From NCBI GenBank assembly GCA_964501435.1, contig CAZCTH010000005.1, positions 22,507-86,506 on the forward strand: a DNA stretch of 64,000 nt. Reading direction: 5' to 3'. This document shows positions 1 to 64,000 of this stretch, one piece after another (position 1 is the stretch's first letter; each line of letters opens with the position of its first letter). Source of the stretch: an uncultured Spirochaetales bacterium (GTDB lineage Bacteria > Myxococcota_A > UBA9160 > UBA6930). The position numbers and the translations under genes were made by a program. The notes under the pieces are model-generated. The model was not told the DNA's origin and made no database searches. It saw nothing but the letters and a program-made list of their open reading frames with translations.

Positions 1-71
1 ACCGTGCCGCGGGCCTCATTCTCGCTTGTCAGGCGCGCGCGACCGGCGACATCGCGGTCGAGGCCTAACGC

Positions 72-824
72 TTGCGCGAGCGGGAGCGCGTCGTCGTCGG
101 CGGACTCACGGCACTGATGCTGCTGCTCTGGCTCGGCTTCCTGATCCATCGCTCGCCGCGATTTGCGGGGAGCCTCACCGGAGCCGTCCTCGGCATCACC
201 GCAGCGCTGCTCATGCTCGTTCCGCTCGCATATCTGCTCGTGAAGCGGGTCGGCGTTCTGCGAGGGCGCGTGACCGCGCGCGTGTCGCTCCGCACGCTGC
301 TCGCATGGCACATCTACGCCGGGATCGTCGGGGCGATCCTCGCGCTGCTTCACACGGGGCATCGGTTCGCGAGCCCGATTGGAATCGCGCTCATCTCGCT
401 CGTTCTCGTGGTGGCGCTCAGCGGATTCGTAGGCCGGTACCTGCTCCGACGAATTGGCGAGGAGGAACGCGACCGGCGCGCGCAGCGCGACGCGTTGCGT
501 GCCGAGTATGAGAAGGTTGCGGAGGAGCTTCGCAACGGAGACGCCGCGCTCCTGGCGCCGTTCGCGACCCCCGTTCGGGGGCTTCTTGCGCGTGTCCTGT
601 TCGTTCGTGAGGAGGGACCGTCGCTTGCGTCGTCGCCCGCTCTGCGCGCGATCGCCGTTGCTGAGGGGCTCTCCGACCTTGAGTACGCCGTGCGGACGCA
701 GGAGCTGTTCCGACTTTGGTTCTCGCGCTGGCTGCGCTTTCACATCGTACTCTCGGGCTTCGTGTACGCACTGCTTGCGGTACACGTCGCCGTCGAGCTC
801 TCGCTCGGGGTGCGCTGGCTGTGA
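72..824 (+). CDS. polytopic membrane protein of unknown function with histidines inside predicted TM helices
   Basis: 250-aa ORF starting at TTG, just after an in-frame TAA at 66-68. Hydrophobic helices: LTALMLLLWLGFLI, GAVLGITAALLMLVPLAYLL, AWHIYAGIVGAILALLHTGH, IALISLVLVVALSGFV, RFHIVLSGFVYALLAVHVAV. Its stop (TGA 822-824) overlaps GTG 821 of the next gene. Confidence 0.6.
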   Translation: MRERERVVVGGLTALMLLLWLGFLIHRSPRFAGSLTGAVLGITAALLMLVPLAYLLVKRVGVLRGRVTARVSLRTLLAWHIYAGIVGAILALLHTGHRFASPIGIALISLVLVVALSGFVGRYLLRRIGEEERDRRAQRDALRAEYEKVAEELRNGDAALLAPFATPVRGLLARVLFVREEGPSLASSPALRAIAVAEGLSDLEYAVRTQELFRLWFSRWLRFHIVLSGFVYALLAVHVAVELSLGVRWL

Positions 825-1507
825 GGGTGCAAGCCGCTGCGTTGATCGCTCTTCTCGCAGCGTCGACTGCGTGCGAGCGGGAGCTGCCCTCCCAGGCGTG
901 GCGGCTCGTCGAGCAGCAGGCTCTGCCCGGTCCATTGTCACCTTCGCACGCCGCGCTGACTGGCGAGTGCGGCGCGTGCCACATGCCGATTCGCGGCGTC
1001 GAAGCGGCGTCGTGCATCGCATGTCACGCTCTGAATGGATCGCTCGTTGCCCAGCAGACCACCGCCTTCCACGCCTCCGCGAGCGAATGCACTGGTTGTC
1101 ACGTCGAACACGCTGGAGCCGCGGCCCTGCGCGGTCCCATGGACCACGAACGCTTCGCGCAGCTAGTGGCGACGGACGATCCTGCCTCGAGGAACCGCGC
1201 GCAGGATCTTTCCTGCGTGCAGTGTCACGAGCTTCAGGACACGCACGCCGCGCTCTTTGGCCGCGACTGCGCGGCGTGTCACGCCACGGAGGGGTGGGCG
1301 ATCGGCGAGTATCGCCACCCGAGCGGGGAGTCGCGCGACTGCGCGCAGTGCCACCAAGCTCCGCCTAGCCACTTCATGGAGCATTTCGCCATGGTGTCGC
1401 AGCGGGTCGCGCGGCAGGAGCACGCGTCCGTCGCAGAGTGCTACCGCTGCCATCTCCCGACCCACTGGAACGACATCCGGGGCGTCGGCTTCTACGACCA
1501 TCACTGA
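821..1507 (+). CDS. heptahaem c-type cytochrome, probable lipoprotein
   Basis: Seven CxxCH motifs: CGACH, CIACH, CTGCH, CVQCH, CAACH, CAQCH, CYRCH. Signal/lipobox-like N-terminus VRVQAAALIALLAASTAC when started at GTG 821 or 827. The track ORF 716-1507 has an implausible Arg-rich extension. Confidence 0.85.
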   Translation: MRVQAAALIALLAASTACERELPSQAWRLVEQQALPGPLSPSHAALTGECGACHMPIRGVEAASCIACHALNGSLVAQQTTAFHASASECTGCHVEHAGAAALRGPMDHERFAQLVATDDPASRNRAQDLSCVQCHELQDTHAALFGRDCAACHATEGWAIGEYRHPSGESRDCAQCHQAPPSHFMEHFAMVSQRVARQEHASVAECYRCHLPTHWNDIRGVGFYDHH

Positions 1508-1544
1508 AGCTCTGGGTGTCACCGCGGCCGCGCTCGTCGCGTAG

Positions 1545-2075
1545 ATGCGATCGGCGATGTCGTGCTGCGAGGCAAGCAAGGTGACCGAGTACCCGCGGCG
1601 GAATGAACAAGTGACCCTCGTTCGAGCCGGCGCGCAGGAGTTGTTTCGAGAGCTCGACGATCACACACGCCTCTCCGCGCACATGAAGAAGAGCTCGTGG
1701 ATGATGGTCGGCTCGCGTATGGAGCTGCGGCTCGACGATGCGCACGGCCGTGCCGTTGGCTCACGCATCCAACTGGTCGGCCAAGTCCTGGGGGTCCCAA
1801 TCGCCGTCGACGAGGTCGTCACCGAGCGGACACCCCCAACGCGGAAGAGCTGGGAGACGCAGGGCGTGCCACTCCTGCTCGTCATCGGCCCGTATCGGAT
1901 GGGCTTCGAGATCTCTCCTACCGCCAGCAGCGATGTGGTTCAGCTCCGTGTGTTCATCGAGTACGCATTGCCGAAGGGGCCGGCGCGATGGTTGGCGCGC
2001 GGCCTCGGACCTGTCTACGCGCGCTGGTGCGTGCGGCGAATGGCGAAGGACGGCGCGCGGCGGTTTCCGTCATGA
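1545..2075 (+). CDS. SRPBCC (START/polyketide-cyclase-like) family protein
   Basis: 176 aa. The segments HMKKSSWMMVGSRM..., GSRIQLVG..., PLLLVIGPYRMGFEI... and YARWCVRRMAKD match my recollection of the SRPBCC ligand-binding family. The exact start is uncertain. Confidence 0.55.
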   Translation: MRSAMSCCEASKVTEYPRRNEQVTLVRAGAQELFRELDDHTRLSAHMKKSSWMMVGSRMELRLDDAHGRAVGSRIQLVGQVLGVPIAVDEVVTERTPPTRKSWETQGVPLLLVIGPYRMGFEISPTASSDVVQLRVFIEYALPKGPARWLARGLGPVYARWCVRRMAKDGARRFPS

Positions 2076-3143
2076 CGTCGACGGGTCGGCGCCGACCCGG
2101 TCGCTGTCGAGCAGCGCGCGCGCAGCGCGCCGTGCGGCACCGAGCAGCGCGGCGTCCTCGTCGAGCACGACGCGCACGGGCACGCGCTCGAGGAGTGGCC
2201 GGTGCCTTCCCTTGTCGAGGAAGCCTTCCGCAAAGACGCCGCTACGCAGCGCCGGCAGAATCTTCGGGGCGACTCCGCCCGCGAGGAACACGCCCCCCGT
2301 CGCCATGAGACACAAGGCGAGATCTCCTGCGACGGCACCGTAGAACCGAGCGAAGAGCGTCAGCGCGGCGGAACATGTGGGACACCCGTTTCTCAATCCG
2401 CAAGCGCTGATTTCGGTGGGCGCAGCGGCGCGCTCGCGCTCTAGGAGCGCCTCGACGTGGAGGGCGCGCGGCAGCTGCTGTTCTGCTAGGTACTCGTAGA
2501 GATTCACGAGCCCGGGCCCCGAGACCACGCGCTCCCAGCTCACGCGGCCGATGCGCCGCTGCAGGAAGCGCAGGAAGCCGATCTCCTGATCGTCGCGTGG
2601 CGCGAGGCCGATGTGACCGCCTTCCGACGGGAAAGAGGTCCATTGATTTCCGCGAGTCGGCGCGAGAATCGCCATTCCCAGACCCGTGCCCGCGGCTACG
2701 ACGGCAGCGCACTGGCGTGTGGACGAGACACCCTCCCCTGCAAGGAGGGTCTCGAAGTCGCTCTCGGGTCGCTCTGTAATCCCCTCCGCAGTGGCGACGA
2801 GATCGTTCACGAGATCGGCGGATGCGATTCCAAAGGCTGAAGCAACGGTTTTCGCATCGACGACCCACCCGAGATTCGGGGCCACCGCACGTCCACCGAA
2901 GACCGGTCCCGCGACCCCGAGACACGCCCGAGCGATCGCTTTCGGGCGGCCCACGTCGCCGAGGAAGTGATCGATGACCTCCAGGGCGCCCTTGTGCGCT
3001 GCGCTTGCGTAGCGCCTCTTGTGGAGCAGCGTGAGGGTCGTCGGCCCCCGATCGGAGCCAGGCTCGACCTGCCATAGTCCTAGGCTCGTCTTGGTCGCTC
3101 CGAGGTCGCCCGCCAGCACCTTGGACGATCTCACGGCACTCAT
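2070..3143 (-). CDS. glk: glucokinase
   Basis: N-terminal LAGDLGATKTSLGLW (actin-fold phosphate-1 motif), then GVAGPVFGG, AAGTGLGMA and FLAGGVAPKILP. The start is placed at MSAVRSSKVLAGD (ATG 3143), which overlaps the stop of the upstream gene as ATGA. Confidence 0.8.
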   Translation of the reverse strand: MSAVRSSKVLAGDLGATKTSLGLWQVEPGSDRGPTTLTLLHKRRYASAAHKGALEVIDHFLGDVGRPKAIARACLGVAGPVFGGRAVAPNLGWVVDAKTVASAFGIASADLVNDLVATAEGITERPESDFETLLAGEGVSSTRQCAAVVAAGTGLGMAILAPTRGNQWTSFPSEGGHIGLAPRDDQEIGFLRFLQRRIGRVSWERVVSGPGLVNLYEYLAEQQLPRALHVEALLERERAAAPTEISACGLRNGCPTCSAALTLFARFYGAVAGDLALCLMATGGVFLAGGVAPKILPALRSGVFAEGFLDKGRHRPLLERVPVRVVLDEDAALLGAARRAARALLDSDRVGADPSTS

Positions 3144-3604
3144 CGGTGCCGCCTGTGCGCCGCCCACGCAAGACCGAAGGGCGGCAACACTGCCCACTGA
3201 AGCAGGGGTGTTAGGCCGACGCCGAGGGCCGGAACGACGGGCATGGAGGCGCGATATCGCCAGGAAGCGTTATCGAGATTTCTGTTCTCGCTGTAGACCG
3301 TGTACGCGAGGCCGAGAAGCGTGGCGAGCGTGACGACCGCCGCGAACTGGCGCACGGGCCACGCGGAATCTCCCAACAGCGCGAGCGCCGCGACGAGGCA
3401 AGCCGAGGCGATGACGAGATCGCCCGCGGTGCAGTGAACGACAGCAAACGCGATCTCGCCGGCGGTCCCGTCCTCCCAGATGGTGTACAGCGGAACGTGC
3501 GCGGCCTCCCACGTAAGGTGCGCGCCGAGTGTGAAGAGCGCATAGCGGCGGAGGGTCGCGAGCCAGCTGCGACCCCCGCGCGCGCCGTCTTCGCTCACAG
3601 CCAT
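3140..3604 (-). CDS. small integral membrane protein, function unknown
   Basis: 154 aa with about 4 hydrophobic helices. High GC3. It overlaps the copB stop by 10 nt and the glk start by 4 nt, so it is co-transcribed. Confidence 0.55.
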   Translation of the reverse strand: MAVSEDGARGGRSWLATLRRYALFTLGAHLTWEAAHVPLYTIWEDGTAGEIAFAVVHCTAGDLVIASACLVAALALLGDSAWPVRQFAAVVTLATLLGLAYTVYSENRNLDNASWRYRASMPVVPALGVGLTPLLQWAVLPPFGLAWAAHRRHR

Positions 3605-4338
3605 AGTCTCAGCCCGACGACGAACGCCGCGTCGCTGGCTCCCTCGCCTCGGCTGCGCGCGAGGTCGGCCGTGTCACCTAGGCGCCGGATCCAGCTGAAT
3701 CCGACGTAGGGCGCGAGCTCACGGCGGAGCTCGAAGCGGAGGCGGAGGCCGAGCTCGACGTCGTTGATGCCGCTCCGAGTGCCGAAGGCGTCCGCATCGC
3801 CTGCGGATGCGTTGAGCTCGATCCGCGGCTGCGCGATCACTCGCTGGGTCACGTACCAGTCCGTGGTCGCGGTGATGCGCGCAGAGACGTCTCCTTCGTC
3901 GCTCACGAACAGCGAGGGCTCGAGCTCGATCCGAAACGGGGCGAGTCCCTCGGCGCTCAGTACGGCGTGCGTCCGCTCGCGATTGCGCCCGGGGCCGTAC
4001 ACGACGTCCTGGCGTACGCCGACGAGCAAGTCCCAAAACGGAGCGATCTGCCGGCCGTAGTAGACCGACACCTCGGCATCGCCGGCGCCGCCGGCCATGC
4101 GCGGGTCCCCCTCGGACCTGAGCCAGAACCGATTCGTATCACCGCCGAGCCAGGCCTCGATGTCCCAGCGCGCGAAGTTCGAGTCCTTCTGCCAGCGGTG
4201 CTCGAGCTGATCGACGATGAAGCTCGAGAACAGCGCGCTGTCCTCCTCGGCACGTGCGGCCGTCGCCAAAGCGGCCCCGCCCACGAGCAGGACGAGTGCT
4301 CCAAGGATCCGGCCGACCGTTCCGCCGAGACGAATCAT
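3595..4338 (-). CDS. copB: copper resistance outer-membrane protein CopB/PcoB
   Basis: Signal peptide, then FIVDQLEHRWQKD and WDIEAWLGGDTNRFWLRSEGD, which are typical of CopB. ATGA overlap with the copA stop. Confidence 0.85.
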   Translation of the reverse strand: MIRLGGTVGRILGALVLLVGGAALATAARAEEDSALFSSFIVDQLEHRWQKDSNFARWDIEAWLGGDTNRFWLRSEGDPRMAGGAGDAEVSVYYGRQIAPFWDLLVGVRQDVVYGPGRNRERTHAVLSAEGLAPFRIELEPSLFVSDEGDVSARITATTDWYVTQRVIAQPRIELNASAGDADAFGTRSGINDVELGLRLRFELRRELAPYVGFSWIRRLGDTADLARSRGEGASDAAFVVGLRLWL

Positions 4339-6278
4339 CCGTGGTCACCTTCGTGCGGCGCGACGGAGACGACTCGAAACATGCCCATGTGCATGTGAAA
4401 GAGGAGATGGCAGTGAAAGGCCCAGCTCCCGAGCGCATCCGCCTCGACGAGCACCGTGAGGCGTTCGGCCGGCTTCACGTTCACGGTGTGCTTGCGCGGG
4501 ATCCACTCTCCTGCGCCGTTCTCGAGCTGCATCCACATCCCATGCAAGTGGATCGGATGCTCCATCATCGTGTCGTTCACGAGCGCGAGCCGCAGGAGCT
4601 CGCCGTGCCGGAACGGGATAGGGCCCTTCACCTCTGCGTACTTCACGCCGTCGAAGGACCACATGTATCGCTCCATGTTCCCGGTGAGGTGGAGCTCGAG
4701 CTCTCGATCCGGCTCGCGCTGCGGGCGCGGCACCGTGCTGCGGAGGTCGGTGTACAAGAGAACGCGGGTGCCCGTGTTCTCGAGGCCGGCGCCGGGCTCG
4801 TGAAGTCGGCTGCGCGGCTGCTCCGTCACCGTCGCATTGCCGGGTCCGTGGTGGTCGGGTCCGTGGCGAAAGGGCCGAGGCACGGCGTTCGGTGGGGCTC
4901 CATGACCTGCGTGCTCGCCCGGCGGCGGTGACGGTGCGGCCCCCATGCTTTCGTGATCCGCCATCGCCCCGCTCGTTCGATCGGCGCTCCCCGCCATCGC
5001 CCCGTTGCGCACCTGCGGCGTTGGCGTGGCCATCGCCGAGTGATCGCCGGTCGGGGGCGCAGCCCTCTCATTCACCGCGGGCGAATCCATGCTCATTCCG
5101 GCGTGTTCACCCGCCTCCATCGCCATTCCCATGTCCGCCATCGTTCTCAGGGGGCGCGATCGGCGCTCTGGCAGCGGCGCTTCGAGGCCGAGGCGAGGTG
5201 TTAGGGTGCCCCGCACGTAACCGCTGCGGTCCAAGGTCTCGGCGAAGACGGTGAAGGGGCGTTCCTCGTTCGGCTGAACGATCACGTCGTACGTCTCGGC
5301 GACGGCGATCCGGAGCTCGTCGACGCGAACGGGCGCGACGTTCTGGCCGTCGGCCTGGACGACTTCGAGCGAGAGCCCTGGAATCCGGATGTCGAACGTC
5401 GTCATCGCCGAAGCGTTGATGAGGCGCAGGCGCAGACGCTCGCCCGCCGCGAAGAGGGCGCTCCAGTTCGAAGCGCTCGGGACGCCGTTCATCAGGTACG
5501 TGTACGAGGCGCCGGTCACGTCCGCGAAGTCGGTGGGATCCATGCGCATCGCGGCCCATTCGCGTCGGTCGGCGACTGCCGCGCGAAAGCCGCGCGTACG
5601 AATGTCTCGCGCGAAGTCGCCGAGCGTGCGGCGCTGGAAATTGTCGTACCCGGGACGGCTCTTCAGATCATGGAGCAGCGCGTAGGGGTCCTTGAAGGTC
5701 CAGTCGCTGAGGAGAACGACGTAGTCGCGCTCGTAGTCGAACGGATCGGGCTCGCGCGGATCGATGATGAGGGGCCCGTAGACGCCGGTCTGCTCCTGGA
5801 GGCCCGAGTGGCTGTGGTACCAGTAGGTGCCGCTCTGAACGACGCGGTAGCGGTACGTGAAAGTCTCGCCGGGTCGAATGCCTGGGAAGCTGACGCGAGG
5901 CACGCCGTCCATCTCAGGCGGCACCAATAGGCCGTGCCAGTGGATCGAAGAGTCCTCGTCGAGAGCGTTCGTGACGCGGAGGGTCGCGGTCTCGCCTTCA
6001 CGCAGACGGACGAGGGGGCCCGGGAGCGAGCCGTTGATGCAGGTGACCGCGCCCGGGCGCTCGCCGACCGGAAGCGTTTCTCGGTGGATGCGTAGGTCGA
6101 TCTCGGAACTGGGCGATCCCGCCGACCCTTCGCTGACAGCGTAGGCCGGCAGTAGCTGAACGAGAGAGCTGCCGAGTGCGGCGCTTGCCGCCGTCTTCAA
6201 CAGTGCGCGTCGATTCCACCCGCGAGCGTCTCGAGAAGCCATCGCCGCGAGGGGCTCGCTACGGCTTGTGCGGCGCAT
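4335..6278 (-). CDS. copA: copper-resistance multicopper oxidase CopA/PcoA (Tat-exported)
   Basis: Tat signal RRALLKTAASAALG. Multicopper-oxidase copper-ligand motifs IHWHGL, WYHSHSG, HPIHLHGMW and HCHLLFHMHMGM. Internal Met/His/Gly-rich insert. An alternative start at 6242 (MASRDARGW) is possible. Confidence 0.92.
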   Translation of the reverse strand: MRRTSRSEPLAAMASRDARGWNRRALLKTAASAALGSSLVQLLPAYAVSEGSAGSPSSEIDLRIHRETLPVGERPGAVTCINGSLPGPLVRLREGETATLRVTNALDEDSSIHWHGLLVPPEMDGVPRVSFPGIRPGETFTYRYRVVQSGTYWYHSHSGLQEQTGVYGPLIIDPREPDPFDYERDYVVLLSDWTFKDPYALLHDLKSRPGYDNFQRRTLGDFARDIRTRGFRAAVADRREWAAMRMDPTDFADVTGASYTYLMNGVPSASNWSALFAAGERLRLRLINASAMTTFDIRIPGLSLEVVQADGQNVAPVRVDELRIAVAETYDVIVQPNEERPFTVFAETLDRSGYVRGTLTPRLGLEAPLPERRSRPLRTMADMGMAMEAGEHAGMSMDSPAVNERAAPPTGDHSAMATPTPQVRNGAMAGSADRTSGAMADHESMGAAPSPPPGEHAGHGAPPNAVPRPFRHGPDHHGPGNATVTEQPRSRLHEPGAGLENTGTRVLLYTDLRSTVPRPQREPDRELELHLTGNMERYMWSFDGVKYAEVKGPIPFRHGELLRLALVNDTMMEHPIHLHGMWMQLENGAGEWIPRKHTVNVKPAERLTVLVEADALGSWAFHCHLLFHMHMGMFRVVSVAPHEGDHG

Positions 6279-6591
6279 CGCCCGGCGCAGGCGCCGAGCC
6301 GCGCCCGTCCATCATCGCCTCCATCATCGCGTCCATCATCCGCATGTGCTTCTTCATTTCCTCGCCGAGCCGCGCTGGATCGCTGATGCCTTCCATCATC
6401 CGCGAGTGCTCGTGCATCGCCTGCATGTGCGCGTGCATGTCCGCCATCCCGCCCGCTGCTTCGGGAGCCGAGGTCGCAGCGGCCGCCGCGCCGGGGCGTG
6501 CGTGCTTCGCGTGATCGTCGTCGTGAGCGCGAAGTCCCGACGCTCCGAGGACGAGTACTCCGACCAGGCCGAGCGCGCGCGTCAAGTTCAT
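6259..6591 (-). CDS. small secreted Met/His-rich protein (putative periplasmic Cu(I)-binding protein)
   Basis: 110 aa starting at MNLTRALGLVGVLVLGASG (signal peptide), with a GGAGGGAAA RBS. The C-terminal ~60 residues contain 14 Met and 6 His in MxxxM/MH spacing (MADMHAHMQAMHEH, KKHMRMMDAMMEAMMDG). The track ORF 6259-7305 is an artefactual extension. Confidence 0.7.
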   Translation of the reverse strand: MNLTRALGLVGVLVLGASGLRAHDDDHAKHARPGAAAAATSAPEAAGGMADMHAHMQAMHEHSRMMEGISDPARLGEEMKKHMRMMDAMMEAMMDGRGSAPAPGDAPHKP

Positions 6592-6617
6592 GTTTCCCTC
6601 CAATGCCAAGTGCGGTG

Positions 6618-7271
6618 CTAAGCGGTCGACTCGCCGCGGCTCGCCGATGCGGCGCGGAGGTGCGGAATCCACCGCGGCGTGCGTTGTGCATACGCCTCGT
6701 ACGCGGCGCCGAACGTTGCTCTCGCGTCTCGCTCCTCGTTGTGAGCGAGTCGCACGTACATGATCGCGAGCACTGGAAACATCGCGAGCGTGACGAGCGT
6801 CGGCCACTGCAGGAGGAATCCCGCCATGATCAGGAGAAAGCCGGCGTACTGGGGATGACGCAGCCGCGCGTAGGGGCCCGTCGTCGCGAGCCTTCCTTCT
6901 CGCTGCGCTGCGTAGAGCACGGGCCACGCTGCTGCGAGAATCGAGAATCCAGCACCGATCACGACGAAGCTCGCGAGGTGCAGCGGGTCGAAGTGGGGAT
7001 CGCCCTTCCAGCCGAGCAGAGTGTGCCAGAGATGCCCCGACTCGTGTGAAAAGAGGTCCACCCCAGGGAATCGCGCACCTAGCCAGCCGGAGAGAAGATA
7101 GATCGTCAGCGGGAAGCCGTACATCTCGGCGAACAGGGCCACGATGAACGCCGAGAATGCTCCGAAGGATCGCCAATCGCGCGCGGACTGGGGCTTGGCG
7201 AAGCTCGCGGCGAATAGGATGAACACGGCTGCGTTCATGAAGACGAGGGACCAGAGGCCGTAGGCAGTCAT
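6618..7271 (-). CDS. ICMT/PEMT-like membrane methyltransferase family protein
   Basis: 217 aa with about 5 TM helices. C-terminal GPYARLRHPQYAGFLLIMAGF...LAHNEERDARATFG resembles the isoprenylcysteine carboxyl methyltransferase-like family. The ATG at 7271 overlaps the stop of the upstream DUF2933-like gene (ATGA). Confidence 0.75.
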   Translation of the reverse strand: MTAYGLWSLVFMNAAVFILFAASFAKPQSARDWRSFGAFSAFIVALFAEMYGFPLTIYLLSGWLGARFPGVDLFSHESGHLWHTLLGWKGDPHFDPLHLASFVVIGAGFSILAAAWPVLYAAQREGRLATTGPYARLRHPQYAGFLLIMAGFLLQWPTLVTLAMFPVLAIMYVRLAHNEERDARATFGAAYEAYAQRTPRWIPHLRAASASRGESTA

Positions 7272-7525
7272 TTTTCTTCGTCCTCCGTGCGGTCGCGGAC
7301 ACCACGAGCGGAGTGCTGAGCGTGGTCGTGGCTCCCCCCGTGCATGAAGAAATGCATCAGCGGGCAGAGGCCCACCAGGATCCACGGCAGGAACTGCACC
7401 ACGTGCGCTCGGTGCTCCGTCCAAAGGAAGTAGGCGGCGACGGCGGCGAATCCCCAAAGCGCGATGCGCGCTGCGCGTGGGCGCTCCGGCTGTAGCGCCG
7501 GCGTTGCGTGGCCGCTGTCTCGCAT
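7268..7525 (-). CDS. small His-rich membrane protein, DUF2933-like
   Basis: 85 aa with a CAAGGAGGGC RBS and a TM segment IALWGFAAVAAYFLW...FLPWILVGLCPLMHFFMHGGSHDH. This resembles DUF2933 as I recall it. Confidence 0.6.
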   Translation of the reverse strand: MRDSGHATPALQPERPRAARIALWGFAAVAAYFLWTEHRAHVVQFLPWILVGLCPLMHFFMHGGSHDHAQHSARGVRDRTEDEEK

Positions 7526-7602
7526 CGCTCGCCCTCCTTGCTCGTGACTACGAGTGACGCCCCCTCGAGGTGACAAATCGCCGTTCCAGAGGGCGCGCAC
7601 GC

Positions 7603-8082
7603 TCAGACTTTGTCCTCCCTCTTCGACGTTGCGGTCGGCGCTTCCTCGCGCCCGCTCGCGGGGAACTGCCTCAACCGCTGCCAACCGGGCAGATGATGGG
7701 CTGCCAAGAGACCGAGCACGAGGACTGCGGAGAGCACGGCGAGCGCAACCATCCCACAGCCGACCGCGAGGCCGACCGAGGCCGTGGACCAGAGCGTCGC
7801 AGCGGTCGTCAGTCCGACGGTATTGCCTCCCTCCCGGACGATGACGCCGGCGCCGAGGAAGCCGACCCCCGTTACGACGCCGGCTGCGATGACGTGGGAA
7901 TTGGAATCTGCAGACACGTGCAGCGAGACGAGGGCGAACACACAGGCTCCCAAGGCGACGGCGCCGTACGTCCGGATGCCCGCTTCGCGCCCGTGTCGTT
8001 CGCGCTCCCAGCCGATCAGTCCGCCGAGGGCCACCGCGAGCAGTGCTCTCGACGCGATCAGCGCTTCCGCGTTCCAGTCCAA
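7603..8082 (-). CDS. mgtC: MgtC/SapB family membrane protein
   Basis: ALGGLIGWERERHGREAGIRTYGAVALGAC plus further TM helices, which is the typical MgtC N-terminal domain. Confidence 0.8.
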   Translation of the reverse strand: MDWNAEALIASRALLAVALGGLIGWERERHGREAGIRTYGAVALGACVFALVSLHVSADSNSHVIAAGVVTGVGFLGAGVIVREGGNTVGLTTAATLWSTASVGLAVGCGMVALAVLSAVLVLGLLAAHHLPGWQRLRQFPASGREEAPTATSKREDKV

Positions 8083-8164
8083 CGGTGTACGTCCTTTCGC
8101 AGCGCGAACGCCCTCGACTCGGCGGTGCCGGGCGCCGCAACTCGGTGTCGGACGGAGGGGCGCT

Positions 8165-8437
8165 CTAGCGCGCCTTCAGGAACGCCAAGAGCGCGCGGGC
8201 GTCGTCGGCCGGCAGGTTTGCGCGCACGCGCATGTGAAGCATGAGGGTGTCCCACTCCTCCGGGGCCCGCTCGGACGCTGGCCGTGCGTTGTGACAGGTG
8301 CCGCAGTACGCGCTCCACTGGCGCGCTCCTTGGCGGACGAGTTTCTTCTGGTCGGCAGCGCTGCCCTCGGCCGCCGCGAGCGACGGAAGTGCAGCCACGG
8401 TCAGCACGAGAGCGACGAGTAGACGTGTCGGCTTCAT
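8165..8437 (-). CDS. small monohaem c-type cytochrome (secreted)
   Basis: 90 aa with a signal peptide (MKPTRLLVALVLTVAALPSLAAA), a single CGTCH motif and a GGAGG RBS. It lies 11 nt downstream of the porin gene. Confidence 0.75.
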   Translation of the reverse strand: MKPTRLLVALVLTVAALPSLAAAEGSAADQKKLVRQGARQWSAYCGTCHNARPASERAPEEWDTLMLHMRVRANLPADDARALLAFLKAR

Positions 8438-8448
8438 CTCCGGACCTC

Positions 8449-9771
8449 CTAGAATCCGACCGCGATCTGTGCGCGCGCGGCGTGTTCGTCGCCCGCATCG
8501 CGCAGCGAATCCCAGTCATACTCGAGCTTCGCCGCGATGGAAGGCGTCAACCAGTAATCAATGCCGAAGGCGAGCTGCCGAGGATCTCGCCGGCGTTCTT
8601 CGCCCCCTGGCGTGACCGCGAGCTCGCTTTGCTCGAGGCCCGAGAAGCGCAGCACGAGCTCCATGCGGCGGAGAACGTCGAGAGGAGCCTTCGAGAGCTT
8701 GTAGGCGGCCTGGAGGTACCAGCCGTCGCGCTCGTCATCGGGTCCGCCTGGAAACTCGCGCCGCGTCTGCAGGTACTCGCCGCGAACGTCGAGATCACCG
8801 AGCTGATAGGCGAGGTCGACGCCCCACGACGTGAACCAGCGCTCGTCCCCGGCACCCCATCGCCCGTTGAACGTCGACGCCCCGAGCTTCAGTCGCCCGA
8901 GCTCGAGGTCGAGCGGCAGCGGGTAGAGCGCGAACCGCGCGCCGAAGCCCTTGTTGCGGTTGAAGTCGGTGTTGTTGGAGACCAGGACGGCGCCGATCGC
9001 GGGATCCTCGAATCGCGGGCCGTTGGAGGCGTAAAGCGTGTAGTCGAAGGTCACCCCTTCGCGCGCACCGAGGCGCGCACCGCCGCGGAGCTGGAGCCCG
9101 ACATCGCTGAACGGCAGCAGACCGCCCTCCTCTCCTTCGAGGTACGGGAGAGGATTCGAGGCCAGCTTGTTGATCCACGCCGGATGCAGCTGCTGGATGA
9201 AGTCGCCGAACGGGAGCAAGAATTTACCCGCGACGAGCGTCGCGTAGTCGTTCAGCACGACGTCTGCCTGTGCATACTCGAGGTTGACCTCGGTCTCATC
9301 GCCTTCGAGCTCGAGCTCCGGCTCCACCTCGAAGAGCACCCGATCCGTCACGCGGAACAGGAGAATCGGCGCCACCGTCGCCTCGAATGTGCTCTCATCT
9401 TCGGCGCTCTCCCATCCGAAGCCCGCGGCACCCCAGCCCGTAACGATGAAGCGATTGTCGCCCTTGATGAGGGCGAGTCGGTCTCCGGGCGCCGCCGCGG
9501 TAGCGGATGTCGCTGGCGCTGCAGCCTGCTCGGCGTCCGCCACTTCCGGCGATTCCACGGCGGCGATGCGGTCCTCCAGCGCTTGGATCCGCGCGGCGCT
9601 CTCCTCGCGGAGGCGGGTGACTTCCTCCTTGAGCGCGGCGACTTCATCCGCGGGTTCGGCATGCAGCGGAGTCACAGAGCCTGCAACGACCAGCGGGATC
9701 GCGACGGACACCGCGCGCGCGAGCGCGCCGACGCCGCTTGTCGCTCTAGCGACAAGGGAAATCCGCTTCAT
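8449..9771 (-). CDS. outer-membrane beta-barrel porin with N-terminal coiled coil
   Basis: 440 aa starting at MKRISLVARA. It has a signal peptide, a coiled coil (EEVTRLREESAARIQALEDRIAAVE), an alternating amphipathic strand pattern and a C-terminal ...AQIAVGF (terminal Phe). The ATG overlaps the cytochrome b stop (ATGA). Confidence 0.7.
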   Translation of the reverse strand: MKRISLVARATSGVGALARAVSVAIPLVVAGSVTPLHAEPADEVAALKEEVTRLREESAARIQALEDRIAAVESPEVADAEQAAAPATSATAAAPGDRLALIKGDNRFIVTGWGAAGFGWESAEDESTFEATVAPILLFRVTDRVLFEVEPELELEGDETEVNLEYAQADVVLNDYATLVAGKFLLPFGDFIQQLHPAWINKLASNPLPYLEGEEGGLLPFSDVGLQLRGGARLGAREGVTFDYTLYASNGPRFEDPAIGAVLVSNNTDFNRNKGFGARFALYPLPLDLELGRLKLGASTFNGRWGAGDERWFTSWGVDLAYQLGDLDVRGEYLQTRREFPGGPDDERDGWYLQAAYKLSKAPLDVLRRMELVLRFSGLEQSELAVTPGGEERRRDPRQLAFGIDYWLTPSIAAKLEYDWDSLRDAGDEHAARAQIAVGF

Positions 9772-11468
9772 GGGGATACTCCTTCTTGCGTCGTGCCCGG
9801 CTGCTCCGCGGCCGGCACGGCGTGTTGTGCCGCCAGGAAGCGGCTGATGTCCTCGATCTGCTCGTGGGAGAGCGGGCCTTCCGGATCGAGGAAGCCGGGC
9901 ATGCGAGAATCCGTGAACAGGCTCTTGGGATCCTCGATGTAGCGATGGATGAAGGACCTCGACCTCGCATCCCCGATGCCTGCTAGGTCGGGGCCCTTGT
10001 CCGACTTTCCGATGTCGCCGAGTCGATGGCACTCGGTGCAGTAGCGGCGGAAGCTCCGCTTGGCCTTGTCGCTGTACGGGCCGCCGCCGCGCACTTCGTC
10101 GACGTAGGCGAGAAGAGCGGAAACCTCTTCCTGGATCGGCGCGGGAGTCGGCATCGGGGGCCCCGAGATCACCGCCGACGGCGCCGCAAAGTGGGCCTTC
10201 ATCCATTTCACGTCGCGCGTCACAGGGCCAAGCGCGAGATCCGGCCCGAGGAGGCCCCCACTCCCTCTCACGCTGTGACAGTGAACGCAGTCGAGTCGAT
10301 CGAACGCGATCCGTCCCGCTGCGACTTCCGGCGGGGCTGGGACATGCGCGCTCACGAGCGGCGAGTTCGCTCCCGCGACTGTGAGAAGGACCACCGCAAG
10401 GGTTCCGACGATTGCGACGCCGCTCGCCAGGGGTCGATCGAGGGCGTGCCGGAATCGCGAGCGGTCGATGAACGGCAGAAGGAGGAGAAGCAGAAGCCCG
10501 AGTGTCGGCAGAACGATGGCGACGATCGGCTCGAGAGGACCCGGGAAGTACTTCAACAACTCGAACAGCGAGAGGAAGTACCACTCGGGACGCGGGTTGA
10601 AGCTCGTGTCCGTCGGGTCGGCAACCTCCCCGACTTCCGCGGGGAGATGCCAGGCGAGCACGCCCAGGGCGAGCGCGACGATGGCGATCGCCATCGCGTC
10701 CTTTGCGAGCGTGTAGGGAAAGAACGATGCACCGGCGTCCTTTTCGGCTTGGTACGCCGCGAGAGCTGAGGCGCGCGCACTCTCGGGATCGCTCCCGAGC
10801 GGCGTCGGAACGTGCCGCGTCGGCGGCGCCGAGATCCCCTGCCGGACGACGAGGAACAGGTGCGTGCCCAATAGGAGAAACAGCGCCGCCGGCAGGAGCA
10901 AGACGTGAAGTGCGTAGAAGCGCGTGAGGGTTTGGGCTCCGAGCTCGTCGCCGCCTCGCAGCACGCTTGCGACGGAACCTCCGATGAGCGGAGCCTGCTC
11001 GGTGATGCGAATGCCGACTTCCGTCGCCCAATACGCCTTCGCATTCCAAGGGAGCAGATAACCCGTGAAGCTGAGCCCGAGCGCGACCACGAAGAGCCCG
11101 ACGCCGGTCACCCAGGTGAGCTCGCGTGGGAATTTGTAGGCGCCCGTGAAGAAGGTGCGCAGGAGGTGCAAAACGAGGGCGACGACGATGGCGCTCGCGC
11201 CCCAGACGTGGAGGCTGCGGATCAAGGAGCCGAAGGGTGCCTCCTCCGAGACGTAGCGAACGGACTCGAACGCGTGATCCGGCGTCGGCGCGTAGCTCGT
11301 CGCGAGCAGACTTCCCGTCACGACCTGCAGCGTGATTAGGAACAGCGCCACGCTTCCGAGCGTGTAGAGCCACCCGACGCGCGGAATCTTCCGCGCAAGA
11401 AGGGCGGCGTGGATCTCGCGGATCCCGATTCGCTCATCGAGCCAGTCGACGACGCGGCGCCCGGGCAT
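9768..11468 (-). CDS. cytochrome b / subunit IV fused to a C-terminal dihaem cytochrome c domain (bc-type complex)
   Basis: Starts at MPGRRVVDWLDERIG. It has the cytochrome b helix pattern with His pairs (SLHVWGASAIV..HLLRTF; FYALHVLLLPA..GTHLF), the PEWYF motif (NPRPEWYFLSLFELLK), then CVHCH and CTECH. Confidence 0.85.
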   Translation of the reverse strand: MPGRRVVDWLDERIGIREIHAALLARKIPRVGWLYTLGSVALFLITLQVVTGSLLATSYAPTPDHAFESVRYVSEEAPFGSLIRSLHVWGASAIVVALVLHLLRTFFTGAYKFPRELTWVTGVGLFVVALGLSFTGYLLPWNAKAYWATEVGIRITEQAPLIGGSVASVLRGGDELGAQTLTRFYALHVLLLPAALFLLLGTHLFLVVRQGISAPPTRHVPTPLGSDPESARASALAAYQAEKDAGASFFPYTLAKDAMAIAIVALALGVLAWHLPAEVGEVADPTDTSFNPRPEWYFLSLFELLKYFPGPLEPIVAIVLPTLGLLLLLLLPFIDRSRFRHALDRPLASGVAIVGTLAVVLLTVAGANSPLVSAHVPAPPEVAAGRIAFDRLDCVHCHSVRGSGGLLGPDLALGPVTRDVKWMKAHFAAPSAVISGPPMPTPAPIQEEVSALLAYVDEVRGGGPYSDKAKRSFRRYCTECHRLGDIGKSDKGPDLAGIGDARSRSFIHRYIEDPKSLFTDSRMPGFLDPEGPLSHEQIEDISRFLAAQHAVPAAEQPGTTQEGVSP

Positions 11469-11977
11469 CAGGCACTCCTGACCGGCGTCGTGCTCACGTA
11501 GAGCGAGCCCGAGTCGACCCATGTCTCGTACGTGTCGAGAGGTCGCGGCGGCGGTCCGCTTACGACGGCGCCGTCGATGCCGTAGATCCCGTTGTGGCAC
11601 GGGCAGAGAAAACTCCCGCTCTGCGCGTGCCAGTGGTACGCGCACCCGAGGTGCGTGCAACGAGGGTCGAATACGCGCACGCCCTGCGCCGTGCGCACGA
11701 CCCAGGCACTTTGACGGCCCGTCACGATTGCCCAGCCGTCGCGCTTGCGAATCGCAAAATCGACGCGCTGGGGGCGACCGAGCGGGAACGAGGCGAGCTC
11801 CCCAACGTTCACGCCCACGCGTGGGCGCTTTCGGAAGAGCGGTGCGGCGACGAATCCAACGATCGGCACCGACAGCGCGGCCGCGATCGTCGCGTTGATG
11901 GCCCAGAAGACGAGAGACAGGAAGCGGCGGCGATCTGTCTCCGGGGCCTCGCTGCTCGGCGCACTCATTTCGGGCAC
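11468..11977 (-). CDS. Rieske [2Fe-2S] subunit
   Basis: CTHLGC...CPCHNG Rieske boxes and a Tat-like DRRRFLSL N-terminus. There is a 1-nt overlap with the cytochrome b start. Confidence 0.85.
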   Translation of the reverse strand: MPEMSAPSSEAPETDRRRFLSLVFWAINATIAAALSVPIVGFVAAPLFRKRPRVGVNVGELASFPLGRPQRVDFAIRKRDGWAIVTGRQSAWVVRTAQGVRVFDPRCTHLGCAYHWHAQSGSFLCPCHNGIYGIDGAVVSGPPPRPLDTYETWVDSGSLYVSTTPVRSA

Positions 11978-12330
11978 AGGCTGCGAACGAAGAGCACGAG
12001 GTCCTGGATCTCGTCGTCTTCCATCGCGTCCGAGTACGAGGGCATGTCTGCCGAGAGCTTGGCGGCCTCACCGCCGTCTTTGATCACGCGGAAGAGCTCC
12101 GGGTCCGTGAACTTCCGCATGCGCGCGCAGTCCTTGAAGTCGCGCGGCTTGGTCTTCAGGGTTGCGGCCTCTCGCCCGTCGCCCCGCCCCTGCGCGCCAT
12201 GGCACTTCGCGCAGAGCTCTTTGTAGGTCGCGGCGCCGCGGCCCACGTCCGCGTGGGCCGAAGCCGTCACAAGTCCGATGGCGAGAACGACCGCAAGGCT
12301 TGGCCCGAGATTTCTCCGATTCCACTGCAC
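11965..12330 (-). CDS. class I monohaem cytochrome c (secreted)
   Basis: CAKCH motif plus a distal Met (SADMPSY). GTG 12330 is preceded by AGGAGG at a 7-nt spacing. The track ORF extends to TTG 12384. Confidence 0.8.
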   Translation of the reverse strand: MQWNRRNLGPSLAVVLAIGLVTASAHADVGRGAATYKELCAKCHGAQGRGDGREAATLKTKPRDFKDCARMRKFTDPELFRVIKDGGEAAKLSADMPSYSDAMEDDEIQDLVLFVRSLCPK

Positions 12331-12441
12331 GCGTGCGCCTCCTATCCTCGCTCGACTACGGACGCGCGCGGGTAGCGGTGACAAGAGATCGACTCTGGGC
12401 TGGCCGGTCGCGGGCGGGCGCCCTCGAACTACAGTTCCGGC

Positions 12442-13773
12442 ATGAGCGAATCCGGACTCTCGCTAGACGTGCTGATCAACCGCTGGAAGGGCGACCCCGG
12501 GAGCACTTATCGGACCTGGTTTCTCTGGGATCAGCGGCTGAAGAACTTCCGCGCGATTCGGGCTGGGATCGCCGCAGTCGTCGCGGAGATCGAGGCCGGG
12601 ACCTTTGGAAACGCCTACCGAGGCTCATCGCTCGAGACGGTCGTGCGGTCGGTGGCCGAGCAGCGCCAGATTTTCAAGGGCGCGGACCATGCATTCCTCT
12701 GGAAGCCGAAGCTCCGCATCCCCGACATTTACGAGGATCGGGAGAATCAGCTGGCCTTCGGTCGCTTCCTCAACACCTGCGCCTGCTGCGACCGCGAGGA
12801 GGCGGTATTGAGCGCAATCCGAAGCCTTTCTGATAGAGAAATCAAGGGACTCGGACCAGCTGTTGCGAATCTACTTTACTTCTTGCATCCGACTCTCATT
12901 CCTCCGTTCAACACGGCGATCGTGCGCGGCTTCAATGCGCTGACGGGATCGCGCGTGAAGCTCGGTTCGTGGGAGGCATTCCTCGCCATGCGCTCGGCCG
13001 TCGTGCGCCTCAACGCCGAGCACCGCGGGCTTCTGAGCAACGACCTCGGAGCGATCGGCGGACTCCTGTTCGACCTCGGGACGGGTCGTTTTGCACCACC
13101 CCCGCGCGCAGATGACGCGGCGTCGCTCGCCGCCTGGGAGGCGGAGCTCGAGCGCGAGCGCGCGACTTCGTCGTCGGCTGCGCGAACGCTCGCCGAGGTC
13201 CAGGCTGAAGACCGCTCGCACGTGGAGGTCCAAGGATGGCTCCGCGATCTCGGACATGCGCTCGGCTTCGCGGTATGGGTAGCCTCCAACGATCGAAGCC
13301 GTCCCTACGCGGGCGGGCGGCTGTGCGACGGATGCGTCGAGGTTCTCCCCGAATTGCTCGCAAGCTCGGCGGGCGCGGAGACGATCCGGCTGATCGATGT
13401 GCTCTGGTTCGAACGCGAGCCGTCTCCGCTCGCGAACGCTGTCGCCATTCCGGGCGCCGCGCGCGCGGCCACGGGTCGCGTCATCGCGGCCTTCGAGGTC
13501 GAGCACACCACGAGCATCTACTCGGGGATCGTCCGCATGCTCGACCTCGTGCTCGGTGTCCCGCGCGGCGAGAACGTGAGTCTCTTCCTCGTGGCACCGG
13601 ACGCACGTGAAGGGGAAGTCCGGGCGCAGCTCGCCCGCCCCTCCTTCGCGCGGATCGCGAGCCGAGGCGTGCGCTACCTCGCCTACGGGGATCTCGCAGA
13701 GCACAGAGCCGCGATGGCCCGCTTCGGATCGGGCCTCAAGTCCGTCGAGGCGATCGCGCGCACGCTCAGCTAA
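12442..13773 (+). CDS. orphan two-domain protein with a restriction-endonuclease-like (PD-(D/E)XK-type) C-terminal domain; function unverified
   Basis: 443 aa with high GC3. The C-terminal pattern is HVEVQGWLRDLGHALGFAVWVASND...IRLIDVLWFE...VIAAFEVEHTTSIYSGIVRMLDL (strand-D...ExE core). The N-terminal ~220 aa contain a helix-hairpin-like IKGLGPAVANLLYFLHPTLIPPFN. There is no adjacent methyltransferase. Confidence 0.5.
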   Translation: MSESGLSLDVLINRWKGDPGSTYRTWFLWDQRLKNFRAIRAGIAAVVAEIEAGTFGNAYRGSSLETVVRSVAEQRQIFKGADHAFLWKPKLRIPDIYEDRENQLAFGRFLNTCACCDREEAVLSAIRSLSDREIKGLGPAVANLLYFLHPTLIPPFNTAIVRGFNALTGSRVKLGSWEAFLAMRSAVVRLNAEHRGLLSNDLGAIGGLLFDLGTGRFAPPPRADDAASLAAWEAELERERATSSSAARTLAEVQAEDRSHVEVQGWLRDLGHALGFAVWVASNDRSRPYAGGRLCDGCVEVLPELLASSAGAETIRLIDVLWFEREPSPLANAVAIPGAARAATGRVIAAFEVEHTTSIYSGIVRMLDLVLGVPRGENVSLFLVAPDAREGEVRAQLARPSFARIASRGVRYLAYGDLAEHRAAMARFGSGLKSVEAIARTLS

Positions 13774-13855
13774 CCCGCGCGGACTCATCTGCGGCCCCCA
13801 TGTCCGGGTCACTTCTCGCGCGGTCCCCCGTATCTAGCCGGCGGGGGCCACACTT

Positions 13856-14488
13856 ATGCGCGCGCTCGGAGCGCTACTCGTCGTCGGCTACGTCGTCTCG
13901 GCGGTCCCGTGCGCTGCCGCCCCGGATCCGGACGCATCGGCTCGCGCTGCGGCGGAGGAAGCCACGATTGCGGACTGGCAAGAGCGCGCGCGCGCGCTGT
14001 TTGCGCAGGCCGAAGACGCAGCTCTCCGGCTCGAGGCCGGTCGCCGCGCCTACAAGCGGGCGCGTCAGGGAGGCGATGTCCAAGGGGGCGATCGGCTCGC
14101 CCTGATGACGGAGGTCGCGCGAGCGGAAGCCGACCTTCACGACGCGCGGGCCGGTTTCGCGCGCCTGCAAGAGGAGGCCCGGCGCGCAGACCTACCCCCG
14201 GGCTTTCTCCGCGAGCTCGAGGATGCCGCTTCCTCAGAGGACATCGCGTTCGAGCTGGCCACGGAGGCCGAGACTCCCGACCAGCACTCCACGGTGGCGC
14301 GCAATCTGCGCGCGCGAGCGGTCCGCTATCGCGCGATGGCCGAGCGGCACCGCACACTCGGCCGTAGGTACGCCGACGACGACAGGAGATCGCAGCAAGC
14401 GCACTGCGAACGGCTCGCCGACCTCGAAGAGAAGATGGCGGGACAATACGACCGCCTCGCCGAGGGCCACGAGGAGCACGCGAACTAG
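13856..14488 (+). CDS. secreted helical protein, paralogue A of an unrecognised family
   Basis: 210 aa with a signal peptide. It aligns by eye along its full length with the 15686-16363 product. Shared C-terminal module: ETPDQH..RNLRARAVRYRAMAERHRTLGRRY..HCERLADLEEKMAGQYDRLAEGHEEHA. Confidence 0.65.
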   Translation: MRALGALLVVGYVVSAVPCAAAPDPDASARAAAEEATIADWQERARALFAQAEDAALRLEAGRRAYKRARQGGDVQGGDRLALMTEVARAEADLHDARAGFARLQEEARRADLPPGFLRELEDAASSEDIAFELATEAETPDQHSTVARNLRARAVRYRAMAERHRTLGRRYADDDRRSQQAHCERLADLEEKMAGQYDRLAEGHEEHAN

Positions 14489-14513
14489 CCCCAGTCGATG
14501 GTCGTTGCGCGGC

Positions 14514-15611
14514 TCACGTCTCCGCAAAGTGGAGCGCTGGCCTTCCAGCGCAGGCAGCGGGATCGTGCTCGAAGCGATCGCGACAATTGAGTGAGCAGAA
14601 GTAGAACGTCGCCTCCTCGTGCACCGATTGCGCGCGCGCACGCTCGGGGTTGATGACCATCCCGCAAACGGGATCGAAGTGGAGACTGAGTGCGCGGTCG
14701 GCCTGCGCGCGGTGCGCTGGCGGAGACTTCATCAGCTTCTCGATCGTCGGAAGCGCTGCCTCGGTCGCGCGTCGCCCAGCCGCGACGGCTTCGCTCACGC
14801 GATGGAAGTCGCGCAGGCCGATGTCCCCTAGCTCCGGGGCGATGAGCAGCTCCGGCCCGATCATGGCCTCCGCCAGCGCCGTCTGATGGTCGAGGACGAT
14901 CTCGGCGGCTCGGGCGAGTAGTTCCAACGCGATCTTCGCGGTCGCTGGGTTCGGGACGAAGCCGCCGAGCCTCGAAAACCACGGCGTGACGCGCCAATTG
15001 AGCTGCGGCATTCGCCGATCTCGCGCTGCTCCAACCTTGACGGCGACGACGACGTCGGGATCTGCGATCGCGGCTACGTCGACTGGAATCAAGTTGAGGA
15101 GCGCGCCGTCAACGAGCCAACGCGTGCCAACTTTCACAGGCGGCAGCACGCCGGGCACTGCGCAGGTCGCCTCGACGGCGGGCCGCAAGGCGCCGGCGTG
15201 GATCACGACTTGCGTCCCCGCCTCGAGGTCGACAGCAGTCACAGCGAGAGGGGTCTTCAGTTCGGCAAAGGTCGCAGGGAGGGCATTCGCGGCAGCGCCG
15301 AAGATTGACGACCAAGAGACCAAGCCACCCGGGATGAACCAGCGCGGGAAGCGGAAGTCTTTGGCGAGGTCGGCGATCTCACGGGCATCGAGACCTGCCG
15401 CACTGAGGGCGCCGATCAACCCTCCCATACTGCTGCCGGCAAGGAAGTCCACCCGGATGCCTTCGCGCTCGAGCACGTCAAGCACTCCGACGTGGGCGAG
15501 GCCCCGGGCTCCTCCGCCGCCAAGGGCAAGCGCGAGGCGAGCGCGGGTTCGCGTCTCCGCACCTCCCTCTCGCCCAGCTCCGACGGAAATGAGTCTCGCG
15601 CGCGGCGTCAT
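14514..15611 (-). CDS. patatin-like phospholipase fused to a C-terminal YHS/TRASH metal-binding domain
   Basis: Patatin motifs LALGGGGARGLAHVGV (oxyanion Gly-rich loop) and AGSSMGGLIG (GxSxG). The C-terminus HFDPVCGMVINPE...ATFYFCSLNCRDRFEHDP is a YHS-type motif. Confidence 0.85.
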   Translation of the reverse strand: MTPRARLISVGAGREGGAETRTRARLALALGGGGARGLAHVGVLDVLEREGIRVDFLAGSSMGGLIGALSAAGLDAREIADLAKDFRFPRWFIPGGLVSWSSIFGAAANALPATFAELKTPLAVTAVDLEAGTQVVIHAGALRPAVEATCAVPGVLPPVKVGTRWLVDGALLNLIPVDVAAIADPDVVVAVKVGAARDRRMPQLNWRVTPWFSRLGGFVPNPATAKIALELLARAAEIVLDHQTALAEAMIGPELLIAPELGDIGLRDFHRVSEAVAAGRRATEAALPTIEKLMKSPPAHRAQADRALSLHFDPVCGMVINPERARAQSVHEEATFYFCSLNCRDRFEHDPAACAGRPALHFAET

Positions 15612-15685
15612 ACCTTCCTCTCGCTACGGACGAGGCGGCGCAAGGTGACTGATTCGTGCGCCGAAGGATGGCCTTCGCGCGCGAC

Positions 15686-16363
15686 CTATTGTTCGGCGTG
15701 CGCCTCGTGACCCTCGGCGAGTCGCTCGTACTGGCCGGCGAGCTCCTCCTCGATGTCGCCGAGCCGTGCGCAATGCTCGCTCAGTCGCTCGCCGTCGCGT
15801 CCCCCCATCGCCGCATAGCCCGTGGCCATGTCCCGGTGACGCCGCGCTTGGGCGCGGTGCCGAGCCGCCCGCTCGCGAAAGTTGAGGGCTGCAGCGCGAT
15901 GCTGTTCGGGCGTCTCGGCCGCGGCCGACAGCTCGACCGCGAGATCGGGGGCGCGGTAGTCCTCGAACTCGCGGAGTGCGTCCGCCACGGCGTCGCCGCG
16001 CGCTTCCTCGAACAGATCCTCGAGCTCCTCCTGCGCATCGATGACGTCGGCCTCTGCCTGCGCAGCCTCGGTCAGGACCGTGAGCTTTTCCTCCCCATGA
16101 GCGCGTCGATTGCCACGCAACCGAGAGTACGCGCGGCGACTCTCCTCGAGACGAGCGGTCGCCCGTTCGAGCCTGGATACGGTTCCGCGCGCGCGCGCGC
16201 GAAGAGTCTCGCGGAGCTCATCGTCCGAGTGACTGTCTGCCAAACCGCCGAGGGGCTGGAGAAGGACGGCACATGTTAGGGAAACTGCGCACGCGGCGCC
16301 GCTGAGCGAGACTCCATGGCGAAGTGCCGCCGGCCTCCGCACCACTCGGTGGATCGACATCAT
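15686..16363 (-). CDS. secreted helical protein, paralogue B
   Basis: Starts at MMSIHRVV, with the ATG overlapping the upstream stop (ATGA). C-terminal module: ETPEQHRAAALNFRERAARHRAQARRHRDMATGY..HCARLGDIEEELAGQYERLAEGHEAHA. Confidence 0.65.
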   Translation of the reverse strand: MMSIHRVVRRPAALRHGVSLSGAACAVSLTCAVLLQPLGGLADSHSDDELRETLRARARGTVSRLERATARLEESRRAYSRLRGNRRAHGEEKLTVLTEAAQAEADVIDAQEELEDLFEEARGDAVADALREFEDYRAPDLAVELSAAAETPEQHRAAALNFRERAARHRAQARRHRDMATGYAAMGGRDGERLSEHCARLGDIEEELAGQYERLAEGHEAHAEQ

Positions 16364-16800
16364 CGACGGCTCGGAGCGGACTGCGGCTCGACCTTTTTCA
16401 GTAGCTGACCCTCGCGCGCCCAATGCTGAATGAGGCCAGCGCTCAAGTGGTCGAGCGCGTCGAGCGCCCGCTGCTTCTGCCCAGCCTCGATCGCCTGTCG
16501 AACCGCGAGCACGTCTTTGGCGAAGTGCTCATGCGTATCGAGCAGACCGGCGACCTCAGCTCCGGTGCTGCCAGAAGCGCCGTGCGCAGCTTCGGAAGAG
16601 GCGTGCGTCGATCGGTCCGGGCAGGAGCGGCCAGCTGGTGCATGGAGGAGCTCACCCTTGCCTCCGTAGACGCACGATCCGCCGACGTCGCGGTACGGAT
16701 TTCCCTGCAGCGGCCGATCTCGCACTTGCTGGCCGAGCGCAGCGGCCGCAAGCATTAGGCCACCGGCGACGGATGCTAGGACTGCGCGCTCACGCTTCAT
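16360..16800 (-). CDS. secreted hypothetical protein
   Basis: 146 aa starting at MKRERAVLASVAGGLMLAAAALG, with a GAGGAG RBS. It overlaps the upstream gene by 11 nt. The C-terminal helical segment is LLDTHEHFAKDVLAVRQAIEAGQ...HLSAGLIQHW. Confidence 0.55.
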   Translation of the reverse strand: MKRERAVLASVAGGLMLAAAALGQQVRDRPLQGNPYRDVGGSCVYGGKGELLHAPAGRSCPDRSTHASSEAAHGASGSTGAEVAGLLDTHEHFAKDVLAVRQAIEAGQKQRALDALDHLSAGLIQHWAREGQLLKKVEPQSAPSRR

Positions 16801-17797
16801 CGCGGATCTCCTCGCGCGTCTGCGCATCATGAGAAGCAGTCGGGGCCGGCTGGACCACCACGAGCGTGCCAACCATTCCGGCCTCGGTGTGCCCCGGGAT
16901 CGTGCAAAGCACCTCATACGAGCCGGGCGTATCGAGCTGGTAGGTGCCCGCGTCGGTGCCCTTCGGTCCGGCGTGCAGGTGGATGAGGTCGCCTCCGCCC
17001 GGCGCGCGCACGAGCAGCGAGTGCTCGACCAGGGCCTCGCGATTGTCGAGCTCGATGCGCGTCGCGATCCCTGCGCGCAGCTCGAGCCTACGCGGGACGA
17101 ACGCGAATTCCGTCGACTTCACGACGAGCGTCTCCGCGGCCGGCACGTCCACCGCCGCGAGCGGCTTCACGCGGTGTTCGTGGCCCGGCAGACGGCTCAT
17201 CGCGCCGTGGTCGTGTGCGCTCCCACTGTGCTGCTCGTGTGCCGCCCCGCCCTCGAGCGCTCCTGACGGGTATTGGGAGCGCAGGAGCTCGAGCACCGCG
17301 TTCAGCTGCTCGAGCGCAGCGCTCGTGCGCGCGGTGTCGCCTGCATCGGCCGCCTCGTGCAGCTTGCCCGAGACCGCAGGAATCTGCTTGACGGCTGACT
17401 CGGCTCGCGCGCGCTGCTCGGCGGTCAAGTCCGGGCTCTTCTCGAGCATCGCTCGCCCAAGCGGCTCGAGAGCCTCCGACTTCTCGTGGATGCTCGCGAG
17501 CTGGCCGTTCGTGACATCCGCGGCAATCGAGTCGCGCGTGCTTTGCAGCCTTGCCCAGGTCGACGCAAGGTCGGCGGCATCCGCGGGGCCCGCCGAGCCA
17601 TGCGCTTGCTCACCGGCCATCTCGTCGTGCATCGAACCGTCGCCGTGCCCATCGCCATTGTGCTCGCCGCGGCCGCCCTGCACATCGGCGGCGGGCGCCG
17701 CAGGCGGCGCTGCCGACGGCTCCGTTTCGCTCGACCCACAGGCGAGCGCAAACGCCAAAGGCAGTGCAGTCCAGAACAAGGTTTCTCTCGAGATCAT
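16790..17797 (-). CDS. lipoprotein with a His-rich helical N-domain and a C-terminal cupredoxin (type-1 copper) domain
   Basis: Lipobox LAFALACGS and an AGGAGA RBS. The C-terminal cupredoxin ligands are ...VEHSLLV... and VLCTIPGHTEAGMVG (Cys-x2-Gly-His-x4-Met). Confidence 0.75.
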   Translation of the reverse strand: MISRETLFWTALPLAFALACGSSETEPSAAPPAAPAADVQGGRGEHNGDGHGDGSMHDEMAGEQAHGSAGPADAADLASTWARLQSTRDSIAADVTNGQLASIHEKSEALEPLGRAMLEKSPDLTAEQRARAESAVKQIPAVSGKLHEAADAGDTARTSAALEQLNAVLELLRSQYPSGALEGGAAHEQHSGSAHDHGAMSRLPGHEHRVKPLAAVDVPAAETLVVKSTEFAFVPRRLELRAGIATRIELDNREALVEHSLLVRAPGGGDLIHLHAGPKGTDAGTYQLDTPGSYEVLCTIPGHTEAGMVGTLVVVQPAPTASHDAQTREEIRDEA

Positions 17798-17813
17798 CGA
17801 AGTTCTCCTGGTG

Positions 17814-20800
17814 TTAGGGAAGGGAAGGCGCCCGTACAGCATTCGCTGAATGGGCCGCTGTCGCGTGCGACGCGCGCGCCTCGGCGACCCAGCGCTCGGC
17901 GGCCTTGCGCCCGAAGCGCAGGAACACGGTCGGGGTCACCGCCATGTCGAGGATCGTCGAGCTGACGAGGCCGCCGAGAATCACGACGGCGACCGGGTAG
18001 AGAATCTCCTTGCCTGGCTCGCCGGCCGCGAGAACGAGCGGGATCAGTGCGAGACCGGCCGTGAGCGCGGTCATCGTTACCGGCACGAGGCGCTCGAGCG
18101 AGCCGCGCACAACCATCTGCTCGCCGAACGCCTCGCCCTCGTACTCCATCAGGTGGAGGTAGTGCGAGATCATCATGATCGTGTTGCGCGACGCGATCCC
18201 GGCGAGCGTAATCAGTCCGACGAGCGTTGCGATCGAGACCTTCCCGACGAGCAGCCACGTGAGCGCAATGCCGCCGACGAAGGCGAGCGGAATGTTGAGG
18301 AGAATCTGCGCGACGATCGCGCCGCTCCGGAAGTGCGTGTAAAGGATCAGCCAGATGACGCCGAGGGTGAACGCCGACAGGATCGCGATGAGGCGCGAGG
18401 CCGCCTGTTGGCTCTGGAACTGGCCCTCGAACCGAATCGAGTAGCCCTGCGGCAAAGGCACGCTGGCGGCGGTGCGTTGCATCTCTGCGACCGCCGAACC
18501 GAGGTCGCGGCCCGAGACGTTGGCGGAGACGACGATGCGCCGGCGCACATCCTCGCGCTGGATCACGTTCGGCCCGAGCCCTTCGCGAACGTCCGCGAGT
18601 GCCGCGAGCGGAACCCGCACGCCTTCGCCCGCATCCACCAGCGCTTCGCGGATCGCATCCGCGTCGCGGCGCGCGTCGCTGCCGTAGCGAACGAACAGCG
18701 CGAAGCTCCGATCCCCATCGAGGATCTGGCCCACGACGCGCCCGTTGAGTGCCGTCTCGAGACGCTCGGCGACTTCTCCCACGCGACTGCCGAGCGCCAT
18801 CGCACGGTCGCGACGCAGCGCGATATTGAGCTGAGGAATCAGCACCTGCTTCTCGACCTGGAGATCGACGACTCCCGGGATCGCGCCAAACGCGCGCTCG
18901 AGCTCGGCCGCCTTCGTGCGCAGCACGGTGAGGTCGGGCCCGAAGATCTTGACGGCGACCTGCGCGCGTACGCCAGAAAGCAAGTGATCGAGGCGATGTG
19001 AAATGGGCTGACCGATGTTGACCGCGATTCCGGGAATCTCGGCGAGCTGCTCTCGAAGGTCGGCGAGGATCTCCTCGCGCGAGCGTTCGGATTCTCTCAA
19101 GTCGACATCGATCTCCGTGTAGTGGACACCCTCGGCGTGTTCGTCGAGCTCGGCGCGGCCCGTGCGCCGTCCGGTCGAGATGACCTCGGGCACGCTCAAG
19201 ATCAGCTTCTCGGCGATCGCGCCGATGCGATTCGACTCGGACAGGGACGTACCGGGCGCGGCGAGCACGTTGATGGTCGCCGTGCCCTCATTGAACTCGG
19301 GCAAGAACTCGCTTCCCATGCCGGGGAAGAGCGAGAACGAGCCGGCCACGAGCGCACCCGTGATCGCAAGCACGAGGACCGGGCTCCGAAGCGCAGGCCC
19401 CAGCAAGTAGCGGCGGTCGAGCGACTTGAGGCCTCGGACCACGAAGCCTTCGTGCTCGTCCTCCATCCGCTTCATGCGCGGCAGCAAGTAAGAGCAAAGC
19501 GCGGGAATCACGGTGAGCGAAACCACGAAGGAAGCGGCCATGGCGACGATCGTCGCAACACCGATCGGAGCGAAGAGCCGCCCCTCGATGCCGCCCAGGC
19601 CGAAGAGCGGAACGAACACGAGTATGACGAGCAGCGTCGCGTAGAGGATCGAGTTGCGGACCTCTGACGACGCGGAGGCGATGACCCTCACCGCCGGCTG
19701 CGGATTGGGAGAGTGCCGGTTCTCGCGCAAGCGGCGAAACACGTTCTCGACATCGACGATCGCGTCGTCGACGACCATGCCGATCGCGACGGCGAGGCCA
19801 CCCAGGGTCATCGTATTGATCGAGATGTCGGCGAACCGAAACACCAGCGCGGTGACGACGAACGATAGGGGGATCGCCGTGAGCGTGATGAACGTGGTGC
19901 GGAAGTTCAGCAGGAACAGGAAGAGGACGATCACGACCATGATGGCGCCATCGCGAATGGCCTCTTCGACGTTGGCAATCGCCGCCTCGATGAAGCGCGC
20001 CTGCTGGAAGAGCGTCGAGATCTCGACGTCAGCGGGAAGCCCCGTGCGCAGCTCCGCGAGGGCTGCCTCGACGTCACGCGTCAATGCGATCGTGTCGACA
20101 CCCGGCTGCTTCTGAACGGAGATGATCACGGCGGGCTTCCCCGAGACTCCGGCGTCGCCGCGCATGACTTGGCGACCCCATGCGACATCGGCGACGTCGC
20201 GCAGGAGAATTGGGGCGCCATCCCGCTGCGCCACCACCGTATCGGCGATCTCCGGAGCCGAGGCTGTGCGCGCGATGTTTCGGACCAGGGCCTCCTGGTG
20301 GGCCGCCTCTAAGAAGCCCCCCGGTGTGTTCGACTGCGCGGCGGCGGCCGCGGCCTCGACATCGTCGAGCGAGACGTTGAATGCCGCCATTCGCTCCGGA
20401 GAGGCGAGAACCTGGAGCTGGCGAACGCCGCCGCCAATCGGAATGACCTGCGCGACACCTGGTAGCGTGAGTAGCCGCTGTCGGATCTCCCAGTCGGCGA
20501 TGGACCGGAGCTCCATCGGCGGTGTTGCGCCGTCCGTGCTCGAAAGCCCGATCAGCAGAATCTCGCCCATGATCGACGAGACCGGCCCGAGGACGGGCGA
20601 GGCCTCCGCGGGAAGCAGCTGGGCCGCGAGCTGAACTCGCTCCTGCACGAGCTGGCGAGCTCGGTAGATGTCGGTGCCCCAGTCGAAGTCGACATAGACG
20701 ATCGAGAGCCCAATACCCGAGCTCGACCGCACGCGGCGAACGCCGGGGGCGCCGTTCACGGACGTCTCGAGCGGCCGCGTGACGAGGGTCTCAACCTCTT

Positions 20801-20975
20801 CGGGGGCGAGGCCCGGTGCCTCAGTCAGAATCGTGACGAGCGGTCGGTTGAGGTCCGGGAAAACATCCACCGGAAGCTGCTGCACGACGACGGCCCCGTA
20901 GACGAGGAGGAGCACAGACGCAGCGAGAACGAAGAGACGATTGCGGAGAGAGAATTCGATCAGCCGATTGAGCAT
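17814..20975 (-). CDS. heavy-metal efflux RND permease (CusA/CzcA family)
   Basis: 1053 aa. N-terminus MLNRLIEFSLRNRLFVLAA...LPVDVFPDLNRPLVTILTEAPGLAPEEVE, with the 12-TM RND architecture. Confidence 0.93.
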   Translation of the reverse strand: MLNRLIEFSLRNRLFVLAASVLLLVYGAVVVQQLPVDVFPDLNRPLVTILTEAPGLAPEEVETLVTRPLETSVNGAPGVRRVRSSSGIGLSIVYVDFDWGTDIYRARQLVQERVQLAAQLLPAEASPVLGPVSSIMGEILLIGLSSTDGATPPMELRSIADWEIRQRLLTLPGVAQVIPIGGGVRQLQVLASPERMAAFNVSLDDVEAAAAAAQSNTPGGFLEAAHQEALVRNIARTASAPEIADTVVAQRDGAPILLRDVADVAWGRQVMRGDAGVSGKPAVIISVQKQPGVDTIALTRDVEAALAELRTGLPADVEISTLFQQARFIEAAIANVEEAIRDGAIMVVIVLFLFLLNFRTTFITLTAIPLSFVVTALVFRFADISINTMTLGGLAVAIGMVVDDAIVDVENVFRRLRENRHSPNPQPAVRVIASASSEVRNSILYATLLVILVFVPLFGLGGIEGRLFAPIGVATIVAMAASFVVSLTVIPALCSYLLPRMKRMEDEHEGFVVRGLKSLDRRYLLGPALRSPVLVLAITGALVAGSFSLFPGMGSEFLPEFNEGTATINVLAAPGTSLSESNRIGAIAEKLILSVPEVISTGRRTGRAELDEHAEGVHYTEIDVDLRESERSREEILADLREQLAEIPGIAVNIGQPISHRLDHLLSGVRAQVAVKIFGPDLTVLRTKAAELERAFGAIPGVVDLQVEKQVLIPQLNIALRRDRAMALGSRVGEVAERLETALNGRVVGQILDGDRSFALFVRYGSDARRDADAIREALVDAGEGVRVPLAALADVREGLGPNVIQREDVRRRIVVSANVSGRDLGSAVAEMQRTAASVPLPQGYSIRFEGQFQSQQAASRLIAILSAFTLGVIWLILYTHFRSGAIVAQILLNIPLAFVGGIALTWLLVGKVSIATLVGLITLAGIASRNTIMMISHYLHLMEYEGEAFGEQMVVRGSLERLVPVTMTALTAGLALIPLVLAAGEPGKEILYPVAVVILGGLVSSTILDMAVTPTVFLRFGRKAAERWVAEARASHATAAHSANAVRAPSLP

Positions 20976-20978
20976 GGT

Positions 20979-22079
20979 TCACGCCACCACGCGGCGGCGC
21001 CGATTTCGCCAGATCACGATGCTCACGCCGGCGATCGCGGCGATCACCCCGGCGACGATCCAGACGAGTCGCGGCGCGCCCGCATCTCGGTCCGTCCCAA
21101 CTGACGCCGCGGCGTCAGCGGCATGCTCCGTCGCTTCTTCTTCTGGCGCTGGCGGCAGAAACTGCAGCTGGTAGCCGCCAGCGGTAACGACGCGTTCCCC
21201 AGGTACGAGACCGTCGAGGACCTCGGCGAAGCGATCGTCGCTCGCTCCCCGCGCGATCGGCCGCCGCTCGAAGCGCGTCGCATCGCGGTCGCTCTCGACG
21301 AACACGAAGAGCGAGCCGAACTCGCCGAGGATCGCGCTTCGCGGCACGGTGAGGGCTGACGAGGAGCGCTCTGTCACGAGCGCAATCGAAGCCTGCATGT
21401 GCGGCCTGAATGCGCCGTCGGCGTTCCTCAAGCGCACGAACACGGGGATCGAGCGAGAGTTGACGTCGAGCTGCCCACCGACCCGCTCGACCACGCCCTC
21501 GAACGTGCGATCCGGAAAGGCAGGAACTACGACGCGGGCCACCTGCCCCTCGCGGACTCGCGCGACCTGGCCCTCGAAGACGCGTCCGATCGCGAGCACT
21601 TCTTCGAGGTCTGCGATCTCGAGCAGATGCGCGTTCGGCTCAACTGCGTCCCCCGCGACGATGTGCCGATCGATCACCACGCCGCTCAGCGGCGCTGCGT
21701 AGGTCACGCGCGGGGGAGGATCGCCGAGGAGGAGGCTTTCGACGGTGACGACGGGCTGACCGCGCCGCACCGAATCGCCCTCTGCGACGAGCACCGATGC
21801 GACGCGCCCCGCGATCCGGCTTGCGACAGCACCCGATCGCTCAGGCAACGCCACGATCTCGCCGGTGAGGTTGAGTACCGTCTCGAGTGGGCGAAGCTCG
21901 GCTGCTGCGACTTTCAGCTCGAGGTTCCTGCGAGCCTCCGCCGAAACCTCGACCTCGTATCGCTCGGCGCCGGCTGCAGCCTGTGCGCCGGGGGCTTCGC
22001 TGTGCCCTTCGTGCGCTTGAGCGACCGAAGTGGCGAGCAAAGCGACGAGCGAAACAGTGAGCGCAAGCTGGCGGTTCAT
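20979..22079 (-). CDS. efflux RND periplasmic adaptor (CusB/CzcB-like MFP)
   Basis: Starts at MNRQLALTVSLVALLA (signal). It shows a lipoyl/beta-barrel pattern (TGEIVALPERSGAVASRIAGRV...GDSVRRGQPVV). ATGA overlap with the TolC-family stop. The track ORF's 5' extension is rejected. Confidence 0.85.
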   Translation of the reverse strand: MNRQLALTVSLVALLATSVAQAHEGHSEAPGAQAAAGAERYEVEVSAEARRNLELKVAAAELRPLETVLNLTGEIVALPERSGAVASRIAGRVASVLVAEGDSVRRGQPVVTVESLLLGDPPPRVTYAAPLSGVVIDRHIVAGDAVEPNAHLLEIADLEEVLAIGRVFEGQVARVREGQVARVVVPAFPDRTFEGVVERVGGQLDVNSRSIPVFVRLRNADGAFRPHMQASIALVTERSSSALTVPRSAILGEFGSLFVFVESDRDATRFERRPIARGASDDRFAEVLDGLVPGERVVTAGGYQLQFLPPAPEEEATEHAADAAASVGTDRDAGAPRLVWIVAGVIAAIAGVSIVIWRNRRRRVVA

Positions 22080-23395
22080 TGGCGCGATTCCTCTTCTTGC
22101 ATGGACTGCAGCAGCGGGCTCGCAGCTGCGGCGGCTTCGAGGTCGACCTCGGCGCGGCGAAGCGCACCCAGGGTTTCGGCGAGACGCGCGGAGGTCTCGG
22201 CGAGTTGCCGCTGGCCCTGCACGACGTCGCTGATCGGCGTTAGGCCTTGTGCGTAGCCGCGGCGGAGTAGCTCCACATTGCGGCGCGCTCGGCCAAGCGC
22301 GTCGATCTGGAACGTCTCCGCGAGTACTCGGAGACGTGCGGTGCGCTGGGCTGCCGAGGCGACCTCCGCTCGGGCGGCCTGCTCCGCAGCCGCCAGCCGT
22401 GCCTCGGTGGAGCGTTCCCGCGCGAGTGCCGATGCCACTCGGCCTTGGTTTCGGTTCCAGAGCGGCAGAGGGATTCGAAGCGAGAGGGCGAGCAGGTTGT
22501 CTCGATCCTTCAGTACAAGATTCGCGGAATCGATCGCACTGTTCTCGCGCTGGTACGCCGCGCCCACGGACCAATCCTCCCAGACCTCCGCGCGTGCGAG
22601 CCGCGCCTCTGCGCGCGCACGCGCGGCCTCCGACCGCAACCGCCTCAAGTCGGGCCTTGCGACAAGGGCCTTCGCAGTGAGGGACTCAACGGAAGGGTCA
22701 GCGAGGAGACTCGCATCGAGCGAATCCTTGATTTCCAGCGCTGAGTCGGGCGGTCGATTCAGGAGTCGGTTCAATGTGAACAGAGCGGCAGCGCGCTCGA
22801 GACGCAGCAGCTCGCGCTCTTGCTCGAGCGAGGACACTTCGATCGCGAGCAGGTTCACGTCTGCTTCTGAGGTCTCTGCCGCCTGAAAGCGCCGGACCGA
22901 GATGTGCGAGAGCTCCTGCGTCGCCTTCAATACCTCGTCGCGCGCGGCGATCGCGCGCTCGAGCGCGAGTACCGAGACTGCGGTGCTCTGCGCCTCGGCA
23001 ACCAGCTGCAGTGCCAAGAGATCGGAGTCGCGCTTCGCGATTCTGACGTCGCTGCGCGCAACGGCACGCGCGCGCTCGATGCGTCCCGCGATGGGCACGG
23101 GCTGGGAGAAGCCTAGGCGTCCACTGCGATCGCCCTGGGATCCGAGAATGCTGCCCTCCACCCACTCAGCGTCGGCCTCCGGGTTGGGCCAAAGGCCTGC
23201 CTGCGTCAGATCACCGCGGGCCGCGTCGATCTCGGCGCCGGCTGCGCGCAGGGCGGGATTTGCCCGCAGAACCTCGGCGGCGATCTCGCGCACGCCGAGC
23301 GAAGAAGAGGCTACGGGTTCCTCTGCGCAGGCAGGGCTCAGCGAGAGAACTGTCGAGAGAGCGGACGCGAGAGCGGCCACGGAAACGCGGTGCAT
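22076..23395 (-). CDS. TolC-family outer-membrane efflux protein (CusC/CzcC-like)
   Basis: 439 aa with a signal peptide and the two-repeat helical pattern typical of OMF proteins. Confidence 0.85.
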   Translation of the reverse strand: MHRVSVAALASALSTVLSLSPACAEEPVASSSLGVREIAAEVLRANPALRAAGAEIDAARGDLTQAGLWPNPEADAEWVEGSILGSQGDRSGRLGFSQPVPIAGRIERARAVARSDVRIAKRDSDLLALQLVAEAQSTAVSVLALERAIAARDEVLKATQELSHISVRRFQAAETSEADVNLLAIEVSSLEQERELLRLERAAALFTLNRLLNRPPDSALEIKDSLDASLLADPSVESLTAKALVARPDLRRLRSEAARARAEARLARAEVWEDWSVGAAYQRENSAIDSANLVLKDRDNLLALSLRIPLPLWNRNQGRVASALARERSTEARLAAAEQAARAEVASAAQRTARLRVLAETFQIDALGRARRNVELLRRGYAQGLTPISDVVQGQRQLAETSARLAETLGALRRAEVDLEAAAAASPLLQSMQEEESRQ

Positions 23396-23479
23396 GACAC
23401 CTCCAAGCGATCCACGCTCAATCGAGAGCGCAGGATGAGCTTTGGCAACGGCGCCAAAGCAGATCGCGAGGCGTCTAGC

Positions 23480-23869
23480 TCAGAGTCGAAGAACGTCCCT
23501 TCGCAGTGGGATCACCGGCGGTGCGCGGTCGTGGCGCACTTCGATCGCTCGCTCGACAGCCGCACTGCGGGCGGCAGCGTCCCAGGGGATCAGCAGCACG
23601 AGATCCGAGTTCCCGATGCTCAGATCAACCGACGGCCCACTCTTCGGGACGCCCTGCATCAGCTGCTGGCAGTGATCGACGCAGCTCTCCTCCTGGCCGG
23701 AACCGCCACCAGGAGAATCGTGCGAGTCGCCGTGCCCATGACCAGCAGCGGGTGCTTGCTCGTGATGAGCTGAAGATCGCGCATGCTCATCCGCGAGCGC
23801 GCACATCGGCAGATGCGCCGACCAGATCGCGATCATGAGTGCTGCGAGCGTTTTCAAGTTGAACGGCAT
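23480..23869 (-). CDS. small His-rich exported protein, first gene of the RND operon
   Basis: 129 aa with a signal/TM (LKTLAALMIAIWSAHLPMCALA), a His run (HHEQAPAAGHGHGDSHD) and a CVDHC motif. The RBS is weak. Confidence 0.5.
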   Translation of the reverse strand: MPFNLKTLAALMIAIWSAHLPMCALADEHARSSAHHEQAPAAGHGHGDSHDSPGGGSGQEESCVDHCQQLMQGVPKSGPSVDLSIGNSDLVLLIPWDAAARSAAVERAIEVRHDRAPPVIPLRRDVLRL

Positions 23870-23897
23870 CCTATCCGTCGAGCCTTAGAACACCAAA

Positions 23898-23916
23898 TGG
23901 CCATCCGCAAGGCGGT
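23898..23916. promoter_or_regulatory. perfect 7-bp inverted repeat CAAGGCG-N5-CGCCTTG in the leader of the RND operon
   Basis: The sequence reads caaggcggtggacgccttg, about 30-50 nt upstream of ATG 23869 of the His-rich first gene. It could be an operator or an RNA hairpin. Confidence 0.2.
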
Positions 23917-24090
23917 GGACGCCTTGGGATGTCCATCGACCTAGCGGACTCCCACCTTGATCCGCGTTCTTGGGAGGGGCAGCCGCGCGAATTGCTTAGG
24001 ATTGTCTCAAGGGTCGCGCGCGCCGTCCGTGCCCTGGAGAGAAGGCGGCCGACTCCGAACTGGGGCCGGATCACACCCTCCAACGGCGGC

Positions 24091-24453
24091 TCAGCGCTTC
24101 GCCTCGGCTTCGTGATCCGCTGCGAGCTTCTCGTATTCTTGGGCTACGCCCTCGAACTGCTTCGCCAGAGCGTCGCAGTGCGCCTTCATCTTCTGCCGCT
24201 CGAAGAGCTTCCCACCAGCGTAGTTCTTTCCCATCGAGCGGTGGCTTGCGGCAGTCGCCCGCGCCTCGGCGGCCTTCCCGCGATAATGCTCGGCGAGGGC
24301 CTTGTGCTCGGCGGGAGTGCTCGCGAACTCGACCAGCAGGGCCTCGATCGACGAATCCCTGCTGCCGTGGCCCGCGTGCGCTCCCTCTTGGGCGATGGCC
24401 GCACCACCCAGCACACAGAGTCCGAAGATTGCTGCGATTCCAAGCGTTCTCAC
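24091..24453 (-). CDS. secreted helical protein, paralogue C (C-terminal module only)
   Basis: GTG 24453 is preceded by AAGGAG at a 7-nt spacing. It has a signal peptide (VRTLGIAAIFGLCVLGGAAIA). Module: STPAEHKALAEHYRGKAAEARATAASHRSMGKNY..HCDALAKQFEGVAQEYEKLAADHEAEA. Confidence 0.6.
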   Translation of the reverse strand: MRTLGIAAIFGLCVLGGAAIAQEGAHAGHGSRDSSIEALLVEFASTPAEHKALAEHYRGKAAEARATAASHRSMGKNYAGGKLFERQKMKAHCDALAKQFEGVAQEYEKLAADHEAEAKR

Positions 24454-24548
24454 GAGTCTTCTCCTTGCGGTTGTTTTGGGAATGGCGGGGCGCAACGCGG
24501 CGCGGCCGAGGATGGGTCAAAGCAATCGGCGTGCCTGAGTCCTTCTGA

Positions 24549-24565
24549 GCGGATCTGTGCGGATC
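24549..24565. promoter_or_regulatory. tandem direct repeat GCGGATC-tgt-GCGGATC (10-bp period), candidate regulator-binding site
   Basis: Perfect 7-mer repeated with helical phasing, about 100 nt upstream of GTG 24453, in the 225-nt gap between glgP and paralogue C. Confidence 0.2.
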
Positions 24566-24678
24566 CTCGTCGGTTTTCGGGTGTGTCGAGATCGAGTGTT
24601 GCTCGCGGGGGAGGCAAAATCTGAGAAGCGTGCCCAGTTCGGAGGCATGCAGGGAGGGCGTCGGGGCACCGGGGAGGC

Positions 24679-26538
24679 CTAGAGGTAGGCGCTCGCCGCG
24701 TACTGCTGGACCATACGATGGGTGTTGAAAAAGGACGCGTTCAAGGCGATCGCCTGCCGCATCACATCGATCCAGCCGGAGCGATTCCCGTAGTACAGCG
24801 GGACGATCACCTGCTCGAGCTTCGCGTAGAGGTCGCTGGCGTCGCGAGCATCGATTTCGGCACCTGCGGCACTGGCGGCATCGTCCGTGCCGATCGACCA
24901 GCCTGTGACGCCTTCGATGTGCCCCTCGATCCACCAGCCGTCCAAGACGCTGAGGCTCGGGACGCCGTTGTGCGCCGCCTTCATCCCGGAAGTGCCCGAG
25001 GCTTCCAGCGGCCGAGCGGGCGTGTTGAGCCAAAGGTCTACTCCGGCCGTGAGGCAGCGAGCGAGTTCGACGTCGTAGTTTTCCAGGTAGACGACTCGAA
25101 CCGATCCGGCGAGCTCTCGGGCAACGCGAAACACCCCGCGAATCAGGTCTTTGCCCGTCGCGTCGCGCGGATGTGCCTTGCCCGCCAAGACCAGCTGGAT
25201 GGGGCCCGCGAGCCGGGCGATGGAGCGAAGGCGATCGACGTCGCGAAAGAGAAGCTGCATCCGCTTGTACTCGGTTGCGCGGCGCGCGAACCCGATTGTT
25301 AGGGAGTCGCCCGCGAGATCGACGCCGGTTCTCGATCGCACCCGATCGATCAAGGCCGCCTTCGCCTCGAGGTGGGCGCTCCAGATCTCTAAGCGCGGAA
25401 TTCGGAGCGCATTGCGCAGCAGATAGGAATCCGACATCCACCCGGGCAGGTGTCGATCGTAAACGCGCGCGAAGCTCTCCGCGGTCCAGGTGACGGAGTG
25501 CACACCGTTAGTAACCGCATCGAACGTGTGTCCGGGAAAGAGGCTGCGAGATACCTCCCCGTGCTTCTTGGCGACGCCGTTGGTGTACTGGCTCAGATTC
25601 ATCGCGAGCAGCGTCAGGTTGAAGCGGCCTGCACCGCCGAACATCTCGAGCTGGTCCCTCGGCAACGGCGTCTCGAGAAGCTCTGCCAGGAGCTCATAGG
25701 CGAACTGGTCGTGACCTGCGGGAACCGGTGTGTGCGTTGTGAACACGCATTGGCTCCGCACACTGGCATAGGCTTCGTCATCTCCCGAAACCTTTTTCTC
25801 CCCGCGAAGGAGCTCGAGCGTGAGCAACGCCGCATGCCCTTCGTTCATGTGAAAACGCTCGACGTGCGCGTACCCGAGTTCGCGAAGCATGCGGAGGCCG
25901 CCGATCCCGAGCACGATCTCTTGGGCAAGCCGGTAGCGCTCGTCGCCCCCGTAGAGATGCGCCGTAAGGGACCTGTCTTCTGGCGTGTTGCTTGGGCAAT
26001 CCGTGTCGAGCAGGAGCAGCGGGACGACGTAGCCGGTCGCACCGCGAATCTCGTACTGCCAAGCGCGCACTTCGACGGCGCGTGAGGCGATGCGCACTTC
26101 GACTCTGGCCTCGGCGCAACGAGCGAACTGGGCCGGATCCCAGGCCACCTCGTGCTCGCTCTGGTTCCCGTCGGCGTCGAGCCGCTGCTCGAAGTAGCCC
26201 TTGCGGTGCACGAGCGACACACCGACGACGGGGATTCGGAGATCCGCGCAGGATCGCAGTGCATCGGCCGCGAGGACCCCGAGGCCCCCACTGTACGTGG
26301 GCATCCTCGGGTGGACTGCTGCCTCCATCGTGAAGTAGGCGATGCGACGGCGCGCAGGATCGATGCGCGCTCCCTCGTCGCGGGTGAGGGCGCCGTAACG
26401 TTCCGGCTGGAAGAGGAACTTCTGGAGGCAGAGCTTCGAGCAGAACGCGACCGCCCTCCCCTCCCGCAGCAGCGTCAGGCTCTCCTTCGGCTCGACCTCC
26501 ATGCCGCAGACCGGATCTCTCATGCAGCGCACTCCCAT
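24679..26538 (-). CDS. glgP: alpha-glucan (maltodextrin/glycogen) phosphorylase, GT35, with an N-terminal YHS/TRASH domain
   Basis: N-terminus (MGVRC)MRDPVCGMEVEPKESLTLLREGRAVAFCSKLCLQKF, then IAYFTMEAAVHPRMPTYSGGLGVLAAD and EASGTSGMKAAHNG (PLP Lys region). The start is ATG 26538 or 26523; the latter has a GGGAG RBS. Confidence 0.88.
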   Translation of the reverse strand: MGVRCMRDPVCGMEVEPKESLTLLREGRAVAFCSKLCLQKFLFQPERYGALTRDEGARIDPARRRIAYFTMEAAVHPRMPTYSGGLGVLAADALRSCADLRIPVVGVSLVHRKGYFEQRLDADGNQSEHEVAWDPAQFARCAEARVEVRIASRAVEVRAWQYEIRGATGYVVPLLLLDTDCPSNTPEDRSLTAHLYGGDERYRLAQEIVLGIGGLRMLRELGYAHVERFHMNEGHAALLTLELLRGEKKVSGDDEAYASVRSQCVFTTHTPVPAGHDQFAYELLAELLETPLPRDQLEMFGGAGRFNLTLLAMNLSQYTNGVAKKHGEVSRSLFPGHTFDAVTNGVHSVTWTAESFARVYDRHLPGWMSDSYLLRNALRIPRLEIWSAHLEAKAALIDRVRSRTGVDLAGDSLTIGFARRATEYKRMQLLFRDVDRLRSIARLAGPIQLVLAGKAHPRDATGKDLIRGVFRVARELAGSVRVVYLENYDVELARCLTAGVDLWLNTPARPLEASGTSGMKAAHNGVPSLSVLDGWWIEGHIEGVTGWSIGTDDAASAAGAEIDARDASDLYAKLEQVIVPLYYGNRSGWIDVMRQAIALNASFFNTHRMVQQYAASAYL

Positions 26539-26543
26539 CGACC

Positions 26544-27233
26544 CTAGTGATGGGCGCGTGGAACCAGGTGTCCGCGAGCAAGGTCCTGCAGCCTCGGCAC
26601 CTCTGTCGCGTCGGACACTGTTAGGTCGACATCCCGCGAGTCCCCGACGCGCTCGATGCGCACACCGGGGAGATAGAGGGGGCAATGGTCGATTCGTGGC
26701 GCGCGAGCGCGCGCGAATGCCAGGTGACAGCGCATGTGCGCCATCGCTGCGTTCGTGTCGATGCCCGTGTCGAGGCGGACCCGGGCCCCGTCGAGGAGAG
26801 GCTCGACGGCTTCGACGTGTCCCGCGAAGGGGCATGCGGTTCGTGTCTCGGGCGGGAACGAAACGCAGGCGTCCTCCTCGAAAGCCTCGAGTTCGCGCGC
26901 TGCGGCGAGATGCTGCCTTGCGTGTTGCTCATGCTCGCCAGCGTGCTCGCGATGACGTTCGGTTGGGTTGTACTGGCCGGCGGGCCAGTAGAAGTCGCCG
27001 CTCGGAAAGCGCGATCGGGTCGATCGGAAGGGTTCGTAGCTGGGAAGGCTCGCCTCCGGGTCGTACTTCTCTCGGTGCTCGAGCGCCTCCCGAGCGTGCA
27101 ACTCTGATTCGCTGCGATGTGCCCCAGCATCCATCCCGGTGTGGCGCTCCGCGACGGTGCCACTGCACCCCGCCGCGAGGAGCGCAGCGGCCGCGAGTGA
27201 GATCGCGTGAAGTCTCGAGCCTCGCGGCCGCAT
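26544..27233 (-). CDS. lipoprotein, function unknown (His/Glu-rich)
   Basis: Starts at MRPRGSRLHAISLAAAALLAAGCSG (lipobox). It contains several Cys and an HREHAGEHEQHARQH stretch. Its stop lies 5 nt upstream of the glgP ATG. Confidence 0.55.
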   Translation of the reverse strand: MRPRGSRLHAISLAAAALLAAGCSGTVAERHTGMDAGAHRSESELHAREALEHREKYDPEASLPSYEPFRSTRSRFPSGDFYWPAGQYNPTERHREHAGEHEQHARQHLAAARELEAFEEDACVSFPPETRTACPFAGHVEAVEPLLDGARVRLDTGIDTNAAMAHMRCHLAFARARAPRIDHCPLYLPGVRIERVGDSRDVDLTVSDATEVPRLQDLARGHLVPRAHH

Positions 27234-27409
27234 CCAGCGCACCTCCCTGCGACGAGGTACGCCGGCGCCCGGGCTGCGGTGACATCTCGCGCCGCTAACC
27301 GAGAACGTTTCCGTGCAGCCTCCAGGGCGCCGACCTGTCACGTCTTGCCTTCGTACCGCGTATTCGAGATTGCGCCGCACACGCCCCGCGCGCGCCGCCA
27401 GGGCCCCCC

Positions 27410-29806
27410 ATGTCACGCGCTACTTCGCGTTTTGTCGTTCCGTTTCGAGATCTCACGATCGATGACGTCTCGCTTGTCGGAGGGAAGAACGCATCCCTCG
27501 GAGAAATGATTCGCAACCTCGGTGCTGCCGGCGTCCCGGTGCCCGATGGCTTCGCGGTCACAGCCGAGGCGTTTCGCGTTCACCTCGCCGGGGCCGGAAT
27601 CGAGAGCGCGGTCTACTCGGCCCTCGACAAGCTCGACGTCCGCGACGTGGCAGCCCTCGAGCTCGTGGGCCGACACGTTCGCGATCTCGTCGCGCAGGCT
27701 CCACTCCCCGCCGCGGTCTGGGGCGAGGTCGAGGCAGCCTACGGGCGTCTCTCGCAAGAGAACGGGGAGAGCCCCGAGGTCGCAGTGCGCTCGAGCGCCA
27801 CTGCCGAGGATCTGCCCAACGCGTCGTTCGCGGGGCAGCAAGAGACGTATCTTTACGTGCACGGTCGCGCGGCACTTCGGCAAACAATCGTCTCGTGCAT
27901 GGCCTCGCTCTTCACGGACCGAGCGATCGTGTACCGCGCGGAGCGCGGCTTTGCGCACCGCGACGTAGCGCTCTCCGTCGGCGTGCAGCAGATGGTTCGG
28001 AGCCTGTGCGCCGGAGTGGTCTTCACGCTCGACCCGGAGAGTGGGTTTCGCGACGTCGTGCTCGTCTCGGGCGCGTGGGGCCTCGGCGAGACCGTCGTTC
28101 AAGGGAGCGTGAACCCCGACGAGTTCTGGGTTCACAAACCGACACTCCGTCAGGGCTTCCAGCCGATCATCCGGCGTGAGCGAGGCGAGAAGGCGATCCG
28201 GATGGTTCGCGCCTCCGGAAGCGGTGGCCGGGCGACTCGCACGGAGGCGGTTCCGGAGCCGGACCGCCAACGGTTCGTGCTCTCGGACGCAGAAGTGCTC
28301 CAGCTCGCGCGCTGGGCACTCGCGATCGAGAGCCACTACTCGGCGCGCCACGGGCGCGACGTGCCGATGGACATCGAGTGGGCGAAGGACGAGCGCACGG
28401 GTGCCCTCGCCATCGTGCAGGCGCGGCCGGAGACGGTTCACTCACAGAAGACGGCTCCTGCAATCGAGTTCTTTCGGCTGCGCCAAGAAGGGACGGTCCT
28501 CGTCCGAGGCAAGAGCGTCGGCGCCGCAATCGCGACGGGCCCTGTGCGTGTGCTCCGCGACCTCAGCGAGCGGGCGAGCTTCTGCCGCGGCGAGGTGCTC
28601 GTAACCACCGAGACAGGGCCCGATTGGGAGCCGATCCTTCACGATGCCGTTGCCGTGGTGACGGACAAAGGCGGGCGCACGTGTCACGCGGCGATCGTTT
28701 CGCGCGAGCTCGGCATCCCTTGTGTGGTGGGTGCGGAGCGCGCGACGTCACAGTTGCGCGACGGCCAGCCTGTTACGGTTTCTTGCGCGGAAGGTGACGA
28801 GGGGCGTGTCTACGCGGGAACCCTCGAGTTCGACTGCGAGAGAATCGACCCCGGAAAGCTGCCAGTGCCGCGCGTCCCGCTGCTCCTCAACGTCGGCAGT
28901 CCGGCGCGCGCCTTTCAGCTCGCACAGCTTCCGAGCCAGGGCGTTGGGCTCGCTCGCATGGAGCTGATCGTGCTGAATGCCATCGGGGTCCATCCGATGG
29001 CACTCGTCCACCCCGAGCGCGTTGGCGACCCCAAAGTCGCTGCGGAGATTCAGCGGCGTACGCGCCGCTTCGCGTCAGGTCCCGATTTCTTCGTGAGCGA
29101 GCTCGCGATGGGCGTCGCCGGCATTGCCGCCGCGTTCTTCCCCCGCCCTGTGATCCTTCGCTTCTCCGATTTCAAGACGAACGAATACCGCGCACTTCTC
29201 GGTGGCTGCGAGTTCGAGCCGGAGGAAGCGAACCCGATGATCGGGTTCCGCGGCGCATCCCGGTACTACTCCGACCGCTACCGCGAAGGATTCGCGCTCG
29301 AGTGCGCTGCCGTGCGACGGGTTCGCGACGAAATGGGGCTCGTCAACCTCCACGTGATGATTCCGTTCTGCAGGACGCTCGGGGAGGCGCGCAAGGCGCT
29401 GCTCGAGCTCGAGAAGAATGGGCTCGTGCGCGGGCAGAGGTCGCTCGAGGTCTACGTCATGTGCGAGATCCCGAGCAACGCGCTCCTTGCCGAGGAGTTC
29501 GCCGACCTCTTCGACGGCTTCTCGATCGGATCGAACGACCTGACGCAGCTCACGCTCGGCGTCGACCGCGACTCGGCGCTTCTCGCGGATCTCTTCGACG
29601 AACGGGATCCCGCGGTGAGAAAGCTCATCGAGATGGTCGTTCGGGCAGCCCATCGCAAGGGCCGCAAAGTCGGGATCTGCGGCCAGGCGCCCAGCGATTA
29701 TCCAGACTTCGCCGAGTTTCTCTCGGAGATCGGGATCGACTGCATTTCCTTGAATGCCGATGCCTTCGCGACCGTCGCCCGGAGGCTTGGCGCGACGCCG
29801 CCATGA
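27410..29806 (+). CDS. ppsA: phosphoenolpyruvate synthase (pyruvate, water dikinase)
   Basis: 798 aa. N-terminus VGGKNASLGEMI, phospho-His region TDKGGRTCHAAIVSRELGIP, and a C-terminal PEP-utilising domain. Confidence 0.93.
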   Translation: MSRATSRFVVPFRDLTIDDVSLVGGKNASLGEMIRNLGAAGVPVPDGFAVTAEAFRVHLAGAGIESAVYSALDKLDVRDVAALELVGRHVRDLVAQAPLPAAVWGEVEAAYGRLSQENGESPEVAVRSSATAEDLPNASFAGQQETYLYVHGRAALRQTIVSCMASLFTDRAIVYRAERGFAHRDVALSVGVQQMVRSLCAGVVFTLDPESGFRDVVLVSGAWGLGETVVQGSVNPDEFWVHKPTLRQGFQPIIRRERGEKAIRMVRASGSGGRATRTEAVPEPDRQRFVLSDAEVLQLARWALAIESHYSARHGRDVPMDIEWAKDERTGALAIVQARPETVHSQKTAPAIEFFRLRQEGTVLVRGKSVGAAIATGPVRVLRDLSERASFCRGEVLVTTETGPDWEPILHDAVAVVTDKGGRTCHAAIVSRELGIPCVVGAERATSQLRDGQPVTVSCAEGDEGRVYAGTLEFDCERIDPGKLPVPRVPLLLNVGSPARAFQLAQLPSQGVGLARMELIVLNAIGVHPMALVHPERVGDPKVAAEIQRRTRRFASGPDFFVSELAMGVAGIAAAFFPRPVILRFSDFKTNEYRALLGGCEFEPEEANPMIGFRGASRYYSDRYREGFALECAAVRRVRDEMGLVNLHVMIPFCRTLGEARKALLELEKNGLVRGQRSLEVYVMCEIPSNALLAEEFADLFDGFSIGSNDLTQLTLGVDRDSALLADLFDERDPAVRKLIEMVVRAAHRKGRKVGICGQAPSDYPDFAEFLSEIGIDCISLNADAFATVARRLGATPP

Positions 29807-30993
29807 AGATTCTCATGCTCGGATGGGAGCTCCCGCCGCGCTTCGCGGGCGGTGTTGGAGTCGTCACGCACGCCCTCTTGCGCGCGCTCGCAAGGCGCGG
29901 TCACCAGCTCGTATACGCGATGCCGGCATTCGCCGGGGATGCGGCGCTCGAGGGTGTCCGCATCCTCGCGCCCGCAGAAACAGAGCCGCCGAGCCGTCTG
30001 ACGTCGTACGCAAGCGCGCACCCGCGTATAGCGATTCCTGGCGAGATCGTTCCGCCAAGCGGCGCGCCGCTCTATGGCGCGGACTTGCTCAAGGAAATCG
30101 ACCGCTTCGCCGCTGACGTCGTCGCCCGCGTGCGCAGCGCGGGCGTCGAGTTTGATCTCGTCCACGCGCAGGACTGGACGACCTTCCGCGCAGGACTCGC
30201 GCTCCGCCGGGCATTCGGCAAGCCCTGGGTCGCCCACGTGCACATTACCGAGTTCGACAAGTCGGGTGGCTCGCACGCGGACCCAAGCGTCTACGCAGCC
30301 GAGCGCGAGGGGATTTGCGGTGCGGACCTCGTCGTCGCCGTGAGCCAGCGTATCGCCGCGACGTGCCGCGATCTCTACGGCGCCCAGCCTGAGCGTGTAC
30401 GCGTCGTCTACAACGGCATCGACTTCGACACAACCTCGCCCATCCCGCCGGCGTTGCCGCGCCCGCTCGTGCTCTTCCTCGGCCGAGTCACCTTGCAGAA
30501 GGGACCGGAGTATTTCCTCGAGGCGGCGCGTCGCGTGCTCGAGCTCGAGCCTGAGACGCACTTCGTCCTCGCTGGCACCGGCGACATGCTGCCGCGCATG
30601 ATCGAGCGCGCGGCGGAGTTGGGCATCGCCTCGCACGTGTCATTCCCGGGCTTCGTGGATCGCGAGCGGGCGGCCGCTCTCTACGCCGGGGCCGACGTCT
30701 TCGCAATGCCGAGCGTCTCGGAGCCTTTTGGAATCGTCCCGCTCGAGGCGATGGACCGGGGCGTGCCCGTCATCGTCTCCCGCCAGTCGGGCGTCTCGGA
30801 GGTGCTCCGCAACGCCCTCAAGGTCGACTTCTGGGACATCGACGACCTCGCCTCGAAGATCGTCGCAGCGCTCCGGATGCCCGCGCTCGCCGATGAGCTG
30901 CGTCGCAATGCGTTGACTGAGGTCGGGTCGATGAGCTGGGATGCCGTCGCGGAGCGCCTCGAACGCCTCTACGAGGAGCTGCTCCGTGCCTAG
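29803..30993 (+). CDS. GT4/GT5-type glycosyltransferase, probable archaeal-type glycogen synthase
   Basis: Starts at MKILMLGWELPPRFAGGVGVV (ATGA overlap with the ppsA stop). C-terminal SEPFGIVPLEAMDRGVPVIVS is the E-x7-E-type motif. Confidence 0.8.
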   Translation: MKILMLGWELPPRFAGGVGVVTHALLRALARRGHQLVYAMPAFAGDAALEGVRILAPAETEPPSRLTSYASAHPRIAIPGEIVPPSGAPLYGADLLKEIDRFAADVVARVRSAGVEFDLVHAQDWTTFRAGLALRRAFGKPWVAHVHITEFDKSGGSHADPSVYAAEREGICGADLVVAVSQRIAATCRDLYGAQPERVRVVYNGIDFDTTSPIPPALPRPLVLFLGRVTLQKGPEYFLEAARRVLELEPETHFVLAGTGDMLPRMIERAAELGIASHVSFPGFVDRERAAALYAGADVFAMPSVSEPFGIVPLEAMDRGVPVIVSRQSGVSEVLRNALKVDFWDIDDLASKIVAALRMPALADELRRNALTEVGSMSWDAVAERLERLYEELLRA

Positions 30994-32233
30994 CGTGTGC
31001 CTCTATTTCCAAGTGCACCAGCCCTATCGGCTGCGGCGCTACGGCGCGTTCGACGTGGGGAGCCGCCACGATTATTTCGACGCGGACCTCGACGAGACCA
31101 TCCTGCGAAAGGTCGCCGAAAAGTGTTACCGCCCGATGAACGCGCTCGTAGAGGAGCTCGTCGAGCGCACGAACGGCCGCTTCCGCGCGGCGTACTCGAT
31201 AAGTGGGACGGCGCTCGAGCAAATCGAGCGCTGGGCGCCCGACCTGATCGAGAGCTTTCGCCGCCTCGTTGCCACGGGCGCAATCGAGCTGCTGGCCGAG
31301 ACCTACTACCACTCGCTTGCGTGCGTGGCGTCTCGCGACGAGTTCGCCGAACAGGTCGCGCTCCACTCGGCGAAGGTCGAGAGCCTCTTCGGCGTGCGGC
31401 CGCGTGTGTTCCGCAACACCGAGCTGATCTTCTCGAACGAGGTCGCACGTCTGGTTGCCGAGCTTGGATTCGCCGGTGTCCTCGCCGAGGGTGCCGACCG
31501 CGTGCTCGGTTGGCGCTCCCCGCATTTTCTGTACGCGGCGACAGGCACGCCCAATCTGCCCGTCTTGCTGAAGAGCTACCGACTCTCTGACGACATCGCC
31601 TTCCGGTTCGGCAATCGCGGCTGGGAGGGGTGGCCGCTGACCGCCGAGAAGTTCGCCGGCTGGCTCCATGCGGTGAACGGATGCGGGGAGACCGTGAACC
31701 TCTTCATGGACTACGAGACCTTTGGTGAGCACCAGTGGGCTGACACGGGGATCTTCGAGTTCATGCGCAGCCTACCTCGGGCGGTCCTGGCGCATCCGGA
31801 CATGGAGTTCGCGACGCCGTCGGAGGTGACGAGGCGCTACGGGCCGCGCTCCGAGATCGATGTGCACGACTTCGTTTCGTGGGCCGACACCGAGCGCGAT
31901 CTCACGGCCTGGCTCGGAAACGCCATGCAGCGCGAGGCGATGCGTTCCCTCTTCGCCCTCCGCGGCGCTGTGCACGCCGCAGGCGACCCGGAGATGCTCG
32001 AGACCTGGCGTCGCCTCACGACGAGCGACCACCTCTACTACATGTGCACCAAGTGGTTTTCGGACGGCGACGTCCACAAGTACTTCTCGCCCTACGAATC
32101 TCCTTACGAGGCGCACATCGCCTTCATGAACGCGCTCGCCGACCTGTCGCTGTGCGTGCGCCGCGCGGCCGGGCGGCCGGCTCACTTGCGATCGCCGACT
32201 ACGTCACTCGGAGGCGACTTCGCACGTAGATGA
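30986..32233 (+). CDS. glycoside hydrolase family 57 (alpha-amylase-like)
   Basis: GH57 regions LYFQVHQPYR, NTELIFSNE (nucleophile Glu) and MDYETFGEH (acid/base Asp). The GTG start overlaps the upstream stop. Confidence 0.8.
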   Translation: MPSVCLYFQVHQPYRLRRYGAFDVGSRHDYFDADLDETILRKVAEKCYRPMNALVEELVERTNGRFRAAYSISGTALEQIERWAPDLIESFRRLVATGAIELLAETYYHSLACVASRDEFAEQVALHSAKVESLFGVRPRVFRNTELIFSNEVARLVAELGFAGVLAEGADRVLGWRSPHFLYAATGTPNLPVLLKSYRLSDDIAFRFGNRGWEGWPLTAEKFAGWLHAVNGCGETVNLFMDYETFGEHQWADTGIFEFMRSLPRAVLAHPDMEFATPSEVTRRYGPRSEIDVHDFVSWADTERDLTAWLGNAMQREAMRSLFALRGAVHAAGDPEMLETWRRLTTSDHLYYMCTKWFSDGDVHKYFSPYESPYEAHIAFMNALADLSLCVRRAAGRPAHLRSPTTSLGGDFARR

Positions 32234-32372
32234 GGGCTAGAGGGAGAGGCTACTGGGGCGAGGAGGCAGAGCATTGCTGACCGATCGCGGCCTCTCGCGC
32301 GGGCCGCGGCTTCCGACCCGTGCGCGGGAAGGTCGCCTGTTCGCTCGGCGCGAGAGCGTGAGGGAGAAGAGC

Positions 32373-33542
32373 GTGAGGCAAAGGCGCTTCGGCATTCTGA
32401 CGGGCGGCGGCGACGTACCGGGGCTCAACGTCGCGATCAAAGCCGTCGTCCAGCGGGCCTCCGCACAGGGCACGGCAGTGGTCGGACTGCGGCGCGGCTG
32501 GCTGAGCCTGCTTGCGATCGACCCGGATGCTCCGGCCACAATCGCGGATTGGACGGTCGAGCTCACGAGCGATCGCGTCCGGGCGATCGACCGCACCGGC
32601 GGTACGATCCTTCACACCTCCCGCACGAATCCGGGCAACATGAAGGCGAGCGAACTGCCCGCGCACGTCCGCAAGGAGGACCGAGGCGCGCTCACGAGAG
32701 ACGGCAGCGTCGACTGTACGCGGCACGTCCTACGCGTACTCGGCGCGCTCGATCTCGACGGTCTCATCGCGATCGGCGGGGACGACACGCTGAGCTACGC
32801 GCACCGTCTTCACCGTGAAGGGGTTCCCGTCGTCGCGATTCCAAAGACGATGGACAACGACGTGAGCGGCACCGACTACTGCATCGGATTTTCCACCGCT
32901 GTCACCCGCTCGGTCGAGGCGATCACGGCCTTTCGCACGAACGTCGGCTCTCACGAGCGGATCGGCGTCGTCGAACTGTTCGGACGCAACTCGGGCGAGA
33001 CCTCGCTCTTCGTCGCCCTTCTCGCCGACGCCGACCGTGCCGTCATCCCGGAGGTGCCCTTCGACCCCAAGCGCTTGTGCGACTTTCTCGCTGACGATCG
33101 GAAACGGAACCCATCGCACTACGCCATCCTCACGATCTCGGAGGGCGCCCAGCTCGAGGGAGGCGCGATCCTCGAGTCCGGCGAAGCCGATGCCTATGGC
33201 CACAAGAAGCTCGGCGGAATTGGCGCCCTCGTCGCGGCGGAGATCAAGCAGCGCACGAAGGTCAACATCATGGTTCAGCAGCTCGCCTACATGATGCGAG
33301 CTGGCGCACCCGACTCGCTCGACCGAATGGTCGCGCTCTCGTTCGGGGGCCTCGCCTTCGATCAACTCGCCGCCGGCCAGGTGGGACGCATGGTCGCTCT
33401 GCAACGGGGTGTCTACACGACTGCCGCGCTCGAGTCGGTGGTCGCGGGGCAGAAGCGCGTCGACACGGCCGCGCTCTACGACACGGAAAGCTATCGGCCG
33501 AAGCTGCGCGAGCTGGTCGGAAAGCCCATGTTCCTTTACTAG
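32373..33542 (+). CDS. pfp: 6-phosphofructokinase with the PPi-dependent signature
   Basis: FGILTGGGDVPGLN, IGGDDTLSYA (Asp rather than Gly) and IPKTMDNDV (Lys rather than Gly). GTG 32373 is preceded by GAGGGAG. The track ORF starts at 32274. Confidence 0.85.
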   Translation: MRQRRFGILTGGGDVPGLNVAIKAVVQRASAQGTAVVGLRRGWLSLLAIDPDAPATIADWTVELTSDRVRAIDRTGGTILHTSRTNPGNMKASELPAHVRKEDRGALTRDGSVDCTRHVLRVLGALDLDGLIAIGGDDTLSYAHRLHREGVPVVAIPKTMDNDVSGTDYCIGFSTAVTRSVEAITAFRTNVGSHERIGVVELFGRNSGETSLFVALLADADRAVIPEVPFDPKRLCDFLADDRKRNPSHYAILTISEGAQLEGGAILESGEADAYGHKKLGGIGALVAAEIKQRTKVNIMVQQLAYMMRAGAPDSLDRMVALSFGGLAFDQLAAGQVGRMVALQRGVYTTAALESVVAGQKRVDTAALYDTESYRPKLRELVGKPMFLY

Positions 33543-33579
33543 GTCTCCCCCTCGGAACGACTCGCAGAGTCAAGCGTGA

Positions 33580-35856
33580 TCAGGGGCGGATGTCGATGCG
33601 CTGGACACCCGCGCGGCAACAGGGGCCCGGCGAGTCGCAGGCCTCGTGGCTGCAGTGGAATTCGAACGAGACGACGCGAGCACCGACTTCGACTGGCTCA
33701 ACGCGGACACCGAAGCGGTAGACGCCGAGGAGCGCCCCCCCGTCGCGGCTGACGGTGGCCTCGTTCGCGGACGCCGACACGTCGGTGCGCCACGTCAGCT
33801 GGCCGGGGCAGTGCATTCGAACCACGAGCGGCTGTCCACGTCGAATCGCCTTCACCGGCTGCGCGAACGTCCAGATCGCCGGGTGCGGCACGATTGGCTG
33901 CGTCAGCTCATTAGGGATCTCAGCACCGATGAAGCGGTAAACGTTCGACAGATGCAGTCGAAACAAGTCATCGAACTCGGCGTCGGACGACGAATCCTGA
34001 TCGGTGCCGAACCACCAGAACCAGTCGCTGCCCTCGGCGTAGTACGCCGCCTCGAGGGCGCGCTGCCGCTCAGCTGACCCGACGTTCGCGGCATCGATCC
34101 GGTCTCGCGCTGCCGCGAGGAGCTCCCATGCGCGATTCTCCTCCGGCTCCCCGATCCAAGTGCCGAAGTCCGTCCCCGGCGGCGAGCCCTGCTCATCGAT
34201 CCAGCTGCCCGCGGCGAGCGGCTGAATGAGCGGCAACGACGGTACAGGATGCGCGAGAACACCCCGGGCCGGATCGCCGTTGAGGTACTCCGAGAACGTC
34301 ACCGTCTTGATCTCTGGATCCGTGGCCAGTGCCGTGTAGAGCGCCCGTAGAAAGGGGCGGCCTTGACCGGGGAAGGAGCTCCACGCGTTTTCGCCGTCGA
34401 GTGCAACGGTAACGACGCGCTGCGAGGGATCCGCGACGCGCCACGCGAAACGCTCCTTGAGCTCGCGGACGAACTCGCGCGCTCCCGACTCGGCACTTCT
34501 GTCCCCCCCTGACTGGAACCCGATGCGATTGGAGAGCGAGGTGTCGCGGAAGAACACTGCGACGCCTCGGCCGTGCTCGTCCTCGGCGCGATAGGGCTGC
34601 GCGAGGACGTTTGGGTCCTCGACTGGCAGGCTCGCTCCGCCAGAGCGGCGGAGGATGTCGCGATCGGTTGCGATCCACTCGACGCCGTGACCTGCGAAGA
34701 GGCCGACGATGCCTTGGGAAACTGCGCCCTCCGACGGCCACATCCCCCGCGGAGATCTTCCGAACCAACGGCGATACGACTCGACCGCGCGACCCACCTG
34801 CAGGCCTGCATCTTCCGGGCGCCGAAAGCGCGGCACGGCTCCGTTCTCGGGGCCCGCAATCTCTGTATCCATGAGGAGCGGGAGGATCGGGTGCGCGTGT
34901 GGCGACGTTGAGATCTCGATCTGCCCGCGTTCCTGCAGCTCGCGGTGGATCGCGACTACGGCTCGGAGCACCTTGCGTTGCTCCTCGACCATCGCGCCGA
35001 GATCCGCCTGAGAAAAGCCTGCGCCCTTTCCAACGAATCGCTCGACGCTCGCCGTCGAGCCGCCGGGGAGCGCGACCGTCCCTTCCTGAAACTCAGGAGC
35101 GAACCAGGCGAGGTTGAACCACATCTGAAGATCGCGCAGGTCAGCGGCCGAGAATCGAACGCCGCGGCGCCGCTGGTCCAAGAGCTCGCGATAGCGCGGA
35201 AACGGATAGATCTGGCGATGCCAGTCGGCGTCGAAGAAGCTGCTGAGAACCGCCTCGCGCTGGGCGCGGCTGAGTCGGCCGGCGGGCACGAGCGTTAGCT
35301 CGAGTGCTTGGTCGGTCGCACCTCGCTCCGCGTAGTCCTCGATCTGAGCGAGAAGGACGGGGGTGAGGTTGATCGTGGCGTGCACGCGCGGATGATCGGC
35401 GAGGATCGCCGCCATCGCGTAGTAGTCGCGCAAGCCGTGCAGGCGTACCCAAGGGAGCGCGTAGGCGCCCCGGAGACTCTCCTTCCCGAGGTCGCGGTAG
35501 AGCGGCTGGTGCTGGTGCCACAAGAGCGCCAAGTGAATCTTGGGCCCGACCAGGAACTCGAAGGGACCCAGCCGAATCGATCCAGAGGGACCCGTGGCGA
35601 CAAATTCGTAAGCGATCCGCTCACCCTCACGGAAGGCGCCAAGGTCGACGTACCAGAAGCTCGAGTCCTGTTCATTGCGCTCCCACTGCGCGTACAGGCG
35701 ACGCGACGGCTCGTCGGAGCCGATCCGGCGCACGTCCAGCGCCACCTGCTGACCCAGCTCGACGGGCCGGCTTGCGATCCTCAGATTGACGTTCTCGCCG
35801 GCGCTCGGATGGGCCGGGAAGCGCCCGGCCTCAGGTGTTAGATGCCAGAGCTCCAT
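33580..35856 (-). CDS. large GH57-family glycoside hydrolase (branching enzyme / amylopullulanase-like) with an N-terminal Ig/CBM-like domain
   Basis: LLWHQHQPLYRD, GQIEISTSPHAHPILPLL, MWPSEGAVS and ALDGENAW are the GH57 conserved regions. There are extra ~95-aa N-terminal and ~130-aa C-terminal domains. Confidence 0.8.
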   Translation of the reverse strand: MELWHLTPEAGRFPAHPSAGENVNLRIASRPVELGQQVALDVRRIGSDEPSRRLYAQWERNEQDSSFWYVDLGAFREGERIAYEFVATGPSGSIRLGPFEFLVGPKIHLALLWHQHQPLYRDLGKESLRGAYALPWVRLHGLRDYYAMAAILADHPRVHATINLTPVLLAQIEDYAERGATDQALELTLVPAGRLSRAQREAVLSSFFDADWHRQIYPFPRYRELLDQRRRGVRFSAADLRDLQMWFNLAWFAPEFQEGTVALPGGSTASVERFVGKGAGFSQADLGAMVEEQRKVLRAVVAIHRELQERGQIEISTSPHAHPILPLLMDTEIAGPENGAVPRFRRPEDAGLQVGRAVESYRRWFGRSPRGMWPSEGAVSQGIVGLFAGHGVEWIATDRDILRRSGGASLPVEDPNVLAQPYRAEDEHGRGVAVFFRDTSLSNRIGFQSGGDRSAESGAREFVRELKERFAWRVADPSQRVVTVALDGENAWSSFPGQGRPFLRALYTALATDPEIKTVTFSEYLNGDPARGVLAHPVPSLPLIQPLAAGSWIDEQGSPPGTDFGTWIGEPEENRAWELLAAARDRIDAANVGSAERQRALEAAYYAEGSDWFWWFGTDQDSSSDAEFDDLFRLHLSNVYRFIGAEIPNELTQPIVPHPAIWTFAQPVKAIRRGQPLVVRMHCPGQLTWRTDVSASANEATVSRDGGALLGVYRFGVRVEPVEVGARVVSFEFHCSHEACDSPGPCCRAGVQRIDIRP

Positions 35857-35859
35857 CCC

Positions 35860-36966
35860 TCATCCTCCGGTCGCCTGCGCGACGCGCCTCGCGATCTCGG
35901 CCTCCTCGTTGGTCGGCACCACGTAGACGGGAGTCGCACCTCGCGTGGAGATCCGTCCCGCGGTGCCGCCCTCGTTGGCCAAGGCGTCGAGCGCCATCCC
36001 CCAGGCCGCTAGGCCCGCGACAATCCGGGCCCGGATGAGGGGTGCGTTCTCACCGATCCCGCCGCCGAAAACCAGCGGACGCGGCCCTCCGAGGAGAGTG
36101 AGGTAGGCGCCGACTGTCAGCACGATGCGATGGACGAAGAGATCGAGCGCACGAGTTGCGCGCCCTTCGCCCCGCTCGACCTCCACGAGAAGGGCACGCA
36201 CGTCAGCGGTGCCCGCCATTCCGAGAATCCCTGCGTGTTGGCGGAGCCCGATCTCGAGCTCGTCGAGACCCACTCCCGATCGCAGAAGGTGAATCAGGAC
36301 GCCGGGGTCGACATCACCCGAGCGCGTTCCCATGACGAGCCCCTCGAGGGGCGTGAACCCCATCGACGTCTCGACCGACTTGCCACGCGAAACCGCACAG
36401 GCCGAGCAGCCGCTGCCGAGCTGGAGCGTGACGGCATCGACCTCGTGTAGCGGCGTGCCTTGCTGCTGCCCGAGGCCGGCGACCAAGGACGCGTGCGCCA
36501 GTCCGTGGAATCCGTAGCGGTGGAGTCCGAAGCGCCGCGTCCAGGCGGGAGGAAGCGCGTAGTCGAGCGATGCACCCGACCGGACAGCGTGAAACTCTGT
36601 GTCGAACGCTGCGACCTGAGGCAACGGCGCGAACACGCTGCGCGCGCAGCGGACGATGCGAAGCGCGACGGGTTGGTGCAGAGGAGCCAGTCCTGCGAGC
36701 CCAGCGAGCTCGGCTTCGATGGAGGCATCGAGAGTTGTCGCATCAACAAATCGCCGGCCACCGTGAACGATGCGATGCCCAACCGCCGAGACCGATCCGA
36801 CCGCGGATCCGAGCCCGTTCAGGACCGCCGAGAATGCCTCCTCGGTTGACTCGAGGGCGCGCAGCGGCACCGACGCGCGCGACAACTCGTGAAGCGCGTC
36901 TCGCTCGCTCTCAAACACCGCTCCCTTGAGCGTCGCTGTGCCCGCATTCAGAACCAGAATCCGCAC
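35860..36966 (-). CDS. ackA: acetate kinase
   Basis: MRILVLNAGTATLKG, HRIVHGG, YGFHGLAH and GGGIGEN motifs. Confidence 0.88.
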   Translation of the reverse strand: MRILVLNAGTATLKGAVFESERDALHELSRASVPLRALESTEEAFSAVLNGLGSAVGSVSAVGHRIVHGGRRFVDATTLDASIEAELAGLAGLAPLHQPVALRIVRCARSVFAPLPQVAAFDTEFHAVRSGASLDYALPPAWTRRFGLHRYGFHGLAHASLVAGLGQQQGTPLHEVDAVTLQLGSGCSACAVSRGKSVETSMGFTPLEGLVMGTRSGDVDPGVLIHLLRSGVGLDELEIGLRQHAGILGMAGTADVRALLVEVERGEGRATRALDLFVHRIVLTVGAYLTLLGGPRPLVFGGGIGENAPLIRARIVAGLAAWGMALDALANEGGTAGRISTRGATPVYVVPTNEEAEIARRVAQATGG

Positions 36967-36975
36967 CGCCAGCCC

Positions 36976-39330
36976 TCAGGTGCCGGGCCAGCGCCAGCGA
37001 GAGATCTCCGCAGGATCGGTTCCCTCTCGCCGAACGAACGCGTGGTGCTCTGCAAGCCGACGCTCGTGGCGAACGATGATCTCCTCGGCGAGCGCGGAGC
37101 GCCCGGGCTCGTGCCGCGCGATCGCCTGCGCAGCCTGCATGACGACGTGGAATCGGCTACTTCGGTTGCGCACCATCATGTCGAAGGGCGTAGTCGTCGT
37201 GCCCTCCTCGCGGTAGCCATTTACGTGGAACCGCTCTTGTTGGGGCCTCTCCCAGCAAAGCTGTTTGATCGCGGCGGTGTAGCCGTGGAAGTTGAAGATG
37301 ACCGGGGCGGCGAGCGGGAAGAGCCGCTGGAAGCGATCCTCGTCGAGACCCGGATACTTCTCGGGCGTCCCAAGGCTGAGCAGGTCCGTGACGTTCACGA
37401 CCCGAACTCGCCAATCTGGAGCCTCTTCTCGCAGAATTGCTGCCGCGGCCATGACCTCGAGCGTCACGGAGTCGCCGCTCGCGGCGAGTACCACCTGCGG
37501 GTTTTCGCCGTCCGCAGTGCTCGCCCATCGCCACACCGACGCGCCGACGCGGCAGTGGTCGGCCGCCTCCGTCGGAGACAGCCACTGCGGCATGGGCTGC
37601 TTCCCGGCGATGACAACGTTGATCCGGTCAGTCGCGCGCAGGCACTCGTCCACCGTCCAGAGGAGACAGTTCGCGTCCGGAGGGAGGTGGATGCGGTACG
37701 TGTGGCCCTTCTTCGTGAGCAGGTTGTTAATAAACCCCGGGCCCTGATGCGAATAGCCGTTGTGCTCTTGTCGCCAAGCTTCAGAGGTGAGGATGTAGTT
37801 GAGGGACGAGATCGGCGATCGCCACGGCACCTCGATCGAGGACTTCAAGAACTTCGCGTACTGGTTCATCATGCCGTCGACGATCGGAAGGAAGGCCTCG
37901 TAACACGGAAACACCCCGTGTCGGCCCGTGAGCAGATATCCCTGTAGCCATCCCTGGCAGTTATGTTCGCTGAGGACCTCGAGAACGCGGCCGTCACGAG
38001 CGATGCGCTCGGCGTTTTCGGGGAGCGGCCACGTGTACTGGCGATCCGTGACCTCGAAGACGGCGCCGAGCCGGTTGGACTCGAGCTCGTCGGGACAGAC
38101 GATCCGGAAGTTTCTCATCCGCGCATTGGTGCTCACCACGTCGCGCAGATACTTGCCGAGCTCCTCCATCGCGCTGACCTGCTGGCGACCGCGGTTTTCG
38201 AGGTAGAGGCCATATCTATCGAGGCTCGGCAGCTGCAGCGGCACGCGCCGGCTGCCGCCGAACGCGTGAGGATTCATCCCCATGCGCCTGTCGCCCTTCG
38301 GGCACTGGGTCAGCACGTCGGGATGGGGATTCCCACCTGCGTCGAACAGCTCGGCGGGCCGATAGGAACGCAACCAACCCTCGACAGCTGCGAGATGCTC
38401 TGGGTTCGTCTTGAGATCCTTCGCGGGCACCTGATGCGCCCGGAAGGAGCCTGCGACGGCGTGGCCATCGATCTGATCGGGACCCGTCCAGCCCTTCGGG
38501 GTTCTGAGGAGGATCAGCGGCCACGCGGGCCGCGCGTCTGCAATGCCGGAGCGCGCGCGGAGCTGAATCTGACGGATCTCTTCGTGAGCCCAGGAGAACG
38601 CCGAATCGGCGGCTTCATCGATCTGCTTCAAGTCGTCGACGATTCGCGGGTTGTAGCCAAGACCCCGGAACAGTGAATCGAGCTCGGTGTCGCTCATCGT
38701 TGCGAACAGCGAGGGGCTCGAGATCTTGAATCCATTCAGATGGACGATGGGCAACACCGCACCGTCAGTCGCCGGGTTGATGAACTTGGTGCTGTGCCAC
38801 GCGCCTGCGGTGGGCCCCGTCTCGGCTTCTCCGTCCCCGACGATGCATGCCGCAATCAGCTCTGGATTGTCGAGCACGGCGCCGAAGGCCGTCGCGAGGG
38901 CATAGCCGAGCTCTCCACCCTCGTGGATCACACCGGGAATGCCGGGGCTCAGATGGCTCGGGAAGCGGTCCGGCCAGGAGAACGCTTGCAGGAAGCTCGT
39001 GAGTCCTGCGAGCCCATGTTTTAGCTCGGGAAAGAACTCTGCCAGCGTTCCCTCCAGATAGAGGTTCGCGAGATTGGCGGCGGCACCGTGGCCCGGACCG
39101 GTGATGAGCAAGATGCGGGAGTCCGTCTGACGGATCAGGCGGTTCAGGTGCTGATAGATGAGATTGATGCCCGGAGCGGTGCCCCAATGCCCAAGCAGGC
39201 GGTCCTTGATGTGCTCGGGTCGCAACGGTTCTTCGAGAAGCGGGTTGGCACGCAAGTAAATCTGCGCGGCGGCTAGGTAGTTGGCGGCTCTCCGATAGAG
39301 GTCGCAACAACGGAACTGTTCGGAGTCCAC
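36976..39330 (-). CDS. xfp: xylulose-5-P/fructose-6-P phosphoketolase
   Basis: 784 aa. RAANYLAAAQIYLRANPLL...HIKDRLLGHWGTAPG, EGGELGYAL and the GDGEAETGP ThDP motif. Confidence 0.93.
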   Translation of the reverse strand: MDSEQFRCCDLYRRAANYLAAAQIYLRANPLLEEPLRPEHIKDRLLGHWGTAPGINLIYQHLNRLIRQTDSRILLITGPGHGAAANLANLYLEGTLAEFFPELKHGLAGLTSFLQAFSWPDRFPSHLSPGIPGVIHEGGELGYALATAFGAVLDNPELIAACIVGDGEAETGPTAGAWHSTKFINPATDGAVLPIVHLNGFKISSPSLFATMSDTELDSLFRGLGYNPRIVDDLKQIDEAADSAFSWAHEEIRQIQLRARSGIADARPAWPLILLRTPKGWTGPDQIDGHAVAGSFRAHQVPAKDLKTNPEHLAAVEGWLRSYRPAELFDAGGNPHPDVLTQCPKGDRRMGMNPHAFGGSRRVPLQLPSLDRYGLYLENRGRQQVSAMEELGKYLRDVVSTNARMRNFRIVCPDELESNRLGAVFEVTDRQYTWPLPENAERIARDGRVLEVLSEHNCQGWLQGYLLTGRHGVFPCYEAFLPIVDGMMNQYAKFLKSSIEVPWRSPISSLNYILTSEAWRQEHNGYSHQGPGFINNLLTKKGHTYRIHLPPDANCLLWTVDECLRATDRINVVIAGKQPMPQWLSPTEAADHCRVGASVWRWASTADGENPQVVLAASGDSVTLEVMAAAAILREEAPDWRVRVVNVTDLLSLGTPEKYPGLDEDRFQRLFPLAAPVIFNFHGYTAAIKQLCWERPQQERFHVNGYREEGTTTTPFDMMVRNRSSRFHVVMQAAQAIARHEPGRSALAEEIIVRHERRLAEHHAFVRREGTDPAEISRWRWPGT

Positions 39331-39438
39331 AGGCCCCCCTTCCGGGCGGACGCTCGCGACGGCCTCGCGAGCCGCGAGCCGCGCCCTCGTTGGCTGGAAT
39401 ACGACTGCCGAGACGTCCGGGTGACTGAAGGCCTTGGC

Positions 39439-40155
39439 TTAGCGCCGAGGGAGCGGCGGTTTGTGGAGCTCCGCGCAGAGCCCCTCGTGGCAGCAGCGGA
39501 GAATTTCGACCGCTTCTTCGGGCGAATGCACTCGCCGCAGCCGAGCTCTGTCCTCAGCGGAGATCATGCCGTCGATCTCGAAGCGTTCGAGCTGCCTCTC
39601 GATGCCGTCCCAGAACGAGCCGCCGAAGAGCAAGACCGGGAAGTGCGGAATCTTGTGCGTCTGGACGAGGGTCAACGCTTCGAAGACCTCGTCGAGTGTT
39701 CCGAAGCCACCCGGGAACACGAGGAACGCACACGAGTACTTCACGAACATCAGCTTGCGCACGAAGAAGTACCGGAAGGCGCAGGCGCGATCGACGAACG
39801 GGTTCTGCGTCTGCTCGTGCGGAAGAACGATGTTGAGTCCGACGGACAGCCCACCGCCCTCTCGGCACCCGCGATTCGCGGCCTCCATGACGCCCGGACC
39901 TCCGCCGGTCAGGATGTTGAAGCCCGAGCGCGCCACCGCCTGCGCGACCGTCCGGGCGAGCCCGTATTCGCGAGATGTCGCGGCAGAGCGCGCCGACCCA
40001 AAGAACGAGACGGCGGGCTCTACGTCGCGCAGCGAAGTGAAGCCGCGCTGCAGCTCTTCATGGATGCGGACCAGCCGCTCGCGCTCCCCGAGCGCGGCTC
40101 CGTCCCATCCGATGCCTTCCAGCGCACTCGCCGACTCGCCTACCGGGTCTCCCAC
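39439..40155 (-). CDS. LOG / TIGR00730-family Rossmann protein (nucleotide 5'-monophosphate nucleosidase-like)
   Basis: VSFFGSAR, TGGGPGVMEAANRG and PGGFGTLDEVFEALTLVQTHK. Confidence 0.85.
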   Translation of the reverse strand: MGDPVGESASALEGIGWDGAALGERERLVRIHEELQRGFTSLRDVEPAVSFFGSARSAATSREYGLARTVAQAVARSGFNILTGGGPGVMEAANRGCREGGGLSVGLNIVLPHEQTQNPFVDRACAFRYFFVRKLMFVKYSCAFLVFPGGFGTLDEVFEALTLVQTHKIPHFPVLLFGGSFWDGIERQLERFEIDGMISAEDRARLRRVHSPEEAVEILRCCHEGLCAELHKPPLPRR

Positions 40156-40329
40156 GCGCTTCCTCCACCGGCGCCTTGGGGACTAGCGGCGGCTCCCCTG
40201 CGCGGATTGGGATACGGAGGCCCGTCGCGTTCGGTGACCGTAGATCGCGTCACGCGTGGCCAGACCATCGCGTATTGGTAGGCAACCCGGGAGCGCGAGG
40301 AGGCGCGGATTCTAGATTCCTCACTGGTA

Positions 40330-41217
40330 GTGGCTTTCTCGACGCTGGTCGCCGTGCTGCTCGCGGTCGATCTGCGCCTTGGCGTCGCGCCCGGAGACGT
40401 GCGCTTCCGCGTGTCTCCAACCTTACTGACTCTTCTTTGGATCGGCGCTGCGGTTGGCTTTGCCATCGCAATCCATGTTCGGCTCGGTCACGTCGCGATG
40501 TTCGAGTTCACGACCGGCTACCTGATCGAGTACGCGCTGAGCGTCGACAACCTCTTCGTATTTCTCGTGATTTTTCAGAACTTTCAAGTGCCCCGCGAGC
40601 ACCAGAGCCGCGTGCTCTTCTGGGGGATCCTGACGGCGATCGTTCTGCGCCTCGTCTTCATTGCTGGCGGCGCGGTGCTTCTGCGCCGGTTTCACTGGTT
40701 CGAGTATGTCCTCGGCGCGCTGCTCCTGCTGACCGCCTTCCGAGTGATCCGCGGAGACGCCAGCAGCGCCGACCCCCGCGACGGGCACGTCACGCGCGTC
40801 TTCCTCCGCATCGTTCCCAGCGTGCCGCGCTTCGAGGGCAGCCGTTTCCTTGTCCGCGAGAATGGGCGCTGGCGCGCGACGCTCCTGCTCCTTGCGCTGC
40901 TCGTGGTCGAGGTGACGGACGTTGTCTTTGCCGTGGACTCGATCCCGGCGATCTTCGCCATCACCGACGATCCATTCATCGTCTACACGTCGAACATCTT
41001 CGCGATCGCGGGCCTGCGGAGCTTGTTCGGCGTGCTGTCCTCGCTGGTTGGAACGCTCGCGTACCTCCGGCCCGCTCTCGGCGCGGTTCTGCTGTTCGTG
41101 GCGACAAAGCTCTTCCTCCACGACGCCGTGCACATCTCGTCCGGAGTCTCTCTCGCGGTGATCGGCGGAATCCTCGGCGGCGCGGCCGCCTTGTCCTTCG
41201 CGCTCAGACCGCGCTGA
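40330..41217 (+). CDS. TerC/Alx-family integral membrane protein
   Basis: TGYLIEYALSVDNLFVFLVIF and AVDSIPAIFAITDDPFIVYTSNIFAIAGLRSLF are the typical TerC repeats. GTG start with a weak RBS. Confidence 0.85.
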   Translation: MAFSTLVAVLLAVDLRLGVAPGDVRFRVSPTLLTLLWIGAAVGFAIAIHVRLGHVAMFEFTTGYLIEYALSVDNLFVFLVIFQNFQVPREHQSRVLFWGILTAIVLRLVFIAGGAVLLRRFHWFEYVLGALLLLTAFRVIRGDASSADPRDGHVTRVFLRIVPSVPRFEGSRFLVRENGRWRATLLLLALLVVEVTDVVFAVDSIPAIFAITDDPFIVYTSNIFAIAGLRSLFGVLSSLVGTLAYLRPALGAVLLFVATKLFLHDAVHISSGVSLAVIGGILGGAAALSFALRPR

Positions 41218-43900
41218 CGGCGGGATCTCTGCCATCGCCCCGCAGTACGACCTTGCGCGCCTCGAGCACGGCGAGGGGAATGCAGCCGAGAGCAACCTGG
41301 GCCGCGCACTGCGCGAGTGAGAGTGGCGTGGTTCCGAACAGACGCGCCAGGCTGGGCTCGTGATGGATGACGAGCTGGAGCGCGAAGCTTGCGGCAACGA
41401 TCGCGAACAGGCGAAGATTCGAGAACAGCCCCACTTCGTGAAGCGGCCGCGTCGCGCTCCGTGCACCGAATGCACGGAGAAGCTCCGCAAAGACGAGCGT
41501 CGAGAATGCCGCGTTTCGCGCGAGCTCGACGCCCGCCCCGCTGCGGAGCTCGTACCAATAGGCACCGAACGCGACGCCCGCCGTGAGACCACCGGTCAGG
41601 AGAAGGCCGCGCAGCGCCGCACCGTCTGCAAGCTGCGCGGACGCGCGGCGCGGAGGACGGCGCATTACGCCCGGGTCGATCGGGTCGGTGGCGAGCGCGA
41701 GCGCCGGGAGGCCGTCGGTCACGAGATTGATCCAGAGGAGCTGCACAGGGAGCAGCGGCACCGGAAGGCCCGCGATGCCTGCGGCGAGCATGAGCGTGAG
41801 CTCGCCGAGATTTCCTGCCAGCAAGTAGACGAGCGTCTTCGCAACGTTGTCGAAGATTCCCCGGCCCTCTTCGACCGCCGCGACGATCGACGCGAAGTTG
41901 TCGTCGGCGATCACCATGTCCGACGCCTCTTTGGCGACTTCGGTGCCCGTGATGCCCATGGCGACGCCGATCGACGCTTCGCGCAGCGCCGGCGCGTCAT
42001 TCACGCCATCTCCGGTCATCGCGACGACGGCGCCTCGCGCCTTCCAAGCTCGAACGATGCGGAGCTTCTGCTCGGCGGTCACGCGTGCATAGACCGCGAC
42101 GCGCTCGACGCGCTCGCGGAATTCGTCCGCGGAAAGCCGCTCGAGCTCTGTACCAATCAGCACCTCGTCCCCCGCGCCGAGAATGCCGAGCTCGGCGGCG
42201 ATGGCCTGAGCGGTGACGGGATGATCGCCGGTGATCATGACCGTGCGAATGCCTGCACGGCGGCAGCGCGCGACCGCGTCCCGAGCCTCTGCGCGCGGGG
42301 GATCCTGAAGACCGGCGAACCCAAGCAAGGTCAAGGATGACTCGACGTCCCCGGGAGATCCGTCCGGAAGCGCCCGTTCGGCGACAGCCAGCACGCGGAG
42401 CGCCTCGGCGGCCAACTGGCTCACGGCCTGTGCGAGGCGTGTCCGTGCTTCGGGGTCGAGCGCGATCACGCCGCGCTCCGTTCGCAGGTGGGTGCAGCAC
42501 TCGAGGATGGCCTCCGGCGCACCCTTCACGTACGCCACGCGCTGGCCGCGGCGGCTGCGCACGACGCTCATTCGCTTCCGATCGGAGTCGAAGGGAAGCG
42601 TCGAGAGGCGAGGCTCGGCGGCATCGATCTCGTCGCGATCGATTCCGGCCTTCGCGGCCGCCACGAGCAGCGCGACTTCCGTGGTGTCGCCGGCGACGCG
42701 GAACACGTCGCCATCACGCGTGACCTCGGCATCGTTGCAGGCAGCGGCTGCCCACAGCAGCTCGCGCGCTTGCAGGATGCCATCGTGCTCGCCGGGTCCC
42801 AGGATCTCGCCGTCGGCTCCGTATCCCTCCCCCGTTACGCGCAGCACGCCTCCCGGTGTGAGGAGCCGTCGCACCGTCATCTGCCCGACCGTGAGCGTGC
42901 CCGTCTTGTCGGTGCAAATCACCTGCGTACTGCCGAGCGTCTCCACGGAGGGCAGCCGCCGGACGAGCGCATTCCGTCGCACCATGCGCTCGACGCCCAA
43001 GGCGAGCGCAACCGTGACGACCGCCGGGAGTCCCTCTGGCACCGCGGCGACTGCCAAGCTCACGGCGCCGATGAAGAGCTCGAAGGGCGCCGTGCCGCGT
43101 AGCCAACCCAGCGCGGAAACGAGCGCTACGACCGCAAGACATGCCCACAGCAGCTGCCGGCCGACGACATCGAGCCGCTTCTGCAGCGGCGTCTGCTCCT
43201 CGGTCGCCCCTTCGAGGAGGCCCGCGATGTGGCCGACCTCAGTGTTCATTCCCGCCGCGACCACCACGGCGCGACCCGAGCCCGCGGTCACGCTCGTGCC
43301 AAGGAACACCTGGTTGCGCCGGTCGGCGAGCGCGGTTAGCGGCGGAAGGATTTCGCTGCGCTTCTCGACCGGCTCTGATTCTCCTGTGAGAGGGGCCTCG
43401 TTCACCTGAAGCAGCGACGCCGAAAGCAGGCGGGCGTCGGCGGCCACGAGATCGCCGGCGTCGAGCACGAGCAGGTCGCCGCGCACGACCTCGCGGGCCG
43501 GCACCACCTCGGAGTGGCCGCCTCGCACCACACGAGCGCGCGGGGCGGTCATGCGCGCAAGCGCGGCCACGGCCCGTTCCGCCCGGTACTCCTGAAAGAA
43601 GCCGATCGCGGCGTTCAACAGCACGATCGCCAGGATCGCGCCGCCGTCGACCCACTCGCCGAGTGCGATCGAGATGAGAGCTGCCGCGATCAAGAGCAGG
43701 ACGACGAGGCTCTTGAACTGACCCGCAAGCAGACCGAGGAGAGAGGGGCCCGCGGACGCGCGTAGTTCGTTGGGGCCGTCGTGGGCAAGCCGCAGCACCG
43801 CTTCTTCGCGCGTAAGCCCGCGCGCAAGATCCGTCCCAAGTGCCGCCGCGACTTCGTCGAGCGCGCTCGCGTGCCACAGCGTTCCCTCTCGCGTCGCCAT
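41204..43900 (-). CDS. P2-type (Ca2+/Mg2+-like) cation-transporting P-type ATPase
   Basis: Cation_ATPase_N-like N-terminus, VPEGLPAVVT in TM4 (not CPC), ICTDKTGTLT and MTGDGVNDAPAL. Its 3' end overlaps the 3' end of terC by 14 nt (convergent). Confidence 0.92.
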   Translation of the reverse strand: MATREGTLWHASALDEVAAALGTDLARGLTREEAVLRLAHDGPNELRASAGPSLLGLLAGQFKSLVVLLLIAAALISIALGEWVDGGAILAIVLLNAAIGFFQEYRAERAVAALARMTAPRARVVRGGHSEVVPAREVVRGDLLVLDAGDLVAADARLLSASLLQVNEAPLTGESEPVEKRSEILPPLTALADRRNQVFLGTSVTAGSGRAVVVAAGMNTEVGHIAGLLEGATEEQTPLQKRLDVVGRQLLWACLAVVALVSALGWLRGTAPFELFIGAVSLAVAAVPEGLPAVVTVALALGVERMVRRNALVRRLPSVETLGSTQVICTDKTGTLTVGQMTVRRLLTPGGVLRVTGEGYGADGEILGPGEHDGILQARELLWAAAACNDAEVTRDGDVFRVAGDTTEVALLVAAAKAGIDRDEIDAAEPRLSTLPFDSDRKRMSVVRSRRGQRVAYVKGAPEAILECCTHLRTERGVIALDPEARTRLAQAVSQLAAEALRVLAVAERALPDGSPGDVESSLTLLGFAGLQDPPRAEARDAVARCRRAGIRTVMITGDHPVTAQAIAAELGILGAGDEVLIGTELERLSADEFRERVERVAVYARVTAEQKLRIVRAWKARGAVVAMTGDGVNDAPALREASIGVAMGITGTEVAKEASDMVIADDNFASIVAAVEEGRGIFDNVAKTLVYLLAGNLGELTLMLAAGIAGLPVPLLPVQLLWINLVTDGLPALALATDPIDPGVMRRPPRRASAQLADGAALRGLLLTGGLTAGVAFGAYWYELRSGAGVELARNAAFSTLVFAELLRAFGARSATRPLHEVGLFSNLRLFAIVAASFALQLVIHHEPSLARLFGTTPLSLAQCAAQVALGCIPLAVLEARKVVLRGDGRDPAVSAV

Positions 43901-43907
43901 CGCGCAC

Positions 43908-46900
43908 CTACTCCGCTGGCGCTGAGGGCAGCGCGCGGGAACGCCAGATCACGTACAGCGCAGGAATCACTGCGAGCGTGAGCAGCGTGAGCGACAGCAG
44001 GCCGCCCCAGAGTGGCGCCGCGATGCGCTTCGCGACGTCCGATCCAATCCCCGTGTCGAACATCACCGGTACGAGGCCGACGATGTTCATCCCCACCGTC
44101 ATGAGCAGGGGGCGCACGCGCTGACTTCCCGACTCGAGCGCCATCTCGATCAGATCCGCTGTCGTCTGCAGGCGCCCCGCCTCGAGCCAGCGCCGATATC
44201 CCTCGTCGAGGTAGATCACCATGATCGACGCTGTCTCGGCTGCGATGCCGAGCAGACCGATGAGGCCGACCCACACGGCGACCGAGGTGTTGAAGCCGAG
44301 GCCCCAGAGCAGCCAGATCGAACCCATCGCGGCACAGGGAACCGAGAAGAGCACGAGCAGCGCCTGCGGCAGCCCGCCGAAGTTCACGTACAGAATCAAG
44401 AGAATCAGCCCGACTGTCAGGGGCACAACGATGCGCATCCGCGCTTCCATGCGCTCTAGGAACTCGTACTGACCGGTCCAGCGCAGGAAGTATCCCGGTG
44501 GCAGCACCAGCTGCTCGCTCACCTTCCGCTTTGCGTCCTCGACATAACCTCCGAGGTCGCTGCGCTCGGTGTCGACGTACACCCAGCCGGTGAGCAGGCC
44601 CTCCTCGTTCTTGATCATCGGTGGGCCCATCGTCGCGGAGATGGTTCCGAGCTGGCCGAGCCGGACCTGTGCAGATCGGCGCGGCATCCCCATGCCGCCC
44701 CCACTCTCAGCCGGCCCTTCTGCCATCCCGGCAGGGCCTGGCGGGATCCCGACGTCGATCGCGCCGCTCCGCTGAACCGGAATCGGGACCAGCACGCGGG
44801 CCAGCTCCTCCGGCGTGTCGCGCAGCTCACGCGGGTACCGAACGTTGATCCGGTAGCGCTCGCGGCCCTCAATCGTCGTGTCGACGTCGAGCCCACCGAT
44901 CGCGGTCTCCACGACCTCGAGCACGTCCATCGAGCGCAGGCCGTAACGCGCGATCGCATCTCGGTCCGGGACGAAGTCGATGAAGAAGCCACCGAGCTCG
45001 CGCTCCGCGTAGACGCTCCGCGTACCGGGTACGTCGCGCAAGATCCGCTCGAGCGACTCGGCCAGCCTCGCAATCTGCTCGAGGTCCGTCCCGAAGACCT
45101 TGATTCCGATCGGGGTGCGGATCCCCGTCGTGAGCATGTCGACGCGGGCCTTGATCGGCATCGTCCAGGCTGCCTGTTGGCCCGGCGTCGCCACCGCACG
45201 ATTCATCTCTGCGAGGAGGTCCTCGTACGTCAGGCCAGCGCGCCATTCCTCCTGTGGGCGCAGCGTGATGACGGTCTCGATCATCGAGAGCGGAGCCGGG
45301 TCCGTCGGTGTCTCGGCGCGGCCCGCCTTGCCGAAGACGCGCGTCACCTCCGGGATTTCTTTCAGGCGTCGATCCTGCTCCTGAACGAGTCGCTTGGCCT
45401 CTTCGATCGAAATGCCGGGCACGCTGATCGGCATGAAGAGCACGCTGCCCTCGTAGAGCGGCGGCATGAACTCGGAGCCGAGCCGGAAGAATGGAATGAG
45501 CGTCGCAACGATGCCTGCGGCCACGCTGACCACGAGCCCCTTGCGATGCACGAGACACCAGCGCAGGACGGGTCGATAGGCCGCCCGCAGGATGCGGGTG
45601 ATCGGATTTTCCGCCTCGGCTCGGATGCGCCCGCGCACGAGCCAAACCATGAGCGCGGGAACGAGCGTCACGGAGAGGAGCGCTGCGAATGCCATCGCGA
45701 GCGTCTTGGTGTAGGCGAGCGGCTTGAAGAGGCGGCCCTCTTGCGCTTCCAGCGTGAACACCGGCAAGAACGCGACGGCGATCAGCAGAAGCGAGCCGAA
45801 GATCGGGGGACCCAGCTCCTTCGCGGAGTCGATCACTACCCGCACGCGATCCGCACTCGGCCCGGCTTCCTCGAGCTTTCGATGCGCGTTCTCCACCAGC
45901 ACGACCGCCGCGTCCACCATGTCGCCGATCGCGATGATGATGCCCGCAAGCGACATGATGTTGGTCGTCAGACCCATTGCCGCCATCGGGATGAACGCGA
46001 GCAGCACGGCGATCGGCAGCGTGATCGCGGGTACCAGCGCCGATCGGAAGTGGAACAGGAACACGACGACCGTGGCGCAGACGATCGCCATGACCTGCAG
46101 AAGGCTCGTGCTCAGCGTGCGCACGGAGGCGTTGATCACCTCCGAGCGGTCGTACGTCGTCACTACCCGCACGCCGGCCGGCATCGCCGACTGCATCTCT
46201 GCGAGCTTCGCCTTGACGCGCTCGATCACTTCGAGCGCGTTCTCCCCGAAGCGCATCACGACGATTCCGCCGACGGTCTCGCCCGTGCCATCGAGCTCGG
46301 CGAAGCCACGGCGAATGTTTCCGCCCACTTGCACGCGAGCGATGTCGCCGAGCTGGACCGGCGTTCCGCGTGCGTCGGTCGTCACAACGATCTTGGCGAT
46401 CGCCTCGCGGCTCTGGAGGTAGCCGCGCCCGCGCACGGCGTACTCGTGCTGCGCGAGCTCGACGACGCGGCCCCCGACATCCCCGTTCGACATTCGAATC
46501 GCGGCCGCGATGTCGGAGATCGAGAGGTCGAACGCCTGCAGGCGAATCGGGTCGATCTCGACCTGATACTCCTTCTCGTAACCACCGAGACTCGCGACCT
46601 CGGCCACACCCGGCACCGAGGAGAGCCAATAGCGGAGGTGCCAATCCTGGAAGCTGCGAAGCTGCTGGAGGTCGTGCGTCCCGGTTTCGTCGACGAGCGC
46701 ATACTCGAAGACCCAGCCGACGCCCGTCGCATCGGGCCCGATCTGCGGCGCGACTCCGGGCGGCAGGCGACCCTGCAGCTTTACGAGGTACTCAAGCACG
46801 CGGCTGCGCGCCCAATAGATGTCGGTGCCGTCCTCAAAGATGACGTACACAAACGACATTCCGAACATCGTGAAGCCGCGCACCACTTTCACTTTGGGTG

Positions 46901-47126
46901 CGGCGAGGAATGTGGTGACGATCGGGTACGTGATCTGGTCTTCCACGAGATTCGGGCTGCGCCCCATCCACTCCGTGAAGACGATCACCTGTGTGTCCGA
47001 TAGATCCGGGAGCGCGTCGAGCGGCGTGGTCCGCAGCGACCACGCACCCCAGACGGCGAGCACCGCGACCGCCAGCGCCGTGAAGGCGCGCTGATGCGCG
47101 CACAGCTCGATCAGGCGCGCGAGCAT
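43908..47126 (-). CDS. cusA: Cu(I)/Ag(I)-type heavy-metal efflux RND permease CusA
   Basis: 1072 aa. The N-terminal ~140 residues closely parallel E. coli CusA as I recall it (PLDALPDLSDTQVIVFTEW..., VRGFTMFGMSFVYVIFEDGTDIYWARSRVLEYL, GPDATGVGWVFEYAL). Confidence 0.93.
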   Translation of the reverse strand: MLARLIELCAHQRAFTALAVAVLAVWGAWSLRTTPLDALPDLSDTQVIVFTEWMGRSPNLVEDQITYPIVTTFLAAPKVKVVRGFTMFGMSFVYVIFEDGTDIYWARSRVLEYLVKLQGRLPPGVAPQIGPDATGVGWVFEYALVDETGTHDLQQLRSFQDWHLRYWLSSVPGVAEVASLGGYEKEYQVEIDPIRLQAFDLSISDIAAAIRMSNGDVGGRVVELAQHEYAVRGRGYLQSREAIAKIVVTTDARGTPVQLGDIARVQVGGNIRRGFAELDGTGETVGGIVVMRFGENALEVIERVKAKLAEMQSAMPAGVRVVTTYDRSEVINASVRTLSTSLLQVMAIVCATVVVFLFHFRSALVPAITLPIAVLLAFIPMAAMGLTTNIMSLAGIIIAIGDMVDAAVVLVENAHRKLEEAGPSADRVRVVIDSAKELGPPIFGSLLLIAVAFLPVFTLEAQEGRLFKPLAYTKTLAMAFAALLSVTLVPALMVWLVRGRIRAEAENPITRILRAAYRPVLRWCLVHRKGLVVSVAAGIVATLIPFFRLGSEFMPPLYEGSVLFMPISVPGISIEEAKRLVQEQDRRLKEIPEVTRVFGKAGRAETPTDPAPLSMIETVITLRPQEEWRAGLTYEDLLAEMNRAVATPGQQAAWTMPIKARVDMLTTGIRTPIGIKVFGTDLEQIARLAESLERILRDVPGTRSVYAERELGGFFIDFVPDRDAIARYGLRSMDVLEVVETAIGGLDVDTTIEGRERYRINVRYPRELRDTPEELARVLVPIPVQRSGAIDVGIPPGPAGMAEGPAESGGGMGMPRRSAQVRLGQLGTISATMGPPMIKNEEGLLTGWVYVDTERSDLGGYVEDAKRKVSEQLVLPPGYFLRWTGQYEFLERMEARMRIVVPLTVGLILLILYVNFGGLPQALLVLFSVPCAAMGSIWLLWGLGFNTSVAVWVGLIGLLGIAAETASIMVIYLDEGYRRWLEAGRLQTTADLIEMALESGSQRVRPLLMTVGMNIVGLVPVMFDTGIGSDVAKRIAAPLWGGLLSLTLLTLAVIPALYVIWRSRALPSAPAE

Positions 47127-47127
47127 C

Positions 47128-48282
47128 TCAGTGCGCTCCGTGGGCGGGACCCGCCGCGCTGCGCAGTCGGCTCTCCGAGTCGAGCAGGAACTGCGAGCTC
47201 ACGACGATGCGCTCTCCCGTCGCGAGGCCGCTGAGAACCTCGTAGTAGCCGCCGCCGCTCCGGCCGAGTTTCACCTCGCGCGGTTGAAACCGTCCGGGTG
47301 CGACCTCCACGAAGACGACACGCCGTACGCCGGTGTCGATCACGGCTTCGTCCGGAAGCGCGAGCACGTCGCCAAGCGGGCGCTCGATCCGCACGGTGGC
47401 GTACATCCCGGGTCGCAGCGCGCCGTCGGCGTTGTCGAGGTCGAAGCGTACCCGCAGCGTGCGCGTGGGCGTGCTCAGCGTCGGCTGCAAGAACGCGACC
47501 TCTGCCTCACGCGCGCCCGGCGCCGCCGCGAGATCGATCGTGGCGCGCTGCCCGAGCGCGATGAGCGGGATCTCGTCCTCGTTCACCTCTGCCCAAACCC
47601 AGACGCGGGAGAGATCCGAGACCGTGTAGAGCTCCATCTCCGGAGCGATGAAAGAGCCCTGGAGCACCGACTTCAGCGTCACGAATCCGTTGATCGGCGA
47701 GTGGAGCACGACCTGACGACGGGGCTCGCGTGTTCGTGCAAGCTCTTCGATTTGCCGCTCGCTCACGTCGAACAAGCGGAGCCGATTGCGCGCCGACTCG
47801 AGGAGCTCACGCCGAAATGGCGAGGCCCCGGCGTTCTCGGTCGCCCGCAAGGAGATCAGGAACTCGCGCTGGCTCGCGAGCAGCTCCTGGCTGTAGACCG
47901 CAAGAATGGGTTCGCCGGCGCGCACGGGCTCGCCCGTGAAGCTGACGAACAGCTCCTCGACCCACCCTGACACCTTGCTCTGGATGCGCCGCACTTTGCG
48001 CTCGTCCGCGCTCACGACGCCGACGGTGCGGATCTCGCGAATCAGCGGGCGTACGGCGAGCTCGGCGGTTCGAACCCCAAGAAGCTGAAGGCGTTCGGCG
48101 GGCACCTCGACCTCGGCCATCCCCGGCGGTGATCCGGCTCGCGGCGTCGCTTCTTCCGCCTTCGCGGCGGGCGAGGCATGGCCGGAGTGCTCTGCCCCGC
48201 GCTGCGCCTCCTCACGCCCGTCACACGAGGTGAGCGCCGCGGCCGCGAGAAGCCATGCGATTCGTACTCTCATCCGGCTCAC
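47128..48282 (-). CDS. cusB: efflux RND periplasmic adaptor (CusB-like)
   Basis: Lipoprotein-type signal (LLAAAALTSCDG) and the MFP beta-barrel/lipoyl pattern. The gap to cusA is 1 nt, and it overlaps the OMF stop by 4 nt. Confidence 0.85.
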   Translation of the reverse strand: MSRMRVRIAWLLAAAALTSCDGREEAQRGAEHSGHASPAAKAEEATPRAGSPPGMAEVEVPAERLQLLGVRTAELAVRPLIREIRTVGVVSADERKVRRIQSKVSGWVEELFVSFTGEPVRAGEPILAVYSQELLASQREFLISLRATENAGASPFRRELLESARNRLRLFDVSERQIEELARTREPRRQVVLHSPINGFVTLKSVLQGSFIAPEMELYTVSDLSRVWVWAEVNEDEIPLIALGQRATIDLAAAPGAREAEVAFLQPTLSTPTRTLRVRFDLDNADGALRPGMYATVRIERPLGDVLALPDEAVIDTGVRRVVFVEVAPGRFQPREVKLGRSGGGYYEVLSGLATGERIVVSSQFLLDSESRLRSAAGPAHGAH

Positions 48283-49601
48283 GGCAAGACTCCCAGCGGG
48301 TCGCCCAGCGGTGTCTCCCCGACGAGCGGCCCAATCTCGGCAAGCGACGCCAGGAGCCGTGCCGTCTCCTCGGCCTCGCGAATGCGGTAGTCGAGAAGCG
48401 CAACGAATGCGCTGAGCGCAGTCAGAAGGTCCACGCGTCCCGTCGCGTACGAGGCACGAGCGGACTCGAACGTCATCTCCGCGCTCGGGATCAGCGAATC
48501 GCGGTAGAGCGACAGGAGTCGAGTCGACGACTCTGCCGCGGCGTGCAGCTCCGAGAGCTGGGCATCGACACCGAGCTCCGCGCGGCGATTCTCTCGCTCT
48601 GCGGCGCGGTCGGAGAAAGTCGCCTCAGAAACGGCCCGGCTCTGCTTGCTGCGAATGTAGAGCGGGACGTTGACGCGAACGCCGACCTCCCACTCTGGAA
48701 CGAGCTGCTTCTTGTCGGTGTAGGCGGCCATCAGAGCGAAGTCTGGGTAGTAGTCCCGGCGTGCGAGCCGAAGGGCCTCGGTCGCGCGAGCGCGCTCCTC
48801 TCTCGCTGCGCGCAAGGCCGGCGACTCCTCGCGGGCGCGGGCGCGCAGGTCCGCAAGCGCGTGCGGCGCGCGAAGCGCCTCGAATTCTGCGGTTGGCGGC
48901 AGCTCCTCGGCGTGCTCGAGGCCGAGGAGCGCGGCGAGCTCGGCCTTCGCTCTGGCCTGCTCCCGCGTCACCATCGCCAGCCGCTCGCGAATCATGTCGC
49001 GCTCGAGACCCGTCCGCAGGACGTCCTGATGCTCCGCCTGCCCGACGCTGTACCTCTCCGCAGCCTGGAAAATCAGGGCCTCGAGTACGGCGAGGCTCTC
49101 TGTTAGGGCTCGGTCCGTTTTCTCCAGAGCGACCAGATCGGCGTAGCTCGTTCCGACGCGCGCCAGGACCATGAGGGCGGTTTCGTCGCGCATTGCGCGC
49201 TCGCGTGCGGCCTCGCGCTCCGCGATGCGTCGGCGCGCGGCGCGCTTCCCCGCGAACGGGAACTCTTGCTCGACGCCAACCTCGACGAAGGAGAAATCCG
49301 AGCTGCCGAAGCTGAGACCCCAGTCCTCGTTGTGGTAACGCACGGTCACAGATGGATCCGGAAGAGCGCCTTCTTGCGGGGGCCGCTCCTGCATCGCTCT
49401 CCAGCGTGCGTCCGCGGCCTGAATCTCCGGGTTGTGCGTTCGAGCGCGCTCGAGCGCCCACACCAAATCGACACGGTCTGGCAGATCGTCGCCGCTCGGT
49501 TGCGCGGCGCCGCTAAGTGGGGCCGCGCCGACCAGGGCGAGAAGCCACAGCACCCGCCCTCGCCGCCCGACCACCCTGGACACGACCCAACGGAAGATCA
49601 A
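48279..49601 (-). CDS. cusC: TolC-family outer-membrane efflux protein (CusC-like)
   Basis: 440 aa with a signal peptide and the OMF two-repeat helical pattern. Confidence 0.85.
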   Translation of the reverse strand: MIFRWVVSRVVGRRGRVLWLLALVGAAPLSGAAQPSGDDLPDRVDLVWALERARTHNPEIQAADARWRAMQERPPQEGALPDPSVTVRYHNEDWGLSFGSSDFSFVEVGVEQEFPFAGKRAARRRIAEREAARERAMRDETALMVLARVGTSYADLVALEKTDRALTESLAVLEALIFQAAERYSVGQAEHQDVLRTGLERDMIRERLAMVTREQARAKAELAALLGLEHAEELPPTAEFEALRAPHALADLRARAREESPALRAAREERARATEALRLARRDYYPDFALMAAYTDKKQLVPEWEVGVRVNVPLYIRSKQSRAVSEATFSDRAAERENRRAELGVDAQLSELHAAAESSTRLLSLYRDSLIPSAEMTFESARASYATGRVDLLTALSAFVALLDYRIREAEETARLLASLAEIGPLVGETPLGDPLGVLP

Positions 49602-49769
49602 GACCGCACTCCTCGGCTTCTATATGGATACGCCAGGGCCGGGTCTCGCGTGACCTTCGTCTCTCGCTTTCTCGCCAACTCGCCGCGTGGCCGCGTCACG
49701 ATCGGACCCCCTAGGGCGTACTCGCGAATGGGGATGGTGAGGTCGGCACGCCAAGACGGGGTGAGCTCG

Positions 49770-51227
49770 ATGACGGATCGGCCTGCGCGCGCCCAATTGG
49801 TGCTCGTCGGGGGAACTGGCGGACTTGCAATGCAATGCCTCTTCCCCGCTCTCGCGCGGCTGGCCGAGGCGGGAGAGGCCCTCGCCTGCGAGATCCAGGT
49901 CATTGCTGCCGGTCTCGGATTGGAGTGCGATGAGGCGTTCCGCCAGCGGCTCGTCCAGTACATCCCGCGCTCTGCGCGCGATGGCTTCGCGAAGATTGCG
50001 CCGCAAATCGTGCGGCGCTCTGTCGATGTCCGCGACCACCTCTCGCTCGCTGCGCTCGCCAGCGATCTAGACCGCGCCGGCGGCGGAAAGCCGGCGTCGC
50101 GACTGTATTACCTCGCCCTCCCGCCCGAGCTCTTCGAGCCGGTCGTCACGGGCCTCGCGCAGACGCGCCAGCTTTCGTGCGAGGGCGCGCCGGACGTTTG
50201 GCGCCGACTTCTGACCGAGAGGCCCTTCGGCCGAGACCTGGAGAGCGCCCGCGCCCTCAACGGTCGGCTGCACGAGGCACTTCGCGAGGATGAGATCTTC
50301 CGGGTTGGCGGAGCGCTCCCTGCAGAGACGATTCGGAACCTTCTGGACTTCCGGTTCCGCAAGTCGGAGTTCGAGCCCGACTGGAATCGCCAACACATCG
50401 ACGCCGTGCAGATCACCGTCGCTCGCGAGGACGGGGTTCGGATCGGGCAAGGCATGTATTTCGACCGTGTTGGGGCACTTCGCGAAGGCGTCCTGAACTC
50501 CCTCTTGCCGCTGCTTGCCCTCGTCGCCATGGAACGCCCTTCCTCGCTCGACCCGAACGCGATCCGGGACGAAAGAGCGAAGGTCCTCAGTTCCCTCCGA
50601 CTAGCACCGCGGCACCGGGCGGCGGCGAGCTGCGTGCGCGCCCAATACACGGCAGGCAACCTCGGTTTCGCATCCCTCCCTGGGTACCTCGCAGAGGACG
50701 GCGTCGATCCTCGGAGCCGCACAGAAACCTACGTCGCCGTGCGCGCTCGAATAGGTTCCCGTCGGTGGCGCGGCGTGCCGTTTCTTCTGCGCTACGGAAT
50801 GCGACTCGCAAGGCGGGTCACAGAGGTCGCCGTTCACCTCCGCTCGCCTTCGCGACGCCTGGGTGGCGATGGCGTCGGGCCCCAGATTGTTCGGCTGCAA
50901 CTCGAGCCCCGGCTGACGATCTTCCACTCGCCGGTTTCGGGTCGAGGTGCGCAAGTCGCCCCGGTCGAGCGCGACGCAGGCGACCGGCCCCGTGATGACC
51001 CTGCGGATATCCGCGGAGCACTAATAGTTCAGGCGTTGCGGGGCGACGCGACCGGCTTTCCTCGCGCCGACGAGGTCGAGGCGGGCTGGCGCTGGGTGGA
51101 CTCCCTCCGAGGCAGCTGGACCGAGCGCGGAGCCCCGCCGCTCCTCGAGTATCGCGCGGGCAGCTGGGGCCCTCGAGCAGCCGACCGCTTGTTTCGCGGT
51201 CGCGGCGGCGGTGCGTGGCTTGATTGA
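49770..51227 (+). CDS. glucose-6-phosphate dehydrogenase homologue with degenerate active-site signatures
   Basis: Colinear by eye with Zwf (ERPFG, NLLDFRF...WNRQHIDAVQITVARE, IRDERAKVLSSL, VRAQYTAG, RTETYVAVR, WRGVPFLLRYGMRL, WGP). However, RIDHYLGKE is replaced by RVGGALPAE, GxxGDLA by GGTGGLA, and RDMxQNH by REGVLNS. Confidence 0.8.
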   Translation: MTDRPARAQLVLVGGTGGLAMQCLFPALARLAEAGEALACEIQVIAAGLGLECDEAFRQRLVQYIPRSARDGFAKIAPQIVRRSVDVRDHLSLAALASDLDRAGGGKPASRLYYLALPPELFEPVVTGLAQTRQLSCEGAPDVWRRLLTERPFGRDLESARALNGRLHEALREDEIFRVGGALPAETIRNLLDFRFRKSEFEPDWNRQHIDAVQITVAREDGVRIGQGMYFDRVGALREGVLNSLLPLLALVAMERPSSLDPNAIRDERAKVLSSLRLAPRHRAAASCVRAQYTAGNLGFASLPGYLAEDGVDPRSRTETYVAVRARIGSRRWRGVPFLLRYGMRLARRVTEVAVHLRSPSRRLGGDGVGPQIVRLQLEPRLTIFHSPVSGRGAQVAPVERDAGDRPRDDPADIRGALIVQALRGDATGFPRADEVEAGWRWVDSLRGSWTERGAPPLLEYRAGSWGPRAADRLFRGRGGGAWLD

Positions 51228-51265
51228 CGGGAGTCGACCGGGCGGTCTGAAGCAGCGAACAGGAC

Positions 51266-51300
51266 ACCCGCGGCGGGAGGCAGCTCTGATTGCCGCGGGT
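51266..51300. terminator. GC-rich hairpin between convergent genes (possible bidirectional terminator)
   Basis: ACCCGCGGC (51266-51274) pairs with GCCGCGGGT (51292-51300), a 9-bp perfect stem with a 17-nt loop. There is no U-tract on either strand. Confidence 0.3.
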
Positions 51301-51335
51301 TAGGCCGTTCCGAAGCGATCAGTTCAAGCCGTCGC

Positions 51336-51956
51336 TCACTGCGCCTCGATGATCTTCACGATGTCGAGGTACACGTTCTCTTCGCGCGTGATCCGAAAGC
51401 CGGCCCTCTCGACGTTGCGTACGGTGTCGCGATTCAAGTCCGGGCCAAAGCGGCGCGTGATCGGTGTCATCAGGTCGAGCAGGATGGCGAGCGGACCGAT
51501 GCGGCTGCGGACGTGCTCGAACATGAGGAGCCGTCCGCCGGGACGTAGAACCCGGCGAAGCTCGCGGAGCCCAGCGATGGGCTTCGGAACCGAGCAGAAC
51601 GTACAGACGGTAACGATCGTGTCGAAGCTCTCGGCCGGAAACGGCAGCGCACACACGTCCATCTGAAGCAGCTCGATCTTGCCCGGGTAGAGCGTCGCCT
51701 TGGCAGCCGCGCGCGCGAGCATCGCGGGGCTGATGTCGATGGCGACGATCCGCTGAGCCGGCGGGAAGAACTTGAAGTCGTTGCCCGTGCCCGCGGCGAC
51801 CATGAGTGTCTCCCCGCGAATCTTCTCGAAGAGCCGCCGCTTGTGTGGGCCGAACCGGCGGTCTTCTGCGAACGAGAGCAGGTCGAAGCTGCGGCTCGCT
51901 CTGTCCCACTTTTTCTGAGTTGCGGGGTCCACAAGGCCTCTCTCAGCGATCGGCAT
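51336..51956 (-). CDS. class I SAM-dependent methyltransferase
   Basis: The start is placed at MPIAERG. Motif I is LMVAAGTGND and the post-I motif is IVAIDISPAML, followed by RVLRPGGRLLMFEH. Confidence 0.75.
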   Translation of the reverse strand: MPIAERGLVDPATQKKWDRASRSFDLLSFAEDRRFGPHKRRLFEKIRGETLMVAAGTGNDFKFFPPAQRIVAIDISPAMLARAAAKATLYPGKIELLQMDVCALPFPAESFDTIVTVCTFCSVPKPIAGLRELRRVLRPGGRLLMFEHVRSRIGPLAILLDLMTPITRRFGPDLNRDTVRNVERAGFRITREENVYLDIVKIIEAQ

Positions 51957-52320
51957 CCACGACGACACCCCGCAAGGCGAAGTCGTAGAGCTTGATGACC
52001 GCGACCAATAGAGCTCCGAACAGCGCGCCGACCGCGGCGGCTGCGAAGGAGCTCTGTGAGCCAGCACTCATCGAGTCGCGCATCGCGAAGAGCATGCCGC
52101 CGTAGTTCCCGATGATCATGCCGGCGGTCATCGTCTCAAACATGCCCAGCACTGGCGCGAGTGCGAGGCCGAGGACGACGTGCACCCCCATGCCCACCGC
52201 CATACCGACGATCATGGCGATCACCATGTCCATCCCTGGCCACACGAAGGCGCGCACGCCGAGCGCCGTGACCGCCCCGATACAGGCGCCCGCTAGGTGG
52301 TCGCCGATCGCGAATAGCAT
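51943..52320 (-). CDS. small Met/Gly-rich membrane protein
   Basis: 125 aa starting at MLFAIGDHLAG, with a GGGAGG RBS and 3-4 TM helices rich in Met (VIAMIVGMAVGMGVHV, GMFETMTAGMIIGNYGGMLFAM). Its 3' end overlaps the methyltransferase start by 14 nt. Confidence 0.5.
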   Translation of the reverse strand: MLFAIGDHLAGACIGAVTALGVRAFVWPGMDMVIAMIVGMAVGMGVHVVLGLALAPVLGMFETMTAGMIIGNYGGMLFAMRDSMSAGSQSSFAAAAVGALFGALLVAVIKLYDFALRGVVVDADR

Positions 52321-52536
52321 GAGCGCCTCCCAGGGTTGATGGACGTAGTGGACTACGGCCCGCGAGTGTGCCGGGTGACGGACGCGCGACGCGATTCTCG
52401 TCAAGCTCGCGGGGCCACAGCGGAGCGTCGGGTTGCGCGGCCGCTCGCGTCCGCCAGCGGCTGGCACTTCAGCGAGTTCAAGCACTCTTCGGCGCATTCC
52501 TTCGTTGAGCCTCGCCCCAGTGCCCTCGTACCCTAG

Positions 52537-53517
52537 TTGCCGATGGGGGATCTCGAGATCGACGACTCGCGCGCCGTTCGCGCGGAGCGCCTCCGCCAGA
52601 AGCTCCACCGCGAGCTCGGCGAGGCGATCCTCGCCGCCCTCGCTGACGAGCGCGTCGTCGAGGTGATGGTCAACGAGGACGGCGCAGTTTGGTGCGACCG
52701 CCTCGGCGAGGGAATGTCGCGTCTCGCGGAGACGATGAGCGCCGACCGCGCCGCAAGTCTCGTCGGCTCAGTCGCGGCGCTCCTCGAACGCGTCGCGAAT
52801 GCGGAGCACCCGATCGTCGAGGGCGAGCTTCCGTTCTTCGGCTTTCGATTCGAAGGCATCGTGCCGCCGGTCGCGCCGCGCGCGACGGTCGCGATTCGCA
52901 AGCGTGCGCGGCTCATCTACACGCTTGTCGACTACGTCGAGAGCGGACAGCTCTCGCCGTTTCACGCCGACGTGCTGCGCAAGGCGATCGCCGAGCGCAT
53001 GAACCTCGTGATCGCCGGCGGCACGGGATCGGGGAAGACGACTTTCGCGAACGCGCTGCTTCACGAGAAGGTGGCGGCCGGCCCGCCGAACCAGCGCTTC
53101 CTGATCCTCGAGGACACGGTCGAGCTTCAGTGCAGCGCGCCCAACAAAGTCCAGCTGCGCACCTGTGAGGTCGCCGACCTCGCGCGCCTTGTGCGCGCGA
53201 CGATGCGGCTCCGGCCCGACGCGATCGTCGTCGGTGAAGTGCGAGGGAGGGAAGCTCTCGACATGCTGAAAGCGTGGAACACGGGTCATCCTGGCGGACT
53301 GACGACCGTCCATGCCAACGGCGCGAGGGCTGCCCTCTCTCGCCTAGATCAGCTCGTGCAGGAGGCCGGCGTCCCGAGCCAGCCCGAGCTGCTCGCCGAC
53401 GCGATCGACGTGATCGTGTTCATCCAGCAGCGCTGCGTGCGCGAGCTCGTGCGGGTTCGCGGCTACGACGCCGCAGCAGGCGCGTTCGAGCTCGAGGAGC
53501 TCGCCGCCAGGCCCTGA
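52537..53517 (+). CDS. trbB: P-type conjugative transfer ATPase TrbB (VirB11 family)
   Basis: Walker A GGTGSGKTT, ILEDTVEL, RLRPDAIVVGEVRG and WNTGHPGGLTTVHAN. The start is TTG 52537 or ATG 52543. Confidence 0.9.
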   Translation: MPMGDLEIDDSRAVRAERLRQKLHRELGEAILAALADERVVEVMVNEDGAVWCDRLGEGMSRLAETMSADRAASLVGSVAALLERVANAEHPIVEGELPFFGFRFEGIVPPVAPRATVAIRKRARLIYTLVDYVESGQLSPFHADVLRKAIAERMNLVIAGGTGSGKTTFANALLHEKVAAGPPNQRFLILEDTVELQCSAPNKVQLRTCEVADLARLVRATMRLRPDAIVVGEVRGREALDMLKAWNTGHPGGLTTVHANGARAALSRLDQLVQEAGVPSQPELLADAIDVIVFIQQRCVRELVRVRGYDAAAGAFELEELAARP

Positions 53518-53530
53518 GAAGGAGGACGGA

Positions 53531-53869
53531 ATGCGCTCCGTAGAGGTGCAAGAACGCCAGGTCGCGATCGCGCGGAGAGCGATTCTGCTCGCCTTCGTCG
53601 TCATCGCATTCGCGGGCCCCGCGCTCGCGACTCCCGCTGGGACGCCGATGCCGTGGGACACGCCGCTCAACAACCTGCTGAACAACCTTCAAGGAACGGT
53701 CGCACGAATCGCGATCACCATCGCGATCGTGCTCACGGGGCTCATCTTCGCGTTCGGTGAGGCCGGGAGCGGTCTTCGCAAGGTGATGAGCATCGCCTTC
53801 GGCGGTGCGCTCGCACTCGGTGCCCTCACCTTCATGACGGCCCTCGGCTGGGTCGGAGCCGCGTTTTGA
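53531..53869 (+). CDS. trbC: TrbC/VirB2-family pilin
   Basis: 112 aa with a long signal, then PWDTPLNNLLNNLQGTVARIAITIAIVLTG and a second TM helix. Confidence 0.8.
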   Translation: MRSVEVQERQVAIARRAILLAFVVIAFAGPALATPAGTPMPWDTPLNNLLNNLQGTVARIAITIAIVLTGLIFAFGEAGSGLRKVMSIAFGGALALGALTFMTALGWVGAAF

Positions 53870-54222
53870 GCGCCTTCGAGAAGGAAGGCGACGCTCGTTT
53901 GTCGGGACCGCGCCTTCTCCCGATTCACGCGTCGCTAATGCGGCCCGTCCTCCTCGCAGGCGCCGACCGCGAGCTCACGCTGGTGAACGCGGTCGTCTGC
54001 TTTGCGCTCCTCTTCGGGATCGGTGCGTCACGCTGGACGATTGGGATCGTTGCGCTGCTCGCGACGGCGGGGCAGTGGGTGCTCGGGCGCGTCACGCGGT
54101 ACGACTCCGACTTCCGCCGCGTCTACACGCGCCACGTTCAGCTCCAGCCCTTCTACCCGGCCGCTGCGTCGCTTCGCGCGCCTCTGCCGATCGTGCACCC
54201 CGCTGTGCCGTACGCGGAGTAG
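53866..54222 (+). CDS. trbD: TrbD (VirB3 family)
   Basis: IHASLMRPVLLAGADRELTLVNAVV and two TM helices. 4-nt overlap with trbC. Confidence 0.8.
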   Translation: MSAFEKEGDARLSGPRLLPIHASLMRPVLLAGADRELTLVNAVVCFALLFGIGASRWTIGIVALLATAGQWVLGRVTRYDSDFRRVYTRHVQLQPFYPAAASLRAPLPIVHPAVPYAE

Positions 54223-54228
54223 GCGGCC

Positions 54229-56670
54229 GTGCTTCGCGACTTTCGCGCCGAGCCGAAGGGATTTCCGGATCTCCTCAACTACTGCGGGTTTGCCAGCGAG
54301 GGCGTCGTCTTCAACAAGGACGGCTCGCTGCTCGCGGCCTGGTGGTACGCCGGGCCTGACATGGAATCGGCGACGCCAAACGAGATGGCGATCCTCTCCG
54401 CGCAGATCAACGGCGCGCTGCGCGAGCTCGGCAACGGTTGGATGATCCAGGCGGATGCGATTCGGAAGCCGGCACCCGGCTACTCGCAGGCGGGCGCGTT
54501 TCCCGATGCGACGACGCGCCTCATCGACGACGAGCGACGCCGCCACTACGAGAGCGGCTCGGCGACGTTCGAGAGCCTCTACGCGCTCTCGGTCACCTAT
54601 CTCCCGCCAGCGGAGATTCAGAGCCGCCTGAGCGCGCTCTTCGTCGACAGTGAGAGCGCCGGAGGCGCGCGCGGCTGGGAGAACATCCTTCAGCACTTCG
54701 AGCGCGCCGCGCGCCAGCTCGAGGACGCGCTCTCGGATCGCCTCTCGATTCGGCGCATGGACTCGGCAGACCTCCTCGGCTTTCTCTGCAGCTGCACGAC
54801 AGGCGACTTCCAACCCGTGCGCGTGCCCCAACCACCCATCGATCTCGACGCGATCGTCGGCGCCGAGGACCTCCTCGGTGGTTTCGAGCCCCGCATCGGT
54901 CGCCGCTGGATCCATCCGATCGCGATCGTGGGACTTCCTGCGGAGTCGTTCCCTGGGATCCTCGACTTTCTGAACCGTCTCTCAATCCCGTACCGCTGGT
55001 CGAGCCGCTTCATCCCAGTCGATCCCGCGACCGCCGAGCAGAAGCTCAAGGTCATCAGGCGAAACTGGTTCCAGAAGCGCTTCGGCCTCTCGGGTTTGAT
55101 CCGCGAGGCGATGCAGCTCGGCGGTCAGACCTTCGCGAACCAGGACGCCGTCACGATGGCCGAGGACGCTGATGCGGCGGTCGCTGAGGCGGCGTCGATG
55201 GCCGTTCGTTTCGGCCACTACACGAGCCTAATTTTTCTCTTCCACGAGGACCGCGCGTTCCTCGATCACGAAGGGCGCCAAGTCGAGCGCGAGCTCCAGC
55301 ATCACGGGTTCCGCACGCGCGTCGAGACGGTGAACGCGCTCGAGGCCTACCTCGGCGCGCTCCCGGGCCACGGCTTTCGCAACGTGCGGCGGCCGCTGCT
55401 GCACTCGCTCAACTACGCGGACCTGATTCCGACGACGGCGATCTTCCCGGGTCTTGAGAGCAATCCGTGTCCGTTTTACCCGCCGTCGTCCCCTCCCCTC
55501 CTCTACGCGAACACGGCGGGCGCGACCCCTTTTCGCTTTCACGTGCACGTCGGCGACGTGGGCCACACGCTCGTGATTGGCCCCACCGGCGCCGGCAAGT
55601 CGACGCTCGTGGGACTCATCGCGGCGCAGTTCCTCCGCTATCCGGGCGCTCAGGTCTTCGCCTTCGACAAGGGCTACAGCTCGCTCGCACTCTGCAGCGC
55701 CGTGGGCGGCGAGCACTACGACATCGCGGCCAGCGCGGGCCGCGGCCTCGCGTTCTGTCCGCTCGCGCGCATCGACGACGCAGGCACGCGGGTTTGGGCT
55801 TCGGAATGGATCGAGGGGCTCCTCCGGCTCCAGAGCGTCGAGGCGACTCCAGCGCGCCGGCGCGAGATCCACGCGGCGCTCGGGCGCCTTGCGACGAGCC
55901 CGGACCGCACGCTCACGCACTTCGCGAGCACGGTGCAGGACGAAGGCGTTCGCGCAGGCCTGCGCCACTACACGCTCGACGGCGCGATGGGCGAGCTGCT
56001 CGACGCCGAGCGTGACGGGCTTCGGGAGAGCCGCTTCCAGGTGTTCGAGGTCGAGCACCTAATGAATAAGGGCGAGCAGAACGCGGTTCCCGTTCTCCTC
56101 TACCTCTTTCACGAGATCGAGCGGCGCCTCACAGGCGACCCGAGCCTTCTGATCCTCGAGGAGGCGTGGCTCCTGCTCAATCACCCGGTCTTCGCATCAA
56201 AAATCGAGGAGTGGCTGCGCGTGCTGCGCAAGCGCAACTGCGCCGTCGTGTTCGTGAGCCAGAGCCTCACCGACGTCTACAACTCGCCGCAACGCGACCT
56301 GCTCCTCGAGTCGTGTCCGACCAAGATCTTTCTCCCGAATCCCGAGGCGCGAAGCGCCCAGACGGGCCAGCTCTACCGCAGGCTCGGCCTCAACGAGACG
56401 CAGGTCGAGCTCGTCGCCCACGCGACACCGAAGCGTCACTACTACTACGTCTCGCCGCTCGGCCGCCGAATGATCGACCTTGCGCTGGGGCCTGAGACGC
56501 TCGCCTTCGTTGGCGTCTCGGGCAGCGAGGAGATCGAGCAGCTCCGCAAGCTCCGCGAGCTCTACGGCGACACCTGGCCCGCGGCCTGGCTCGAGCAGCG
56601 CGGTCTCGACGAGGCCGCGGTGCGGTGGCGCGCGCTTCACGAGGAGGATTCTCCATGCGGCTCTCTCTGA
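54229..56670 (+). CDS. trbE: TrbE (VirB4-family ATPase)
   Basis: 813 aa. DLLNYCGFASEGVVFNKDGSLLAAWWY, Walker A GPTGAGKST and Walker B LLILEEAW. Confidence 0.93.
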   Translation: MLRDFRAEPKGFPDLLNYCGFASEGVVFNKDGSLLAAWWYAGPDMESATPNEMAILSAQINGALRELGNGWMIQADAIRKPAPGYSQAGAFPDATTRLIDDERRRHYESGSATFESLYALSVTYLPPAEIQSRLSALFVDSESAGGARGWENILQHFERAARQLEDALSDRLSIRRMDSADLLGFLCSCTTGDFQPVRVPQPPIDLDAIVGAEDLLGGFEPRIGRRWIHPIAIVGLPAESFPGILDFLNRLSIPYRWSSRFIPVDPATAEQKLKVIRRNWFQKRFGLSGLIREAMQLGGQTFANQDAVTMAEDADAAVAEAASMAVRFGHYTSLIFLFHEDRAFLDHEGRQVERELQHHGFRTRVETVNALEAYLGALPGHGFRNVRRPLLHSLNYADLIPTTAIFPGLESNPCPFYPPSSPPLLYANTAGATPFRFHVHVGDVGHTLVIGPTGAGKSTLVGLIAAQFLRYPGAQVFAFDKGYSSLALCSAVGGEHYDIAASAGRGLAFCPLARIDDAGTRVWASEWIEGLLRLQSVEATPARRREIHAALGRLATSPDRTLTHFASTVQDEGVRAGLRHYTLDGAMGELLDAERDGLRESRFQVFEVEHLMNKGEQNAVPVLLYLFHEIERRLTGDPSLLILEEAWLLLNHPVFASKIEEWLRVLRKRNCAVVFVSQSLTDVYNSPQRDLLLESCPTKIFLPNPEARSAQTGQLYRRLGLNETQVELVAHATPKRHYYYVSPLGRRMIDLALGPETLAFVGVSGSEEIEQLRKLRELYGDTWPAAWLEQRGLDEAAVRWRALHEEDSPCGSL

Positions 56671-57428
56671 ATCCCCCCACTCGCGCACTCGTGCGCGCGG
56701 CGGTGCTCAGCTTCGCGGTGCTCGCTGCGCCAACGCGTCCCGCGCAGGCGCAGCTTGTCGTCACCGATCCCACGAACCTCATTCAGAACATCATCTCCGC
56801 GATCCAGAACATCTACGCCGTCGCGCAGCAGGTGCAGCAGCTCTCGAACGAGGCAACACAGATCTCGAATCAGGTGCAGCAGCTGCGCGACATGGCGAAC
56901 CAGGCGTCGGTGCTGCGCTCGACCGAGTGGGGCGAAGTCCAGAGCGCGATCGCCGCGCTTACGAACGCGGTGCACATCGGACAGTCGCTCGCGTACGACC
57001 TCCCGAACCTTCAGCGGCAGTTCCAGGCGCAGTTCCCGGGCTACGTCGCCCCGACGGACTGGACGACCCAGACGCAGCAGTCGTCGCGGGCCACGCTCGA
57101 CACGCTGAACGGAACGCTTCGCTCGGCTGGCCTCAACATCGGCGACTTCCAGAGCGTCGATGCAGCGCTCGCTGCGCTTCGAAGCACGAACGACAGCGCC
57201 TCCGGCCGCAACGAGCTCATGCAAGTTGCGAACTCGCTCGCGAGCCTCCAGGTCGCCGAGATGACGAAGATGCGGCAACTGCTCGCGCTGGAGATCAACG
57301 CGCAGAACGTGTGGAAGGCGCATACGACGAGCTCGACGGCAGCGTCGGAGGCGGCGCTCGAGCAGTTCATCGGGGCGCCTGGCGCCGTAGGAAACCCGGC
57401 CAACTCCAACTCAGGCGTAAATTTCTAG
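56655..57428 (+). CDS. trbJ: TrbJ (VirB5-like)
   Basis: GAGGAGG RBS, a signal peptide, then QLVVTDPTNLIQNIISAIQNIYAVAQQVQQL. It overlaps the trbE 3' end by 16 nt. Confidence 0.85.
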   Translation: MRLSLNPPTRALVRAAVLSFAVLAAPTRPAQAQLVVTDPTNLIQNIISAIQNIYAVAQQVQQLSNEATQISNQVQQLRDMANQASVLRSTEWGEVQSAIAALTNAVHIGQSLAYDLPNLQRQFQAQFPGYVAPTDWTTQTQQSSRATLDTLNGTLRSAGLNIGDFQSVDAALAALRSTNDSASGRNELMQVANSLASLQVAEMTKMRQLLALEINAQNVWKAHTTSSTAASEAALEQFIGAPGAVGNPANSNSGVNF

Positions 57429-57461
57429 AGCGGCTCGGCCGCCGCGAGGAGGAGGCAAGAG

Positions 57462-57776
57462 ATGGTCCCGCGGAGTCTCTCGGTAATCGCATTGCTCGGA
57501 GCGCTCGCGTGCGCTCCAAGTGCGGAGGAGATCGCGAACGGCGTCGACCCCATCGCCTCGCTCGGCGCCACGGTGAGCTCAAGCCGCTACGGCGAGCAGT
57601 ATTGGAGGAAGCAACGGGACGCGAAATCCGATCTCTGGGCCCGGGCTGTTGAGTACTGCGAGCCCTCCGAAAGCGCGAACTACCCGAACTGCGAGGTGGT
57701 GAGCGCGCTGAAGTTCCTCACGACTCCCGACGCGGCCAAGGATCCGGCGCGCTCAGAAGAAGGGCTGCGGTTCTGA
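57462..57776 (+). CDS. small lipoprotein in the trbK position (possible entry-exclusion protein)
   Basis: 104 aa with a lipobox (LLGALACAP) and a Cys pair (YCEPSESANYPNC). It lies between trbJ and trbL, where RP4-type operons carry trbK. The call is by position only. Confidence 0.45.
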   Translation: MVPRSLSVIALLGALACAPSAEEIANGVDPIASLGATVSSSRYGEQYWRKQRDAKSDLWARAVEYCEPSESANYPNCEVVSALKFLTTPDAAKDPARSEEGLRF

Positions 57777-58843
57777 TGGCAACGAGTCTGGCGAACCAGT
57801 TCAACTTGGCGGTCGGCACGATCTACGGAGCGGTTCTGCCCATCGCGCAGAACCTCTTCGTCCTCCTGGCTGCAATCGCGGTCACGTGGGCGCTGATCTG
57901 GTGGGTCCTCGAGAAGGACGACCCGGTTCCGACCTTCGTGGCGCTGCTGCGACAGCTCATGCGGATTTCGTTTTTCTGGTTTGTGTTGGCGAACGCCGCC
58001 ACGCTCGGCCGCGCTTTTCTGCAGAGCTTCCAGGCTGCCGGCCAAGCTGCGGCGGCGGCCGCGGGTTCTCCGATGCCGAGCGTCGACCCCACGGCCGTGA
58101 TCGACGCGGGCGCGAACCTCGCGAATCAGCTCCTGCAGAACGTTCAGATCTCGGGCGTGCTCGGCACTCTCGCCGGTGCTCTGATCGGAGGCGTCCTCGC
58201 CCTCCTGATGTTCGTCGCCTTCCTGTTTATCGCTGCGCAGATGGCCATTGCACTCGTCGAGGGTTTCATCGTTCTGAGCGGCGGTGTCCTGCTTCTCGGC
58301 TTCCTGGGATCACCTTGGACCGCGCGAATCGGGCTCACCTACTTCAACACGTTGGTGGGTGTCGGGATCAAGCTGTTTCTCATATTCATCATCGTCGGAG
58401 TTGGAAGCTCCCTTGTCTCGGGATGGAGCTCCTTCATTGCAGCCGGCGTGACTCTTCCCGGCGCGCTGACGGTGATCGGCGTTGCCTCCATCTTTGCCCT
58501 CATCACGTGGACGATTCCGAATCACGCTCAAGCGCTCGCGAGCGGCGCGGTGTCGGCGGGGCTCAGTTCCGTCGTCTCGTCAGCCGCCGGCTTCGCTGCC
58601 GCTGCCTCCGGCGCGCGCGTCCCCCTCGCGCTCGTCGCACGCGCTTCGTCGGCCGTCGGACAGGGCGTTGCACTCGGTCGCGACCGATACGCCGGCGGCG
58701 CGAGCGTTCTGCGCGCAGCCGGCGCCGGCGCGGGCCACGTCCTCGCCTCGCCCTTCAGAGCAGCGGCGCACAACCTCGCGGCGCGGAGTGCGCACCGGCG
58801 CGTTGGTGCTTCCGACGTCATTCGCCGCGAGCGCGGCATCTAG
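57776..58843 (+). CDS. trbL: TrbL (VirB6 family)
   Basis: 355 aa with multiple TM helices and an Ala/Gly/Ser-rich C-terminal tail. 1-nt overlap with the preceding stop. Confidence 0.85.
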   Translation: MATSLANQFNLAVGTIYGAVLPIAQNLFVLLAAIAVTWALIWWVLEKDDPVPTFVALLRQLMRISFFWFVLANAATLGRAFLQSFQAAGQAAAAAAGSPMPSVDPTAVIDAGANLANQLLQNVQISGVLGTLAGALIGGVLALLMFVAFLFIAAQMAIALVEGFIVLSGGVLLLGFLGSPWTARIGLTYFNTLVGVGIKLFLIFIIVGVGSSLVSGWSSFIAAGVTLPGALTVIGVASIFALITWTIPNHAQALASGAVSAGLSSVVSSAAGFAAAASGARVPLALVARASSAVGQGVALGRDRYAGGASVLRAAGAGAGHVLASPFRAAAHNLAARSAHRRVGASDVIRRERGI

Positions 58844-58851
58844 GAGCGGCC

Positions 58852-59505
58852 ATGTCTGCCGATGCACCGAGCAACCCGTATCACGAAGCGCGCGGCATCT
58901 GGAACGAGCGCTACCTGAACCTCGTTCGCGCGCGCTGGAACTGGCAGCTGATCGCGCTCGTGCTCGCGCTCTCGAACCTCGTCTTCGCGCTTGCGCTGGT
59001 TTGGCACTCGGCGCAGAGCAAAGTCGTGCCCTACATCGTGCGCGTCGACGAGGCGGGTCAGTCGCTCGTGATCGGCCCCGCGACGGCGTCGTCGATCTCC
59101 GATCCGAAGATCCTCGGCTTCCAGCTTCAGGCCTACGTGCGCGATCTGCGCCAAGTGACGGCGGACGGCGCTGCACAAAAGAGCCTCCTCGAACGCGCCT
59201 ACCGGCAGACCGCCGGCGCCGCCGTCGGAACGCTCAACGAGCACTTCCGTGCCTCGGACCCGTTCCTCGCGGCGCGCTCGTTCACCGTGATGCCGCGCGT
59301 GCGCAGCACGCTCCAGCTGGGCGATCGCACCTGGCAGGTCGAGTGGACCGAGACGCGCCGCACGCTCGAGGGTCGCCTTGCCGGCGAGGAAGCGTGGGTC
59401 GGGCAGTTCGAGGTCGTGACCGAGCCTCCCACGAAGGCGGAGGACGTTGTCGCGAATCCGCTCGGCTTCAAGGTCACGCGCATCTCGTGGAGTCGGCAGT
59501 TCTAA
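58852..59505 (+). CDS. trbF: TrbF (VirB8 family)
   Basis: Starts at MSADAPSNPYHEARGIWNERY, with a single TM helix (WQLIALVLALSNLVFALALVW). The track ORF 57886-59505 is an artefactual extension. Confidence 0.85.
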   Translation: MSADAPSNPYHEARGIWNERYLNLVRARWNWQLIALVLALSNLVFALALVWHSAQSKVVPYIVRVDEAGQSLVIGPATASSISDPKILGFQLQAYVRDLRQVTADGAAQKSLLERAYRQTAGAAVGTLNEHFRASDPFLAARSFTVMPRVRSTLQLGDRTWQVEWTETRRTLEGRLAGEEAWVGQFEVVTEPPTKAEDVVANPLGFKVTRISWSRQF

Positions 59506-59515
59506 GGGGGTGAGG

Positions 59516-60541
59516 ATGTCGCTGCATCGATCGCTGTACTTCGTTCTGACCGCGAGCATGGGCGTGCTCGCGTGCGCGCCTTACGCGAAGGCACCGCGTA
59601 TGGAACCGAACGACTACCCGAACGCACGGCCGCCTGCGGCGCGCGACAACCGCGTTAGCGCGGGCGTCCCGATGAGTCCCGATGTCGAGCTCCTTGCGCT
59701 CGATAGTCCCGAGATCCAGGCCGCGATGACCGAGTTCGCGAAATCGGGGAAGCCGCCCGTCGTCCGTAACAAGGATCGCCGGTTCGTTCGCTTCCCCTAC
59801 GGGCACACGGATCCGATCCTCTACTGCCGACCGCTACGCGTTTGCGACGTCGAGCTTCAACCGGCGGAGGAGATCCTCGACGTCGCGCTCGGCGATACCG
59901 AGATGTGGCATGCGCAGAAGATGGAGAGCGGCCCTGCGGGACTGCGTTCGCCGCACGTCATCTTCAAGCCCGTCTCCGACGGCATCTCGACGAACGCCAT
60001 CATCACGACGGATCGGCGCGTCTATCACATCGGCCTCATCGCCCGCGCCGAGACGGGCGCGAACGACCAGCAGTACATCCGCTACGCGAGCTTCTATTAC
60101 CCGAACGAGACGGTGACCGCCTGGACCTCCGATCAGGAACGTCACCGCGAGGAGCGGCTGGCCGCTGAAGCGGCTGCACTCGCGGCGAGGGAGGCACCGA
60201 TCCCCGTCGATCTCTACCGCGGCTACGAGATTACGGGCGATGCCGTGCCGTGGCGTCCGGTCGAGGCATTCGACGACGGGCGCCGCGTCTACATCAAGAT
60301 GCCTGCCGCGATGCACGTGACCGAGGCGCCCGGGCTCTGGGTGATCGACGAGGGCGGGAAGCAATCGCTCGTGAACTACCGGCTGCGCGACGGGCACTAC
60401 ATCGTCGACAAGCTCTTTGCGAAGGCGCTCCTTGCGGTCGGTACCGGGCGCAAAGCGAAGCAGGTCTTCATCACGCGCAAGGCGCCGAGCGAGCCGCTCG
60501 CGGCGAGCATGGGAGCGGCGGACGTTGCGCACTTGCGGTAG
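59516..60541 (+). CDS. trbG: TrbG (VirB9 family)
   Basis: Signal/lipobox (GVLACAP), then YCRPLRVCDVELQPAE, TNAIITTDRRVYHIGL and YIKMPAAM. Confidence 0.85.
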   Translation: MSLHRSLYFVLTASMGVLACAPYAKAPRMEPNDYPNARPPAARDNRVSAGVPMSPDVELLALDSPEIQAAMTEFAKSGKPPVVRNKDRRFVRFPYGHTDPILYCRPLRVCDVELQPAEEILDVALGDTEMWHAQKMESGPAGLRSPHVIFKPVSDGISTNAIITTDRRVYHIGLIARAETGANDQQYIRYASFYYPNETVTAWTSDQERHREERLAAEAAALAAREAPIPVDLYRGYEITGDAVPWRPVEAFDDGRRVYIKMPAAMHVTEAPGLWVIDEGGKQSLVNYRLRDGHYIVDKLFAKALLAVGTGRKAKQVFITRKAPSEPLAASMGAADVAHLR

Positions 60542-60565
60542 TCGCAGCGCGCGAAGGAGCCCTCG

Positions 60566-61822
60566 ATGAGCGGCTCGATCCTTCGTCCGACGACCAGCGA
60601 GCCCGACGGCCTCGAGCTTCGCCCTACGCCCCGGACGACGCGCCTCAATCGCAATGCGCTCCTTCTCGGCGGCGCGATTGGCGCGGCGGTTCTCGCCGCT
60701 GCGGCGGCGACGCTGGTTGAGAACCGGACTGCGATCGCGCCCGCAAGCGCGGCTGCGCCGACGACCGCTGCCGGCGGAGACCGGTTCTGGGAGAAGGCGG
60801 GAGACGGCGTGCCGGGCTGGTCGGAGGAGGAGTTCCTGTCCGATGTCGCTGCGCCTCCGCCGGAGGCGAACGCGATTCCCCTGGATACTGCAGGTGGTAG
60901 CGATCCCGAAGCGCAGCGGCGCCGCGAGCGCATCGCACGGGCCTATGGCGCGCCTCCACTCGTCGGCGGTTTTCGCGCAGGCGGCGGCGAATCTTCGGCG
61001 ACCTCCGCCTCGCCGACGAGCGCGGCGTACCGTCCGCCGGGTGACGCCCACCCTCCCCTACTCGGGGCGCTCGGCGACGTGCTCGGCGAAAAGGACGAGA
61101 TGCTCCGCCAGAACAACCAGGAAGCGAAGCTCGACTTCCTCGGCGAGAGCGGCCTATCGGAGCGAGAAGAGACCAACCCGCACGCCGTGCGCGAGCCGGC
61201 ATCTCGCTACGAGGTCACGGCGGGAATGGTCCTCCCGGCCGTTCTCTTGACCCAGGCGGAGTCAGACCTCCCCGGCCTAATGACCGGGCGCGTCACGGAG
61301 AACGTCTTCGACTCCGCGAGTGGTCAGCACCTTCTGATTCCGCAGGGCACAACGATCGTCGGCGTGTACGACAGTGTCGTGACGTTCGGGCAGCAGCGCC
61401 TTCTCATCGCCTGGCAGCGCCTCATCTTCCCCGACGGCAGCAAGCTCAACATTGGCGGCATGCCAGGCGCGGACCTGATCGGCGCGGCCGGCCTGCGCGA
61501 CCAGGTCGACCGGCACGCGGGAAGGATCTTCGGGAGCGCTCTGCTCCTCAGCGTCCTTACGGCCGGCGTGACGCTCAGCCAGGAGGACGGGAACCCGACT
61601 GGGCTTGGTGTCGGATCGACCCGCGATCAGGTAAAGGGCACGCTCGCGACCGCGCTCGGCCAGCGCCTCGGCGACGCAGCGAACGAGATGCTCGAGCGCG
61701 AGATGAACGTTCAGCCGACCCTGCGGATCCAGCCGGGCCACCGCTTTCACGTGCTCGTGAACCGGGACCTCATCTTCGAGGGCCCGTACCTCAACACGTT
61801 CGGAGGAGGACTCGTCCCATGA
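60566..61822 (+). CDS. trbI: TrbI (VirB10 family)
   Basis: N-terminal TM helix, a Pro/Ala-rich linker, and a C-terminal domain (GTTIVGVYDS...QRLLIAWQRLIFPDGSKLNIGGMPGADLIGAAGLRDQVDRH). Confidence 0.88.
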   Translation: MSGSILRPTTSEPDGLELRPTPRTTRLNRNALLLGGAIGAAVLAAAAATLVENRTAIAPASAAAPTTAAGGDRFWEKAGDGVPGWSEEEFLSDVAAPPPEANAIPLDTAGGSDPEAQRRRERIARAYGAPPLVGGFRAGGGESSATSASPTSAAYRPPGDAHPPLLGALGDVLGEKDEMLRQNNQEAKLDFLGESGLSEREETNPHAVREPASRYEVTAGMVLPAVLLTQAESDLPGLMTGRVTENVFDSASGQHLLIPQGTTIVGVYDSVVTFGQQRLLIAWQRLIFPDGSKLNIGGMPGADLIGAAGLRDQVDRHAGRIFGSALLLSVLTAGVTLSQEDGNPTGLGVGSTRDQVKGTLATALGQRLGDAANEMLEREMNVQPTLRIQPGHRFHVLVNRDLIFEGPYLNTFGGGLVP

Positions 61823-62073
61823 AGCTCAGGCCGCGCGTCGAAGCAGAGCCGCCGAGGGAGCTGCGCTTCCGCCTCGATGCCACGACTTATCAGGAGCTCG
61901 AGCAATACGCGCAGCTCTACACGCACGAGTACGGCGAGGCGATCGACGCGCCAACGCTCGCGTCCGAGATACTCCGCCAGTTTCTCGCCGACGACCGCGC
62001 CTTCAAGACCTGGAAGCGTCGGCGCGGAAACGCCACGGACCCCGCCTCGCGTACCGCCGGAGCGCCGGCTTGA
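61819..62073 (+). CDS. DUF2274-like small protein that commonly follows trbI
   Basis: 84 aa, 4-nt overlap with trbI. LRFRLDATTYQELEQYAQLY...PTLASEILRQFLADDRAFKTW matches my recollection of DUF2274. Confidence 0.6.
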   Translation: MKLRPRVEAEPPRELRFRLDATTYQELEQYAQLYTHEYGEAIDAPTLASEILRQFLADDRAFKTWKRRRGNATDPASRTAGAPA

Positions 62074-62411
62074 GCGAGCGGTTTCGCGACCGCGCCCAAC
62101 AAGAGGCGGTATGCGATCGCCTGCTCCGCCTCGCACACTTCGACCTCGAAACCCTTCGAGGCGAAGAATTGCGCATCGTCGATGTGGCGCGCGTGCGGCG
62201 CGCGCGAACGCTCTACGACCTCGCGCTCGCGCTTTGGGAGGACGGCGGCCAGCTCGCGGTTGGGCATCTCGTCGATCTCGACCGCGACACGCGTACGATG
62301 ATCGGAGATCTCCTCGCCGAGCTCGGAGTTGCGGAGCACAGTCGCATCGATCGCTGGCTGGCTGCGGCGGACGAAGTGCTCGCGGGCCGCGATGGCGCAG
62401 CCTCGGCTTGA
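62070..62411 (+). CDS. hypothetical protein
   Basis: 113 aa with a TTG start overlapping the upstream stop by 4 nt. High GC3 throughout. No motif recognised. Confidence 0.45.
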   Translation: MSERFRDRAQQEAVCDRLLRLAHFDLETLRGEELRIVDVARVRRARTLYDLALALWEDGGQLAVGHLVDLDRDTRTMIGDLLAELGVAEHSRIDRWLAAADEVLAGRDGAASA

Positions 62412-62641
62412 GCCCGCCAAACGCGCTCTCGGCGCCCTCTTTCTCCGCGTGCTGCCGTACGGCGACTGATTCGTCCGCTTCACCGACACTCCGACGTCGG
62501 CGGCCTTGGAGGGCACGACCGCTTCCGCTCGTGCGAGGCTGAGGCCGATGGCTCTCGTCCGGAGGTTCCCCGTGCGCCTGCGGCCGCCCCGTTCCGGCAG
62601 GGGAAGCCCCGTCTTGTCAAGTAGTGGCACGCCCGACGCCG

Positions 62642-63361
62642 TCAAGGCGCCGCTGCGCTCATCTCCGGCGAATCGATCGCAGCCTTTGGAAAGGTCACGC
62701 GCACTTCGGAGAGTTTTACCGCCGCCAGGACTTGGGAAGGGTCGAATGGCGGGAAGAAGCGGCCGTCGATCCGCGCTGAGACGAGTCTCGCGGCGTGGAT
62801 CTTTCCGCTTCCGCTCGGCGTCACCGTGAAACGGCGGCCGTCGACGACGTGAGTCAGCGTGCGGAGCCGAGCGGGGACGAGCCCGGAAAGCAGCGGAACA
62901 CGGAAGGCATAGTGCCGCAGCGTGAGCTCGACGGCTGGCTGGTCCGAAACGAGCATGCGGATCCGGTCGTACCGGTCCTTGCCGTACTCAACCTCGAATC
63001 GAGCCAGCTCCTTGGGCATGCCCCAATTGCGGTGGCCGTTGAGCACGCTCGCGGGGCTCGACACGTAGATCTTCGTGATCGACCAGTGGTCCTGTCCGAC
63101 ACCCCTGAACGCGCCCGGAATGAGCAAGAGCTCGCGGTAAGGCCCGACCGGCGAGCTCGCATAGTCGACGAACATCGCGTACGCGTAGCGCCCGGTTCGG
63201 AACGGACGCATTGCCTCCGGCGTGAAGCTCTGAGTGTCGAGCGAAAACCTGGGAAGACGCAACACGAGGATGTATCCCGAAGCCGCTAGCTCCCACGGAG
63301 CCGACACGTCGGGAACTTCGGCAGCCTCGCCGCCGCTAGACGTTCCCGTATCGCTCTGCAT
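62642..63361 (-). CDS. acetoacetate decarboxylase (ADC)-like family protein
   Basis: Starts at MQSDTGTS. YAMFVDYASSPVGPYRELLLIPG and HRNWGMPKE resemble the ADC-like beta-cone family. Confidence 0.6.
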   Translation of the reverse strand: MQSDTGTSSGGEAAEVPDVSAPWELAASGYILVLRLPRFSLDTQSFTPEAMRPFRTGRYAYAMFVDYASSPVGPYRELLLIPGAFRGVGQDHWSITKIYVSSPASVLNGHRNWGMPKELARFEVEYGKDRYDRIRMLVSDQPAVELTLRHYAFRVPLLSGLVPARLRTLTHVVDGRRFTVTPSGSGKIHAARLVSARIDGRFFPPFDPSQVLAAVKLSEVRVTFPKAAIDSPEMSAAAP

Positions 63362-64000
63362 GATGTTCCCGCGCCTGCGCAGCCAGGATTGCACCGCCGA
63401 CACGGGTCCTGTCTCGCGTGTCGGGCGTCGCTGTCGGCTTGACAGAGTTCGCAGTGAAGAACCGCCAGAAGCCGTGTGTTGCGATATGGCGGAACCTTGC
63501 TCGCTCCGCGAGGCAGCGCACTGTCCGCTGCGGCACGAAGTGCGGGTCGGGGAACATCTCCGTGATCGAGAGGACACCCCCCACTCTCAGCGCGTCGAAG
63601 CTGCGCTGCAGCGCTCCTTCTCGGTCGGGGATCTCGCCGAGGGTGAGCGCCAAGAAGACCACGTCGAACTCACCGGGGGGTACGGTCGTCGCGGCGTCGC
63701 CCACGATGCCCGTGAGGTTTTCCACCCCGGCCTCCGCGGCCCTCGACCGCAGGCGGTCGATCATGCGAGGCTGAATGTCCAAGCCCACCACCTCGCCCTT
63801 CGGCTCAACCCGTCGCGCCGCCGGGATGAGAAGCCTCCCAGGGCCTGGGCCTAGCTCGAGCACGCGCTGGCCAGGCCGGAGGCCGATCCTATCGAGTGTC
63901 TTCTCGGTGCCATAGATCCACGTAACCCACGGGCTCTCGAACCCCCACGAGAGCCAGGCGGGATACGGAAGGGACCACCGGCGGCTCGCCCCGCGCCAGA
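63336..64000 (-). CDS. class I SAM-dependent methyltransferase (5' end outside the window or undetermined)
   Basis: The reading frame stays open from 63863 to the window edge (...LDRIGLRPGQRVLELGPGPGRLL is motif I). Also VVGLDIQPRM and LRVGGVLSITE. The 3' end overlaps the ADC-like gene start by 26 nt. Confidence 0.7.
   Translation of the reverse strand, partial: WRGASRRWSLPYPAWLSWGFESPWVTWIYGTEKTLDRIGLRPGQRVLELGPGPGRLLIPAARRVEPKGEVVGLDIQPRMIDRLRSRAAEAGVENLTGIVGDAATTVPPGEFDVVFLALTLGEIPDREGALQRSFDALRVGGVLSITEMFPDPHFVPQRTVRCLAERARFRHIATHGFWRFFTANSVKPTATPDTRDRTRVGGAILAAQAREHHAERYGNV

Follow-up and report, generated by a model that had tools for sequence, protein, structure and literature searches.

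Architecture of the locus

The window (the whole stretch of DNA analysed, 64 kb) contains an array of eleven open reading frames between positions 14514 and 27233. Each is encoded on the minus strand, with coordinates equal or very close to those predicted, and all of them (11 of 11) show coding-type GC1/GC2/GC3 composition; independent gene calls on three metagenome contigs that contain the identical sequence return the same genes and strand. These features are given below, together with a convergent neighbor of the array and a second pump that lies outside it.

13856–14488, plus strand: paralogue A, convergent with the lipase gene (from sequence)
14514–15611, minus strand: patatin-like (RssA-like) lipase, cytoplasmic, with a C-terminal YHS module (Patatin and YHS domain matches)
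14553–14675, minus strand: YHS module of the lipase, DPVCGM...FYFCSLNC (YHS motif)
15686–16363, minus strand: paralogue B, exported, with a coiled-coil extension and a His/Cys hairpin domain (sequence and alignment)
16360–16800, minus strand: exported 146-aa protein (from sequence)
16790–17797, minus strand: lipoprotein, His-rich in its N-terminal regions, with a type-1 cupredoxin domain at the C-terminal end, a CopI-like architecture (PF00127, 22.9 bits versus a cut-off of 21.2)
17814–20975, minus strand: HME-family RND permease (TIGR00914, 773 bits versus a cut-off of 701)
20979–22079, minus strand: periplasmic adaptor, CzcB/CusB-type MFP (HlyD_D23, E 4e-31; TIGR01730 above cut-off)
22076–23395, minus strand: outer-membrane factor, TolC/OEP family (PF02321, E 3e-35)
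23480–23869, minus strand: 129-aa exported protein rich in His (signal peptide, His-rich stretch)
24091–24453, minus strand: paralogue C, exported, a His/Cys helical-hairpin protein of 120 aa (NF047526, 51.5 bits, cut-off 90)
24679–26538, minus strand: alpha-glucan phosphorylase of the TIGR02094 type with an N-terminal YHS module (TIGR02094 and YHS matches)
26398–26520, minus strand: YHS module of the phosphorylase, DPVCGM...FCSKLC (YHS motif)
26544–27233, minus strand: His-rich lipoprotein, 229 aa, lipobox LLAAGC (from sequence)
43908–49601, minus strand: second pump, outside the array, a canonical CusCBA (OEP 48279–49601; CusB-like MFP 47128–48282; CusA 43908–47126)

Read in the direction of transcription, the lipoprotein and phosphorylase (GlgP) genes are 5 nt apart, and are followed by gaps of 225 nt (phosphorylase to paralogue C), 221 nt (paralogue C to the His-rich protein) and 84 nt (His-rich protein to OEP). 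The next genes are packed closely, with an ATGA overlap between OEP and MFP, 3 nt between MFP and permease, 16 nt between permease and cupredoxin, an 11-nt overlap of the cupredoxin and 146-aa genes, and a further ATGA overlap into paralogue B, behind which patatin-YHS begins after 74 nt; the stop codons of patatin-YHS and the convergent paralogue A are 25 nt apart. The layout set out in the original prediction (eleven minus-strand genes, these junctions, two YHS fusions and three helical paralogues) is thereby borne out. The continuous run of overlaps and junctions of 16 nt or less extends only from OEP to paralogue B, and the wider spacings elsewhere (225, 221 and 84 nt) suggest that the array is read as more than one transcript. 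A terminator-like hairpin is present at 24637–24621, although such sites are overall no commoner here than in shuffled sequence. A search for a shared operator motif in the intergenic regions of the window returned GC-rich low-complexity words and one 9-mer lacking extended similarity, and Rfam and tRNA scans of the window were empty.

The window as a whole is a mosaic island in which Trb conjugation genes and many other modules are juxtaposed. In the neighborhood of the lipase gene lies a type II restriction-enzyme-like gene (12442–13773) that is kept beside patatin-YHS in three other loci (L109, L110 and L112).

A lipase and a glucan phosphorylase carry YHS modules

The 64-kb window holds only two YHS motifs, one in each of the two enzymes that bracket the pump genes, and both modules score 33.5 bits against PF04945 (cut-off 30.3). 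The lipase has a clear Patatin domain (PF01734, E 8e-23, 82 bits versus a cut-off of 27.7), with RssA (PRK10279, E 5e-32) as its best match. It resembles the RssA/YchK-type patatin-like phospholipases in possessing a Ser-Asp dyad and a Gly-rich oxyanion loop, but differs in falling well below the equivalog cut-off (111 bits versus 272 for NF007623) and in carrying the YHS module, which RssA lacks. In 24 homologues, G59, S61 and G63 (the G-S-S-M-G serine motif), D168/G169 and the GGGxRG loop vary little or not at all, and the YHS residues D313, C316, C339 and C343 are invariant. The AF2 model places the patatin fold first, then a disordered linker (residues 296–310) and then the YHS module, which does not dock onto the catalytic domain. 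Patatin-YHS proteins form a large conserved family, of which we found no homologue among PLSDB plasmids.

The phosphorylase matches TIGR02094 (561 bits versus a cut-off of 191.7), and its start is probably at 26538 or 26523 instead of the far-upstream ATG of the long open reading frame. Its fusion is likewise a large family, common to more than 120 clusters. The PLP lysine K520, in EASGTSGMK, is invariant in 21 sequences, and within the YHS module C33 and C37 are invariant and D8 and C11 are at least 90% conserved. The His-rich lipoprotein encoded 5 nt away has no match to any Pfam, NCBIfam or PADLOC family, but in locus L098 a homologue with 50% identity is encoded close to a patatin-YHS gene.

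The YHS modules of both enzymes share a DP(V/I)CxM...FCSxxC signature with the YHS module of a copper ATPase in locus L175, and in both enzyme families the Met after the first Cys never varies. By general coordination chemistry, a Met at this position fits a soft Cu(I) ligand better than a zinc ligand.

A precedent for control of an enzyme through such a module is the YHS-tagged class III adenylyl cyclase of Mycobacterium phlei, which 1–10 µM copper activates via the C-terminal YHS domain (Linder, 2015; PMC4626032). Like the proteins described here, the cyclase is an enzyme fused to a YHS module with an Asp plus three Cys ligand set; it differs in its output domain (a cyclase rather than a lipase or phosphorylase), in that the module is N-terminal in our phosphorylase, and in that linkage to a pump is not reported for the cyclase. 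From this one precedent, an adenylyl cyclase, we infer that both YHS enzymes may be gated by copper. YHS modules are nonetheless not always sensors, since that of toluene-4-monooxygenase has no bound metal in the crystal and no known function (PMC4626032). Our literature search returned no paper that joins the term YHS domain with either patatin or phosphorylase, in line with the earlier remark that the combination was not recognized as a described system.

The array pump lacks the copper triad of CusA

The permease of the array is a full HME-RND protein (ACR_tran, 869 bits over residues 6–1020, with 12-TM RND architecture) whose best PDB matches are CusA (482 bits) and ZneA (432 bits). The pump resembles CusCFBA of Escherichia coli (HME-RND, HME4 type) in its tripartite OEP–MFP–RND composition and its membership of the CusA/CzcA family, but is accompanied by no CusF and lacks the methionine triad: alignment places N, Y and H at the positions of CusA M573, M623 and M672. 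This rules out a CusA-type assignment for the array pump, and copper is therefore not proven as its substrate here. The second permease of the window (43908–47126), in contrast, has the full M/M/M triad. To our knowledge, neither the lipase, the glucan phosphorylase nor hairpin proteins occur in any described Cus operon. The MFP of the array has an unusual hydrophobic segment at its C-terminal end.

Exported hairpin proteins and lineage-specific accessories

Paralogues A, B and C are related by alignment (A–B, 49% identity over 171 aa, E 9e-31; A–C, E 5e-12; B–C, E 2e-10). A further alignment identifies the invariant residues, and H50, H71, H92, C93 and H114 of paralogue C are candidate metal ligands. 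The AF2 prediction for paralogue C is a hairpin with pLDDT above 90, and when the hairpin-protein model was compared with PDB folds, only generic helical hairpins came back, at E above 0.1. Whereas paralogue C alone retrieved just seven matches in a homology search, a profile search, which proved to be required, retrieved 1413 representative relatives. The closest named family is LIC_10421 of Leptospira (NF047526, proteins of ~110 aa), whose C-terminal two-helix domain is common to the paralogues; all three nevertheless fall under the family cut-off of 90 bits (C at 51.5, A at 21.7, B with no match), and A and B add a coiled-coil extension of ~100 aa. In the portions of the literature retrieved, transcriptome tables are the sole place where LIC10421 turns up, as a hypothetical protein. 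The link between this hairpin family and copper loci is new.

The cupredoxin lipoprotein has the His/Cys/His/Met ligands of a type-1 site (an upstream His followed by C-x4-H-x4-M), which align to auracyanin B, and both proposed lipoproteins (this one and the first gene of the array) have a lipobox (L-A-C and A-G-C). It shares with CopI (NF051440, periplasmic and cupredoxin-like) a His-rich region, type-1 ligands and a setting within a metal-resistance locus, but scores 29.4 bits against an equivalog cut-off of 280, aligns only over its last ~30 residues, and at 335 aa has an extra helical middle region. Family searches assigned no family to the 129-aa His-rich protein or to the 146-aa protein. 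None of these three proteins (cupredoxin, 146-aa and 129-aa His-rich) has a counterpart in any related locus examined; they are specific to this lineage.

The YHS enzymes recur beside copper pumps

Conserved linkage of the YHS enzymes to copper pumps is observed in other lineages. Among the 16 patatin-YHS loci with at least 4 kb of flank, 11 have an RND permease on the same strand less than 5 kb away (often with a gap below 1 kb), versus none of 73 loci of YHS-less patatins. The association spans RND metal pumps of at least two subfamilies, in two gene orders, and in ten other loci (L004, L005, L007, L084, L090, L095, L102, L105, L107 and L112) the linked permease retains CusA M573, M623 and M672. 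Most other loci pair YHS enzymes with a Met-triad pump and a CusB-type adaptor carrying an HMBD. The proposed partnership with an efflux pump recurs elsewhere, with a true CusA-type permease as the usual partner of patatin-YHS in place of the triad-less pump of the array.

Individual loci illustrate this arrangement. In L004 the order is multicopper oxidase (MCO), CusF, cytochrome c, OmpR-type regulator, histidine kinase, hairpin protein, patatin-YHS, CusC, CusB and CusA, so that the lipase has a CusRS-like two-component pair on one side and CusCBA on the other, with CusF present as well. L102 repeats the trio of CusA, YHS-GlgP and patatin-YHS on one strand. In five of eight contexts the neighbors of YHS-GlgP are Cus pumps, a YHS-tagged copper ATPase or genes for multicopper oxidase/CopB, including L175 (YHS-HMBD-P1B ATPase, YHS-GlgP, MCO, CopB) and L090 (CusCBA, then further along a methyltransferase, a YHS protein and YHS-GlgP). 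No pump is found within 10 kb of patatin-YHS in L085, L097 and L178, or within 10 kb of YHS-GlgP in L093 and L177.

A genome scan with the full-length patatin-YHS alignment was dominated by generic patatins, with three true members, and the remainder were reused as control loci. Relative to such controls, which come mostly from other phyla than the YHS-enzyme loci and make the enrichment statistics not taxon-matched, RND pumps occur in 8/14 YHS-enzyme loci versus 1/64 (p 1e-6), MCOs in 4/14 versus 0/64, P1B ATPases in 4/14 versus 1/64 and UbiE-type methyltransferases in 4/14 versus 0/64, and hairpin proteins, which accompany both enzymes, are found in most YHS-enzyme loci versus 0/77 control loci.

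This comparison separates the components of the array. Its adjacency is not idiosyncratic as regards patatin-YHS, YHS-GlgP and the hairpin family, all of which recur, whereas the cupredoxin, 146-aa and His-rich proteins do not, and their absence from related loci contradicts the view that all eleven genes were recruited as one system. The lipoprotein–GlgP pair is set apart by the 225-nt and 221-nt gaps and the terminator-like hairpin. The eleven genes are no single conserved unit. The suggestion of energy mobilization finds little cross-locus support: the glucokinase, PFK, phosphoketolase, acetate kinase and PEP synthase genes of the window are absent from all 14 other YHS-enzyme loci, ruling out a conserved module of these sugar-catabolic genes with the YHS enzymes, and a large GH57 is the sole sugar gene of the window to recur (2/14).

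Proposed copper-switched enzymes and competing explanations

The reading that we favor, with confidence a little better than even, is that this is a composite copper/metal-resistance stretch, containing copper-switched YHS enzymes, within a larger and probably conjugative mosaic island, rather than an eleven-gene machine. A first unit would extend from the His-rich gene as far as paralogue B, patatin-YHS following after 74 nt, and would constitute an HME-RND tripartite efflux operon whose periplasmic metal-handling accessories are the CopI-like cupredoxin lipoprotein and the exported His/Cys helical-hairpin proteins, and whose last gene encodes the cytoplasmic patatin-like lipase with its flexibly linked YHS module. 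The lipoprotein and YHS-glucan phosphorylase would form a second, separate transcription unit. Copper leaking into the cytoplasm may bind the Asp/Cys3 (plus Met) site of each YHS module and so switch the attached enzyme, upon which the lipase would remodel or repair inner-membrane lipids and the phosphorylase would free glucose-1-phosphate from glucan reserves, with the pump meanwhile removing the metal. Gene order, domain composition and the conservation of catalytic and ligand residues are direct observations; metal binding, which way it would shift activity, which lipid serves as substrate and what the cell would gain are inferences. The recurrence of the lipase beside copper pumps across many unrelated bacteria points to a possible, undescribed, direct copper control of lipid and glycogen breakdown.

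The competing explanation that deserves most attention, although we hold it to be rather unlikely, is that the YHS modules are non-sensing structural zinc ribbons (treble-clef) or oligomerization/interaction domains, the enzymes being merely co-regulated or co-carried on mobile islands. The metal-free YHS domain of toluene-4-monooxygenase, which has no known function (PMC4626032), fits this explanation, as do the Trb genes and juxtaposed modules of the island, the family members that lie away from any pump and, in the part of the literature available, the placement of YHS/TRASH in the treble-clef/FCS zinc-finger group. It sits poorly with the tight same-strand linkage to two pump subfamilies in two gene orders (none being seen for YHS-less patatins), with the invariant Met of both families, and with the occurrence of the same signature on the copper ATPase of L175. 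That ATPase (YHS-HMBD) and the stand-alone small YHS proteins of the same loci suggest a YHS-based trafficking network, and could be taken to mean that the YHS enzymes are mainly cytoplasmic Cu(I) buffers or docking partners handing copper to CusA/CopA, with catalysis incidental. We judge this improbable: in each family, more than 20 divergent members all keep the catalytic residues unchanged, and selection therefore acts on enzymatic function; an enzyme of 365–619 aa would also be an expensive way to present a single metal site.

A chance meeting of operons that are unrelated and share no function, confined to one organism, would account for the three of eleven genes absent from related loci and for the splitting of the array by gaps of 225, 221 and 84 nt, and it is still valid for those three lineage-specific genes; for the core genes it is largely refuted by the recurrence of the pump, patatin-YHS, hairpin and YHS-GlgP associations in independent lineages, leaving it a very slim prospect as a general account. 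Slimmer still is the notion that patatin-YHS is a ligand-triggered suicide phospholipase akin to CapV of CBASS, with the restriction-enzyme-like neighbor (12442–13773, conserved in L109, L110 and L112) marking a defence context. PADLOC and NCBIfam do return weak matches to defence phospholipases, but these span only generic N-terminal residues 28–82 at 20–29 bits, far under the cut-offs (24 versus 200), the locus lacks a cyclase or any other defence partner, and the conserved partners are copper genes; we rejected a defence role for the lipase on the grounds of these partial, sub-cut-off matches and the missing partner genes.

A possible metal-gated enzyme regulon

Accounts of copper homeostasis in bacteria deal almost wholly with transporters, chaperones, oxidases and transcriptional sensors. 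If our favored reading of copper-switched enzymes is true, metabolic enzymes would read cytoplasmic copper directly, tying metal stress to membrane lipid turnover and the use of carbon reserves. A broader proposal, which we offer tentatively and consider doubtful as a whole, is that Binatia-like, NC10, Nitrospirota, Planctomycetota and gammaproteobacterial MAGs share a horizontally spread set in which copper acts post-translationally on metabolism. At least three unrelated YHS enzymes (patatin lipase, alpha-glucan phosphorylase and a LOG/SLOG-type nucleotide hydrolase), bearing the same module as local copper ATPases, would accompany Cus/Cop export genes, a UbiE-type methyltransferase and exported His/Cys hairpin proteins, making up a regulon of enzymes gated by metal and not one controlled through transcription. 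The LOG protein of our window differs from the YHS-tagged LOG type of L090 and L178.

These associations provide a lead to the function of two large domain architectures that lack annotation (patatin-YHS and YHS-GlgP) and of a family of ~1400 representative exported hairpin proteins, and open the enzymes to simple biochemical tests (activity with and without copper, ligand mutants). The closest named relatives are Binatia and "Deltaproteobacteria" MAGs.

Organisation of the array

Between 14514 and 27233 the window (67% G+C) holds eleven minus-strand ORFs, all with coding-type composition (high GC1, GC2 of ~0.5 and high GC3), and the identical sequence occurs on three metagenome contigs whose gene calls match all eleven. 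The genes and coordinates of the original prediction are thereby borne out, as are its junctions.

Gene junctions of the array, in order of transcription
Lipoprotein/phosphorylase genes: 5-nt gap
5′ of the paralogue C gene: 225-nt gap
5′ of the His-rich gene: 221-nt gap
5′ of the outer-membrane factor (OEP) gene: 84-nt gap
OEP/adaptor (MFP): ATGA overlap
MFP/RND permease: 3-nt gap
RND permease/cupredoxin: 16-nt gap
Cupredoxin/146-aa protein: 11-nt overlap
146-aa protein/paralogue B: ATGA overlap
Paralogue B to patatin-YHS: 74-nt gap

Spacing is looser in the upstream part (84, 221 and 225 nt) and a terminator-like hairpin lies directly 3′ of the phosphorylase stop, although shuffled sequence yields such sites at least as often; because of these gaps and this hairpin we read the array as at least three putative transcription units.

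The lipase couples a patatin domain to a C-terminal YHS domain (patatin-YHS), and the phosphorylase a TIGR02094 alpha-glucan phosphorylase to an N-terminal one (YHS-GlgP). The pump comprises an OEP, a CzcB/CusB-type adaptor and a CusA/CzcA-family permease, whose best solved relatives are CusA and ZneA. The gene after the permease encodes a lipoprotein that has His-rich stretches and, at its C terminus, a cupredoxin domain whose ligands (His, Cys, His, Met) align with those of auracyanin B. Domain and family profile searches gave no match for the His-rich protein, the 146-aa protein or the first lipoprotein. The C terminus of the adaptor (20979–22079, minus strand) consists of a hydrophobic segment and then RRRR.

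Alignment to CusA places N/Y/H at the positions of M573/M623/M672, and we rejected a CusA-type assignment on this replacement of the methionine triad; the substrate is therefore uncertain, with copper as the candidate to which the adjacent cupredoxin and the neighbours at other loci point.

YHS enzymes recur beside metal-efflux genes

The patatin-YHS family spans more than 120 clusters at 57–79% identity. Nearly all of them carry annotations for the two domains, and their names go no further than “patatin-like phospholipase” or “NTE family protein”; the Ser and Asp of the catalytic site are invariant, as are an Asp, three Cys and a Met of the YHS domain. Loci were drawn from homologue look-ups, a genome scan and a metagenome scan with C-terminal alignment, and analysed by tblastn. 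An RND permease lay within 5 kb on the same strand at 11 of the 16 patatin-YHS loci with flanks of at least 4 kb (9/13 without near-duplicates), against 0/73 YHS-less patatin loci from the same scan, so that the neighbourhood search proposed with the original prediction does recover co-occurrence with RND pumps. On these other contigs (designated by L numbers) patatin-YHS follows the permease in L007, L084, L087, L095, L102, L105, L107 and L112, and precedes the outer-membrane gene in L004, L005 and L101. The linked permease carries the CusA Met triad at ten loci, whereas that of L087, like the window's, falls in the other subfamily, so that two or more kinds of pump have come to be linked with the lipase. 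The clearest case is L004, where the gene order is multicopper oxidase, CusF, cytochrome c, OmpR-type regulator, histidine kinase, hairpin protein, patatin-YHS, CusC, CusB, CusA.

YHS-GlgP is similarly widespread (NC10, Binatia, Planctomycetes and Nitrospirales MAGs), with the PLP lysine and YHS ligands conserved, and several of its loci carry pump or copper genes.

Contexts of YHS-GlgP
L102: CusA, YHS-GlgP, patatin-YHS, all on one strand
L090 (Binatia): CusCBA, three small ORFs, methyltransferase, YHS protein, YHS-GlgP; further on, LOG-type enzyme with C-terminal YHS and another YHS protein
L175: YHS-HMBD-P1B ATPase, YHS-GlgP, multicopper oxidase, CopB
L091: multicopper oxidase and CopB, 6 kb upstream of YHS-GlgP
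L176: RND gene, 9 kb from YHS-GlgP
L093, L177: no metal genes

When 14 independent YHS-enzyme loci were set against 64 controls (mostly from other phyla, making the figures indicative rather than exact), RND genes were found near the YHS enzymes in 8/14 versus 1/64 (p 1e-6), multicopper oxidase in 4/14 versus 0/64, P1B ATPase in 4/14 versus 1/64 and UbiE-type methyltransferase in 4/14 versus 0/64.

A domain of ~85 residues, in which TP..H, HR, Y, HC and H are invariant, is common to paralogues A, B and C. For paralogue C, a high-confidence structure prediction gives a two-helix hairpin after the signal peptide; a structure search with this model returned generic neighbours only. The paralogues are akin to the Leptospira LIC_10421 family, yet score under its threshold; a literature search found no function for that family. 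The hairpin family has about 1400 representatives (E up to 0.001); a profile built from the paralogues found members in most YHS-enzyme loci and in 0/77 control loci, and in a Nitrospirales locus the hairpin gene lies directly 3′ of YHS-GlgP.

Of the eleven-gene system originally proposed, the copper pump, patatin-YHS and the hairpin protein stand as a core; the cupredoxin, 146-aa and His-rich proteins lack counterparts among related loci, and the lipoprotein recurs once (L098). The claim is best narrowed to this conserved core, around which the presence of YHS-GlgP, small YHS proteins and a methyltransferase varies.

A candidate copper switch

The sole experimental precedent that we found for a copper-switched YHS enzyme comes from M. 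phlei, whose YHS-tagged adenylyl cyclase is activated by 1–10 µM copper via its YHS module; an Asp and three Cys are the proposed ligands (PMC4626032). This set is present in both window proteins and every family member examined, and the DP(V/I)CxM...FCSxxC signature of the window enzymes is that of the copper ATPase YHS of L175. By analogy, the best explanation is that cytoplasmic copper would bind the YHS modules of lipase and phosphorylase and switch both enzymes; meanwhile the pump and the periplasmic proteins encoded with them would clear the metal. The AF2 model of the lipase (patatin fold, disordered 15-residue linker, separate YHS module) suits a tethered regulatory domain and does not reveal its mode of action. 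Its strongest competitor, which we hold less probable, gives YHS a structural or interaction role and has the linkage reflect only co-regulation or co-transfer. A defence-effector reading of the lipase was not supported.

The HME-RND pump, cupredoxin, YHS module and YHS-regulated enzyme are of known kinds. A search of the available literature returned no paper joining “YHS domain” with patatin or phosphorylase and none linking patatin-like lipases to Cus operons, in keeping with the claim of an undescribed combination; what appears undescribed is the conserved placement of the YHS-lipase, YHS-phosphorylase and hairpin family in copper-resistance loci.

The array lies in a mosaic window

The whole window is a mosaic, which also includes an ICMT-like methyltransferase.

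Other features of the window
2070–3197: glucokinase
3595–6591, minus strand: CopB and multicopper oxidase, with a short, exported, Met/His-rich ORF (about 110 aa; MNLTRALGL...HMRMMDAMMEAMM) ahead
7603–12384, minus strand: MgtC, porin and cytochrome c/Rieske/cytochrome b-c fusion cluster, adjoining the array
12442–13773, plus strand: type II restriction-enzyme-like protein (NmeDI_C), adjoining paralogue A
27410–39330: compact carbohydrate set adjoining the array (PEP synthase, two GH57 enzymes, PFK, acetate kinase, phosphoketolase)
39439–40155: LOG protein
41204–49601, minus strand: canonical CusCBA, then directly a type-II (Ca/Mg-type) P-type ATPase; TerC adjoins
43908–47126, 47128–48282 and 48279–49601, minus strand: permease (with full Met triad), CusB-like adaptor and OEP of this second pump
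About 49800–51227: G6PD
51336–52067 and 63336–63998: UbiE-type SAM methyltransferases
52537–61822, plus strand: Trb-type conjugation genes (TrbB-like ATPase, TrbE/VirB4, TrbL/VirB6, TrbI/VirB10)

The window's metal-resistance and carbohydrate genes are probably borne by a conjugative element; the window has no tRNA genes and no match among PLSDB plasmids. MgtC, the Rieske/cytochrome b cluster, the large GH57, ICMT and a methyltransferase recur around YHS enzymes elsewhere. Of the window's carbohydrate genes (glucokinase and G6PD included) the large GH57 alone does so; glycolytic and phosphoketolase genes were found at 0/14 other loci, and the predicted energy mobilisation is therefore supported by the phosphorylase alone.

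The MgtC/porin/Rieske set is also near patatin-YHS in L178 (641–5439) and YHS-GlgP in L091 and L093, and UbiE-type methyltransferases are beside YHS enzymes and Cus pumps in L084, L090, L175, L177 and L178. Homologues of the restriction-enzyme-like protein (55–63% identity) lie directly 3′ of patatin-YHS in L109, L110 and L112; in L112 (4719–8222) a DUF411 protein, a small YHS ORF, DUF2231, a His-rich P1B-type ATPase and a non-Cus second RND also follow patatin-YHS. A long acyl-CoA dehydrogenase gene directly 3′ of patatin-YHS in L102 (6564–8501; a single occurrence) may connect lipase products with beta-oxidation. Among pump genes, the L087 adaptor (858–2717) has 619 aa and consists of two MFPs in tandem, and a 23S-rRNA-IVP-family gene (3639–4001) sits between CusB and CusA in L090. 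The window's LOG protein belongs to a YHS-less subfamily also present in L107, different from that of a third enzyme with a YHS tag: a LOG/SLOG (LDcluster4) protein with the module at its C terminus (L090, 15817–16578; L178, 12123–12953), which in both loci has a beta-CASP/RMMBL gene after it.

Follow-up and report, generated by a model that had tools for sequence, protein, structure and literature searches.

A patatin-like protein with a C-terminal YHS module recurs beside copper/silver efflux genes of uncultured bacteria

Introduction

Why should a bacterial lipase of the patatin type end in a small cysteine-rich module of the kind found on heavy-metal ATPases, and what might such a module do next to genes for metal efflux? 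This is the question raised by a gene within the 64-kb stretch of DNA analyzed here (the window). The known bacterial patatins are for the most part secreted toxins, suicide effectors of CBASS systems or uncharacterised RssA-type housekeeping proteins, and the control of the cytoplasmic members is largely unknown. As judged from its sequence, the protein encoded by this gene, patatin-YHS, apparently combines an active lipase with a small cysteine-rich, putatively metal-binding module.

The Patatin-YHS Protein and Its Domains

The gene and the segments of its product are arranged as follows.

14514..15611, minus strand: patatin-YHS gene, ATG start, 365 aa; Patatin and YHS domains both above the Pfam cut-offs
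14730..15545, minus strand: RssA-like patatin catalytic module (residues 23-294, from the NCBIfam RssA alignment)
14676..14729, minus strand: tether (residues 295-312), variable in sequence and fixed in length
14553..14675, minus strand: YHS/TRASH-type module (residues 313-353), with the putative ligands D313, C316, C339 and C343 and the invariant M318

The product is identical to a 365-aa patatin-YHS protein called on three metagenome contigs. A Pfam profile search assigned residues 28-180 to PF01734 (Patatin; 82.1 bits, cut-off 27.7) and residues 313-353 to PF04945 (YHS; E = 4.2e-8), the latter with a score that is marginal for a single sequence (33.5 bits against a cut-off of 30.3). The YHS call is not a product of chance, since a precomputed PF04945 match accompanies 119 of the 120 top-ranking homolog clusters, and D313, C316, M318, C339 and C343 are invariant in all 42 homologs of our conservation alignment (55-76% identity). 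The preliminary description of this DNA, which had read a YHS/TRASH pattern at the C-terminus and had named its scoring against the YHS threshold as a check, is thus borne out on this point. It had placed the module some 70 residues beyond the catalytic domain, a distance that has to be corrected: YHS starts 133 residues past the Pfam patatin envelope, and because the whole RssA-like catalytic module reaches approximately residue 294, the YHS module in fact follows a tether of about 18 residues.

The AF2 model of the full-length protein has a pLDDT of 80.7 and a pTM of 0.79. There is no N-terminal hydrophobic segment in patatin-YHS, and over 19-residue stretches its hydropathy peaks (1.61) at an internal strand; the protein is therefore probably cytoplasmic, and a secreted or membrane-anchored lipase was ruled out on the same grounds.

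The Catalytic Module

The patatin motifs noticed in the preliminary description are indeed present and highly conserved. The oxyanion loop GGGGARG (residues 31-37) is kept in every homolog that reaches the N-terminus (42 aligned), and S61 of the nucleophile elbow GSSMG (residues 59-63) is found in 40 of 40 non-gap sequences. D168 and G169 of the catalytic Asp motif D168-G169-A170 are invariant in 42 of 42 sequences. With a Ser61-Asp168 dyad and a GGGxxRG-type oxyanion loop, patatin-YHS appears to be catalytically intact. The Asp motif had been left unmentioned in the preliminary description.

The best curated match to the catalytic module is E. coli RssA (YchK), of the COG1752-type "NTE family". 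The corresponding NCBIfam model (NF007623) aligns with residues 23-294 over some 300 profile positions and scores 111.4 bits; this is below its equivalog cut-off of 272, and an assignment as an RssA ortholog was consequently rejected in favor of the designation RssA-like. RssA-type proteins differ from the fused clade in that they possess neither the YHS module nor an aromatic loop (residues 84-104), Cys150 and an insert of about 24 residues (approximately residues 202-225). These elements are clade-specific: F86, F88, P89, F92, G95, W100, F104, C150 and the insert are all kept among the fused proteins and are absent from 104 standalone relatives. A functional characterisation of RssA was not found in that part of the literature accessible to our search.

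When the AF2 model was used in a Foldseek search, PlpD was the top match (TM 0.81, E = 3e-19), followed by CapV, CapE and patatin. The passenger domain of the type Vd protein PlpD from Pseudomonas aeruginosa (PDB accession codes 5FYA and 5FQU) is hence the closest solved fold (target-normalised TM 0.81-0.82, 28-30% identity, E ~1e-19). While PlpD is secreted via a fused β-barrel translocator, patatin-YHS lacks an export signal and has a putative metal module instead.

The YHS Module and the Tether

The putative ligands are spaced as D313-x2-C316-x22-C339-x3-C343, an arrangement that 119 of 120 homologs share and that fits the [D/C]-x2-C-x19-22-C-x3-C pattern by which YHS/TRASH domains have been defined (PMC4626032). 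In the AF2 model, this region comprises two strands (residues 327-331 and 334-338) and a helix (residues 341-349) with pLDDT values between 73 and 89, and a sequence search against the PDB returned no significant match for it, the best being phenol hydroxylase (E = 1.1). Its closest relatives (45-67% identity) are the YHS modules of P1B heavy-metal ATPases that carry HMA, HMBD or cupredoxin domains. The invariant M318 lies near C316, a pairing more usual for sites that ligate Cu(I)/Ag(I) than for Zn sites. The YHS/TRASH modules of archaeal CopR and CopM rank with those of the P1B copper ATPases as the closest sequence relatives, and the TRASH domain of CopR mediates the response to copper and silver (PMC7830388); in all of these proteins, however, the module works in transport, trafficking or transcription, and none of them is a lipid hydrolase.

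The YHS module could also have a function other than that of a sensor for metal load. It may be a constitutive structural zinc ribbon that stabilises or oligomerises the enzyme, or else a thiol redox switch, two forms of a proposal that we consider rather unlikely; in the redox form, the Cys3 site would be oxidised by ROS, electrophiles or Cu(II) catalysis, Zn would be released and the lipase would be switched. TRASH/YHS domains are part of the treble-clef zinc-finger group, the ribosomal protein L24e holds a structural metal via the equivalent residues, and the YHS domain in toluene-4-monooxygenase crystals was without metal (PMC4626032). The module is also present on enzymes without an obvious metal role (α-glucan phosphorylase, TreT, SLOG cluster 4), which would fit a general stress or redox input, and metal pumps are missing from several of the loci discussed below. 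A purely structural role leaves both the linkage to Cus-type pumps and the kinship with the YHS modules of heavy-metal ATPases unexplained, and M318 speaks against a zinc ribbon.

Among enzyme-YHS fusions, the class IIIc adenylyl cyclase of Mycobacterium phlei is the only one for which we found biochemical evidence of a copper response conferred by YHS; 1-10 µM Cu2+ activates only the YHS-containing form of this enzyme (Linder 2015, PMC4626032). The cyclase shares with patatin-YHS the order of catalytic domain, short tether and C-terminal YHS, and its ligands (D178, C181, C204, C208) have an identical spacing. It differs in its output, in the length of its tether (8-11 versus about 18 residues) and in its actinobacterial host, and no linkage to Cus pumps has been reported for it. 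It should be noted that the activation by Cu2+ might stem from an oxidation of thiols instead of from bound metal.

The tether of patatin-YHS is of variable sequence, and its pLDDT in the AF2 model falls below 50 at residues 303-308. Its length is constrained: the GLRDF and DPVC motifs are 48 residues apart in 86 of 96 homologs, with a distance of 45-47 for the remaining 10, while both termini of the proteins vary freely. This fixed length, together with the clade-specific elements of the catalytic domain, suggests intramolecular coupling between the two modules.

Spread of the Fusion

In public metagenomes, the patatin-YHS architecture is represented by no fewer than 119 protein clusters defined at 90% identity. 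None of its carriers has been cultured; the sequences stem from metagenomes and MAGs assigned to the Gemmatimonadota, the Myxococcota/"Deltaproteobacteria", the Binatia and some Proteobacteria. The fusions form one narrow clade of single origin inside the RssA-like patatins, whose nearest non-fused members are standalone proteins of about 280 aa (33-48% identity). A protein search of a plasmid collection yielded no homolog.

No searchable paper was found in which YHS occurs together with patatin. Titles and abstracts on patatin-like proteins and copper resistance contained nothing apparently related, a search for LDcluster4 gave no match, and one combining SLOG, patatin and TRASH gave irrelevant matches only. 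The names attached to these proteins in databases are generic. Patatin-YHS is hence a conserved family that is undescribed in the searchable literature and in functional annotation. The preliminary description, to whose author no metal-binding patatin fusion was known, holds in this respect; with this number of clusters, however, the architecture is not a rare one. Of the outcome it had set against its own reading, namely a common and already functionally annotated architecture, the first half is true and the second is not.

Genes Surrounding Patatin-YHS in the Window

The following genes of the window bear on the possible function of the fusion.

15686..16423, minus strand: paralog B, a helical, exported protein whose C-terminus is rich in His, directly upstream of patatin-YHS across a 74-bp gap
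13856..14488, plus strand: paralog A, weakly LIC_10421-like, convergent with patatin-YHS across a 25-bp gap; signal-like N-terminus
16790..17842, minus strand: cupredoxin with a CopI/plastocyanin-like C-terminal copper site; Pfam Copper-bind 22.7 bits (cut-off 21.2)
17814..20975, minus strand: CusA/CzcA-family HME-RND pump of a variant subtype; TIGR00914 773 bits (cut-off 701)
20979..22574, minus strand: CusB/CzcB-type membrane-fusion protein (longest ORF); Pfam HlyD_D23 106.6 bits, TIGR01730 113.9 bits
22076..23395, minus strand: outer-membrane efflux protein, first large gene of the cluster; Pfam OEP 122 bits
24091..24495, minus strand: short third LIC_10421-like exported paralog with a signal-like N-terminus
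24679..26523, minus strand: YHS-α-glucan phosphorylase, N-terminal YHS, 614 aa; Pfam YHS 33.5 bits and Phosphorylase, TIGR02094 560 bits
4335..6278, minus strand: CopA-type copper-resistance multicopper oxidase; TIGR01480 775 bits (cut-off 479)
43908..49601, minus strand: second RND operon with OEP, CusB-like and RND genes (Pfam); pump triad canonical CusA M/M/M

Patatin-YHS closes a co-directional run of genes on the minus strand, preceded by those for the outer-membrane efflux protein, the membrane-fusion protein (366 aa in the gene call of related contigs), the RND pump, the cupredoxin, orf146 and paralog B. A scan for promoters and terminators between positions 13700 and 24700 found nothing above the shuffled background, and the operon boundaries are thus drawn from spacing and strand. 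Paralog B, which has a hydrophobic N-terminal segment and no Pfam match, is 49% identical to paralog A (E = 1e-30); the latter scores 21.7 bits with NCBIfam NF047526, and the cupredoxin scores 29 bits with NCBIfam CopI, both below the respective cut-offs.

The best PDB match of the adjacent RND pump is CusA (482 bits; ZneA 432 bits), and N/Y/H occupy the positions of the CusA methionine triad. The Cus-type Cu(I) specificity that had been expected of this pump was dropped for this reason, and the pump with an M/M/M triad, that of the second RND operon, is located 28 kb from patatin-YHS. The argument for copper therefore draws on other loci and, within the window, on the multicopper oxidase, the cupredoxin and the second pump, and it is uncertain which metal would concern the operon next to patatin-YHS in the window.

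An HMM built from the YHS region of the patatin-YHS clade detected no more than two YHS modules in the window, that of patatin-YHS and that of the YHS-phosphorylase, a fusion kept in 116 of the top 120 clusters and thus itself widespread. The window additionally contains two GH57 genes and genes for PFK, phosphoketolase, acetate kinase, PEP synthase and G6PD. These genes lend some substance to the view, in our opinion an unlikely one, that patatin-YHS mobilises reserves: in parallel to YHS-GlgP it would hydrolyse stored neutral lipid in the manner of ATGL-type patatins, within a YHS-gated programme by which carbon and energy become available under stress. Carbohydrate genes accompany the fusion at other loci as well, where a GH65 phosphorylase gene overlaps the start of patatin-YHS (L091), or where patatin-YHS is flanked by GH65, G6PD and 6PGD (L004) or by CBM48, NTP_transferase and GH57 (L089). 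They recur less often than RND pumps, however, in an unbiased count over 28 loci; moreover, the nearest relatives of the catalytic module are RssA-like proteins and phospholipases A of the PlpD type and not TAG lipases, and the scanned neighborhoods contain no WS/DGAT or phasin genes.

Neighborhoods across 28 Loci

An RND pump is encoded within 10 kb of patatin-YHS at 17 of 28 independent loci, a membrane-fusion protein at 14 and an outer-membrane efflux protein at 9-10. The CusA triad (Met573/Met623/Met672) reads M/M/M in 12 partner pumps. Genes for multicopper oxidases, cupredoxins, DUF411, DUF2933, CDF and P-type ATPases (the last at 7 of the 28 loci) recur nearby, as does the exported LIC_10421-like family (9 loci). 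About 11 of the 28 loci have no pump within 10 kb; some of these are short contigs, and five (L004, L014, L019, L089 and L090) are free of pumps within this distance despite ample flanking sequence. The comparison with standalone RssA-like relatives covers a single locus (L030), which has no pump. By genomic association, though not as a curated family, patatin-YHS counts as a recurrent accessory of HME-RND loci of the Cus type, for Cu(I)/Ag(I).

Of the metal-regulated or metal-targeted lipase envisaged in the preliminary description, the link to metal has strong, though indirect, support in the invariance and spacing of the ligands, the P1B relatives, the 17 pump-linked loci and the 12 M/M/M pumps; the regulation of the lipase is what we infer from them. 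Judged by sequence and context, a targeting and a regulatory role of YHS would seem to fit the present evidence alike. In the former, the module would handle metal or direct the protein, exchanging Cu(I) with a P1B ATPase or Cus component or docking on it, so that the lipase is held at the efflux machinery. We regard this as quite improbable, even though YHS is a common N- or C-terminal metal-binding domain of P1B ATPases, P-type ATPases are among the neighbors, and small stand-alone YHS proteins are encoded between the pump and patatin-YHS at several loci (L006/L012, L013, L017, L020). The fixed tether and the clade-specific catalytic elements rather suggest coupling within the molecule, and no partner is common to all loci.

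Proteins of SLOG cluster 4, to which the same YHS module is also fused, adjoin patatin-YHS at 6 of the 28 loci, and a REase-like gene of 443 aa adjoins it in the window and at three Gemmatimonad loci. Such neighbors, and the rank of CapV and CapE directly behind PlpD in the structural comparison, might recall an anti-phage or conflict effector, a ligand-gated patatin that destroys membranes. The CBASS effectors CapV and CapE are inactive until a ligand is bound and thereby follow the same logic as that proposed below for patatin-YHS; in contrast to it, they bind a cyclic nucleotide through the lipase itself and are activated through filament formation. No CD-NTase, other cyclase or defence sensor lies beside patatin-YHS in the window or at nine Pfam-annotated loci, metal efflux dominates the context, and the plasmid search found no homolog. 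The CBASS_lipase model of NCBIfam (NF041079; 24.1 bits against 200, residues 28-82 only) and the PADLOC models PDLC00755-758 (20-29 bits, residues 26-85 only) match the region of the nucleophile elbow alone and with low scores, and the reading as a defence effector, which we hold to be very improbable, was rejected.

A Possible Mechanism

The best reading of these data is, in our view, that patatin-YHS is a cytoplasmic RssA-like lipase gated by Cu(I)/Ag(I) through its C-terminal YHS module, and we give it an even chance of being correct. That the protein binds metal is inferred, as are the kind of metal, the sense in which the lipase is regulated, its substrate and its role in the cell. A soft metal, with Cu(I) or Ag(I) as the likeliest candidates, would build up in the cytoplasm and bind to the YHS module. 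The metal-loaded module would then alter its contact with the catalytic domain, possibly via the loop 84-104 and the insert at approximately 202-225, and the lipase activity would be switched, probably on, by analogy with the copper-activated M. phlei cyclase-YHS. In this way, lipid hydrolysis would be coupled post-translationally to the stress that is handled by the neighboring pumps, multicopper oxidase and cupredoxin. The hydrolysis might serve the remodelling or repair of inner-membrane phospholipids or, alternatively, the mobilisation of stored lipid.

A broader proposal, which we put forward tentatively and with some doubt, is that YHS is a general and portable allosteric input through which metabolic enzymes of otherwise unrelated kinds respond directly, after translation, to cytoplasmic Cu(I)/Ag(I) or to a linked thiol stress. 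The set of enzymes concerned would, just as tentatively, comprise patatin, α-glucan phosphorylase, SLOG/LOG-type nucleotide enzymes, the trehalose synthase TreT and adenylyl cyclase. Patatin-YHS could then, on an equally doubtful footing, supply the lipid branch of a "copper stimulon without transcription factors", as a metal-gated phospholipase by which the inner membrane is remodelled or repaired during Cus efflux.

Implications

Its copper/silver pump neighbors suggest that patatin-YHS may provide a fat-splitting activity that is switched by metal stress. If this is true, it would be the first lipase gated directly by a metal ion, with a built-in regulator encoded within copper/silver efflux loci. 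YHS, of which a single enzyme fusion has been biochemically tested so far, would be extended to at least four more enzyme classes, and a simple sequence rule would become available by which metal-responsive enzymes can be predicted. For the bacteria that carry it, patatin-YHS would tie copper stress to the turnover of membrane lipids.

The patatin-YHS Protein

The open reading frame at 14514-15611 (minus strand, ATG start), which encodes a protein of 365 amino acids, is a real gene. The window has a G+C content of about 67%, uniform throughout, and spurious overlapping reading frames are therefore common in it; gene calls on three independent metagenome contigs yield the identical 365-residue product, and it has more than 100 homolog clusters at 57-79% identity. 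The preliminary description had recognized a patatin with a C-terminal YHS domain, quoting the oxyanion motif GGGGARG and the motif GSSMG; these are located at residues 31-37 and 59-63, respectively, and both domains score above their Pfam cut-offs (Patatin: 82.1 bits, cut-off 27.7, residues 28-180; YHS: 33.5 bits, cut-off 30.3, residues 313-353). The protein also has the catalytic Asp motif (D168-G-A), and it displays all the sequence and fold hallmarks of a patatin-like hydrolase together with the sequence hallmarks of YHS/TRASH. Since the catalytic module is longer than its Pfam envelope, with the RssA model aligning to residues 23-294, the tether to the YHS domain comprises only about 18 residues, and not the approximately 70 originally proposed. 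The score of the protein lies below the cut-off of the RssA equivalog.

We aligned 42 fused homologs that share 55-76% identity with the window protein. Their oxyanion loop and Ser61 are kept wherever the sequences cover them, and Asp168-Gly169 is invariant, as are D313, P314, V315, C316, M318, F338, C339, S340, C343 and F347 of the YHS module. The spacing D-x2-C-x22-C-x3-C, which 119 of the 120 best homologs share, is exactly that of D178/C181/C204/C208, the proposed metal site of the adenylyl cyclase-YHS protein of M. phlei.

An AlphaFold2 model (mean pLDDT 80.7, pTM 0.79) contains a confidently predicted patatin fold, a linker modelled with low confidence (residues 303-308, pLDDT <50), and a small C-terminal module of two hairpins plus a helix (pLDDT 73-89). 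Its closest solved structure is the patatin domain of PlpD (TM 0.81, 29% identity), followed by the CBASS lipases CapV and CapE and by plant patatin. A role in phage defence is contradicted by the failure of patatin-YHS to match the CBASS lipase family models and by its gene context, and we regard it as highly improbable. As a hydropathy scan found no N-terminal hydrophobic segment, patatin-YHS is most likely cytoplasmic; the proteins encoded on either side of its gene, paralogs A and B, possess signal-like N-termini.

Possible Coupling of the Two Modules

DPVC lies 48 residues from the conserved GLRDF motif in 86 of 96 homologs and 45-47 residues from it in the remaining ten, while the sequence in the middle of the tether is variable despite this near-constant length. 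The N-terminal extension ranges from 1 to 70 residues across homologs, and the tail past the last Cys from 12 to 58. Comparison of the fused clade with 104 standalone relatives revealed three invariant elements of the catalytic domain that set the fused proteins apart: an aromatic loop (F86, F88, P89, F92, G95, W100, F104), Cys150 and an insert. Cys150 occurs in 18 of the standalone proteins, and the insert at about residues 202-225 is mostly gaps there. The fixed tether and the clade-specific catalytic elements can be read as signs that the patatin and YHS domains work together, and the aromatic loop, Cys150 and the insert are candidates for a surface that contacts the YHS domain or binds the membrane. 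That the YHS domain instead serves trafficking or targeting is disfavoured by the fixed tether, and strikes us as quite improbable.

Distribution of the Fusion

PF04945 and PF01734 are both present on 119 of the best 120 clusters in a collection of 5.8 billion sequences, and patatin-YHS clusters are named only as 'patatin-like phospholipase family protein' or 'NTE family protein'. In a library of representatives at 50% identity, the full-length fusion is limited to a handful (P0069, P0121, P0124, P0125) plus fragments, and the next matches, standalone patatins about 280 amino acids long with 33-48% identity, align only to residues 23-295. On this basis, the fusion is to be regarded as one narrow clade within the RssA-like group, which is very large (12,844 representatives in the library at E <1e-10).

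Of 185,579 species-representative genomes, about 20, all metagenome-assembled, encode full-length fusions; these hosts belong to the Gemmatimonadales/Gemmatimonadaceae, Myxococcales, Anaeromyxobacteraceae, Sandaracinaceae, 'Deltaproteobacteria', Desulfurellales, Candidatus Binatia, Steroidobacteraceae, Burkholderiales and Ectothiorhodospiraceae. All known carriers are uncultured, and no plasmid in PLSDB encodes the fusion. A literature search found no report pairing YHS with patatin, and no functional cataloguing of patatin-YHS was found in the databases and literature searched. The catalytic fold and the sensor module are each known; their combination and its genomic setting have not been described previously.

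Gene Neighbourhood

The patatin-YHS gene closes a cluster of co-directional genes on the minus strand.

Selected genes in the window
22076-23395, minus: outer-membrane factor (OEP)
20979-22574, minus: CusB/CzcB-type adaptor
17814-20975, minus: CusA/CzcA-family pump (TIGR00914, 773 bits)
16790-17842, minus: cupredoxin
16360-16917 (ORF), minus: called gene of 146 amino acids
15686-16423, minus: exported paralog B
14514-15611, minus: patatin-YHS
4335-6278: CopA-type multicopper oxidase (TIGR01480, 775 bits)
43908-49601: second RND operon

All ORFs from 28 independent patatin-YHS loci, with at most 10 kb of flank each, were clustered.

Neighbours of patatin-YHS (loci out of 28)
RND pump: 17
Membrane-fusion protein: 14
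Outer-membrane factor: 9-10
Exported LIC_10421-like protein, short form of about 120 amino acids: 9
Sigma54 response regulator: 8
Sensor kinase: 7
P-type ATPases: 7
SLOG-cluster4 proteins, several YHS-fused: 6
c-type cytochromes: 6
DUF411: 5
Multicopper oxidase: 4

A genome usually has just a few HME-RND operons, and measured against this general base rate the presence of an RND pump in 17 of 28 loci, several of the pump-less ones being contigs of just 3-5 kb, would be far above expectation for a randomly placed gene. The pumps were typed against the E. coli CusA segment containing the Cu(I)/Ag(I) relay (M573/M623/M672). The triad is M/M/M in the partner pumps of twelve loci (L009, L012, L013, L020, L021, L022, L024, L026, L027, L029, L091, L092), making a true Cus-type copper/silver exporter the usual partner across the family. 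The window's second RND pump also carries M/M/M, and the pump adjoining patatin-YHS (17814-20975) has N/Y/H at these positions. The pump of locus L008 (2030-5302) has N/S/H; it shares 57% identity with the window's N/Y/H pump, and both lie beside patatin-YHS and copper-protein genes. The two may form a separate HME-RND subtype whose metal site differs.

Three members of a paralogous family of exported helical proteins are encoded in the window (13856-14488, plus; 15686-16423, minus; 24091-24495, minus). They share the conserved C-terminal motif '...HC..L...E....Y..LA..HE.HA' and are weakly LIC_10421-like; paralogs A and B, the first two (49% mutual identity), directly flank the patatin-YHS gene. 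A periplasmic metal-related role for the family is our guess. Just upstream of the OEP gene lies a gene for an exported His-rich protein of 129 amino acids (AHHEQAPAAGHGHGDSHD...; 23480-23869, minus). A DUF2933 domain is encoded at 7268-8140 (minus), and DUF2933 also adjoins patatin-YHS in L009.

A 443-residue protein (12442-13773, plus) has an NmeDI_C/type II restriction-enzyme-like C-terminal region (PADLOC REase_II, 37 bits) and recurs at 61-74% identity beside patatin-YHS in Gemmatimonad loci (L015 3132-4406, L017 3233-4516, L020 11043-11366), a recurrence that also points to a Gemmatimonadota-like genome as the origin of the window. Beside the metal genes, at 8449-12384 (minus), is a cluster for cytochrome c, Rieske (on related contigs) and a cytochrome b/c fusion, accompanied by a 974-residue ORF with a weak porin-like match; a cytochrome c/Rieske/cytochrome b arrangement is also found upstream of patatin-YHS in L089. 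A central-carbon and glycogen gene block (27410-39330 and 49266-51227; PEP synthase, two GH57 proteins, PFK, acetate kinase, phosphoketolase and G6PD) alternates with both RND operons and with a gene for a type-II P-type ATPase (41204-43900). Patatin-YHS is flanked by G6PD, 6PGD and GH65 in L004, and by GH65 in L091.

Other YHS Proteins

The window encodes exactly two YHS modules, that of patatin-YHS and that of an alpha-glucan phosphorylase.

24679-26523, minus: YHS-alpha-glucan (glycogen) phosphorylase with N-terminal YHS (MRDPVCGMEVEP...), 614 amino acids (TIGR02094, 560 bits)

Its product is an exact database entry, and the fusion is widespread, being present in 116 of the 120 top clusters, with NC10/Methylomirabilis, Binatia and Planctomycetes among the sources; a literature search found no description of it. 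The patatin-YHS enzyme could retain a metal gate and act on another substrate in reserve mobilisation, a reading suggested by this phosphorylase (YHS-GlgP) and by GH65, GH57, CBM48, NTP_transferase and G6PD neighbours; we consider it distinctly unlikely.

YHS modules cluster near patatin-YHS: 9 of the 28 loci have additional ORFs with a YHS domain no more than 10 kb from the gene. SLOG cluster 4 (LDcluster4/LOG-like) proteins are encoded immediately downstream in Binatia-type and other loci (L013 11251-12141, L014 10965-11918, L089 10123-10953, L090 9947-10720); several carry YHS at the C-terminus, among them those of L013, L014 and L089. The LOG/LDcluster4 protein of the window (39439-40155, minus), about 24 kb from patatin-YHS, lacks a YHS domain. 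A TreT-type trehalose synthase (GT4) from an Actinomycetes MAG carries a C-terminal YHS (L086 8711-10219).

That YHS has spread onto enzymes acting in carbohydrate and nucleotide metabolism would fit a structural zinc ribbon or a thiol-redox switch; for patatin-YHS, this explanation leaves the Cus linkage and the invariant Met318 unaccounted for, and we hold it to be unlikely on balance. Elsewhere, the nearest YHS relatives serve as the terminal metal-binding domains of P1B ATPases bearing HMA, HMBD or cupredoxin domains as well.

A Possible Metal-Gated Lipase

Patatin enzymes are commonly inactive until a cofactor binds, and CapV and CapE work in this way. The logic of patatin-YHS appears most like that of such ligand-gated patatins and of the copper-sensing cyclase-YHS. 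The full-length M. phlei cyclase-YHS is stimulated sixfold by 1-10 µM Cu2+, which also turns the enzyme on with Mg2+, a stimulation not seen with its catalytic domain alone (PMC4626032), and deletion of the TRASH domain from archaeal CopR blunts the response to Cu/Ag (PMC7830388).

We propose that the YHS site of this cytoplasmic lipase would bind Cu(I) or Ag(I) once the metal accumulates, and that the metal-bound YHS would gate hydrolysis by the patatin domain, probably by activation. The lipase might act on inner-membrane phospholipid, on oxidised acyl chains or on stored lipid, and the reaction might serve remodelling or repair, or energy supply. We give this metal-gated cytoplasmic lipase as a whole, whose functional side we infer, an even chance of being correct. 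The hypothesis is concrete and testable, and it extends to a family of YHS-fused enzymes.

Follow-up and report, generated by a model that had tools for sequence, protein, structure and literature searches.

A YHS domain fused to an alpha-glucan phosphorylase in metal-resistance islands, a possible metal-responsive module

We identified an alpha-glucan phosphorylase with an N-terminal YHS domain whose gene lies, in the window (the whole stretch of 64,000 nucleotides that was analysed) and in most of the related loci that carry the fusion, among genes for copper and heavy-metal resistance. What we observed is the architecture and its conservation, catalytic and ligand residues that are intact, and the enrichment of metal genes around the fusion. 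The best reading of them, which draws on analogy with a copper-switched enzyme and which we hold tentatively, at slightly less than even confidence, is that the YHS domain acts as a metal-responsive regulatory module on the phosphorylase, and that the protein is one of a conserved clade that is horizontally mobile and travels inside copper/heavy-metal resistance islands. As the YHS-phosphorylase is found repeatedly inside such mobile islands, breakdown of the sugar store may be wired to metal stress.

The YHS-phosphorylase fusion

The minus-strand open reading frame ending at position 24679 is present and contains all three peptides quoted in the original prediction without a mismatch. Of the two start codons proposed there, 26523 (MRDPVCGM) is the more likely and 26538, which adds MGVRC in front of the 614-aa form and gives a protein of 619 aa, the less likely, because an SD-like GGGAG is located 8 nt upstream of 26523, an identical protein in the database (P0001) is 614 aa long and a relative at 71% identity also begins with MRDPVCGM. 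Scans of positions 23300-27700 gave no promoters, and two terminators against 2.0 expected, in neither case anything above chance.

The N-terminal module matches Pfam family PF04945 (YHS) at E = 3.5e-8, and its 33.8 bits exceed the cut-off of 30.3 (profile positions 2-43 of 47; residues 7-48 in the 619-aa numbering). The motif D3-x2-C6-x21-C28-x3-C32 fits the YHS/TRASH pattern (D/C)-x2-C-x19-22-C-x3-C, and the four putative ligands Asp3, Cys6, Cys28 and Cys32 are, like Met8, invariant in 56 homologues (59-71% identity). In an AF2 model of residues 1-48 (pLDDT 85.5; strands at residues 16-20 and 23-27, helix at 30-38) the isolated module is predicted to fold confidently on its own as a TRASH-like knuckle with a beta-hairpin and a helix. 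Fold matches obtained with Foldseek were L24e and the YHS modules of ToMO/PH (probability 0.9-0.99, TM-scores 0.53-0.70), with E-values that are weak because the YHS domain is short; the best sequence-profile match of the isolated module was 2inp (E = 3.4e-5). The residues that follow show no consensus residue across the 56 sequences, and residues 45-53 have a pLDDT below 50 in the full-length AF2 model. Judging from alignment and model, the YHS domain is tethered to the catalytic domain through a short, probably flexible linker of about 15 residues.

The core matches NCBIfam model TIGR02094 ("alpha-glucan family phosphorylase") with 560.6 bits against a cut-off of 191.7, over profile positions 1-598 of 600, and the Pfam Phosphorylase family (PF00343) with 107 bits against 27. 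The lysine of the motif EASGTSGMK, Lys515, is the pyridoxal-phosphate Schiff-base lysine of GT35 enzymes. Judged by its sequence, the protein is a short-type alpha-glucan (glycogen/maltodextrin) phosphorylase with its catalytic residues intact. Among solved structures the closest is that of Segatella copri glycogen phosphorylase (9l6i/20yr, 34-36% identity), which shares the TIGR02094-type catalytic core and the PLP lysine motif EASGTSGMK but is 852 aa long and matches from about residue 106 onwards, past an N-terminal region that is longer and unrelated. The closest YHS-less relatives (49-57% identity) are without any N-terminal domain.

A census of domain architectures, which had been suggested together with the fusion itself, showed that the fusion is real and not a one-off, as PF04945 and PF00343 occur together in 117 of the best 120 database relatives (59-79% identity). 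In at least two of the three exceptions the gene call had begun at the internal Met8. The possibility that the fusion is an annotation artefact, with translation starting at Met8 or later and the YHS domain outside the protein, could draw on such gene calls (P0002 and P0008 from Met8, and P0099 from a start that likewise leaves out the DPVCG motif), but we regard it as extremely improbable. A check at codon level argues against a start downstream of the CGM motif: D3-P4-V5-C6-G7 is invariant, with synonymous codon differences among 16 loci of distant phyla, which indicates that the YHS module is translated. In addition, an ATG is located a few codons upstream of DPVCG in 13 of the 16 loci (none is there in L013, L033 and L064), several of the loci have an SD-like purine run upstream of the motif, and the Pfam match depends on residues ahead of Met8.

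Carriers of the fusion include Binatia, NC10, Nitrospirales, Planctomycetes, Brocadiaceae, Bathyarchaeia and four cyanobacterial plasmids, three of which are typed as conjugative. The plasmid homologues, from Stanieria PCC 7437, Leptolyngbya boryana NIES-2135, Chroococcidiopsis CCNUC1 and Aulosira laxa NIES-50, are 57-58% identical to the protein from the window. A rough census, in which the N-terminal 100 residues were searched against all representatives and matched mostly metagenomic fragments, gave about 28-30 clusters (50% identity) that span the junction between YHS and core. YHS-bearing sequences are found at four positions in a rough tree. One separate lineage (L013) is encoded directly after an HMA-P1B ATPase gene, and another, archaeal one (L033) beside ICMT and a P-type ATPase. 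Locus L048 was rejected as a further fusion, as the phosphorylase there has no YHS domain and the P1B ATPase encoded after it has one. A search of the literature on YHS/TRASH with phosphorylase or glycogen, and on the gene set of the islands, found no publications on the YHS-phosphorylase architecture.

Metal, conjugation and carbon genes around the fusion

The window looks like a conjugative island that joins metal efflux to glycogen and central-carbon genes (Table 1). The metal pump that had been predicted on the phosphorylase strand is present, with an outer-membrane factor, an adaptor and an RND pump; two small genes and gaps of 184, 222 and 85 nt lie between this system and the phosphorylase gene. 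Both RND pumps of the window score above the CusA/CzcA cut-off, and the adaptor next to the first one scores above the cut-off of the RND adaptor family and below that of the CzcB/NccB model. The models that best match the cation ATPase beside the second pump are those of Ca-type P-type ATPases, with scores below the cut-offs, and not heavy-metal ones. The plus-strand genes at 52537-61822 are conjugative type IV secretion genes. Directly upstream of the phosphorylase gene, a His-rich lipoprotein gene ends with its stop codon 20 nt ahead of the phosphorylase start; for this lipoprotein and for the flanking 120-aa and 129-aa proteins no Pfam or NCBIfam family was detected even at E <= 1. The second YHS fusion that had been noted nearby is a patatin-like phospholipase with a C-terminal YHS domain, an architecture kept in 119 of its best 120 relatives. 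The window holds two YHS-tagged catabolic enzymes, the phosphorylase and this patatin.

Table 1. Features of the window referred to in the text, ordered by position.
Feature	Position	Strand	Evidence or detail
CopB	3595-4338	-	Pfam
Multicopper oxidase	4335-6278	-	Pfam
DUF2933 match within ORF	7268-8140	-	Pfam
Patatin-like phospholipase with C-terminal YHS	14514-15611	-	Pfam Patatin + YHS
YHS motif of patatin	14583-14675	-	
Heavy-metal RND efflux system	17814-23395	-	Pfam OEP, HlyD_D23, ACR_tran
CusA/CzcA-type pump of this system	17814-20975	-	TIGR00914, 773 (cut-off 701)
Adaptor of this system	about 20979-22100	-	Pfam HlyD_D23
Outer-membrane factor of this system	22076-23395	-	Pfam OEP
Small secreted helical protein	24091-24453	-	undescribed family
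YHS-alpha-glucan phosphorylase gene	24679-26523	-	614 aa + stop; ORF and sequence
Short-type GT35 alpha-glucan phosphorylase core, residues 61-613	24685-26343	-	TIGR02094
Lys515 codon (EASGTSGMK)	24979-24981	-	column invariant in 56 homologues
Linker, residues 44-58	26350-26394	-	sequence and length vary among homologues
YHS/TRASH module, residues 2-43	26395-26520	-	Pfam PF04945
Putative ligand Cys32	26428-26430	-	invariant column
Putative ligand Cys28	26440-26442	-	invariant column
Met8	26500-26502	-	invariant
Putative ligand Cys6	26506-26508	-	invariant column
Putative ligand Asp3	26515-26517	-	invariant column
His-rich lipoprotein	26544-27233	-	229 aa, 17 His, 5 Cys, lipobox LAAGC
Glycogen and central-carbon block	27410-39330	mixed	Pfam, NCBIfam
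PEP synthase	27410-29806	+	
GT4/GT5 glycogen-synthase-like	29800-30993	+	
GH57	30941-32233	+	
PFK	32274-33542	+	
Large GH57	33580-35856	-	
Acetate kinase	35860-36966	-	
Phosphoketolase	36976-39330	-	
P2-type cation ATPase	41204-43900	-	Pfam
Second CusA/CzcA-type RND pump	43908-47126	-	TIGR00914, 1054 (cut-off 701)
Adaptor, second RND system	47128-48282	-	Pfam
Outer-membrane factor, second RND system	48279-49601	-	Pfam
VirB11-like	52537-53517	+	Pfam
TrbE/VirB4	54229-56670	+	Pfam
TrbL	57776-58843	+	Pfam
TrbI	60566-61822	+	Pfam

Two statements on the carbon block had to be corrected. The block had been placed downstream, but its higher coordinates put it upstream of the minus-strand phosphorylase gene, with its genes on mixed strands. 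The PFK had been described as PPi-dependent; it scores 256.3, barely above the cut-off (253) of the NCBIfam ATP-dependent model, and is far below every PPi-PFK cut-off, and PPi-dependence was rejected on these scores. Phosphoketolase and acetate kinase genes are found near YHS-bearing phosphorylases (the window and L095) as well as near YHS-less ones (L042, L049, L073 and L084), and were therefore rejected as YHS-specific partners; the association is one of the family.

Composite copper/metal markers (CusA/CzcA-type RND pumps, P1B ATPases, multicopper oxidase/CopB, and DUF2933 with ICMT) were found within 10 kb in 14 of 18 YHS-bearing loci compared to 6 of 78 YHS-less loci (p = 3.7e-9), the latter being phosphorylase relatives among the matches listed in the genome scan, which do not include the closest relatives, and the detection seeds being drawn from YHS-bearing loci, which could favour detection there and was partly controlled by NCBIfam on the RND pumps. 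With a strict set (HME-RND, P1B ATPase, MCO and CopB) the counts were 10 of 18 and 5 of 78 (p = 7e-6), and with a conservative count that includes every P1B-like ATPase in the controls 10 of 18 and 9 of 78 (p = 1.6e-4), all of these being counts of phylogenetically non-independent loci, since one fusion event underlies the main clade, and L005 and L092 are closely related. The original prediction that glycogen breakdown may be gated by metal status is thus supported in part, in its link to metals; the gating itself is taken up below as a proposal. Four of the 18 YHS-bearing loci (L010, L011, L064 and L090) are without a metal marker. The presence of any RND pump nearby was rejected as a signal (4/14 against 9/74, p = 0.12); all seven control-locus RNDs tested are Mdt-type multidrug pumps, and the heavy-metal subtype is the only RND class that discriminates YHS-bearing from YHS-less loci. 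The most enriched neighbour is the small secreted helical protein (7/14 YHS-bearing loci, 0/74 controls, p = 5e-7), which is present as several paralogues per locus.

The gene order in single loci illustrates the association. In L007, a YHS-HMBD-P1B ATPase gene is followed after 66 nt by the YHS-phosphorylase gene and, after another 117 nt, by genes for a multicopper oxidase and CopB. On the conjugative plasmid of Stanieria, a same-strand run contains HMA, P1B ATPase, DUF5676, Usp, MCO, DUF2933 and ICMT, among others, and continues to a methyltransferase gene that overlaps glgP, and on the other three cyanobacterial plasmids the phosphorylase gene is also surrounded by metal genes. DUF2933 and ICMT are documented partners of MerR-CopA-cupredoxin operons (PMC8478169).

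Precedents and possible roles of the YHS module

The class IIIc adenylyl cyclase of Mycobacterium phlei provides an experimental precedent for an enzyme-fused YHS domain as a copper switch. This cyclase is switched on by 1-10 uM Cu2+ only when its YHS domain is present, with one Asp and three Cys proposed as ligands (PMC4626032). Both proteins have a single YHS domain on a short linker and the same set of putative ligands. In the cyclase the domain is C-terminal, on a linker of 8-11 residues, with a second messenger as output (Linder 2015, PMC4626032), whereas in the phosphorylase it is N-terminal, on about 15 residues, and attached to a metabolic enzyme. Only about 26 sequences of YHS cyclases were known, and a genomic link to resistance islands was not reported for them (PMC4626032). 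The N-terminal YHS/TRASH domain that P1B-type copper ATPases carry together with an HMBD is of the same domain family, with the motif DPVCGM...FCS..C and in the same N-terminal location; its binding of copper had not been shown experimentally as of PMC4626032. ATPase and phosphorylase share operons, as in L007, but the host protein is a membrane pump in the one case and a soluble enzyme of glycosyltransferase fold in the other. Eukaryotic glycogen phosphorylase also has a regulatory N-terminus, with Ser14 phosphorylation and the AMP site. The likeness is in concept only, the idea of a GT35 enzyme with an added N-terminus through which a cellular signal acts on glycogen breakdown; sequence and structure are unrelated, and the signal is phosphorylation or a nucleotide there and a putative metal ion here.

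We propose that the module would bind a soft metal ion, most plausibly Cu(I), as cytoplasmic metal rises, that the metal-loaded, folded module would alter the activity or the oligomeric state of the phosphorylase, and that release of glucose-1-phosphate from stored glycogen would thereby be coupled to metal stress. In this proposal we infer the binding of metal, the identity of the metal, the direction of the regulation and its purpose, which may be to provide efflux and repair with fuel or reductant. The housekeeping genes glgP and glgX of Synechocystis are repressed at high copper (PMC4182526), so copper stress does not generally call for more glycogen breakdown.

The main rival to the metal-responsive reading is a purely structural zinc site: the YHS domain would permanently bind zinc (or nothing) and stabilise the N-terminus or mediate oligomerisation, with no signalling, and its presence in metal islands would reflect hitch-hiking of a mobile phosphorylase gene. 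We consider this unlikely, though a serious contender. The module finds its best profile and fold matches in L24e and in the alpha subunits of phenol hydroxylase, toluene/o-xylene and toluene-4-monooxygenase, where the counterpart is an integrated structural element that is not known to have a regulatory role. Its nearest solved relatives (L24e, and C-terminal modules in the hydroxylases of phenol, toluene and o-xylene monooxygenases) are structural; a structural role is documented for the toluene monooxygenase and phenol hydroxylase modules and the L24e TRASH fold, and the toluene-4-monooxygenase module is without bound metal in crystals (PMC4626032). The archaeal module of L064 carries CPVCG...CFCSENC, a Cys4 motif of the kind typical for zinc ribbons. 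Some YHS-less relatives likewise occur in metal/stress islands, also on plasmids (L037, L048, L049, L063, L069, L098 and L099), which makes island residence partly a trait of the whole clade and of mobile elements. However, within one phosphorylase clade the marker enrichment is specific to the YHS-bearing genes, and the flexible, unconserved linker is unlike an integrated structural element. The YHS-less relatives at 49-57% identity are widespread, so the core does not seem to need an N-terminal domain, and fusion is seen at several positions of the tree. Finally, the Asp-Cys3 ligand set is that of the copper-switched cyclase and differs from the four Cys of L24e.

The loci repeatedly encode further YHS fusions and stand-alone YHS proteins of 58-93 aa (L003, L005/L092, Chroococcidiopsis and Indioceanicola), and it is common to find 3-5 YHS repeats in tandem in one protein. 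The patatin is a second conserved YHS fusion in the window, and in L007 a YHS-HMBD ATPase is encoded directly upstream. These observations would fit a tag for metal handling or docking, and not a switch; the YHS domains of phosphorylase, patatin and stand-alone proteins would exchange metal with, or dock onto, YHS-P1B ATPases and other island components and serve as buffer, chaperone or a scaffold that keeps fuel-releasing enzymes at the pumps. This seems quite improbable to us, as the RND-containing loci, including the window, have no YHS ATPase within 10 kb, and the copper chaperones known for P1B ATPases belong to the HMA (CopZ-type) group and not to the YHS proteins. The three invariant cysteines could also form a thiol-redox switch, a site with or without zinc that senses oxidative or thiol stress (also when caused by copper) by release or oxidation, like zinc-thiolate redox sensors, and so alters phosphorylase activity. 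The islands do contain general stress genes (Usp, FtsH, ECF sigma with zf-HC2 anti-sigma, DsbB and thioredoxin), but the enriched neighbours are metal transporters and oxidases, not peroxide- or disulfide-stress genes, and we know of no YHS or TRASH domain that works in this way; we regard a redox switch as very unlikely.

If the metal-responsive reading is extended, the YHS-phosphorylases would be the first case of direct allosteric control of glycogen phosphorylase by a transition metal and the trigger of a self-contained "metal-stress energy module" that is passed on horizontally. Conjugative islands would then bundle copper/heavy-metal pumps with their own metal-gated fuel supply, in which glycogen gives glucose-1-phosphate, phosphoketolase and acetate kinase give ATP and G6PD gives NADPH, while the YHS-tagged patatin lipase mobilises lipid in parallel. 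The YHS domain would be a general "metal-on" tag that was joined more than once to reserve-mobilising enzymes, in bacteria and archaea. As a whole, this extended reading is possible but doubtful.

If the module is instead a structural zinc site, the neighbourhood signal, which is strong, would still mark a widespread accessory island, with many small proteins that have no described family. The idea of metal control is directly testable, as homologues (57-58% identity) are present on plasmids of cultured cyanobacteria. Control of bacterial glycogen phosphorylases is generally ascribed to sugars, nucleotides or partner proteins. A metal-sensing input, if true, would give a textbook enzyme family a new regulatory logic, and mobile metal-resistance islands would carry stress-tuned energy-supply functions besides pumps and oxidases.

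Domain layout and translation start

Pfam searches of the product of the minus-strand gene ending at 24679 matched YHS (PF04945; 33.8 bits against a cut-off of 30.3, E = 3.5e-8) as well as Phosphorylase (PF00343), and the NCBIfam model TIGR02094 ('alpha-glucan family phosphorylase') scored 560.6 bits against a cut-off of 191.7, with 598 of its 600 profile positions covered. The protein retains the EASGTSGMK motif with the pyridoxal-phosphate lysine. These matches and the intact lysine motif bear out the original prediction of a YHS module fused to a GT35 phosphorylase, and the protein belongs to both GT35/TIGR02094 and the YHS family on all sequence criteria tested. The AlphaFold2 model (56-sequence alignment) has a mean pLDDT of 79, with about 80 for the module and less than 50 for residues 45-53; the nearest solved structure is the glycogen phosphorylase of Segatella copri (9l6i/20yr, 34-36% identity). 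Modelled alone (pLDDT 85.5), the module consists of a knuckle, a beta-hairpin (16-20, 23-27) and a helix (30-38). In sequence-profile and fold searches it comes closest to L24e and to the YHS modules of phenol, toluene and o-xylene monooxygenase hydroxylases, with the weak significance to be expected of a query of only 48 residues.

Two candidate ATG starts (26538 and 26523) are found in the frame, which stays open further upstream of both only because of the high GC content; the TAG of the preceding gene is at 26544-26546. GGGAG is located 8 nt ahead of the ATG at 26523. The product from this start is 614 amino acids long, as is an identical database protein, and MRDPVCGM is also the N-terminus of a 71%-identical relative. 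The D-P-V-C-G codons differ synonymously (GAT/GAC; CCG/CCC/CCA/CCT; GTC/GTA/GTG/GTT; TGC/TGT; GGC/GGG/GGA) among 16 related loci, which come from distant lineages, and the residues themselves show hardly any change. An ATG is found a few codons upstream of the motif in 13 of the 16 loci, in several cases behind a purine-rich stretch. The codon variation and the upstream ATGs indicate that the YHS module is a translated part of the protein and contradict initiation beyond the CGM motif, so that a mis-annotated start is effectively ruled out. At least two of the three relatives listed without YHS were merely gene-called from Met8.

Features of the window (protein parts in residues of the 614-aa product)
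Feature	Position	Strand	Detail
Cytochrome b/cytochrome c fusion	9768-12071	-	
Patatin-like phospholipase	14514-15611	-	C-terminal YHS DPVCGMVINPERARAQSVHEEATFYFCSLNC
Cupredoxin-like protein	16790-17842	-	
Outer-membrane factor, adaptor, RND pump	17814-23395	-	
His-rich secreted protein	23480-23869	-	129 aa, 9 His
Small secreted helical protein	24091-24453	-	
YHS-phosphorylase	24679-26523	-	Lys515 codon 24979-24981
YHS module	residues 2-43	-	MRDPVCGMEVEPKESLTLLREGRAVAFCSKLCLQKFLFQPERY
Linker	residues 44-58	-	GALTRDEGARIDPAR
Phosphorylase core	residues 61-613	-	
His-rich lipoprotein	26544-27233	-	229 aa, 17 His, 5 Cys
PFK	32274-33542	+	
Phosphoketolase (with acetate kinase)	35860-39330	-	
P2-type (Ca/Mg-like) cation ATPase and adjoining second CusA/CzcA-type RND system	41204-49601	-	second RND 43908-47126
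UbiE-type methyltransferase	51336-52067		
Type IV secretion/conjugation genes	52537-61822	+	VirB11-like, TrbE/VirB4, TrbL, TrbI

Distribution and phylogeny of the fusion

Among the 120 best relatives, at 59-79% identity, a domain-architecture census recorded PF04945 together with PF00343 in 117 (603-641 aa long), with source names including Candidatus Binatia, NC10/Methylomirabilis oxyfera, Planctomycetes and Nitrospirales. An alignment of 56 of these relatives revealed invariant module residues (D3, P4, V5, C6, M8, C28, S29, C32, F36 and P40) and a linker without consensus. These data identify the fusion as a conserved family rather than a one-off. Plasmids of the cyanobacteria Chroococcidiopsis CCNUC1, Stanieria PCC 7437, Leptolyngbya boryana NIES-2135 and Aulosira laxa NIES-50 encode full-length versions at 57-58% identity, as a translated search of plasmid sequences showed, and three of these four plasmids are typed conjugative. 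Among the matches listed in species-representative genomes, further YHS-bearing versions came from Ignavibacteriales, Brocadiaceae, one deltaproteobacterium (CH in place of CG) and two Bathyarchaeia. One Bathyarchaeial version (L064, 9971-11785) has a four-Cys motif (CPVCG...CFCSENC) and the other (L033, 4981-6810) has Asp in place of the second Cys (YYFDSEYC); both are almost without linker. A search with the first 100 residues against 1.8 billion cluster representatives gave approximately 28-30 clusters at 50% identity spanning the YHS-core junction, a rough census as most clusters are fragments. Many proteins of the representative library contain 3-5 tandem YHS repeats (e.g., P0243, P0262 and P0279), some being about 1000 aa long.

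In a rough neighbour-joining tree of 93 cores, without support values, sequences from Binatia, Planctomycetes, cyanobacterial plasmids, Nitrospirales and NC10-like sources are intermingled in one main YHS clade, which fits horizontal transfer. Three more YHS lineages branch within YHS-less groups, suggesting that YHS was gained or lost repeatedly. Databases already contain hundreds of proteins with this architecture, under no other annotation than 'alpha-glucan family phosphorylase' or glgP; full-text literature searches found no paper on it or on a link to metal islands.

Metal genes around YHS-phosphorylases

In the window, the His-rich lipoprotein, YHS-phosphorylase, helical protein, His-rich protein, outer-membrane factor/adaptor/RND, cupredoxin-like and patatin-YHS genes follow each other on the same strand, in this downstream order. 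No family was matched by the two His-rich exported proteins on either side of the phosphorylase, which could be periplasmic metal-binding proteins. Both RNDs of the window pass the CusA/CzcA heavy-metal cut-off. The second YHS fusion noticed nearby is real: PF01734 and PF04945 co-occur in 119 of the 120 best relatives of the patatin-YHS protein, and the window therefore holds two different YHS-tagged reserve-/lipid-degrading enzymes. Elsewhere the window encodes CopB, a multicopper oxidase, a DUF2933 protein and the cytochrome b/c fusion. Carbon genes include glucokinase, PEP synthase, glycogen-synthase-like GT4/GT5, two GH57, PFK, acetate kinase, phosphoketolase and G6PD. The PFK, predicted to be PPi-dependent, is of ATP type by NCBIfam, barely above that model (256.3 versus 253) and far below all PPi-PFK cut-offs. 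The conjugation genes flank the metal and carbon block. The whole window looks like the cargo of a conjugative element combining metal resistance with glycogen/central-carbon metabolism, and probably belongs to an integrative conjugative element or plasmid.

Relatives' loci, read from precomputed Pfam labels, contain OEP-CusB(HMBD)-RND and three more YHS proteins (Binatia), an RND about 9 kb off (NC10-like), or P-type ATPase, OEP, CusB and RND (another locus). On a 1.38-Mb contig the gene is preceded by those for multicopper oxidase, CopB and Fur, and followed by those for DUF2933, ICMT, GH57 and a small YHS protein. In L007/L008, a YHS-HMBD-P1B ATPase is followed after 66 nt by the YHS-phosphorylase and after a further 117 nt by multicopper oxidase and CopB. 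Clear metal genes were absent by Pfam labels from two further loci. Neighbours on the cyanobacterial plasmids are heavy-metal P-type ATPases, multicopper oxidases, DUF2933+ICMT (documented companions of MerR-CopA-cupredoxin operons; PMC8478169), DUF5676, Usp, a four-helix-bundle copper-binding protein, MerR, phytochelatin synthase and DmeF. The metal link has independent support because separate lineages are also found beside metal genes: the deltaproteobacterial version (L013) lies directly behind an HMA-HMA-P1B ATPase, and the archaeal L033 adjoins ICMT and a P-type ATPase.

The controls for markers within 10 kb were YHS-less relatives (49-57% identity) among the matches listed in the scan of species-representative genomes, together with three loci on plasmids.

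Metal markers near phosphorylases with (YHS+) and without (YHS-) the module; loci are phylogenetically non-independent, detection seeds were drawn from YHS+ loci, and mobile elements are metal-gene-rich anyway
Marker	YHS+	YHS-	p
Heavy-metal-type RND	4/18	0/78	9e-4
Copper-type P1B ATPase	5/18	4/78	0.011
DUF2933	6/18	2/78	4e-4
ICMT	8/18	2/78	1.2e-5
Composite (CusA/CzcA-type RND, P1B ATPase, MCO/CopB, DUF2933+ICMT)	14/18	6/78	3.7e-9
Strict set (HME-RND, P1B ATPase, MCO, CopB)	10/18	5/78	7e-6
Strict set, every P1B-like counted in controls	10/18	9/78	1.6e-4
Same, window omitted	9/17	9/78	4e-4

All seven control RNDs tested were Mdt-type multidrug pumps. Some YHS-less relatives also reside in metal islands (L048, L049, L069, L098 and L099). 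P2-type ATPases occurred near 5/18 YHS-phosphorylases versus 4/78 YHS-less loci. The top enriched neighbour in unbiased clustering was a small secreted helical protein (7/14 YHS+ versus 0/74 controls), found in the window and in L003, L005, L007, L009, L091 and L092. These proteins (about 105-190 aa, secreted/lipoprotein-like, often 2-4 paralogues per locus) share the pattern ...LA.YY..QA...R.KA...HC..IA..Y..AA.EAEALA..HR..., matched no Pfam family and form an undescribed family.

Several other associations were observed. A class I SAM-dependent (UbiE/type 11) methyltransferase gene lies immediately upstream of the YHS-phosphorylase in L094 (14286-16854), L095 (14303-16848), L090, L092 and L096; its overlap with the glgP start (8 nt in Stanieria, 4 nt in Leptolyngbya) suggests translational coupling, and the related gene in the window is distant. 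Cytochrome b/c fusions were recorded within 10 kb of the YHS-phosphorylase in the Nitrospirales-like L005, L091 and L092, there beside a Rieske protein, as well as in the window. In a Gallionella MAG (L048, ~10001-14349), the next gene after a YHS-less phosphorylase, on the same strand, encodes a P1B ATPase with YHS; phosphorylase and copper pump are therefore also linked where there is no fusion. Phosphoketolase, usually with acetate kinase, was found beside the short phosphorylase clade with or without YHS (the window, L095, L042, L049, L073 and L084), and a glycogen-to-acetyl-phosphate module appears to travel with this clade.

Possible function of the YHS module

The protein combines an intact phosphorylase with a flexibly tethered module whose Asp-Cys3 site is intact, and it is strongly conserved along with its metal-island habitat. 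In L24e, the equivalent four positions form the metal-binding TRASH site. The adenylyl cyclase of M. phlei is switched on at 1-10 uM Cu2+ only with its YHS present, the proposed ligands being Asp and three Cys (PMC4626032). We tentatively read the YHS as a regulatory switch on the phosphorylase, a reading that falls just short of an even chance. The module would bind a soft metal, most plausibly Cu(I) because of the neighbour genes; the metal-loaded module would alter catalysis or assembly, and glycogen phosphorolysis would thereby track cytoplasmic metal load.

That the module is a purely structural zinc ribbon finds support in the nature of its solved relatives and in the Cys4 archaeal variant, but is rather unlikely given that the marker enrichment is YHS-specific, the linker is flexible, and YHS-less relatives without any N-terminal domain are widespread. 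A metal-handling or docking tag, common to stand-alone YHS proteins and YHS ATPases, seems improbable, and a thiol-redox switch very improbable.

The original prediction was that glycogen breakdown may be gated by metal status and that the carbon genes could supply ATP and reducing power; its metal link is supported by the comparison of YHS+ and YHS- loci, while the gating and the energetic rationale stay hypothetical. In Synechocystis the housekeeping glgP and glgX are repressed by high copper (PMC4182526), which fits an accessory metal-tuned copy and equally well a cell without need for glycogen breakdown. For the metal-dependent switch, we can speculate that its purpose would be ATP via phosphoketolase and acetate kinase, NADPH via G6PD, or another use of glucose-1-phosphate.
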